From NCBI GenBank assembly GCA_051313645.2, contig JBNRSN020000508.1, positions 124,001 to 188,000 on the forward strand: 64,000 nt of DNA. Direction: 5' to 3'. The stretch's first letter is position 1. Every line of letters starts with the position of its first letter. The stretch comes from Centroscyllium fabricii. Taxonomy: Eukaryota. Positions 1-64,000 of this stretch are shown one piece after another. The notes beneath the pieces were generated by a model that did no database searches, was not told where the DNA came from, and saw only the letters and a program-made list of their open reading frames with translations. The translations under genes and the position numbers were made by a program.

Positions 1-560
1 AAGGTGCTGTTGAAGGAGCTTTGGCGAGTTGCTGCAGTGCATCTTGTAGATGGTGTACACTGCAGCCACAGTGCGCTGGTGTTGGAGGGAGTGAATGTTG
101 AAGGTGGTGGATGGAGTGCCAATCAAGCGGCCTGCTTTATCCTGAATGGTGTCGAGCTTCTTGAGTGTTGTTGGAGCTGCACTCATCCAGGCAAGTGGAG
201 AGTATTCCATCACACTCCTGACTTGTGCCTTGTAGATGGTGGAAAGGCTTTGGGGAGTCAGGAGGTGAGACACTCGCTGCAGAATTCCAAGCCTCTGGCC
301 TGCTCTTGTAGCCACAGTATTTATATGGCTGGTCCAGTTCAGTATCCGGTCAATGGTAACCCCCAGGATGTTGATAGTGGGAGATTCAGCGATGATAATG
401 CCACTGAATGTCAAGGGGAGATGGTTAGAGTCTCGCTTGTTGGAGATGGTCATTGCCTGGCACTTGTGTGGTGCGAATGTTACTTGCCACTTGTCAGCCC
501 AAGTCTGAATGTTGTCCAGGTCTTGCTGCATCAGTATCTGATGAGTCTCGAATGGTGCTG
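1..560 (-). mobile_element. LINE (CR1/L2-group) ORF2 C-terminal fragment, degenerate
   Basis: The minus strand reads IYKAQVRSVMEYSPLAWMSAAPTTLKKLDTIQDKAARLIG and LGVTID..LNWTSHINTVA. These are typical post-RT motifs of CR1/L2-group ORF2. The same family recurs at about 29485-29578. Confidence 0.75.
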
Positions 561-564
561 AATG

Positions 565-1310
565 TTTCCCATTGCCTATCCACCGTCAACCCTTTGAGTG
601 ACATTCACCAATTGATCCTACCCAATTCGCGCCTCATACCATCGTAGTTTCCTTTATTTAAATTCAGGACCCTAGTCTCTGAGTCAACTACTTCACTCTC
701 CATCTTAATGAAGAATTCTATCATATTGTGATCGCTCTGACCCAAGGGGCATCGTACAGCAAGATTGCTAATTAATCCTTTCTCATTACATAATACCTAG
801 TCTAATATGGCTTGATCTCTGGTTGGTTCCTCGACATACTGTTCCAGAAAACCATCCCGTAAACATTCTAGGAATTCCTCCGCCACAATATTTTCACTAA
901 TTTGGCTAGCCCAATCTATATGTAAATTAAAGTCACCCATGATGACAGCTGTGCCCTTACTGCATGCTTCTCTAATTTCCCTTTTAACGCCGCCCCCAAC
1001 CTCCGTATTACTGTTTGGAGGTCGATATACCACTCCCACTAACGTTTTCTGCCCCATGCTATTACTCAGTTCTACCCATACAGATTCCACATCATCAGAG
1101 TTAATATCCTTCCTTTCAATTGTGTTAATCTCCTCTTTAACCAGCAATGCTACCCCATCTCACTTTTTTGCCTATCCTTCCTAAATATTGAATACCCCTG
1201 GATGTTGAGTTCCCAGCCTTGGCCACCCTGGAGCCATGTGTCTGTAATCCCAATCAAATCATATTAGTTTACCTCTATTTCCGCAGCTAATTCATCTACC
1301 TTGTTCCGAA
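565..1310 (-). mobile_element. CR1 LINE APE-endonuclease fragment
   Basis: ORF 797-1147(-) contains VESVWVEL, GVVYRPP, VIMGDFN.HIDW and QYVEEPTR..AILD. The upstream part encodes TWLQGGQGWELNIQGYSIFRKDR. Confidence 0.9.
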
Positions 1311-2465
1311 TGGGATTAGACTAGTTCGGATATTAAATGGTGTGGGGAGTGAGGGGGAGAGTGGGCCAACTAGTCCTGGGACTTAGCGAAGTAACTACTA
1401 ACACTACTGGTAACAACCAACTTAGCAGAGTAACTACTAACACTACTAGTAACAACCAGCCCCAGGACAGTGACGTCCTAGCACTCAGAATCCGACCCAA
1501 CACAATTATTACTAAACAAAAAGAAAAATACTTGAATTACTGGACAGAAATGACAAAAACCCAAAACAAACTAGATTGTTATTTGGCCCTAAACAGACAG
1601 TACACCATGGCTGATTACCTGTCCATGGTGAAAGATAGCAAACTGAGAAAAACCCTGACAATGTACAGACTTAGCGAGCACAGCCTAGCCATCGAAAAAG
1701 GCAGACACAGAAAGACTTGGCTGCCCAGAGAGGAAAGGCTGTGCTCCCACTGCAGTCAGGGAGTGGTGGAGACAGAGCTGCACTTCCTCACAACTATCAG
1801 GGAATAAGGGGAAATTTCTTCCCAAAATTTGCAACAACATGCCCTGAATTCAAAAATTTGAACAACCACCAAAAACTCCCATATCTATTGGGGGAACAGA
1901 GGGACTGTATAAAATTAGCGGTGAACTACGTCACAGCTTGCCATAAGCAGAGGGACAACCAGTGACCATTGAAGCTAGGAGGAGCATAGGAGATTTATAT
2001 GCGGGTAAATATGTATGTGTTTGCATAGCTATTCATTCAATACGTCTGGTTATGCATTTGTATGTCCAATTGTATATGTTCTTTTTAGATCTATATGCGG
2101 GTTTTTATGTGTATGTGTATGCATAGTTATTCATTCAATACGCCTGGTTATGCATTTGTATATCCAACTGTATATGTTCTTTTTCTGTGCTTTGGCAACA
2201 TAGGATGTATCTTGTCATGCCAATAAAGCAATTTGAATTGAATTGAATTGAATTGATTAGACTGGCTGGGATATTAAAGGGTGTGGGGAGGGAGAGTGGG
2301 ATTAGACTGGGTGGGATATTAAAGGGTGCGGGGAGTGAGAGGGAGAGTGGGATTAGACTGCGTGGGATATTAAAGGGCACGGGGAGTGAGGGGGAGAGTG
2401 GGATTAGACTGGGTGAGATAGTAAAGGGTGCAGGGAGTGAGAGGGCGAGTGGATTAGACTGAGTA
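1311..2465. repeat. ~51-bp minisatellite (GGGATTAGACTGGGTGGGATATTAAAGGGTGCGGGGAGTGAGAGGGAGAGT) split by a LINE insertion
   Basis: One unit at 1311-1365 and about 4 units at 2256-2465. The two halves join in register (GAGAGTGGG|ATTAGACT) when the insert is removed. Confidence 0.75.
1366..2255 (+). mobile_element. 5'-truncated RTE-X-like LINE (C-terminal Cys/His domain, 3' UTR, (AATTG)n tail)
   Basis: Encodes RLSEHSLAIEKGRH..WLPREERLCSHC..VETELHFL with a frameshift near 1790. It ends CAATAAAGCAATTTG(AATTG)n. The clade assignment comes from motif recall only. Confidence 0.65.
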
Positions 2466-2940
2466 AGTGGGTGGGCCAGTGGGCGGGGTCAGTGGGTGGG
2501 GGTAGCCCCAGTGGCCACTTTCTATGCTAGATCATTCTGTGATTTGATGAGGCGGCTTGTTGAGCACAAGTTGTGTGGTAATATTGAACAGACTTCCGGG
2601 GGAAGGCTAAAGGGTGAACTCTGTACATGTCACTTCCTGTTTTCTATTAGTACAAATACTGGAACTGCTCAGTATGGGGAACGCTTCACCTGGACGCATG
2701 GTAAAACCCGTCGTTGTACATAGTGATAATGTAGTGGATTAAGTTATTGATGTATCAGACTCCATTATTGCATCAAGTTGCATTATGGTAACGGGCCTCA
2801 ATACCTCCCACTCATCCCTCACCCCACACCTGGTCACTCCCTCACCCGATCACCCCCGCCACCCAGTCACCCCCTCACCCAGTCACCCCCTCACCCGATC
2901 ATCCCTTCACCCTTTCATTCATGATCTTGTTTCTGTTTAG

Positions 2941-3297
2941 GGCATGCGTGCGGAGGTCGAAGGTTACCAGCCACTCTTTGATAACCTGGAGAGTGAGTTG
3001 AGCAAAGCGAAGGTGGTGAATGAGCGGATGATTCGCAGTCACAGTGAGCGAGACGTGGACCTGGATCGGTACCGGGAGTGTGTACAGCAACTCTTGGAGC
3101 ACTGGCAGGGGATCCAGGGCCAGATCGACACCCGTTCCCGTGAGCTGGAACAGTTGGGACGGCAGCTCAACTATTATCGCGAGGCTTATGATTGGCTGAT
3201 CCAGTGGATTCAGGGCACTAAGGAACTTCAGGAGAAGATCCAGGCTATGCCGATCAGGGACAGCAGCAGCCTGAAACAGCAACTGCAGCAAGAGCGG
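2941..3297 (+). CDS. PLEC: Plectin internal exon (plakin-domain spectrin repeats), 119 codons
   Basis: Acceptor tttctgtttag|GGC, donor CGG|gtaatg. The peptide GMRAEVEGYQPLFD...RELEQLGRQLNYYRE...QLQQER matches the plectin SR8/9 region (human RELEQLGRQLRYYRE). Confidence 0.93.
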
Positions 3298-3935
3298 GTA
3301 ATGGGCACTGTCCCAGGGGAGCGGGTAATGGGAACTGTCCCAGGGGAGTGGGGAGCCAGGGGAGCGGTTAATGGGAACTGTCCCAGGGGAGCGGGTAATG
3401 GGCACTGTCCCAGGGGAGCGGGTAATGGGAACTGTCCCAGGGGAGTGGGGAGCCAGGGGAGCGGTTAATGGGAACTGTCCCAGGGGAGCGGGTAATGGGC
3501 ACTGTCCCAGGGGAGTGGGGAGCCAGGGGAGCGGTTAATGGGAACTGTCCCAGGGGAGCGGGTAATGGGGACTGTCCCAGGGGAGTGGGTAATGGGGACT
3601 GTCCCAGGGGAGCGGGTAATGGGGACTGTCCCAGGGGAGTGGGGACCCAGGGGAGTGGTTAATGGGAACTGTACCAGGGGGAGTGGGTAATGGGGACTGG
3701 GTAATGGGGACTGTCCCAAGGGAGTGGGTAATGGGGACTGTACCAGGGGACTGGGTAATGGGGACTGTCCCAGGGGAGTGGGTAATGGGGACTGTCCCAG
3801 GGAAGTGGGTAATGGGGACTGTACCAGGGGAGTGGGTAATGGGGACTGTCCCAGGGGAGTGGGTAATGGGGACTGTACCAGGGGAGTGGGGACCCAGGGG
3901 AGTGGGTAATGGGAACTGTCCCAGGGGAGCGGGGA
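3292..3935. repeat. 27-bp minisatellite (GAGCGGGTAATGGGCACTGTCCCAGGG and variants)
   Basis: Direct tandem repeats translating as ERVMGTVPG/EWVMGTVPG. The first unit overlaps the exon end. Confidence 0.9.
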
Positions 3936-4024
3936 ATGGGGTCTGGGGGAGCTGGAGTGGGGAGTGGTCCCACTGCATTCTGTATCTCCGAGCTCCGCTA
4001 ACCCAGGTATTGTTGATTTTACAG

Positions 4025-4108
4025 AAAGTCTTGCAGGAAGTTGAAAAGAACAGAGAGAAGGTGGATGAATGTGAGAAATTTGCCAAGCAATACATTGATG
4101 CCATCAAG
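4025..4108 (+). CDS. PLEC: Plectin internal exon, 28 codons
   Basis: Boundaries ttttacag|AAA...AAG|gtaaca. KVLQEVEKNREKVDECEKFAKQYIDAIK matches human ALLEEIERHGEKVEECQRFAKQYINAIK. Confidence 0.93.
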
Positions 4109-4785
4109 GTAACAAGACGGAAATAACATAAGGGTAATCAGTACAGGCCCTGATCTCTGACCACTAACACACTCACAAAGGAACTGTGTGTGTACTGTGA
4201 CAGTGTCACTCGTTTCTTCCAGGGTAAGACAGTTCCAAGTGCAAAACTCAGCAAGTCTTTTATTTTAAATGTGCGGGGAAAAGGGATAGGGAGTAGAGGT
4301 CTTTCTGGTTTTCCTCCGGTCTCGGGCCTCGCTCACACTCGGGCCTCGCCCACTCTCGGCGTAGTCCAATTCTTCTAAACTCCCCTTCGTCAAGTTCTCC
4401 CGTTATTTAGTCCAACGACTGGTTATCCACACCGTTAATGAAAGTAACGAAGAGTTCTTCTTACCATGCCACGGAGAGATTAGGTCTGCATTACCACTCT
4501 GCAACCACCGCCCTCTCTCTGCATCAAAGCCTCAGCAGCAGACAGCTTAACCTGGAGCTGCTTGCAATCCAGCTCCTTCTCTTTGCTGGGACAGTGATGG
4601 TGGTCTCCACTCTACCTTCTGCCTCTCTGGCTCCTCCTCTTCCTCTTGGGCCCAGGGCAGCAACCAATCCGCTTCTCTCCTCTCCAATAGGCACCTGGCT
4701 TGATTGGGGATTGACGGCAGGTGCGCTACCTCCAGCTCTACGTGGGAATGAATCTCCCCTCCCACAGCCGACCTCTCACCAGCTG

Positions 4786-4786
<1 letters not shown>

Positions 4787-4828
<42 letters not shown>
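4787..4828. repeat. Poly-G homopolymer (42 G)
   Basis: Read directly from the sequence. Confidence 0.9.
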
Positions 4829-4832
<4 letters not shown>

Positions 4833-5002
4833 CGGCTCTGCTGCCAGGCCACCACAGTACATTCAAATAGACAAATATACACAGACCTGGGTATATAAAC
4901 ACATACAGGCACACACTCTGATACAGGTACACACATATACAATCTGATACAGGTACACACATCTCACTGATACAGGCACACACATACACCCTGATACTGG
5001 CA

Positions 5003-5145
5003 CACTTCACTTTCACTTTCACTTTCAAATAGCTTTATTGGCATGAATGGTATCAACCGTTGTTGCCAAAGCATTACAAAAATGGTACATCAATAACAAT
5101 ACAAACAAAATAAGTATAACATTTAACTGGACTTAGGTTAACATA
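5003..5145 (-). mobile_element. 3' end of RTE-X-like LINE running into an assembly gap
   Basis: Contains GCTTTATTGGCATGAATGGTATCAACCGTTGTTGCCAAAGCA, shared with the copies at 7396, 9291 and 50340. The tail reads (CTTTCA)n on the + strand. Confidence 0.7.
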
Positions 5146-5345
5146 NNNNNNNNNNNNNNNNNNNNNNNNNNNNNNNNNNNNNNNNNNNNNNNNNNNNNNN
5201 NNNNNNNNNNNNNNNNNNNNNNNNNNNNNNNNNNNNNNNNNNNNNNNNNNNNNNNNNNNNNNNNNNNNNNNNNNNNNNNNNNNNNNNNNNNNNNNNNNNN
5301 NNNNNNNNNNNNNNNNNNNNNNNNNNNNNNNNNNNNNNNNNNNNN
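5146..5345. other. Assembly gap (200 N)
   Basis: A run of N. The round size suggests a placeholder of unknown true length. Confidence 0.98.
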
Positions 5346-7395
5346 CACACACACTGATACAGGTATGTACACACACTCTGATACAGATACACATACTGAT
5401 ACAGGCACACACACACTCTGATACAGGTGCATGCCCACACACACACACATCCTGCATGTAGGGTCTAGGGATTGGAGCGATAGATACACACACACACTCT
5501 GATACAGATACACACACACACTGATACAGATACACACACTGATACAGATACACACTGATACAGGCACACACACACACTCTGATACAGGTACACACACACA
5601 CACTCTGATACAGGTACACACACACACTGATACAGGTATACACACACTCTGATACAGGTACGCACACATACACTGATACAGGTACACACACACAATCTGA
5701 TACAGATACACACACAATCTGATACAGATACACACACACTCTGATCCAGGTACACACACTGTTACAGGTAAACACACGCTGATACAGGTACACACACAAA
5801 CTGATACAGGCACACACACACTGATACACCTACACACACACACACACACACACACTGATACACCTACACACACTCTCTCTGATGCAGGTACACACACACT
5901 GTGATACAGATACACACACATACTGATACAGGTATATACACACTCTGATACACACACATACTGATACAGGCACACATACTGATACGGCACACACACTCTG
6001 ATACAGGCACACACACACTCTGATACAGACGCACACACACACATCCTGCAAGTAGGGCCTAGGGATTGGAGTGATAGATACACACACACACACTCTGATA
6101 CAGGTACACACACACTGATAGCGATACACACACTCACTGATACAGATACACACACACTGATACAGATACACACTGATACAGGCACACACACTCTGATACA
6201 GGTACACACACACACACACTCGGATACAGGTGTACACACACTGATACAGGTACAGGCACACACACTGATACAGGTACACGCACACACAATCTGATATAGG
6301 TACACACATCACACTGATACAGGCACACACATACGCTCTGATACAGGCACACACACTGAGACAGGTGCACACACACTCTGATACAGGTACACACACTCTG
6401 ATACAGATACACACACACTCTGATACAGATACACACACACTCTGATACAGATACACACACACTGATACAGATACACACACACTGATACAGATATACACTG
6501 ATACAGGCACACATACACTCTGATACAGGTACACACACACTCTGATACACCTACACACTCATACTGATACAGGCGCACACACACACTCTGATACAGGTAC
6601 AGGCACACACACATACTCTGATACAGGTACACACATACACACTCTGATACAGGTACACACACACACTGATACAGGTACAGGCACACCCACACTGATACAG
6701 GTACACATCACACTGATACAGGCACACATACGCTCTGATACAGGCACACATACGCTCTGATACAGGCACACACTCTGATACAGGCACACACACACTCTGA
6801 TACAGGTGCACACGCACACACAGATATACCTACACACACACTGATACAGGCACACACAGTGTGGTACAGGTACACACACACACACACACATACACTGATA
6901 CAGGTACTCAATCTGATACAGGTACACACATCACACACTGATACAGGTACACACACACTATAATACAGGCACAAACACACACTGATACACCTACACACAC
7001 TGAGACAGGTACACACACACTCTCTGATACAGGTACACACACACCGTGATACTGATACACACACATACTGATACAGGTACACACACACTGATATAGATAC
7101 ACACACTGCTGCAGGCACACACACTGATACAGGCACACACGCACTCTGATCCAGCCTCACACACTGATACAGGCGCGTACACACACACAGACATCCTGCA
7201 TGTAGGGCCGAGGGATTGGAGCGACAAATACACACACACACTCTGATACAAATACACACACACTCTGATATGGATACACACTGATACAGGCACACACACA
7301 CTCTGATACTCCTACACACACTGATACAAGCACACACACTATCTCATACAGGCACACACACTGATACAAGCACACACACACTGATACAGGCACAC

Positions 7396-7877
7396 AATTC
7401 ACAATTCAAAGGGCTTTATTGGCATGAATGGTATCAACCGTTGTTGCCAAAGCAGTGCAACATACATAAGAATATTGCATTAGTAGAACATTTTAACATA
7501 CATAAGAATAATACATTAGTAGACGTACTACATAGAATAATACATTAGTAGACTTATTGACAACCGTACATTAGTTACGCACACATGTACATTTATACCC
7601 GCATATAGAGCTTGTATGCTCATCCTAGCTTCAATGTCAATGGTCACTGGTTGTCCCTCTGCTTATGGCAAGCTGTGACGTAGTTTGCCGCAAGTTTTAT
7701 ACATTCCCTCTGTTCCCCTAGTAGGTATGGGAGTTTCTGGTGGTCGGTCAAATTATTGAATTCAGGGCATGCTGTTGCAAATTTTGGAAGAAATTTCCCC
7801 TTATTCCCTGATAATTTTCGCAAGTTGTGAGTAAGTGCAGCTCTGTCTCCACCACTCCCTGACTGCAGTGGGAGCAC
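7396..7877 (-). mobile_element. 5'-truncated RTE-X-like LINE
   Basis: The minus strand encodes CSHCSQGVVETELHLLTTCENYQGIRGNF and HQKLPYLLGEQRECIKLAANYVTACHKQRDNQ, nearly identical to 1740-1965(+). Confidence 0.8.
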
Positions 7878-8421
7878 ACACACACTCTGATACAGGCACA
7901 CACACACTCTGATACAGGTGCACACACACACTGATACAGGTACACACACACTCTGATACAGGTGCACACACACACTGATACAGGTACACACACACTCTGA
8001 TACAGGTGCACACACACACTGATACAGGTACACACACACTCTGATACAGGTACACACACACACTCTGATACAGGTACACACACACTGTTACAGGTACACA
8101 CATTCTGATACAGGTACACACACACTGATACAGGTACACACCAACTGATACAGGCACACACACACTAATACATGTACAGGCACACAAAATGTGAAACAGG
8201 TACACACACTCTGATACAGGTACACACACACACTCTGATACAGATACACACACTGATACAGGCACACACACTGATACAGGCGTGCACACACACACAGACA
8301 TCCTGCATGTAGGACCTAGGGATTGGAGCGACATATACACACACACACTCTGATACAGAGAGACACACACACTGATACAGATACGAACTGATACAGGCAC
8401 ACACACACTCTGATACACCTA

Positions 8422-8724
8422 CACGGTGGCATAGTGGTTAGCACTGTTGCCTCACAGCACTAGAAACCCGGGTTCAAATCCAGCCTCGGGTACTATCTGT
8501 GTGGAGTTTGCACATTCTCCCCGTGTCTGCGTGGGTTTCCTCCGGGTGCTCCGGTTTCCTCCCACAATCCAAAGATGTGCGGGTTAGGTTGATTGGCCAT
8601 GATAAATTGACCCTCGGTGTTGGGGGCATTAAATATGTGGGGTTACGGGGATAGGGTGGGATATGTGTCGGTGCAGGCTCGATGGGCCGAAATGGCCCCT
8701 ATCTGCACTGTAGCGATTCTATGA
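8422..8724 (+). mobile_element. tRNA-derived V-SINE (HE1-like)
   Basis: Pol III A box GGTGGCATAGTGG and B box GGTTCAAATCC. The V-core is TGTGTGGAGTTTGCACATTCTCCCCGTGTCTGCGTGGGTTTCCTCCGGGTGCTCCGGTTTCCTCCCACA, followed by a CR1-like 3' tail. Confidence 0.88.
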
Positions 8725-9290
8725 TACACACACTGATACAGGCACACACACACTCTGATACAGGTACACACACACACACTGATACAGGCACACACACACT
8801 CTGATACATGCACACACACACACTGATACAGGCACACACACACTCTGATACATGTACACATACACACTGATACAAGTACACACACACTCTGATACAGGTA
8901 CACACACACACACTGATACAGGCACACACACACACACACTCTGATACAGGCACACACACACTCTGATACAGGCACACACACACTCTGATACAGGCACACA
9001 CACACTCTGATACAGGCACACACACACTCTGATACAGGTACATACACACATACTAATACAGGTATACACATTCTGATACTGGTACACACATTCTGATACT
9101 GGTACACGCACACACTGATACAGACACGCACACACATACAGGTACACACACACACACTCTAATACACCTACACACATACTGATACAGGCACACACACACA
9201 CTCTGATACAGGCACACGCACATTCTGATACAGGTACACACACACACTCTGATACAGTTACACACGCACACACAGATATACCTACACACA

Positions 9291-9685
9291 CAATTCACAA
9301 TTCACAATTCAAAAAGCTTTATTGGCATGAATGGTATCAACCGTTGTTGCCAAAGCAGTGCAACATACATAAGAATATTACATTAGTAGAGCATTTTAAC
9401 ATACATAAGAATAATACATTAGTAGACGTACTACATAGAATAATACATTAGTAGACTTATTGACAACCGTACATTAGTTACGTACACATGTACGTTTATA
9501 CCCGCATATAGAGCTTGTATGCTCATCCTAGCTTCAATGTCAATGGTCACTGGTTGTCCCTCTGCTTATGGCAAGCTGTGACGTAGTTTGCCGCTAGTTT
9601 TATACATTCCCTCTGTTCCCCTAGTAGGTATGGGAGTTTCTGGTGGTCGGTCAAATTTTTGAATTCAGGGCATGCTGTTGCAAAC
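9291..9685 (-). mobile_element. 5'-truncated RTE-X-like LINE
   Basis: Near-identical to 7396-7780 but with a shorter 5' end. Encodes FATACPEFKNLTDHQKLPYLLGEQRECIKLAANYVTACHKQRDNQ. Confidence 0.8.
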
Positions 9686-10616
9686 ACACTGATACAGTCA
9701 CATACACACACACACTGATAAAGGCACACACAATGTGGTGCAGGTACACACACACATACACTGATACAGGTACACACATCACACTGATAAAGGTACAGGC
9801 ACACACACTGATACAGGCACACACTCTGATACAGGCACACACACACTCTGATACAGGCGCATGCATACACACATCCTGCATGTAGGGCCTAGAGATTGGA
9901 GTGATAGATACACACACACACACACACACACACACTGATACAGATACACACAGATACAGGCACACACACACTGATACAGGCACACACACACTCTGATACA
10001 GGTACACACACACACAGATACACCTACATACACACACACACTGATGCAGGCACACACACTGATACACCTACACACACACACACTCTGATACAGGTACACA
10101 CACATACACTGATACAGGTACACACACACAATCTGATACAGGTACACACACACACACTCTGATACAGGTACACACACACACTCTGATACAGGTACACACA
10201 CAATCTGATACAGGTGCACACACACAGATACACCTACACACAGATACAGGCACACACTGATACAGGCACACACACTGATACAGGTACAGGCACACACTCT
10301 GATACAGGTACAGGCACACACTCTGATACAGGTACAGGCACACACACTGATACAGGTACAGGCACACACTCTGATACAGGTACAGGCACACACTCTGATA
10401 CAGGTACACACATCACACTCTGATACAGGCACACACATATGCCCTGATACAGGCACACACACACTGAGACAGGTACACACACACCCTGATCCAGGTACAC
10501 ACACACATCCTGCATGTAGAGCCTAGGGATTGGAGCGATAGATCGGAGATGCTGGTTTTGTGACTGGGTGTACAGAGGATGGTTTTAATCCTGGTGCAAT
10601 GTGTTTTGTGTCTCAG

Positions 10617-10721
10617 GACTATGAATTGCAGCTGGTGACCTACAAAGCTCAGATTGAACCTGTCGCATCGCCAGTGAAGAAACAGAAAGTGTTGTCAGCC
10701 TCAGACACCGTCATCCAGGAG
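10617..10721 (+). CDS. PLEC: Plectin internal exon, 35 codons
   Basis: Boundaries tgtgtctcag|GAC...GAG|gtagga. DYELQLVTYKAQIEPVASPVKKQKVLSASDTVIQE matches human DYELQLVTYKAQLEPVASPAKKPKVQSGSESVIQE. Confidence 0.95.
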
Positions 10722-10954
10722 GTAGGAGTCCGTGCCACCTTTCCTATGCCCATAACCAGTCCACCATCTGCCCAGTGCTCCTGCCCATGAGTAGCAGGCA
10801 GTGAGCTGATGCAGGACCAGGAAGCTCTGTAGTGCCCAGGCCTCTGGTTGGTGACTGAGCAGCCAGTTTGTCTCAGTCAGGAGTGGACCAGTTACTGGCT
10901 CGGATTCTCTGGAAGCCAAGTGTGGTGGTGGCTGGACAGATGCAGGGAGCTGGG

Positions 10955-11615
10955 TGTGCCCCACTCGCACCTGGGCGTCCCTCACCCGCACCTGGGCGCC
11001 CCCCGCCCGCACCTGAGCTTACCTGCTCGCACCTGGGGGTCCCCTGCTCGCACCTGAGCATCCCCCTCTCACACCTGGGCGTCCCTCACCCGCACCTGGG
11101 CGCCCCCTGCCCGCACCTGGGGGTCCCCCGCTCGCACCTGAGCATCCCCCTCTCACACCTGGGCGTCCCTCACCCGCACCTGGGCGTCCCCTGCCCGCGC
11201 CTGTGCTTACCTGCCCGCACCTGGGGGTCCCCCGCTCGCACCTGAGCATCCCCCTCTCACACCTGGGCGTCCCTCACCCGCACCTGGGCGCCCCCCGCCC
11301 GCACCTGGGCGCCCCCCGCCCGCACCTGGGCGCCCCCCGCCCGCACCTGGGCTTACCTGCTCGCACCTGGGCATCCCGTGCTCACACCTGGGCATTACCC
11401 TCTCACACCTGGGCGTCCCTCACCCGCACCTAGGCTTCCCTCGCCCTCACCTGGGCTTCCCTCGCCCGCATCTGGGCATACCTGCTCTGCCCCCTCCCGC
11501 GCGATTGTTCCCCCTCCCCGGCGATTGTGCCCCCTCCCCCAGCGATCTTGCCCCCTCCCCCGCGATCGTGCCCCCTCCCCCCGCGATCGTGCCCCCTCCG
11601 CGATCGTGCCCCCTC
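10955..11615. repeat. GC-rich ~21-bp minisatellite (CGCACCTGGGCGTCCCTCACC) followed by (CGCGATCGTGCCCCCTCCCC)n
   Basis: Tandem CACCTGGG-anchored units, CpG-rich. Confidence 0.85.
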
Positions 11616-11994
11616 TGGGAGCTGTAGTAAACAACGGTTGATGTAATCGATGACCGACCGTCACTATAGCAGGCCTCTCGCCAAAGATCTCGGACCAACG
11701 GCCCAATCACTTCACCCCCCTGCCTGGTGTATGTCTGTGTGTGGGACTGCAGTCACGTGTAGGCCCAGACTGGGGGCAGGGGGTCTCCCTCCCTGCAGGA
11801 CATCAGTGACCAGGTATAACAACAGAAAACGATGGAGAAACTCAGCAGGCCAGTCAGCATCGGTGGAGAGAGTATTTTGCTATCGTACCAGTGACCAGGT
11901 GATTTTTACAACAATCTGGCCACAAATCAGTAGATTTACTGAATTGTATTTCACAACTTGCCCCTACGGGCAGATATACAGATCCTTGGACAGA

Positions 11995-14128
11995 GTCAGT
12001 GACCGGTGGTCTAAGTGAGTCAGTGACCGGTGGTCTAAGTGAGTCAGTGACCGGTGATCTGAGTAAGTCTGTGACTGGTGGTCTGAGTAAGTATGTGACC
12101 GGTGGTCTGAGGGTCGGTGACTGGTGGTCTGAGGGTCGGTGACTGGTGGTCTGAGGGTCGGTGACTGGTGGTCTGAGTAAGTATGTGACCGGTGGTCTGA
12201 GGGTCAGTGACCAGTGGTCTGAGGGTCAGTGACCAGTGGTCTGAGGGTCAGTGACCGGTGGTCTGAGAGTCAGTGACCGAAGGTCTGAGGGTCACTGACT
12301 GGTGGTCTGAGAGTCTGTTACCGGTGGTCTGAGGGTCAGTGATCGGTGGTCTGAGGGTCAGTGACCGGTGGTCTGAGGGTCAGTGACCAGTGGTTTGAGG
12401 ACCGTACACCGGAGGTCTGAGTGATTTCGTGACCAGTGGTCTGAGTGAGTCAGTGACCGGTGGTCTGAGTGTCAGTGACCGGTGGTCTGAGGATCATTGA
12501 CCGGTGGTCTGAGGATCATTGACCGGTGGTCTGAGCATCCATGGCCAGTGGTCTGAGGATCGTTGACCGGTGGTCTGAGCATCATGACCAGTGGTCTGAG
12601 GATTGTTGACTGGTGCTCTGAGCGTCAGTGATCGGTGGTCTGAGGGTCGATGACCGGTGGTCTGAGGGTCAGTGACCGGTGGTCTGAGGGTCAGTGACCG
12701 GTGGTCTGAGGGTCAGTGACCGCTGGTCTGAGGGTCAGCGACCGCTGGTCTGAGGATCGATGATCGATGGTCTGAGCATCCGTGACCAGTGGCCTGACGG
12801 TGGTCTGAGTGAGTCAGTGACCGGTGGTTTGAGAGTGAGTCAGTGACCAGTAGTCTGAGGGTCAGTGACTGGTAGTCTGAGGGTCAGTGACCTGTGGTCT
12901 GAGAGTCAGTGACCGGTGGTCTGAGTGAGTCAGTGACCGGTGGTCTGAGGGTCAGTGACCAGTGGTCTGAGTGAGTCAGTGACCGGTGGTCTGAGGGTCA
13001 GTGACCGGTGGTCTGAGGGTCAGTGACCGGTGGCCTGAGGGTCAGTGACCGGTGGCCTGAGGGTCAGTGACCGGTGGCCTGAGGGTCAGTGACCGGTGGC
13101 CTGAGGGTCAGTGACCGGTGGCCTGAGGGTCAGTGACCGGTGGTCTGAGTGAGTCAGTGACCGGTGGTCTGAGGGTCAGTGACCGGTGGTCTGAGGGTCA
13201 GTGACTGGTGGTGTGAGTGAGTCAGTGACCGGTGGTCTGAGGGTCAGTGACCGGTGGTCTGAGGGTCAGTGACCGGTGGTCTGAGGGTCAGTGACCGGTG
13301 GTCTGAGGGTCAGTGACCGGTGGTCTGAGGGTCAGTGACCGGTGGTCTGAGGGTCAGTGACCGGTGCTCTGAGGGTCAGTGACCGGTGCTCTGAGTGAGT
13401 CAGTGACAGGTGGTCTGAGGGTCAGTGACAGGTGGTCTGAGTGAGTCAGTGACCGGTGGTCTGAGGGTCAGTGACCAGTGGTCTGAGTGAGTCAGTGAAC
13501 GGTGGTCTGAGTGAGTCCGTGACAGTGGTCTGAGGGTCAGTGACCGGTGGTCTGAGGGTCAGTTACCAGTGGTCTGAGGGTCAGTGACTGGTGGTCTGAG
13601 GGTCAGTGACTGGTGGTCTGAGGGTCAGTGACCAGTGGTCTGAGTGAGTCAGTGATGGTGGTCTGAGTGAGTCAGTGACCGGTGGTCTGAGTGAGTCAGT
13701 GACGGTGGGCTGAGGGTCAGTGACCGGTGGTCCGAGTGAGTCAGTGACCGGTGGTCTGAGGGTCAGTGACCGGTGGTCTGAGGGTCAGTGACCGGTGGTC
13801 TGAGGGTCAGTGACTGGTGGTCTGAGTGAGTCAGTGACCGGTGGTCTGAGTGAGTCAGTGACGGTGGTCTGAGTGAGTCAGTGACCGGTGGTCTGAGGGT
13901 CAGTGACCGGTGGTCTGAGGGTCAGTGACCGGTGGTCTGAGGGTCCGTGACCGGTGGTCTGAGGGTCAGTGACCGGTGGTCTGAGGGTCAGTAACCGGTG
14001 GTCTGAGGGTCAGTGACCAGTGGTCTGACTGAGTCAGTGACCGGTGGTCTGAGGGTCAGTGACCGGTGGTCTGAGTGAGTCAGTGACCGGTGGTCTGAGG
14101 GTCAGTGACCGGTGGTCTGGGGGTCAGT
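11995..14128. repeat. 22-bp minisatellite (GAGGGTCAGTGACCGGTGGTCT) with 24-bp GAGTGAGTCAG variants
   Basis: Period of 22 seen directly (13021 to 13043). The array ends about 30 bp before the next exon. Confidence 0.95.
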
Positions 14129-14159
14129 GGGACTGATGAGGTCTGTGCTTCTTTTGCAG

Positions 14160-14258
14160 TATGTGGACCTGCGAACACGTTACATTGAGCTGATGACTCT
14201 GTCCAGCCAGTACATCAAGTTCATCACAGTCAATATCCGCAGGCTGGAGAACGAGGAG
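14160..14258 (+). CDS. PLEC: Plectin exon preceding the rod (equivalent to mammalian exon 30), 33 codons
   Basis: Boundaries cttttgcag|TAT...GAG|gtgaga. YVDLRTRYIELMTLSSQYIKFITVNIRRLENEE matches human YVDLRTHYSELTTLTSQYIKFISETLRRMEEEE. Missed by the ORF track. Confidence 0.95.
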
Positions 14259-14294
14259 GTGAGACTTCAAGGGAGCTTGGAATGAAGGGGTCAG

Positions 14295-14582
14295 CATGTA
14301 GGGTGAGGGGTTGGAATGCGGGCTGGGGCTTGGTGCCTGGGTGAGGGGTCGGCGTGTGGGGTGAGGGATCGGAATGCGGGTTGGGGGCTCGGTGTTTGGG
14401 TGAGGGGTTGGAATGCGGGCTGGGGCTTGGTGTCTGGGTGAGGGGTCGGCGTGCGGGGTGAGGGGTTGGAATGTGGGTCGGTGTCTGGGCGAGGGGTCAG
14501 CGTGTGCTGTGAGGGATCAGAATGCGGGCTGAGGGCTCGGTGTTTGGGTGCGGGGTCAGCGTGTGGGGTGAGGGGTCGACGT
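14295..14582. repeat. Degenerate G-rich tandem repeat (GGGTGAGGGGTTGGAATGCGGG...)
   Basis: Recurring GGGTGAGGGG and GGAATGCGGG units just after the donor site. Confidence 0.7.
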
Positions 14583-15029
14583 GACTGGTACTATCAAAAG
14601 TACAATGAATCCAGGTTTAAGTGAAAGGCAGAGTGTGAGGGTGAGAGAGACAGTCTAATCTATCAGAAAATAACTCCCTTCAGCTCACGCTTTAGTAATC
14701 ATCTTCAAAAGAGTTGATGCATCACCGGAGAGAGTGTCACTTAATAAAAACTCCTCATGAAGAAACGCAGCTTTCAACCATAATCCGCCTCAGCATAGAT
14801 GTTACACACAGCTGATGTTCTCCCCTCCACTAATCTTTGATTAGATTGGAAACAAGTGAATCTGTCTTCCATGATGCACTCCTTCCCATAGCATGCGCAG
14901 AGATCATACGCGAGAGTAACAAAGTGCGCGTGCAAGAGGATGATGTGAGAGAGACGGGTGAAACGTGCGAGCGATGGTGTGCAAGGGAGCTGTAGCATAT
15001 GAGCCCGAGGAGGTGGGGTGGGCGAGTGG

Positions 15030-17280
15030 GATGGAATGTGTGAGGGGGTGGTGTGTGCGATCGAGGGTGTTCGAAGAGGATGGAGTGTGCGAGGGACATG
15101 GAGTGTGCGAGGGACATGGAGTGTGCGAGGGACATGGAGTGTGCGAGGGACATGGAGTGTGCGAGGGACGCGGGGCGCGCGAGGGACGCGGGGCGCGCGA
15201 GGGACACGGGGCGCGCGAGGGACACGGGGAGTGCGCGAGGGACACGGGGAGTGCGCGAGGGACATGGAGTGTGCGAGGGACATGGAGCGCGCGAGGGACA
15301 CGGAGTGTGCAAGCAATGGTGTGTGAGGGGGGTGGATTGTGCGAGAAGGATGCAGAAACACAGAAGATAGGAGCAGGAGTCGGCCTTTAGGCCCTTCGAG
15401 CCTGCTCTGCCATTTTGATGAGATCATGGCTGATCATCGAAACCCAGCACCCCCCTCCTACCCTCTCCCCATATCCCCCGACACCCACAACTCTAAGAAG
15501 TATGTCTCACACACATACTCATGGGCAATTTTTTTTTAGTATCTCCAATTCACCGAACCTGCATGTCTTTGGGTGCAAGGGGGATTGATCGGGAGGGGAA
15601 GTGAGTGTGCAAGGGAGAGCAAATGTGCGAGGAGGATGACGTATGCGAGGGGGAGTGGGAGTTCGAGGGGATGGAGCAAATGTGATGGGGAATGTGCGAG
15701 GGCGAGCGTGCGAAGGGAGTGAGTGAGTGAGGGCGAATGAGTGTGCGAGGGGGGTGAGCATTCGAGGGGATGGAGTGAGTGTGAGGGGAGCGTGCGAGGG
15801 AATGGAGCGAGTGTGCGAGGGGGAGTGTGAATGTGCGAGGGGGTTGAGTGTTCGAGAGGATGGAGTGAGTGGGCGAGGGGATGATGCGAGGGAGTGGGTG
15901 TGTGAGGGGGAGTGGGCGTTCGAGGTGAGCGAGTGTGCGAGGGGGAGTGAGAATTCGAGGGGATATGGCAAGTGTGCGAGGGGGAGTGAGCATTCGAGGT
16001 GAGCGAGTGTGCAAGGGGGAGTGAGAATTCGAGGGGATATGGCAAGTGTGCGAGGGGGAGTGAGCATTCGAGGGGAGGCGTTGTGTGTGAGGGGGAGTGA
16101 GTGTTCGAGGTGATTGAGTGAGTGTGTGAGGGGGAGTACAAGGGGAAGTGAGTGTTCGAGAGGATGGAGCGCGTGTTTGAGGGGATGGAGCGGGTGTGCG
16201 TGAGGGAGTGCGACACAGTGGACGAGTGCGAGGGGATGGCGCAAGCGTGCGAGGGTCAATGAGCATTCGAGTGGATGGAGCGAGTGTGCGAGGGGGAGAG
16301 AGTGCCTGAGGGGGAGCGAGTGTTTGAGGGCGAGGGATCCTTTGAGGGGAAGGAGCGAGTGTGAGTGCGAGGGAGAGCGAGTGTGCAAGGGGGAGCGAGA
16401 GCGTGAGGGGGAATGTGCAAGGGGGTGTGAGCGCTCAAGGGGATGGAGTGAGTGTGAGTGTGCGAGGGAGAGTGAGTGTGCAAGGGGGAATGTGCAAGGG
16501 GGTGTGAGCGCTCAAGGGGATGGAGCGAGTGTGAGTGTACGAGGGAGAGCGAGTGTGCAAGGGGGAATGTGCAAGGGTGTGAGCGCTCAAGGGGATGGAG
16601 CGAGTGTGAGTGTGCGAGGGAGAGCGAGTGCAAGGGGGTGTGAGCGCTCAAGGGGATGGAGCGAGTGAGTGTACGAGGGGATGGAGCGAGTGTGCGAGGG
16701 AGAGTGAGTGTGCGAGGGAGAGTGAGTGTGCGAGGGAGAGCGAGTGTGCGAGGGGGAGCGAGTGTGCGAGGGAGAGCGAGTGTGCGAGGGGGAGCGTGTG
16801 TGCGAGGGGGAGCGAGTGTGCGAGGGAGAGCGAGTGTGCGAGGGGGAGCGTGAGTGTGCGAGGGAGAGCGAGTGTGCGAGGGGGAGCGAGTGTGCGAGGG
16901 AGAGCGAGTGTGCGAGGGGGAGCGTGTGTGCGAGGGGGAGCGAGTGTGCGAGGGAGAGCGAGTGTGCGAGGGGGAGCGAGTGTGCGAGGGGGAGCGTGTG
17001 TGCGAGGGAGAGCGAGAGTGCGAGGGGGAGCGAGTGTGCGAGGGGGAGCGAGTGTGCGAGGGGGAGGGGGAGCGAGTGTGCGAGGGGGAGCGAGTGTGCG
17101 AGGGGGAGCATGCAAGGAGATACAGCAAATGAATGAGGGGGAGCGAGCATTAAAGGGGATAGAGCGAGAGTACGAGGGATAAAGCGAGTGTGCGAGGGGG
17201 AGTGAATGTGCAAGGGGGCAAGCGTGCAAGGAGTTGTCGCGAGTGCACGAGGGGTAGTGAGTGTGTGAGGGGCAAGTGTG
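15030..17280. repeat. Purine-rich ~18-bp minisatellite (GAGCGAGTGTGCGAGGGG), degenerate to pure
   Basis: Translates as ECARGS/CEGERV repeats. Purest at 16690-17110. Confidence 0.9.
15355..15480 (-). mobile_element. CR1 or CR1-tailed SINE 3' end
   Basis: AGAAGATAGGAGCAGGAGTCGGCC...CTTCGAGCCTGCTCTGCCATT..GAGATCATGGCTGATC matches the 3' tails at 55250-55343 and 60620-60750. Confidence 0.75.
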
Positions 17281-18245
17281 CCAGACTGGAACAACTGTTT
17301 CGGTGCTTTTGAGCTGGCTTATTTTTTTTGCTGTAAATGAAGTTCTTTTCTGGCTGTGCTTTTTATCTTCTTGTTTATCTTTTGAAACCTTTTCCCTGCT
17401 CTCGAGTGCAACAGCTGCCTCTTCGAATGTTTGTGTTGGTTGGGCAGTAAAGGAGGTAAATTAAAACGCAGCCTCTCACCTCCCCACACAAGGTATTCTC
17501 TGTATCACTGCATGTGACCTTTCCACCTGAATCTGTCTCCCTGTCCCCCTCTCTGTGCTTGGACATGCTCAGGCTCCCATTGTTGCTCTTCATTGCTCCA
17601 CTCAGCACTGCCTTTGTGTTGGGCCGTTTGGCGTTGGGCTGTCTTGTCTGTCACATCTTCTGTACTTCAAACCTGCCGAGTTTTGAGGTAAATGTTTACA
17701 GCCGCATTCGAGGTGCTTTGGGATCTGTGTTAATTTTGACTGTGCAACTCACTGTTCCTTTAATAGGACACTCACTCATCGTGAGGAGTGGGAATGGGCC
17801 TTTGAATAAACAAACTTCCTCAATCAGAAAATTCATTGACAGTAGCAAAATCCTGAGGGACAGATAGCTCCTAAAGGAATCTGCCCCAACACGAGATGGG
17901 AATAGCCTTCACTGGGAATTGTCTGCACAGTAATCGATGGAGCGGGATGTTTGTGGGTGGAGAGTTAAGGATAGACTATTGGTGTCTGCACCTTATTTAA
18001 TGACTTTGGTTTTACGTACAGAGATGGTGTGATTGTACCGGGTGATACTGTCTCGCTGTTCCTAGAATGTATGTCCTGGTCAGTGTCTGCTTGTCCCTCC
18101 ATACTTCCATTTCCTGCTGTATTCAGTGACCAGTGACGTGTTGTATTCTGTCCTGTTCTCAATCTGCCTTGTTCAAATTCCATAACCAACATTTCAGCTG
18201 ATTTCTGTCCTCATGGCGTTTTGTCGGAGTTCTTTGGTTCTGTTC

Positions 18246-21200
18246 CCTCCCAATGGGAGCCCAGCACTCTCTCCCTCTCCCAATGGGAGCTCAGCACTCT
18301 CTCCTTCTCCCAGTGGGAGCCCAGCACTCTCTCCTCCCAGTGGGAGCCCAGCGCTCTCTCCCTCTCCCAATGGGAGCCCAGCGCTCTCTCCCTCTCCCAA
18401 TGGGAGCCCAGCACTCTCTCCCTCTCCCAATGGGAGCCCAGCGCTCTCTCCCTCTCCCAATGGGAGCCCAGCACTCTCTCACTCTCCCAATGGGAGCCCA
18501 GCACTCTCTCCCTCTCCCAATGGGAGCCCAGCACACTCTCCCTCTCCCAATGGGAGCCCAGCACTCTCTCCCTCTCCCAATGGGAGCCCAGCACTCTCTC
18601 ACTCTCCCAATGGGAGCCCAGCACTCTCTCCTTCTCCCAGTGGGAGCCCAGCACTCTCTCCTCCCAGTGGGAGCCCAGCGCTCTCTCCCTCTCCCAATGG
18701 GAGCCCAGCGCTCTCTCCCTCTCCCAATGGGAGCCCAGCACTCTCTCCCTCTCCCAATGGGAGCCCAGCGCTCTCTCCCTCTCCCAATGGGAGCCCAGCA
18801 CTCTCTCACTCTCCCAATGGGAGCCCAGCACTCTCTCCCTCTCCCAATGGGAGCCCAGCATGCTCTCCCTCTCCCAATGGGAGCCCAGCACTCTCTCACT
18901 CTCCCAATGGGAGCCCAGCACTCTCTCCCTCTCCCAATGGGAGCCCAGCACTCTCTCCCTCTCCCAATGGGAGCCCAGCGCTCTCTCCCTCTCCCAATGG
19001 GAGCCCAGCACGCTCTCACTCTCCCAATGGGAGCCCAGCACTCTCTCCCTCTCCCAATGGGAGCCCAGCACGCTCTCCCTCTCCCAATGGGAGCCCAGCA
19101 CTCTCTCACTCTCCCAATGGGAGCCCAGCACTCTCTCCCTCTCCCAATGGGAGCCCAGCACTCTCTCACTCTCCCAATGGGAGCCCAGCACTCTCTCCCT
19201 CTCCCAATGGGAGCCCAGCGCTCTCTCCCTCTCCCAATGGGAGCCCAGCACTCTCTCACTCTCCCAATGGGAGCCCAGCGCTCTCTCCCTCTCCCAATGG
19301 GAGCCCAGCACTCTCTCCCTCTCCCAATGGGAGCCCAGCACTCTCTCACTCTCCCAATGGGAGCCCAGCGCTCTCTCCTCCCAGTGGGAGCCCAGCAATC
19401 TCTCCCTCTCCCAGTGGGAGCCCAGCGCTCTCTCCCTCTCCCAATGGGAGCCCAGCACTCTCTCCTTCTCCCAGTGGGAGCCCAGCACTCTCTCCCTCTC
19501 CCAATGGGAGCCCAGCACTCTCTCCCTCTCCCAATGGGAGCCCAGCGCTCTCTCCCTCTCCCAATGGGAGCCCAGCGCTCTCTCCCTCTCCCAATGGGAG
19601 CCCAGCACTCTCTCAGTCTCCCAATGGGTGCCCAGCACTCTCTCCCTCTCCCAATGGGAGCCCAGCACGCTCTCCCTCTCCCAATGGGAGCCCAGCACTC
19701 TCTCCTCCCAGTGGGAGCCCAGCACTCTCTCCCTCTCCCAATGGGAGCCCAGCACTCTCTCCTTCTCCCAGTGGGAGCCCAGCACTCTCTCCCTCTCCCA
19801 ATGGGAGCCCAGCACTCTCTCCTTCTCCCAGTGGGAGCCCAGCGCTCTCTCCCTCTCCCAATGGGAGTCCAGCGCTCTCTCCCTCTCCCAATTGGAGCCC
19901 AGCACTCTCTCCCTCTCCCAATGGGAGCCCAGCACTCTCTCCCTCTCCCAATGGGAGCCCAGCACTCTCTCACTCTCCCAATGGGAGCCCAGCGCTCTCT
20001 CCTCCCAGTGGGAGCCCAGCACTCTCTCCCTCTCCCAGTGGGAGCCCAGCGCTCTCTCCCTCTCCCAATGGGAGCCCAGCACTCTCTCCCTCTCCCAATG
20101 GGAGCCCAGCACTCTCTCCCTCTCCCAATGGGAGTCCAGCGCTCACTCCCTCTCCCAATGGGAGCCCAGCACTCTCTCCCTCTCCCAATGGGAGCCCAGC
20201 ACTCTCTCCCTCTCCCAGTGGGAGCCCAGCGCTCTCTCCCTCTCCCAATGGGAGCCCTGCGCTCTCCCTCTCCCAGTGGGAGCCCAGCACTCTCTCCCTC
20301 TCCCAGTGGGAGCCCAGCACTCTCTCCCTCTCCCAATGGGAGCCCAGCGCTCTCTCCCTCTCCCAATGGGAGCCCAGTGCTCTCTCCCTCTCCCAGTGGG
20401 AGCCCAGCACTCTCTCCCTCTCCCAATGGGAGTCCAGCGCTCTCTCCCTCTCCCAATGGGAGCCCAGCACTCTCTCCCTCTCCCAATGGGAGCCCAGCGC
20501 TCTCTCCCTCTCCCAATGGGAGCCCAGCGCTCTCTCCCTCTCCCAATGGGAGCCCAGCACTCTCTCCCTCTCCCAATGGGAGCCCAGCACTCTCTCCCTC
20601 TCCCAATGGGAGTCCAGCACTCTCTCCCTCTCCCAGTGGCAGCCCAGCGCGCTCTCCTTCTCCCAATGGGAGCCCAGCACTCTCTCCTTCTCCCAGTGGG
20701 AGCCCAGCGCTCTCTCCCTCTCCCAATGGGAGTCCAGCACTCTCGCCCTCTCCCAATGGGAGCCCAGCGCTCTCTCCCTCTCCCAGTGGGAGCCCAGCAC
20801 TCTCTCCCTCTCCCAATGGGAGCCCAGCACTCTCGCCCTCTCCCAATGGGAGCCCAGCGCTCTCTCCCTCTCCCATTGGGAGCCCAGCACTCTCTCCCTC
20901 TCCCAATGGGAGCCCAGCGCTCTCTCCTTCTCCCAGTGGGAGCCCAGTGCTCTCATCCTCTCCCAATGGGAGCCCAGCACTCTCGCCCTCTCCCAATGGG
21001 AGCCCAGCACTCTCTCCCTCTCCCAATGGGAGCCCAGCGCTCTCTCCCTCTCCCAATGGGAGCCCAGCACTCTCCTTCTCCCAATGGGAGCCCACCACTC
21101 TCTCCCTCTCCCAATGGGAGCCCAGCACTCTCTCCCTCTCCCAATGGGAGCCCAGCGCTCTCTCCCTCTCCCAATGGGAGCCCAGCACTCTCCTTCTCCC

Positions 21201-21325
21201 AATGGGAGCCCACCACTCTCTCCCTCTCCCAATGGGAGCCCAGCACTCTCTCCTTCTCCCAATGGGAGCCCACCACTCTCTCCCTCTCCCAATGGGAACC
21301 CAGCGCTCTCTCCCTCTCCCCCAGT
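18246..21325. repeat. 30-bp minisatellite (CTCCCAATGGGAGCCCAGCACTCTCTCCCT), about 100 copies
   Basis: Exact 30-bp periodicity visible across successive lines, with occasional 27/28-bp units. Confidence 0.97.
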
Positions 21326-21542
21326 GAATGGAGAAATTCAGTGAGGCTCAGTTCCTGGCACTAAACCTCACTGAAAGAGATGGAGATGGGACTATTAAAA
21401 AGCCCCAATTCCCTCCAGCTGTTTGACACAGGTTGTCTCGAGTCCACGGTTCACTATTTCACCATCTGTATATCATCTGCTGACTGACTGCTCCTTATCT
21501 GTTTGTGCTGATGTTGCCTCTGTTCATTATTCTTACATTTAG

Positions 21543-24500
21543 AAAGTTGCGGAGAAGTTGAAGGCCGAGGAGAGGAAGCGTCTGGAAGAAGTGGAGGCTC
21601 AATTAGAGAAACAGAGGCAGTTGGCTGCTGCTCATGCCAAGGCTAAAACGGAGGCTGAGAAAGAAGCAAAAGAACTCCAACAGAGAATAGAGGAAGAGGT
21701 GAGCAAGAGAGAGGCTGTCGCGGTCAATGCTGAGCATCAGAAACAGAACGTTCAGCAAGAGTTTCAGCAACTCAAAAGCTCCTCAGAGATCGAAATCAAG
21801 ACAAAGACTAAGATGGTGGAGGAAGTCCTCCTCAGTCGCACCAAGATCGAGAAAGAAATTCGAATCATCCAACTTCAGCTAGAAACTTCTCAGAAACAGA
21901 AAACCGGCGCTGAATCAGAACTCCAGCAGCTGAAGGCGCGAGCGGAAGAGGCAGACAAGCAGAGGAAAACAGCGCTGGATGAGGCAGAGAGACTCCGCAA
22001 GCAGGTCAATGAGGAGTCGCAGAAGAAGAAACAGGCGGAGGAGGAACTGAAGCTGAAGATCCAGGCCGAAAGGGACGCAGCTCGGGAGAAACAAAAGGCT
22101 TTGGAGGACTTGCAGCATTTCAAGAACCAGGCCGCAGAAGTGGAGAGAAGAATGAAGCAGGCGGAGGTGGAGAGGGAGAGACAGCTGATGGTCACCCAGG
22201 AAGTGGCTCAGAAAAGTGCAGCAGCTGAACTTCAAAGCAAACGCATGTCATTCGAACAGAAAACTACGGAGCTGGAGATATCTCTTAAACAGGAGCACCA
22301 GGCTGTTACCCAGTTACAGGAAGAGGCAGCACGATTAAAGAGACAACAGGAGGATGCAGAGAATGCCAAGAAAGAAGCCGAGAAGGAGCTGGAGAAATGG
22401 CGGCAGAAAGCCAACGAGGCTCTTCGACTGAGACTACAAGCAGAGGAAGTTGCTCACAAGAAGTCCCTGGCTCAAGAGGAAGCAGAAAGGCAGAAAGAAG
22501 ATGCTGATCGAGAGGCCAGGCGGAGAGCAAAGACAGAAGAATCAGCCTTGCGTCAGAAGGAGATGGCCGAGCAGGAGCTGGATAAACAGAGGAAGCTGGC
22601 AGATGAAACGGCTCAACAGAAACTCTCAGCAGAACAGGAGCTGATCCGCTTACGAGCAGAGACGGAGAACGGCGAACAGCAGAGACTGCTCCTGGAGGAG
22701 GAACTCTATCGGCTGAAGAACGAGGTCAATGAGGTTCTTCGCCAAAGGAAGCTCTTGGAGGAAGAGTTGGCCAAAGTCAAAGCCGAGATGGAGACCCTGC
22801 TGCAAATGAAAGTGAAAACCGAGGAAGAAACGAGGTCAAACTCTGAAAAGACCAAACAGATGCTGGAGAAAGAAGCTGGGAAGATGAAGGAACTCGCGGA
22901 CGAAGCAGCGAAACTGCGGGCTGTGGCGGAGGAGGCCAAACGACAGAGGCAGCTCGCCGAGGATGATGCCACTCACCAGAGGAGTGAAGCCGAGCGAATA
23001 CTGAAAGAGAAACTCGCGGCCATTAATGATGCCACCCGCCTGAAAACAGAGGCTGAAATGGTCCTGAAGGAGAAGGAGGCAGAAAACGAACGTCTGCGGC
23101 GAATGGCTGAGGACGAGGCCTACCAACGGAAGCTTCTGGAAGAACAAGCAACTCAGCACAAGCAAGACATCGAGGAAAGAATTGTGCAGCTGAGGAAGAG
23201 CTCGGATCTTGAGCTGGACAGGCAGAAAGTCATCGTGGAGGAGACTTTGAAACACAGAAGAATCATCGAGGAGGAGATCAGAATCCTCAAACTCAACTTT
23301 GAAAAGGCTTCAGAAGGAAAATCAGATCTGGAAATCGAGCTGACAAAACTGAAAAACATTGCTGAGGAGACACAACGCAGCAAAGAAGAGGCGGAACAGG
23401 AGGTTGAGAGGCAGCGAGGAATGGCCATGGAGGAAGCGAAGAAGAGACAAGAGGCCGAAAGAAAAGTCAAGGAAATTCTCGCTGCCGAGGAAGAGGCCGC
23501 TCGGCAACGTAAGGCAGCACTGGACGAGGTTGAACGGCTCAAGAGAAAATCCGAGGAAGCCTGGAAACAGAAGGAGCTGTCGGAGAAGGAGGCCGAGAGG
23601 CAGATCAGTTTGGCGCAGCAGGCCGCTCACAAGCGCATTGTTGCTGAGGAGAAGGCGCATCTGGCAACAGTGCAGCAAAAAGAGCAGGAGCTGCTGCAGA
23701 CAAAGATCCAGGAGCAGACGATGGTGGACAACCTGAAGGAACAGGCAGAGCATGCCAAGCACCTGGCAGAGGAGGCGGAGCAGGCCCGCCTGAGGGCTGA
23801 GCAAGAGGCGGCCTTCTGCCGACAGCAAGCTGAGGCGGCGGAGCGCCTGAAACAACAAGCCGAGAAAGAAGCCCAGGACAAGGACAAGGCCCAGCGAGCC
23901 GCTGAGAAGATGAGGAAAGAAGCTGAGCTGGAAGCTGCGAAGAGAGCAAAGGCTGAGCAGGCGGCCCTGAAACAGAAACAAATGGCCAATGCGGACATGG
24001 AGAAGCACAAGAAGTTTGCAGAGCAGACCCTGAGACAGAAATTGGGTGTTGAGCAGGAGCTGGCAACGGTCAAACTGCAACTGGAGGAGACGGACCACCA
24101 GAAGTTGGTATTGGATGAGGAACTGCAGCGTCTGAAGTCTGAGGTGACGGAGGCCATGAAACAGAAGAACCAAGCTGAAGGTGAACTCTTCAAAGTCAAA
24201 ATACAGATGGAAGAACTCATCAAACTGAAGATGAGGATTGAGGAGGAGAACAAGATGCTGGTGATGAGAGACAAGGACAACAGCCAGAAACACCTCGCTC
24301 AAGAAGCAGAGAAAATGAAGCAGCTTGCTGAGGAAGCAGCCAGGTTAAGCGTTGAGGCACAGGAAACTGCCCGCCAGAGGAAGCTGGCAGAAGAAGACCT
24401 GGCTCAACAGCGCATACTTGCTGATAAGATGTTGAAGGAGAAGATGCAGGCCATTCAGGAGGCAAGCATGCTGAAAGCAGAGGCTGAGATGCTGCAGAAA

Positions 24501-24923
24501 CAGAGAGACCAGGCTCAGGAGCAAGCAAAGAAACTGTCCAAAGACAAGCAGCAGATGCAACAACGTTTAGACGAGGAAGCAGAAGAGTTTCAAAAGGTTT
24601 TGTTTACTGAGCGCAGGCGTCAGATGGAGATCAGTGAAGAAGCTCAGCACCTGAAGACTCTGGTCTCGGAGCTGTCGGAGGCTCAGGCGAAGGCAGAGAA
24701 AGAAGCTCAGAAATTCAAAAATCAGGCAAAAGACATCAGCTTGAAGCTTCGGGACACTGAACAGGCCACCAGAGAGAAGAGCAGCACTGTGGAGAAGCTG
24801 GAGCTTCAGTGGATTCAGAGTAAGAAAGAGGCCAGTCAGCTGCAGGAGGCCATTGCCGATCTGGAGAACGAGAAGGAGAAACTCAGGCAGGAGGCAGAGC
24901 TGCTGCTGCGGAAAGCCAAGGAG
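21543..24923 (+). CDS. PLEC: Plectin central coiled-coil rod exon (equivalent to mammalian exon 31), 1127 codons
   Basis: Boundaries tcttacatttag|AAA...GAG|gtaaat. Contains plectin rod motifs LEKQRQLAAAHAKAK, ELEKWRQKANEALRLRLQAEEVAHKKSLAQ, KEKEAENERLRRMAEDEAYQR and DMEKHKKFAEQTLRQK. Confidence 0.97.
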
Positions 24924-24939
24924 GTAAATTCACTGACGC

Positions 24940-25622
24940 CCAATACTCCAGACCCCCAATACACCAGACCCCCAATACCCCAGACCCCCAATACCCCAGA
25001 CCCCCAATATCCCAGACCCCCAATATCCCAGACCACCAATATCCCAGACCCCCAATATCCCAGACCCCCAATACCCCAGACCCCCAATATCCCAGACCCC
25101 CAATACCCCAGACCCCCAATACCCCAGACCCTCCGTACCCCAGACCCTCCGTACCCCAGACCCTCCGTACCCCAGACCCTCCGTACCCCAGACCCTCCGC
25201 ACCCCCAGACCCTCCGCACCCCCAGACCCTCCGCACCCCCAGACCCTCCGCACCCCCAGACCCTCCGCACCCCCAGACCCTCCGCACCCCCAGACCCTCC
25301 GCACCCCCAGACCCTCCGCACCCCCAGACCCTCCGCACCCCCAGACCCTCCGCACCCCCAGACCCTCCGCACCCCCAGACCCTCCGCACCCCCAGACCCT
25401 CCGCACCCCCAGACCCTCCGCACCCCCAGACCCTCCGCACCCCCAGACCCTCCGCACCCCCAGACCCTCCGCACCCCCAGACCCTCCGCACCCCCAGACC
25501 CTCCGCACCCCCAGACCCTCCGCACCCCCAGACCCTCCGCACCCCCAGACCCTCCGCACCCCCAGACCCTCCGCACCCCCAGACCCTCAATACCCCCAGA
25601 CCCTCACCAGCCCCAGACCCTC
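24940..25622. repeat. C-rich 17-bp minisatellite (CCCCAGACCCCCAATAC grading into CCCCCAGACCCTCCGCA)
   Basis: Period of 17 (25201 to 25218). Begins about 16 bp after the rod-exon donor. Confidence 0.95.
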
Positions 25623-26324
25623 ACTGTTTTTAAATATTAACCTAATTGTCCGAATCACGTTCAATGTGGCGGCTAGTTAGCCTCAATCACATTTGCTCTT
25701 AACCCTGTCAGCACCTGGTGTCCACCCTACTTCAGTCAAATGTACATGTTCTATCTGGGAGAGATGGCCAAAGCTGAGTTAGGGACTATTGTATCCTGAG
25801 TCACAGAAGCTAAACTTGCTCATTTAGACCAGACATGCAGCCACGCTGCAGATGGCAACACTTCAGATGGTCACACGTTGTTAGCAATGCTAAGCAACCT
25901 TAAACAAAACCAGTGACTTAATGCAGGTGCTTCTGATCTATAACAATTTTAGCGATCTGTAAAGCTCCCTGACCAAGCAACAATGAAACCCTCATTGACC
26001 CCCGACCCCCACCATGATGACCCCACTCCTTACCTGGTGTTCTCCACAATGCCAATTGTTGGTTGTCCACGAGCAAGTTGTCGTCCTCATTCCCCATTCC
26101 CAGTGGTTCTGGCCACCTTGTTCCATGGGGATTAACCCCTCAACTCTCCTCCCTCCCACCTCTGTCATTGGCCACACCCCCACCCCTCAGTTGGTGAATC
26201 ACCCCCTACTGGCTGACCTCAGCAAAGTTGCCTCCCTTGTGAACAGATCATTCCCATTCGTGGCCTCATCATGGATGAAACCCAGCTAATGGATAGTGAC
26301 TCCTTCCCTGACACTGAAGGTGGC

Positions 26325-26592
26325 CCACCCTCACCCTTTCCCTTCACCTGCCCCCCCTTGTCAGCCCCACCCTCACCCGCTCCCTTCACCTGCCACCCCT
26401 TGTCAGCCCCACCCTCACCCGCTCCCTTCACCTGCCCCCCCTTGTCAGCCCCACCCTCACCCGCTCCCTTCACCTGCCCCCCCTTGTCAGCCCCACCCTC
26501 ACCCGCTCCCTTCACCTGCCCCCCCTTGTCAGCCCCACCCTCACCCGCTCCCTTCACCAGCCCCCCCTTGTCTGCCCCACCCTCGCCCGCTT
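26325..26592. repeat. 42-bp minisatellite, about 6 copies
   Basis: Unit CCCTTCACCTGCCCCCCCTTGTCAGCCCCACCCTCACCCGCT, translating as [14 protein letters not shown]. Confidence 0.9.
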
Positions 26593-27109
26593 GTCCTCAA
26601 CCTCATCTCCTCCATGTGCCTCTACTTAAAGTGGCTTCTTAAACCTATGATCTCAACCTACACCTGAATTTCCCGGCCCATTCTCCTCCATTTCTCTACC
26701 TCCTCTCCGCACACTACCTTTCCCCTGACTAAACTCAACATCCAAACCATGGTCAATTGATCACGGATTATTGAATTCACTCTCCCTCCCTATGCACCAT
26801 TACATTGCTGGGTAGTAAACAGAGATTATAGAGAGTAAGACGAACAAGGAATTAAGGGAAATGGTAAAGGATTTTATAGAAAGGCTAGTTAAAGAAAGAA
26901 AGTGTGACAGAGATATTAAATGAGGAACATTTTTACATCGAACGTGATAGTGGGAATGAAAGGGTACCAGAGCAGGAGCTGCAGCAATGAATCCCCCTCT
27001 AGATTTTCTTTACTCAATTTGATATTAACCCTGTCATCATCCGATGTGCAGATAACGGAGACCTGGCTCAGAAAAGGGCAGGGTTGGGTACTAAATATTC
27101 CTGGAGATA

Positions 27110-27575
27110 AAGGGCTGGAAATTGGCCACCCTGCGCCTGCCCGTTGGGCGCTAATAGGACGTAACACAATTAGCGCTTGCGCCCAGCGCAAAATTCTGTG
27201 GGCCACTAAGGTGGGCGGTAACCGGTGGCGCCCTACTGAACTTCTCGCCCAGCTGGCTGACAGGAATGATGTCATCACGTCGCGCAGACGGCGCCCACAA
27301 CTGAAATTGGGTAGCGCTCGCTGAGTTTTTGGCGGGCGCTACCCGCGCCAGATTTTTCGGGCCATTACAGCAGCGGGGGAGCGCTGCTTAAAGGGGAGGG
27401 TGTCGGTCGGCCATTTTTATTGCTGGCCGACTGCCAGCACCTTCCCCCTCTCCTCCCCCTCTGATCCCCCTCTCCTCCCCCACTGCTCCCCCCGCGGTGC
27501 CAGGCCTCCGACCAGTGAGCCCGGCATTCCCTCCAGTGCCGGGCTTCCTCTGATGAATGCCATCCGACGGCGGCC
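27110..27575. mobile_element. CpG-rich insertion within a CR1, possibly a non-autonomous DNA element fragment
   Basis: Abrupt GC/CpG-rich block between a CR1 endonuclease remnant (ITETWLRKGQGWVLNIPG) and a CR1 RT remnant. Has short internal inverted repeats (GCGCTAAT/ATTAGCGC). The family is not identifiable from sequence alone. Confidence 0.35.
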
Positions 27576-27577
27576 CA

Positions 27578-29985
27578 GGTTGGCTGTACTTAAAGTAGAT
27601 AAGTCACCAGGACCAGATGGGATACATCTTAGAATGCTGAGGGAAGTGAAGGTGGAAATTATGGAGGTCCTGGCCATAATCTTCCAATCCGCCATAGATA
27701 CGGGGGTGGAGCCAGAGGACTGGAGAATTGCAAATGTTACACCCTTGTTCAAAAAAGGGTGTAAGAATAAACCCAGCAACTACAGGCCAGTCAGTTTAAC
27801 CTCGTTAGTGGGGAAGTTTTTAGAAACGGTAATCCGGGACAAAATTAACAGTGTGGATTAATTAAGAAAACCAGCACGGATTTGCTAAAGGCAAATCATG
27901 TTTAACTATAACAATAGACAAGATAATACCACAGGTAACGATAGAGCGATGGCAGAAATATTAAATAATTATTTTGCTTCAGTATTTACCAGGGAGATAG
28001 AACAGGTGGACATGACATCGGATGATGAGATTAGTAATACTGCAATTAAAATAAAAAGAGGAGATATATTAAATAAATTAACCAAACTCAAAGAGGATAA
28101 AACCCCTGGTCCGGATGGATTGGATTGCATCCACGCATTTTAAAAGAATCGAGGGAAGAGCGAGTGGAGGCTTTACTGCACATATTTAATAATTCAAAAA
28201 GGTGTAATGCCAGAGGACTGGTGGATAGCTAACGTAGTACCGATATTACTGAAGTGAGATAGAAGATGTCCAGGGAATTATAGACCAGTCGGCTTATCAT
28301 CGGTGGTAGGAAAATTAATGGAATCTCTACTAAAGGAGAAAATGGAACATCTGACAACCAAAAATATAATCATGAATAATCAGCATAGATTTCAAAAGGG
28401 AAAGTCTTGCTTGATCAACCTCATTGAATTTTTTGAAGAGGAAACAGAGAGAGTAGACAATGGTAATGCAGTAGATGTAATTTATCTAGATTTTCAAAAG
28501 GCCTTTGATAAGGTTCCCCATAATAGACTGATGAACAAGGTCAGAGAATGCGGAGTCCGGGGACAAGTAGCAGAATGGATTGCTGGCTGGCTTCAGGACA
28601 GAAAGCAGAGAGTGGGGGTAAAGGGCAGCTACTCACAGTGGCAGAAGGTGGGTCGTGGTGTTCCACAAGGATCAGTGCTGGGACCACTGCTGTTCACAAT
28701 TTACATTAACGATTTAGACTTTGGAATCAAAAACAATTTCTAAAGTTGCAGATGACACCAATACTAAGGAGGACTGCAAGAAATTACAGGAGGACATTAA
28801 TAAACCTACAAAATGGGCCCATAATTGGCAAATGAAGTTCAACACAGATAAATGTGAGGTATTATATTTTGGTAGGAAGAATAGGGAGGTCACCGATCAC
28901 TGGAGGGTGCGAGTCTGGGTGGGGTAGAGGAACAAAGGGATCTGAGAGTACAAATACACAAATCACTAAAAGTTGTGCCACAGGTTAGCAAGGCCATAAA
29001 AATAGCAAACCAAGCACTAGGGTTTATTTCTAGAGGGATAGAATTGTAAAGTAGGGAAGTTATGCTAAACCTGTATCGAACCTTGGTTAGACCACACTTG
29101 GAGCACTGTGTCCAGTTCTGGTCGCCATATTATAAAAAGGATATAGAGGCACTGGAGAGGATGCGGAGAAGATTTACAAGGATGATACCAGAAATGCGAG
29201 GGTATACATATCAGGAAAGGATGAACAGGCTGGGTCTCTTTTCTCTTGAAAAAAGAAGGCTGAGGGGTGACCTAATAGAGGTCTTTAAAATCATGAAAGG
29301 TTTTGATAGAGTGGATAGAGAGAGAATGTTTCCACTTGTAGGGAAGAGCAAAACTAGAGGTCATCAATATAAGATAGTCATCAAGAAATCCAATAGGAAA
29401 TTCAGGAGAAACATCTTTATCCCGAGAGTGGTGAGAATGTGGAACTCGCTCCCACAGGGAGTGGTTGAAACGAATAGAATAATCGACATCCTGGGGGTCA
29501 CCATTGACCAGAAACTTAACTGGAATAGCCACATAAATACTGTGGCAACAAGAGCAGGTCAGAGGCTGGGTATTCTGGAGACATGGCTCCAGGATGACCA
29601 AGACTGAGAAATTAACATCCAGGGGTATTCAATATTCAGGAAGGACAGGAAAAAATCAGGTGGAGTAGCATTGCTGGTTAAAGAGGAGATTAACACAATA
29701 GTAGGGAAGGATATTCAAGAAGGGTAGTAGGGATAAACCAGGGAATTACAGGCCAGTGAGCTTAACATCAGTGGTAGGGAAATTATTGGAAAAAATTCTG
29801 AGGGACAGAATTAGTCTCTTCTTGGAGGGACAAGGATTAATCAAGGATAGACAGCATGGCTTTGTCAAGGGAAGATCATGTCTGACCAACTTGATTGAAT
29901 TTTTTGAGGGGGTGACTAGGCGTGTGGATGAGGGTAGTGCAGTGGTTGTGGTATACATGGATTTCAGTAAGGCTTTTGATAAGTC
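27578..29985 (+). mobile_element. Cluster of degenerate CR1 LINE ORF2 fragments (at least three pieces) plus a short CR1/L2-group piece at 29485-29578
   Basis: Motifs KSPGPDGIH, DWRIANVTPLFKKG, NYRPVSLTS, YLDFQKAFDKVPH, GVPQGSVLGPLLF.IYIND, LVRPHLEHCVQFWSP and RVVRMWNSLP, with many stops and frameshifts. Confidence 0.9.
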
Positions 29986-31803
29986 CTTACCAGCGTTTTG
30001 TACAGCTCCATCATAACCTCCATGCTCTTATATACTATGCCTCGGCTAATGAAGGCAAGTATCCCATATGCCTTTTTAACCACCTTATCTACCTGTCCTG
30101 CTGCCTTCAGGGATCTATGTACATGCACACCAAGGTCCCTCTGATCCTCTGTCTTTCCTAGCGTCCTACCATTCATTGTGTATTCCCATGCCATGTTAGA
30201 CCTACCGAAATGCATCACCTCACACTTTTCAGGGTTAAATTCCATTTGTCACTGTTCCACCCATCTGACCAACTCATCTATATCGTCCTGCAGACTGAGG
30301 CTTCCCTCCTCGTTATCTACCACCCCACCAATTTTCGTGTCATCAGCGAACTTACTGATCATACCTTTTATATTCAAATCCAAATCATTAATGTAGACTA
30401 CAAACAGCAAGGGTCCCAGCACCGATCCCTACAGTACCCTGCTGGACACAGGCTTCCAGTCACAAAAACAACCTTCGACCATCACCCTCTGCCTTCTGGC
30501 ACTAAGCCAGTTTTGGATCCACTGTGCCAAGGTGCTCTGGATCCTATGGGCTCTTACCTTCTTGACCAGTCTCCTATGCGGGACCTTATCAAAAGCCTTA
30601 CTAAAATCCATGTATACCACATCCACTGCACTACCCTCGTCCACAAGCCTAGTCACCCCCTCGAAAAATTCAATCAAATTAGTCAGACATGATCTTCCCT
30701 TGATGAAGCCATGCTGACTATCCTTAATTAATCCTTGCCTCTCCAAGTGGAGACTAATTCTGTCCCTCAGAATTTTTTCTAGTAATTTCCCCACCACTGA
30801 TGTCAGGCTCACCGGCCTGTAATTCCCTGGTTTATCCCTACTACCTTTCTTGAATAACGGTACTACATTGGCCATTCTCCAGTCCTCCAGCACATCCCCT
30901 GTGGCCAGAGAGGTTCTGAAAATTTGTGTCAGAGCCCCTGCAATCTCTTCCTTAGCCTCACCCAGCAGCCTTGGATACATCTCGTCAGGGCCTGGAGACT
31001 TATCCACTTTTAAGCCTGCTAAAACCGCTAGTACCTCCTCCCTGTCAATACTAATATGATCAAGTGTATTGCATTCCTCCTGTCTTATTTCTATGTCCAC
31101 ATCGCCCTTCTCCACAGTGAACACAGATGCAAAAAATTCATTCAAAATCCCACCCACATCCTCTGGCTCGACACACAGATTCCCACTTTGGTCACTAATG
31201 GGCCCCACCCTTTCCCTCGTTATCATCTTGCCCTTAATATATTTATAAAACATCTTAGGATTTTCTTTTATTTTGCCCGCCAGGGTTATCTCATGGCCCC
31301 TCCTCGCTCTCCTAATTTCTTTTTTAAGTAACCCCCTGCACCTTCTATACTCCTCTAGAGCCTCCTCTGTCTTTAGTTCTTTATGTCTGCCGAAAGCCCC
31401 CCTTTTTTTCCAAATCAATTTGCGTATATCCCTTGACATCCAAGGTTCCCTGGGCTTATTGGTCCCACCCTTGACCTTAAGGGGAACATGTTTCCCTTGT
31501 ACTTTCTCAATTTCCCTTCTGAACGCCTCCCACTGTTCTGATGCGGACTTTCCTTCGAGTAGCTGGTCCCAGTCCACTTTGGCCAGCTCCTGCCTTATCA
31601 TATTAAAATCAGCCTTGCCCCAATTTAGAACCTTTATTTCTGGTCCATCTTTGTCTTTTTCCATTACTACCTTAAATATTACCGAATTATGGTCACTGTC
31701 CCCAAAGTGCTCTGCTACTGACACTTCTTCCACTTGCCCGTTCTCATTTCCCAGAATTAAGTCTAATACCGCCCCCTGCCTTGTAGGACTTCCTACATAC
31801 TGG
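29986..31803 (-). mobile_element. CR1 LINE ORF2 fragment (late endonuclease to RT)
   Basis: The 434-aa ORF 30429-31733(-) has SDHN, KSPGPDEMYPR, NYRPVSLTSVVGKLLE and YMDFSKAFDKVPH. It continues in 29964-30245(-) as EFNPEKCEVMH...RDLGVHV. Confidence 0.93.
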
Positions 31804-31959
31804 CTCTGTGTTTGTCTTAATGCTGCGGTAGCGTTTTCCTGACCGCAGCAGTGAGAAGAGGCCGTTGTTCGGGTGACTAGGATCCTTAATGACCTTCTTA
31901 GCCTTAGTCATGCACCGCCTGGTGTAGATATCCTGCAGGTTAGGCAGTGCACCCCCGGT

Positions 31960-32048
31960 GGGTCAGATCAGATCAACCATGATTTTACTGAATGGCGGAG
32001 CAGGCTCGAGGGACCAAATGGCCTACTCCTACGTCTTATGTTCTTATG
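31960..32048 (+). mobile_element. CR1 3' end
   Basis: GATCAACCATGAT...GAATGGCGGAGCAGGCTCGAGGGACCAAATGGCCTACTCCT...TATGTTCTTATG. Confidence 0.75.
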
Positions 32049-32510
32049 TAACAACAACAAATACTTATTTTTATATAGCGCCTTTAACATAATAAAACGT
32101 CGCATGGCACTTCACAGGAGTGTTATCAAAAAACAAATTGACACGAGCCATATCAGATGTTAGGGCAGCTGACCAAAATTTGGTTGAAGCGGTCGGATTT
32201 AAAGAACGTCTTAAAGGAGGAAGGAGAAGTGGAGAGGCTGAGAGATTTAGGGAGGGAATTCCAGAGCTTAGGGCCAAGGCCGCTGAAGGCATAGCCGCCA
32301 GTGGTGGAGGGATTAAAATTGGGGTGTTCAAAAGGCCAGAAATGGCAGAGCACAGATATCTCGGGGGATTATAGCGCTGGAAGAGGTTACAGAGATAGGG
32401 AGGGACGAGGCCATGGAGGGATTTGAAAACAAGGATGAGAATTTTAAATCGACGCACAGCTTAATTGGGAGCCAATGTATGTTAGCGAGCACAGGGGAGA
32501 TGGAATGCAA
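32049..32510 (-). mobile_element. L2 LINE 3' fragment
   Basis: The minus strand encodes HSISPVLANIHWLPI, FKILILVFKSLHGL.PPYL and AFSGLGPKLWNSLP, with a (TTG)n tail. These are typical L2 C-terminal motifs. Confidence 0.8.
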
Positions 32511-32696
32511 CCCTTATCCTTATTGGTAAATCCATTCATGGCCTCAGCCAACACATTCTCTGACATCTCGTCACACGGTCTCTTAGGGCGTGTGTAGACC
32601 GCTACAATTCATTGTTCTTGCTAGGCTCAAGCCCTATTACATAACGTTACTAATGTTCCCTGAATGTTTCACAGATATCAGTAATGAGTGGTTTAC

Positions 32697-34266
32697 TGCT
32701 GGGTGTGGTAATGGTGGGTTATTGCTGCGTTGGGTAATGGTGGGTTATTGCTGTGTTTGGTAACGGTGGGTTATTGCTGCGTTGGGTAACGGTGGGTTAT
32801 TGCTGCGTTGGGTAATGGTGCGTTATTGCTGCGTTGGGTAACGGTGGATTATTGCTGTGTTGGGTAACGGTGGGTTATTGTTGCGTTGGGTAACGGTGGA
32901 TTATTGCTGCGTTGGGTAACGGTGAGTTATTGCTGCGTTGGGTAACGGTGGGTTATTGCTGCGTTGGGTAACGGTGCGTTATTGCTGTGCTGGGTAACGG
33001 TGGGTTATTGCTGTGTTGGGTAACGGTGGGTTATTGCTGTGTTGGGTAACGGTGGGTTATTGCTGTGTTGGGTAACGGTGGGTTATTGCTGCGTTGAGTA
33101 ATGGTGCGTTATTGCTGTGTTGGTTAACGGTGAGTTATTTCTGTGTTGGGTAATGGTGCGTTATTGCTGTGTTGGGTAACGGTGGGTTATTGCTGTGTTG
33201 GTTAATGGTGAGTTATTTCTGTGTTGGGTAACGGTGGGTTATTGCTGTGTTGGGTAACGGTGGGTTATTGCTGTGTTGGGTAATGGTGGGTTATTGCTGC
33301 GTTGGGTAACGGTGGATTATTGCTGCGTTGGGTAACGGTGAGTTATTGCTGCGTTGGGTAACGGTGAGTTATTGCTGCGTTGGGTAATGGTGCGTTATTG
33401 CTGTGTTGGGTAACGGTGGATTATTGCTGCGTTGGGTAACGGTGGATTATTGCTGTGTTGAGTAACTGGGTTATTGCTGTGTTGGGTAACTGCGTTATTG
33501 CTGCATTGGGTAACGGTGCGTTATTGCTGCGTTGGGTAACGGTGGGTTATTGCTGTGTTGGGTAACGGTGGGTTATTGCTGTGTTGGGTAACGGTGAGTT
33601 ATTGCTGTGTTGGGTAACGGTGGGTTATTGCTGCGTTGGGTAACGGTGAGTTATTGCTACGTTGGGTAACGGTGGGTTATTGCTGCGTTGGGTAACGATG
33701 GGTTATTGCTCCGTTGGGTAACGGTGGGTTATTGCTGCGTTGGGTAATGGTGGGTTACTGCGTTGGGTAACGGTGGGTTATTGCTCCGTTGGGTAACGGT
33801 GGGTTATTGCTCCATTGGGTAATGGTGGGTTACTGCGTTGGGTAACGGTGGGTTATTTCTGTGTTGGGTAACGGTTGATTATTGCTGCGTTGGGTAACGG
33901 TGGGTTATTTCTGTGTTGGGTAACGGTGGGTTATTGCTGTGTTGAGTAACTGAGTTGTTGCTGCGTTGGGTAACGGTGGGTTATTTCTGTGTTGGGTAAC
34001 GGTGGATTATTGCTGCGTTGGGTAACGGTGGGTTATTGCTGCGTTGGGTAACGGTGGGTTATTTCTGCGTTGGGTAACGGTGGGTTATTTCTGTGTTGGG
34101 TAACGGTGGGTTATTGCTGCGTTGGGTAACGGTGGGTTATTTCTGTGTTCGGTAACGGTGCGTTATTGCTGCTTTGGGTAACGGTGGGTTATTGCTGCGT
34201 TGGGTAACGGTTGGTTATTGCTGCGTTGGGTAATGTTGGGTTATTGCTGGGTGTGGTAATGTTATT
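32697..34266. repeat. 26-bp minisatellite (GGTGGGTTATTGCTGCGTTGGGTAAC), about 60 copies
   Basis: Direct tandem repeats ending about 30 bp upstream of the terminal-exon acceptor. Confidence 0.95.
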
Positions 34267-34295
34267 GATCAATTTCTTGTAATTGGTCCTTGCAG

Positions 34296-37200
34296 ATGGA
34301 AGCAGGACAGAAGAAAGAAATTGTCCATACGACTCACATCCTTCAACAAACCTTCATCAGTGAGAAAGAGCTGCTGCTAAAGAAGGAAAAGATGATTGAA
34401 GATGAGAAGGAGAAGTTGGAACAGTTATATGTAGATGAACTGAAGAAATCCATATCTCTGAAGGACGAACAAGAGAAGCAAATGAAGAATCTGGAGGATG
34501 AAAAACGCAAACTTCAAGCCAGTATGGATGAGGCACTAAGAAAGCAGAGGGAGGCTGAGAATCAGGTCCATGATAAGCAGAGAGAACTTCAGGAAATGGA
34601 GGTGAAGAGACAGGAGAAAGAGAAGCAGCTAGCCGATGAAAATCAGGCTCTGAGAGAGATGTTGGAGCAACTGAAAGCGCAGAAGATCGAAGCAATGGCC
34701 AAAGAGAAGGTCATTCAATCAGTGACACTCACTCCAGTCGGAGCCGTTTCAAATGGCAGAGACGTGGTGGATTCCACCCCTGAAGGTGAAGATGCCAAGT
34801 TTTCCTTTGATGGCCTCCGCCAACCAGTCACCGCAGGTCGGTTACAGCAAGCTGGCATCCTGAGTAAGAAACAGCTGGACAAGCTGAAGAAAGGTTCCAT
34901 CACAGTGAAGGAACTCTCACAAAAAGAAAACCTGAAGAATTATCTGCAGGGCAAGAGTTGCGTTGCTGGTCTGATCATTGAACCCACAAAGGAGAAAATG
35001 AGCCTCTACCAGGCAATGAAGCAGAGATTACTGAAACCCAGCACAGCCACCGTCTTGCTGGAGGCCCAAGCAGCATCCGGCTTCATCATCGACCCCATTA
35101 ACAACAAGAAACTGTCGGTCAACCAGGCCATAAAGGAAGGAGTAATTGGACCAGAGCTTCAGGACAAACTGCTTTCTGCAGAGAGAGCTGTCACAGGTTA
35201 CAGGGATCCCTATACTGGCAATCAGATCTCCCTATTCCAAGCAATGAATAAGGATCTCATCATTCCAAGCCATGCAACTCGCCTGATGCAGGCACAGATT
35301 GCTACTGGTGGCATCATTGACCCCATCCACAGCCATCGCCTGCCATTGGACCAGGCCTGCAAGCAAGGTATATTTGATGAGGACATGAATAAGACACTTG
35401 CTAGTGAAAGTGATGATACCAAAGGATTCGTTGACCCCAACACTCAGGAGAATGTTACGTACATGCAGCTGATGAACAGATGCAAGAAGGATCCAGAAAC
35501 CGGCCTATGTCTCTTGCCATTAACGGATGAAGCAGTGACACAAATGGAAGGTTACACCACGGAGCAGACTCGCGACATCTTCAGCACGGCCACAGTGTCC
35601 GTCCCATCAGGAAAATTCTCTGGGAAGACTGTCACCATCTGGGAACTGATCAACTCGGACTATTTCACTGCAGATCAACGCCGGGACCTAATCTGGCAAT
35701 ACAGGTCAGGAAAGGTCACCATTGAAAACATTATTAAATTCATCATCACCATCATTGATAAAATTGAGACCAAAAAACAGCTTCTCTTTGATGGTCTGAG
35801 GGACAAGGTTCCTGCCAGTGAGCTGTTGGAATCTAAGATCATCGACAAGAAGACGTTTGATGGGCTGCAGAAGGGTAAGGCATCACCAGAAGATGTTGGC
35901 AAGTTGGAGGCGGTCAGGAAATACCTCCAGGGATCAGATAGCATCGCTGGAGTGTTTGTTGAACCTACAAAGGAGAAGATGAGCTTTTATGAGGCGATGA
36001 AGAAGAATTTGTTGAGTCCAACCACAGCAGAGTTCTTACTGGAAGCTCAGGCAGCCTCGGGATTCATTGTTGACCCCGTGCGGAATCGGACGCTCACTGT
36101 TGATGAAGCAGTTAAGGAAGGTCTCATTGGACCAGAGCTTTGTGAGAAGCTTCTGTCTGCAGAAAGAGCGGTAACTGGATACAAGGATCCCTACACTGGC
36201 CGTAAGATCTCCTTATTTGAGGCAATCAACAAGAATCTTCTTCACAAAGACCATGGTATCCGTCTCCTGGAGGCACAGTTGTCATCTGGAGGCATCATTG
36301 ACCCTGTGACCAGCCATCGCTTGCCCGTTGACGTGGCCTACAAGCGAGGTATGCTTGATGAGGAGATGAGCCAGATGTTGTCCACTCCCAGCGATGACAC
36401 AAAAGGATTCTATGATCCAAACACAGAGGAGAACCTCACCTACCAACAGCTGAAGGAGAGATGTAGAAAGGATGATAAGTCGGGGCTCTTCCTGCTGCCC
36501 TTGAGCGAGAAAGCAATCATGTCAAAACCTGCTTATGATGAAGAGCAGACGAAAGATACCTTTAGGAAGACCACAGTCTCTGTTCCTGCCGGCAAATTCA
36601 CTGGTAAGACCGTCACCATCTGGGAGTTGATTAACTCAGAGTATTTCACCGATGAACAGAGGAGAGAGCTGATCCGACAATATAGGTCAGGAAAGGTCAC
36701 AGTGGAGAAGATCATCAAAATTGTCATCACGGTGATTGAGGAAACAGAAACAAAGAAGAAACCACAGCTTCTCTTTGATGGTTTGAGGGACAAGGTTCCT
36801 GCCAGTGAGCTGTTGGAATCTCAGATCATCGACAAGAAGACGTTTGATGGGCTGCAGAAGGGTAAGGCATCACCAGAAGAGGTTGGCAAGTTGGAGGCGG
36901 TGAAGAAATACCTGCAGGGATCAGACAGCATCGCTGGAGTGTTTGTCGAACCTACAAAGGAGAAGATGAGCTTTTATGAAGCGATGAAGAAGAATCTGTT
37001 GAGATCAAGAATAGCAGAGGCCTTACTGGAAGCTCAGGCAGCGACAGGGTTCATCATTGACCCAGTGCGGAATCGGACGCTCACTGTCGATGAAGCAGTT
37101 AAGGAAGGTTTCATTGGACCAGAGCTCCATGAGAAGCTTCTGTCTGCTGAGAAAGCGGTAACTGGATACACTGATCCCTATACTGGCCGTAAGATCTCCT

Positions 37201-40200
37201 TATTTGAAGCAATGAGAAAGGACCTTATACCCAAGCTCCATGGTGTCCATCTCCTGGAGGCACAGTTGGCAGCTGGAGGCATCATTGACCCCGTGACCAG
37301 CCATCGCCTGCCTATTGAAGCAGCCTACAAGCGAGGCATGTTTGATGAGGAGATGAGCAAAAAGTTGTCCACTCCCAGCGATGACATTAAAGGTTTCACT
37401 GAACCAAACACGGACGAGAGTGTCACCTACCAGCAGCTGAAGGAGAGATGTAGAACTGACCCCGAGACATCCCTTTGCCTGTTACCATTGACAGAAGAGG
37501 CAATAAAACGTGTGGACGTCCACCCTGAGGAAGTGACTAAAGACATTTTCCAAAAGTCCATGGTGTCCGTCCCATCCGGCCAATTCTCTGGAAAGACTGT
37601 CACCATCTGGGAACTAATCAACTCGGACTATTTCACCGAAGATCAACGCCGGGATCTAATCTGGCAATACAGGTCAGGAAATGTCACCATTGAAAACATT
37701 ATTAAATTTGTCATCACAATCATTGATGAAACTGAAACCAAAAAACAGCTTCTCTTTGATGGTCTGAGGGACAAGGTTCCAGCCAGTGAGCTGTTGGAAT
37801 CTAAGATCATCGACAAGAAGACGTTTGATGGGCTGCAGAAGGGTAAGGCATCACCAGAAGATGTTGGCAAGTTGGAGGCGGTGAGGAAATACCTGCAGGG
37901 ATCAGACAGCATCGCTGGAGTGTTTGTCGAACCTACAAAGGAGAAGATGAGCTTTTATGAGGCGATGAAGAAGAATTTGTTGAGTCCAACCACAGCAGAG
38001 TCCTTACTGGAAGCACAGGTGGCCTCTGGATTCATTGTTGACCCTGTGCGGAATCGGACGCTCACTGTCGATGAAGCAGTTAAGGAAGGTCTCATTGGAC
38101 CAGAGCTCCATGAGAAGCTTCTGTCTGCAGAAAGAGCAGTAACTGGGTACAAGGATCCCTACACTGGCCGTAAGATCTCCTTATTTGAGGCAATCAACAA
38201 GAATCTTCTTCACAAAGACCATGGTATCCGCCTCCTGGAGGCACAGTTGTCATCTGGAGGCATCATTGACCCTGTGACCAGCCATCGCTTGCCCGTTGAC
38301 GTGGCCTACAAGCGAGGTATGCTTGATGAGGAGATGAGCCAGATGTTGTCCGCTCCCAGCGATGACACAAAAGGATTCTATGATCCAAACACAGAGGAGA
38401 AGCTCACCTACCAACAGCTGAAGGAGAGATGTGGAAAGGATGATAAGTCGGGACTCTTCCTGCTGCCCTTGAGCGAGAAAGCAATCATGTCGAAACCTGC
38501 TTATGATGAAGAGCAGACGAAAGATACCTTTAGGAAGACCACAGTCTCTGTTCCTGCCGGCACATTCACTGGTAAGACCGTCACCATCTGGGAGTTGATT
38601 AACTCAGAGTATTTCACTGATGAACAGAGGAGGGAGCTGATCCGACAATATAGATCAGGAAAGGTCACAGTGGAGAAGATCATCAAAATTGTCATCACGG
38701 TGATTGAGGAAACAGAAACAAAGAAGAAACCACAGCTTCTCTTTGATGGTTTGAGGGACAAGGTTCTTGCCAGTGAGCTGTTGGAATCTCAGATCATCGA
38801 CAAGAAGACGTTTGATGGGCTGCAGAAGGGTAAGGCATCACCAGAAGAGGTTGGCAAGTTGCAGGTGGTGAAGAAATACCTGCAGGGATCAGACAGCATC
38901 GCTGGAGTGTTTGTCGAACCTACAAAGGAGAAGATGAGCTTTTATGAAGCGATGAAGAAGAATCTGTTGAGACCAAGAATAGCAGAGGCCTTACTGGAAG
39001 CTCAGGCAGCGACAGGGTTCATCATTGACCCCGTGCGGAATCGGACGCTCACTGTCGATGAAGCAGTTAAGGAAGGTTTCATTGGACCAGAGCTCCATGA
39101 GAAGCTTCTGTCTGCAGAAAGAGCGGTAACTGGGTACAAGGATCCCTACACTGGCCGTAGGATCTCCTTATTTGAAGCAATGAGAAAGGACCTTATACCC
39201 AAGCTCCATGGTGTCCATCTCCTGGAGGCACAGTTGGCAGCTGGAGGCATCATTGACCCCGTGACCAGCCATCGCCTGCCTATTGAAGCAGCCTACAAGC
39301 GAGGCATGTTTGATGAGGAGATGAGCAAAAAGTTGTCCACTCCCAGCGATGACATTAAAGGTTTCACTGAACCAAACACGGACGAGAGTGTCACCTACCA
39401 GCAGCTGAAGGAGAGATGTAGAACTGACCCCGAGACATCCCTTTGCCTGTTACCATTGACAGAAGAGGCAATAAAACGTGTGGACGTCCACCCTGAGGAG
39501 GTGACTAAAGACATTTTCCAAAAGTCCATGGTGTCCGTCCCATCCGGTCAATTCTCTGGAAAGACTGTCACCATCTGGGAACTGATCAACTCGGACTGTT
39601 TCACCGAAGATCAACGCCGGGATCTAATCTGGCAATACAGGTCAGGAAATGTCACCATTGAAAACATTATTAAATTCATCATCACAATCATTGATGAAAC
39701 TGAAACCAAAAAACAGCTTCTCTTTGATGGTTTGAGGGACAAGGTTCCAGCCAGTGAGCTGTTGGAATCTAAGATCATCGACAAGAAGACGTTTGATGGG
39801 CTGCAGAAGGGTAAGGCATCACCAGAAGAGGTTAGCAAGTTGGAGGCGGTGAAGAAATACCTGCAGGGATCAGATAGCATCGCTGGAGTGTTTGTCGAAC
39901 CTACAAAGGAGAAGATGAGCTTTTATGAGGCGATGAAGAAGAATTTGTTGAGTCCAACCATAGCAGAGTCCTTACTGGAAGCACAGGTGGCCTCGGGATT
40001 CATTGTTGACCCTGTGCGGGATCGGACGCTCACGGTCGATGAAGCAGTTAAGGAAGGTCTCATTGGACCAGAGCTCCATGAGAAGCTTTTGTCTGCAGAA
40101 AGAGCAGTAACTGGGTACAAGGATCCCTACACTGGCCGTAGGATCTCCTTATTTGAGGCAATCAACAAGAATCTTCTTCACAAAGACCATGGTATCCGCC

Positions 40201-43200
40201 TCCTGGAGGCACAGTTGTCATCTGGAGGCATCATTGACCCTGTGACCAGCCATCGCTTGCCTGTTGACGTGGCCTACAAGCGAGGTATGCTTGATGAGGA
40301 GATGAGCCAGATGTTGTCCATTCCCAGCGATGATACAAAAGGATTCTATGATCCAAATACAGAGGAGAACCTCACCTACCAACAGCTGAAGGGGAGATGT
40401 AGAAAGGATGATAAGTCGGGGCTCTTCCTGCTGTCCTTGAGCGAGAAAGCAATCATGTCGAAACCTGCGTATGATGAAGAGCAGACGAAAGATACCTTTA
40501 GGAAGACCACAGTCTCTGTTCCTGCCGGCACATTCACTGGTAAGACCGTCACCATCTGGGAGTTGATTAACTCAGAGTATTTCACCGATGTACAGAGGAG
40601 GGAGCTGATCCGACAATATAGATCAGGAAAGGTCACAGTGGAGAAGATCATCAAAATTGTCATCACGGTGATTGAGGAAACAGAAACAAAGAAGAAACCA
40701 CAGCTTCTCTTTGATGGTCTGAGGGACAAGGTTCTTGCCAGTGAGCTGTTGGAATCTCAGATCATCGACAAGAAGACGTTTGATGGGCTGCAGAAGGGTA
40801 AGGCATCACCAGAAGAGGTTGGCAAGTTGCAGGCGGTTAAGAAATACCTGCAGGGATCAGACAGCATCGCTGGAGTGTTTGTCGAACCTACAAAGGAGAA
40901 GATGAGCTTTTATGAAGCGATGAAGAAGAATCTGTTGAGACCAAGAATAGCAGAGGCCTTACTGGAAGCTCAGGCAGCGACAGGGTTCATCATTGACCCA
41001 GTGCAGAATCGGACGCTCACTGTCGATGAAGCAGTTAAGGAAGGTTTCATTGGACCAGAGCTCCATGAGAAGCTTCTGTCTGCTGAGAAAGCGGTAACTG
41101 GATACACTGATCCCTACACTGGCCGTAAGATCTCCTTATTTGAAGCAATGAGAAAGGACCTTATACCCAAGCTCCATGGTGTCCATCTCCTGGAGGCACA
41201 GTTGGCAGCTGGAGGCATCATTGACCCCGTGACCAGCCATCGCCTGCCTATTGAAGCAGCCTACAAGCGAGGCATGTTTGATGAGGAGATGAGCAAAAGG
41301 TTGTCCACTCCCAGCGATGACATTAAAGGTTTCACTGAACCAAACACGGACGAGAGTGTCACCTACCAGCAGCTGAAGGAGAGATGTAGAACTGACCCCG
41401 AGACATCCCTTTGCCTGTTACCATTGACAGAAGAGGCAATAAAACGTGTGGACGTCCACCCTGAGGAGGTGACTAAAGACGTTTTCCAAAAGTCCATGGT
41501 GTCCGTCCCATCCGGTCAATTCTCTGGAAAGACTGTCACCATCTGGGAACTGATCAACTCGGACTGTTTCACCGAAGATCAACGCCGGGATCTAATCTGG
41601 CAATACAGGTCAGGAAATGTCACCATTGAAAACATTATTAAATTCATCATCACAATCATTGATGAAACTGAAACCAAAAAACAGCTTCTCTTTGATGGTC
41701 TGAGGGACAAGGTTCCAGCCAGTGAGCTGTTGGAATCTAAGATCATCGACAAGAAGACGTTTGATGGGCTGCAGAAGGGTAAGGCATCACCAGAAGAGGT
41801 TAGCAAGTTGGAGGCGGTGAAGAAATACCTACAGGGATCAGACAGCATCGCTGGAGTGTTTGTCGAACCTACAAAGGAGAAGATGAGCTTTTATGAAGCG
41901 ATGAAGAAGAATTTGTTGAGTCCAACCATAGCAGAGGCCTTACTGGAAGCACAGGTGGCCTCGGGATTCATTGTTGACCCTGTGCGGAATCGGACGCTCA
42001 CTGTCGATGAAGCAGTTAAGGAAGGTCTCATTGGACCAGAGCTCCATGAGAAGCTTCTGTCTGCAGAAAGAGCAGTAACTGGGTACAAGGATCCCTACAC
42101 TGGCCGTAAGATCTCCTTATTTGAGGCAATCAACAAGAATCTTCTTCACAAAGACCATGGTATCTGCCTCCTGGAGGCACAGTTGTCATCTGGAGGCATC
42201 ATTGACCCTGTGACCAGCCATCGCTTGCCCGTTGACGTGGCCTACAAGCGAGGTATGCTTGATGAGGAGATGAGCCAGATGTTGTCCATTCCCAGTGATG
42301 ACACAAAAGGATTCTATGATCCAAACACAGAGGAGAACCTCACCTACCAACAGCTGAAGGAGAGATGTAGAAAGGATGATAAGTCGGGGCTCTTCCTGCT
42401 GCCCTTGAGCGAGAAAGCAATCATGTCGAAACCTGCGTATGATGAAGAGCAGACGAAAGATACCTTTAGGAAGACCACAGTCTCTGTTCCTGCCGGCACG
42501 TTCACTGGTAAGACCGTCACCATCTGGGAGTTGATTAACTCAGAGTATTTCACCGATGAACAGAGGAGGGAGCTGATCCGACAATATAGATCAGGAAAGG
42601 TCACAGTGGAGAAGATCATCAAAATTGTCATCACGGTGATTGAGGAAGCAGAAACAAAGAAGAAACCACAGCTTCTCTTTGATGGTTTGAGGGACAAGGT
42701 TCCTGCCAGTGAGCTGTTGGAATCTAAGATCATCGACAAGAAGACGTTTGATGGGCTGCAGAAGGGTAAGGCATCACCAGAAGAGGTTGGCAAGTTGCAG
42801 GCGGTGAAGAAATACCTGCAGGGATCAGACAGCATCGCTGGAGTGTTTGTCGAACCTACAAAGGAGAAGATGAGCTTTTATGAAGCGATGAAGAAGAATC
42901 TGTTGAGACTAAGAATAGCAGAGGCCTTACTGGAAGCTCAGGCAGCGACAGGGTTCATCATTGACCCCGTGCGGAATCGGACGCTCACTGTCGATGAAGC
43001 AGTTAAGGAAGGTCTCATTGGACCAGAGCTCCATGAGAAGCTTCTTGCTGCAGAGAAAGCGGTAACTGGATACATTGATCCCTACACTGGCCGTAAGATC
43101 TCCTTATTTGAAGCAATGAGAAAGGACCTTATACCCAAGCTCCATGGTGTCCATCTCCTGGAGGCACAGTTGGCAGCTGGAGGCATTATTGACCCCGTGA

Positions 43201-46200
43201 CCAGCCATCGCCTGCCTATTGAAGCAGCCTACAAGCGAGGCATGTTTGATGAGGAGATGAGCAAAAGGTTGTCCACTCCCAGCGATGACATTAAAGGTTT
43301 CACTGAACCAAACACGGACGAGAGTGTCACCTACCAGCAGCTGAAGGAGAGATGTAGAACTGACCCCGAGACATCCCTTTGCCTGTTACCATTGACAGAA
43401 GAGGCAATACAACATGTGGACGTCCACCCTGAGGAAGTGACTAAAGACGTTTTCCAAAAGTCAATGGTGTCCGTCCCATCCGGTAAATTCTCTGGAAAGA
43501 CTGTCACCATCTGGGAACTGATCAACTCGGACTATTTCACCGAAGAACAGAGAAGGGACCTAATTCGTCAATATAGGTCAGGAAAAGTGACTGTGGAGAA
43601 AATAATTACAATTGTTGTTACAATTATTGAGGAAAGTGAGTTGAAGAAAAAGCCACAAGTTACGTTTAATGGTTTGAGGGACAAGGTTCCAGCCAGTGAG
43701 CTTCTGGAATCTAAGATCATCAACAAGAAGACGTTTGATGGGCTGCAGAAGGGTAAGGCATCACCAGAAGAGGTTGGCAAGTTGGAGGCGGTGAGGAAAT
43801 ACCTGCAGGGATCAGATAGCATCGCTGGAGTGTTTGTCGAACCTACAAAGGAGAAGATGAGCTTTTATGAAGCGATGAAGAAGAGTTTGTTGAGTCCAAC
43901 CACTGCAGAGGCCTTACTGGAAGCTCAGGCAGCGACAGGATTCATTGTTGACCCTGTGCGGAATCGGACGCTCACTGTCGATGAAGCAGTTAAGGAAGGT
44001 CTCATTGGACCAGAGCTCCATGAGAAGCTTCTGTCTGCTGAGAAAGCGGTAACTGGATACACTGATCCCTACACTGGCCATAAGATCTCCTTATACCAAG
44101 CAATCAAGAAGGATCTCATTTCTAAAGATCATGGTGTCCGTCTCCTGGAGGCACAGATTGCCACGGGAGGCATCATTGACCCCGTGACCAGTCATCGCCT
44201 GCCGGTAGGTGTGGCCTACAAGCGAGGTATGTTTGATGAGCAGATGAACACGAGTCTCTCAGATGCTGATGATGACACTAAAGGGTTTGTTGATCCCAAC
44301 TCTCATGAGGACCTCACCTACCAACAGCTGAAGGAGAGATGTGTGGCAGATCCTGAAACTGGACTGTGCCTCCTGCCCATGAATGACAGAGAGAAACCAA
44401 GGGTGGTTGAAAGTATCATCCACAGTGAGACCGAAACGAGGGAGGTATTTGAGAACACTACGGTGGACATTCCATCTGGTTCTATGGGTGGGACGTCCAT
44501 GTCTGTTTGGGAGATCCTGAACTCTGAGTTCATTTCAGAGAAAGAAAGACGCAAGCTAACAAAAGAATATCAGACAGGGAAAATCACCCGCGAGCGTTTA
44601 GTTGTCATAATTATTGAAATTATTCAGCAGGTGGAAATTCGCAGGGGATATCAAATGATTACGTTCAATAGCTACCGGGGCAAGATCACTGCAGATCAAC
44701 TGTATGCCTCACGAATTATTGATCTGGAGACTCTCAACATGTTGAAGGAGAAGAAACTGACGGTTAGAGAAGTGCGTGAAATGGAGTCTGTGAGAAAGTA
44801 CCTGTTTGGGACGGGGGCTATCAGCGGCATTTATAAATGCGCTGTGAAGGAGGTGTTAAATCTGTATGAAGCGATGAAGAAAGGTTGGGTGAAACCTGAG
44901 ATAGCTCATGCTCTGCTGGAGGCCCAGGCTGCCACTGGCTTCATCCTGGAACCAGTGAAGAACAAGCGGCTGACAGTGGACGAGGCTGTGAGGGAGGGTG
45001 TGGTGGGTCCTGAGCTTCACGACAAGCTGCTGTCAGCAGAACGAGCAGTCACCGGTTACCGAGACCCTTACACCGGGAAAGCCATCTCGCTTTTCCAGGC
45101 CATGAAGAAAGGCCTCATTGTGAGGGACTATGCCCTGAGGCTTCTCGATGCCCAGCTGGTCACAGGCGGGATCATCGACCCAGAGTACAACCACCACCTG
45201 CCTCTGGAGGCCGCCTACCAACGCGGCTACCTTGACCTCGAGACTTACGGCCTCCTCATCGATCCCACCCAGGGGACAGGAGGATTCCATGACCCCAACA
45301 CTGAGGAGGCATTGAGCTATGGCCAGCTGATGGTGAGGTGCAAAGCTGATGAAAATACAGGTCATCACCTCTTGGCTCTGACAGACAAGAAACGGTTGAT
45401 ATTCAAGGGCCTGCGCAAGCAGATCACAATAGAACAACTTGTTGCCTCAAATATCATCGAACGTTCCTTAGCTACACAGCTGCAGGAAGGCGAGACCACC
45501 ATTGAAGAAGTTAGCAACAGTATCAAGAAATATTTGGAAGGCACAAGTTGCATTTCGGGGGTGTTTGTTGAGGCCGCTAAGGAGAGACTGTCCATTTACC
45601 AAGCCATGAAGAAGGGGATGATCAGACCTGGGACAGCGTTCGAGCTGTTGGAAGCCCAAGCAGCGACTGGTTATGTGATCGACCCAATCAAAAACCTGAA
45701 GTTAACCGTCACTGAAGCAGTTAAGATGGGAGTGGTGGGCTCGGAGTTTAAAGACAAGCTTCTGTCAGCTGAGAGAGCGGTCACTGGTTACAAAGACCCT
45801 TACTCAGGTGCTATCATGTCCCTGTTTCAAGCTATGCAAAAAGGTCTGATTCTTAAAGACCATGGTATCCGGTTACTGGAGTCACAGATTGCTACGGGAG
45901 GCATCATTGACCCTGAGCACAGTCACCGCCTGCCTGTTGAAATGGCGTACAAGCGCGGTCTGTTTGATGAGGAGATGAACAAGATATTGTCAGATCCAGG
46001 AGATGACACCAAGGGCTTCTTTGACCCAAACACTGAGGAAAACCTGACCTACCTGCAGCTGAAGGAGCGATGTGTCGTGGACTCGGACACTGGACTCTGC
46101 CTACTGCCACTGAAAGAGAAGAAACGCGAGAGGAAGACTTCATCTAAGTCATCTGTCCGCAAACGCCGAGTGGTCATTGTTGATCCTGAAACCAGCAAAG

Positions 46201-64000: not shown

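What the first reader, a model, noticed from the sequence alone, without database searches (positions are those of the whole stretch)
34296..47474. Plectin with 13 plakin repeat domains: an epiplakin-like tail built into the plectin terminal exon
Seen: one 13,179-bp open terminal exon with the order PRD1, then (PRD-A, PRD-B) x4, a tenth PRD near 43656, and three domains resembling mammalian PRD4 (~44655), PRD5 (~45395) and PRD6/C (~46560). The module period is exactly 1968 bp (656 aa) and no copy has a stop or frameshift. Established: mammalian plectin has 6 PRDs. Its neighbour and paralogue epiplakin (EPPK1) consists of 13 or more PRD-linker units with near-identical tandem copies in one exon. 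Inference: this lineage has roughly doubled the plectin intermediate-filament-facing tail by an epiplakin-style expansion while keeping the plakin domain, rod and PRD5-6 IF-binding linker. That gives a plectin/epiplakin-like hybrid cytolinker. It may shed light on how EPPK1 arose, or compensate for an absent EPPK1. I cannot tell whether this is already described in chondrichthyans.
Basis: partly seen in the sequence, partly recalled or inferred. Interest (0 to 1): 0.88.

Follow-up and report, generated by a model that had tools for sequence, protein, structure and literature searches.

The report
Shark plectin with expanded repeat tail
Plectin, the protein that ties intermediate filaments to cell junctions, has 13 filament-facing repeat domains here instead of the textbook six, because one of its own two-domain blocks is repeated four times; database proteins of other sharks and rays carry the same expansion (9 to 15 domains), which likely adds grip on filaments and is not a fusion with epiplakin.

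Summary
Window 34296-47474 is one open terminal exon of plectin (PLEC) with 13 plakin repeat domains (PRDs). A 1,968-bp two-PRD module is repeated 4.04 times (35595-43546). Copies are 96.8-98.2% alike, with dN/dS 0.17-0.45. The tandem junction is present in 4 of 4 public runs laid, two of them probable RNA from relatives, so the repeat is real; the exact copy number is less sure.

The extra PRDs are duplicates of plectin's own PRD2-3 region, not epiplakin domains (AU test p=1.6e-16). EPPK1 lies elsewhere in the genome, so it is neither a hybrid nor a stand-in.

It is also not special to this lineage. All 12 of 12 shark and ray species with full-length database models have 9-15 PRDs, the chimaera has 7, and tetrapods have 6. 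Chimeric junction linkers and clustering of copies by species point to unequal crossing-over with concerted evolution. The amplified PRDs keep the basic filament-binding groove, so added avidity is the likely effect, untested.

Nine paper searches found no description. Verdict: a new variant of a known protein, already latent in RefSeq.

The parts
2941..14258 (+). Last four plakin-domain/pre-rod exons of PLEC seen in the window (about 2941-3324, 3992-4108, 10614-10742, 14109-14258; edges approximate)
   Evidence: tblastn of shark plectins P0020, P0015 and P0018, 60-93% identity
21543..24923 (+). Rod exon (equivalent of plectin exon 31), 1,127 codons, AG acceptor and GT donor, phase 0
   Evidence: 87-90% identity to Stegostoma and Heterodontus plectin; splice sites read from the sequence
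34296..47474 (+). Terminal coding exon, 13,179 bp, 4,392 aa plus stop, 13 PRDs
34944..35522 (+). PRD1 core, orthologous to PRD1 of other vertebrate plectins
35595..43546 (+). Tandem array of 4.04 x 1,968-bp modules (PRD-a + linker a + PRD-b + linker b), PRDs 2-9; crossover point inside a linker
   Evidence: go-back joint in reads
43803..44381 (+). PRD10 core, positional equivalent of tetrapod PRD3 (followed by the PRD3-4 type linker)
44802..45380 (+). PRD11 core, orthologous to tetrapod PRD4
   Evidence: support 100
45534..46112 (+). PRD12 core, orthologous to tetrapod PRD5
46113..46571 (+). PRD5-6 type linker, the main intermediate-filament-binding region, with its basic cluster at 46158
   Evidence: near-identical to the human linker; role from PMC8468861 and PMC11774597 passages
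46572..47147 (+). PRD13 core, C-type, orthologous to tetrapod PRD6
   Evidence: 6 of 6 groove sites basic
47148..47474 (+). Ser-rich tail with GSR repeats and a shark-type C-terminal extension, then stop
47986..47991 (+). First AATAAA after the stop, candidate polyadenylation signal
   Evidence: not tested

Best explanation
This is the plectin gene of a cartilaginous fish, likely a shark, whose last exon holds four tandem copies of plectin's own two-PRD block, likely multiplied by unequal crossing-over and predicted to give the protein extra low-affinity grip on intermediate filaments. Shown: 13 PRDs, a 4 x 1,968-bp array, a plectin (not epiplakin) origin of the copies, purifying selection between copies, 9-15 PRDs in other sharks and rays, and an intact terminal PRD5-linker-PRD6 anchor. 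Inferred history: a seven-PRD plan (1-a-b-x-4-5-6, as in the chimaera) was the starting point. Misaligned crossovers between the similar linkers duplicated the a-b block or single units, and continued exchange keeps copies more alike within a species than between distant species. Inferred function (about even odds): the terminal anchor still makes the main filament contact, and the extra PRD-linker units add avidity or let one plectin dimer reach more filaments.
For: Junction linkers L3, L5 and L7 carry the first half of the last b-linker (L9) and the second half of linker 1, the footprint of a crossover inside a linker; such junction linkers group with linker 1 at support 98. The 65 chondrichthyan PRDs between PRD1 and PRD4 form one clade (support 96), with a- and b-types shared among sharks and copies clustered by species. 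Window a-units average 96.9% to each other and reach at best 90.1% to another species. dN/dS is 0.17-0.45 in 6 of 6 copy pairs. The go-back-1,968 joint stands in 4 of 4 runs. All 9 of 9 amplified PRDs (2-10) have K or R at the sites matching envoplakin R1895, K1901, R1914 and R1952; PMC4782060 shows these matter for vimentin binding (passages). The AlphaFold model of one unit (pLDDT 85) superposes on desmoplakin PRD-B at 1.1-1.2 A over 195 residues. Several mouse EPPK1 PRDs bind keratins in overlay assays (PMC9563781 passage).
Against: No binding, expression or protein-size data exist for this protein. The two RNA runs are only guessed to be RNA and come from relatives. Amplified PRD cores have net charge -4 to -10, and salt did not affect desmoplakin PRD-vimentin binding in a study cited by PMC6171917 (passage), so groove residues do not prove binding. 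Depth in run X1 is only 0.63-0.78 of what four copies predict. Clustering by species is not universal: stingray b-units are closer across Hemitrygon and Hypanus (98%) than within (89%), and skate units likewise match across genera. No jawless-fish plectin was obtained, so whether six or seven PRDs is ancestral is open.
Confidence: 0.8

Rival explanations
1. The array is real but its copy number is functionally neutral. Once two similar units stood side by side, crossing-over keeps the number drifting, and selection only keeps each unit in frame and folded.
For: Counts vary from 9 to 15 with irregular order in skates (baababb, babbabbabb). Human and mouse EPPK1 vary from 9 to 17 PRDs, and a short variant still moves onto keratin (PMC9563781 passages). 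The main filament-binding site is untouched.
Against: All 12 of 12 elasmobranch species keep at least 9 PRDs and none is back at 6 or 7 in its longest model; four myliobatiform species all have 10. Groove residues are kept in 9 of 9 copies.
Confidence: 0.4
2. The assembly miscounts the modules: the animal has an array, but of two, three or five modules, or the four shown mix two haplotypes.
For: No contig spans the array. Depth ratios give 0.63-0.78 (X1) and 1.1-1.2 (X3) of the four-copy expectation. The window's contig is only 271 kb.
Against: All four copies differ from one another at 36-63 bases and carry private variants. X3 fits four to five copies. Relatives have comparable or larger counts.
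Confidence: 0.2
3. A plectin-epiplakin hybrid: EPPK1 repeats were copied or fused into the plectin exon, perhaps replacing a lost EPPK1.
For: The architecture resembles EPPK1 (tandem PRD-linker units in one exon), and PLEC and EPPK1 are neighbours in many vertebrates (PMC8782857).
Against: An AU test rejects one clade of array PRDs plus shark and ray EPPK1 PRDs (log-likelihood lower by 148.8, p=1.6e-16). A module unit matches the genome's own EPPK1 at only 52-65% but the other array units at 77-98% and PRD10 at 69%. EPPK1 is present as a 2,142-aa ORF. Spacings differ: 327/329 against 410 aa.
Confidence: 0.03

Closest known systems
Plectin (PLEC) of tetrapods
   Same: Plakin exons, rod exon, single terminal exon, PRD1 and PRD4-6 orthologues, PRD5-6 filament-binding linker, GSR tail.
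   Different: 13 PRDs instead of 6; the tail from a shared anchor is 4,377 aa against 2,057 aa in human; the amplified PRDs have a basic residue at the R1914-equivalent groove site, where human PRD2, 3 and 5 have S, T and L.
Plectin models of other cartilaginous fishes (RefSeq: Heterodontus, Mustelus, Carcharodon, Stegostoma, Hemitrygon, Hypanus, two Mobula, Narcine, Amblyraja, Leucoraja, Rhinoraja, Callorhinchus)
   Same: The same a- and b-type units and linkers at the same place in the tail; 7 PRDs in the chimaera and 9-15 in 12 sharks and rays.
   Different: The window has the highest count among the five sharks compared (13 against 9-10), in strict abababab order.
Epiplakin (EPPK1)
   Same: Near-identical tandem PRD-linker units within one exon; copy-number variation is known there (PMC9563781 passage). 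It works like EPPK1 in how it evolves.
   Different: EPPK1 has only PRDs and linkers, whereas this protein keeps the plakin domain, rod and C-type PRD. The repeats are not EPPK1-derived, and EPPK1 exists separately in the genome.
Teleost desmoplakin-b-like models with 14-25 PRDs
   Same: PRDs upstream of an unchanged terminal B-linker-C unit are multiplied in tandem.
   Different: A different gene and lineage; the unit is a single PRD at 243-aa spacing without the long linker.

Membership tests
Plectin (PLEC) | N-terminal actin-binding domain (two CH domains) | tested here: inconclusive
   Exons matching Stegostoma plectin from residue 200 on lie upstream in contig C1054; residues 1-199 were not matched before the contig's start.
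Plectin (PLEC) | Plakin domain exons upstream on the same strand | tested here: met
   23 colinear exon matches covering 1,109 of the first 1,350 residues of P0020.
Plectin (PLEC) | Single large rod exon spliced in frame to one terminal exon | tested here: met
   21543-24923 joins 34296 in phase 0 with the same junction as database plectins. Splicing itself was not observed directly.
Plectin (PLEC) | Terminal PRD5-linker-PRD6(C)-GSR tail | tested here: met
Plectin (PLEC) | Six PRDs (the textbook count, from mammals) | tested here: not met
   13 PRDs. Six is the count in bony vertebrates only: 13 of 13 chondrichthyan species have 7-15, so this does not exclude membership.
Plectin (PLEC) | Binds intermediate filaments | not testable with these tools
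   Only sequence determinants were checked.
Epiplakin (EPPK1) | Made only of PRDs and linkers, whole coding sequence in one exon | tested here: not met
   The exon follows rod and plakin exons.
Epiplakin (EPPK1) | PRDs that group with EPPK1 PRDs | tested here: not met
   Trees; AU p=1.6e-16.
Epiplakin (EPPK1) | Near-identical tandem PRD-linker units | tested here: met
   Four modules at 96.8-98.2% nucleotide identity.
Epiplakin (EPPK1) | Copy-number variation within a species | tested here: inconclusive
   Two samples give different depth ratios, and RefSeq isoforms lacking one module exist in Carcharodon and Amblyraja; contig depth is not a copy number.
Plakin repeat domain, B-type fold | Fold of 4.5 plakin repeats with a basic groove | tested here: met
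   Model against desmoplakin PRD-B: Z 29, rmsd 1.1 A, 195 residues; 4 of 6 groove sites basic in each amplified PRD.

The most novel reading that the evidence does not exclude
Sharks and rays carry a length-variable plectin. The a-b module number differs between individuals, or whole modules are skipped from within the exon, so the filament-binding avidity of the main cytolinker is tunable, and the array may give plectin the calcium-switched keratin binding so far known only from epiplakin. With teleost desmoplakin-b and EPPK1, this would be a third independent case of plakins amplifying the PRDs upstream of their last units.
Probability: 0.25. Interest if true: 0.7.

Novelty: new variant of a known kind. 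Interest (0 to 1): 0.45.

Why it matters
Reviews describe plectin as having six PRDs (PMC8468861 and PMC11774597 passages), and one calls the stoichiometry of filament binding enigmatic. Cartilaginous fishes offer a natural series of 7, 9, 10, 12, 13, 14 and 15 PRDs with the terminal binding site unchanged. That makes it possible to test what the upstream PRDs add. It also shows that repeat turnover of the EPPK1 kind can run inside an essential gene such as PLEC. Surprise is moderate: the long models already sit in RefSeq, and the mechanism is ordinary unequal crossing-over.

Tried and rejected
EPPK1 hybrid and EPPK1 loss: rejected.

Lineage-specific oddity: rejected. My first count of 7 for Carcharodon came from isoform X7; its four other listed isoforms have 9.

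Bony-fish models with 10-15 PRDs (Prochilodus, Xyrauchen, Oncorhynchus) and an owl model were set aside. They carry the PRD5-6 linker motif after five or so PRDs and run on with EPPK1-like spacing, so they look like PLEC-EPPK1 read-through models. Fragmentary models of Rhincodon, Chiloscyllium and Cetorhinus were left out of the count.

Expression in this species: no RNA holder listed as such; this is no evidence either way.

A single-sequence fold of the 656-aa module was poor (pLDDT 53) and was not used. The folded linker (model residues 202-281) had no clear solved match (best Z 4.7; no Pfam hit), which does not show a new fold.

A search for longer or further chondrichthyan plectins added no species (6 hits among 85 candidates). 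No lamprey or hagfish plectin was obtained.

A GAS2 search found 13 matches, none on C1054 or C724, so MACF1CTL was not placed. The linker tree could not tie EPPK1 linkers to particular plectin linkers (92 columns).

Earlier findings of this scan: nothing relevant.

Full report
1. Observation. The + strand holds a 4,401-codon open frame at 34269-47471. A CAG acceptor precedes ATG at 34296, and 34296-47474 encodes 4,392 aa. A profile built from 7 of the window's PRDs finds 13 full PRDs at spacings 327, 329, 327, 329, 327, 329, 327, 329, 329, 333, 244 and 345 aa. The strongest self-match is at lag 1,968 bp, and the array runs 35595-43546, 4.04 units. The six copy pairs differ at 36-63 bases (96.8-98.2% identity), all substitutions.

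2. Gene context. The rod exon is 21543-24923 with AG and GT ends. It joins the terminal exon in phase 0 and gives the junction found in database shark plectins. Further exons matching Stegostoma plectin residues 200-1350 lie colinearly upstream in contig C1054; residues 1-199 were not matched before the contig begins. The PRD5-6 linker is nearly identical to the human one, and the GSR tail is present. The closest database protein is Heterodontus francisci plectin, 96% over residues 3930-4340, and the genome is 7.2 Gb. I infer a shark; the species was not sought.

3. Is the repeat real? I laid four public runs, all assembled contigs, on PRD1 plus the first module, 34296-37580. Runs X1 and X3 match the unique part with 0 and 1 differences over 1,359 bases, so they are the same species or very close; X1 may be the source of the assembly, and both belong to one study. 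Runs X5 and X11 are two other organisms about 95% alike, from two other studies, guessed to be RNA. All 4 of 4 show a joint from 37577 back to 35610, exactly 1,968 bp. In X5 and X11 the contig covering the exon start runs about 7,590 and 7,350 bases further upstream, close to the roughly 7,430 coding bases expected in a spliced message, whereas the X1 and X3 contigs stop 114 bases upstream. I did not see those upstream letters, so splicing and transcription of the array are inferred. Contig depth over the module is 1.1-1.2 times (X3) and 0.63-0.78 times (X1) what four copies as assembled would give (five contigs each). The tool warns that such depth is not a copy number. It fits an array of roughly three to five modules and is a weak hint of variation between individuals.

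4. Distribution. Counting PRDs in database plectins, longest model per species: Callorhinchus 7; Carcharodon and Mustelus 9; Stegostoma, Heterodontus, Hemitrygon, Hypanus, Mobula hypostoma and M. birostris 10; Amblyraja and Narcine 12; Leucoraja 14; Rhinoraja 15. So 12 of 12 elasmobranch species with full-length models have 9-15, and the window's 13 lies within that range. Three fragmentary species were left out. Among the 79 lower-ranked plectin records (P0043-P0121, many of them isoforms, nearly all mammals and birds), 77 have 6; the exceptions are a naked mole-rat model with 7 and a sturgeon model with six plus a partial one. Antechinus has models with 8 and with 6. Three teleost models have six plectin PRDs followed by an EPPK1-like run. 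No amphibian, gar, coelacanth or jawless-fish plectin was in my set.

5. Origin of the extra domains. I built a tree of 176 of 258 extracted PRDs; left out were Prochilodus, Oncorhynchus, Antechinus, Dromiciops EPPK1, the Xyrauchen read-through part and later repeats of four EPPK1s. Window PRD1, 11, 12 and 13 group with tetrapod PRD1, 4, 5 and 6. All 65 chondrichthyan PRDs in between form one clade (support 96) without any EPPK1 PRD. Within it, sharks share an a-type and a b-type, and copies of each type cluster by species. A 48-row maximum-likelihood tree agrees, and holding four array PRDs together with seven shark and ray EPPK1 PRDs costs 148.8 log-likelihood units (AU p=1.6e-16; the rows were chosen after I had seen). 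The genome's own EPPK1 is a 2,142-aa ORF with 6 PRDs at C724:1,065,035-1,071,460, minus strand, with the 328/323/410 spacing of Narcine EPPK1. Its three 410-aa units are 99-100% identical, so it may be collapsed in the assembly. PMC8782857 also reports EPPK1 in skate.

6. Mechanism of expansion (inferred). The linker alignment shows three parent types: linker 1, linker a and linker b. The chimaera has them once each, in the order 1-a-b-x. In the window, the linkers at module junctions (L3, L5, L7) begin like the last b-linker (L9) and end like linker 1. That is what a crossover between linker b and linker 1 of misaligned chromatids leaves, and the array boundary falls there. Rays show the same chimeric linker and also single-unit duplications (babab, baababb, babbabbabb). 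Within-species identity exceeds the best between-species identity for all five sharks, Narcine and a-units of Mobula and Rhinoraja, but not for the two stingrays or between the skate genera. Homogenisation is therefore ongoing but slower than recent speciation. That unequal crossing-over yields such patterns is general knowledge, recalled.

7. Function (inferred). dN/dS between copies is 0.17-0.45 and between a and b 0.32, so the copies are under purifying selection. One unit folds with pLDDT 85 into a PRD matching desmoplakin PRD-B at 1.1 A, followed by a compact linker domain without a clear solved match. I mapped the six envoplakin groove residues of PMC4782060 through the ungapped alignment. 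As a check, window PRD13, human PRD6 and desmoplakin PRD-C score 6 of 6 basic, as that paper says for C-type domains. All 9 amplified PRDs are basic at four sites, including both K1901 and R1914, whose mutation weakened binding most; human PRD2, 3 and 5 lack the R1914 charge. The most likely working picture is that the terminal PRD-linker-PRD anchor makes the tight contact and the extra units add weaker contacts in series. Against this: nothing was assayed, the PRD cores are net acidic, the role of groove electrostatics is questioned for desmoplakin (PMC6171917 passage), and EPPK1 tolerates 9-17 PRDs (PMC9563781 passage). Neutral drift in copy number therefore remains a serious rival.

8. Literature. 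Nine searches with combinations of plectin, epiplakin, plakin repeat, shark, cartilaginous, elasmobranch, chondrichthyan, lamprey and copy number found no paper describing a PRD count other than six for plectin. PMC8782857: read parts 1-3 of 4 (abstract to methods and the start of the references) and searched its one supplement by keyword; it treats skate and elephant shark loci but not plectin repeat number. PMC4782060, PMC9563781, PMC8468861, PMC6171917 and PMC11774597: passages only. The library lacks most subscription papers, so an earlier mention cannot be excluded.

9. Verdict. The feature is real and correctly described. It is plectin with an elasmobranch-wide, variable expansion of its own PRD2-3 region, evolving like epiplakin but not derived from it. 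New variant of a known kind; interest 0.45.

Noticed in passing
Database proteins P0002, P0004, P0005, P0009, P0021, P0042 and others: Teleost desmoplakin-b-like models (Xiphophorus, Oryzias, Sebastes, Anableps and others; often named epiplakin-like) carry 14-25 PRDs at 243-aa spacing. In the five checked, the extra domains are mostly A-like and sit before an unchanged B-linker-C end. This is a convergent expansion; one paper search listed no description.
   Followed up: partly
RefSeq models P0033 (Carcharodon X7) and P0275 (Amblyraja X2): Each lacks one two-PRD module (658 and 656 aa) relative to the longer isoform of the same species. This could be a read-mapping artefact, a shorter allele, or true skipping inside the exon.
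   Followed up: partly
L001:1536-7961 (-), G000:C724: EPPK1 of this genome: 2,142 aa, 6 PRDs, three 410-aa units 99-100% identical. It is shorter than Narcine EPPK1 (13 PRDs) and possibly collapsed.
   Followed up: partly
L002:4356-5279 (-) and L003:4210-4956 (+), G000:C724: Two near-identical single-PRD reading frames resembling plectin PRD5 or desmoplakin PRD-B, far from EPPK1 on the same contig. The second breaks off within the domain next to LINE-like sequence. Their gene is unidentified.
   Followed up: no
window 18247-21320, 24935-25622, 32688-34249: Long minisatellites (30 bp x 103; 16-17 bp x about 46; 26 bp x 60) lie close against the rod exon and the terminal exon's acceptor. Many more fill the introns and the downstream region.
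   Followed up: no
window about 27700-31900 and 48900-50400: LINE-like reverse transcriptase and endonuclease fragments in the last intron and downstream (recognised from the translations by recall, not by a family search).
   Followed up: no
window 36504-36770 (linker a; model residues 202-281): The inter-PRD linker is predicted as a compact folded domain (pLDDT 72-91) with no Pfam hit and no clear solved match. The same linker type separates EPPK1 PRDs.
   Followed up: partly
Database proteins P0032 and P0286 (Antechinus): A duplicated PRD4-PRD5 block gives 8 PRDs in some models and 6 in others; the two other marsupials counted have 6. Likely an assembly or annotation issue.
   Followed up: partly
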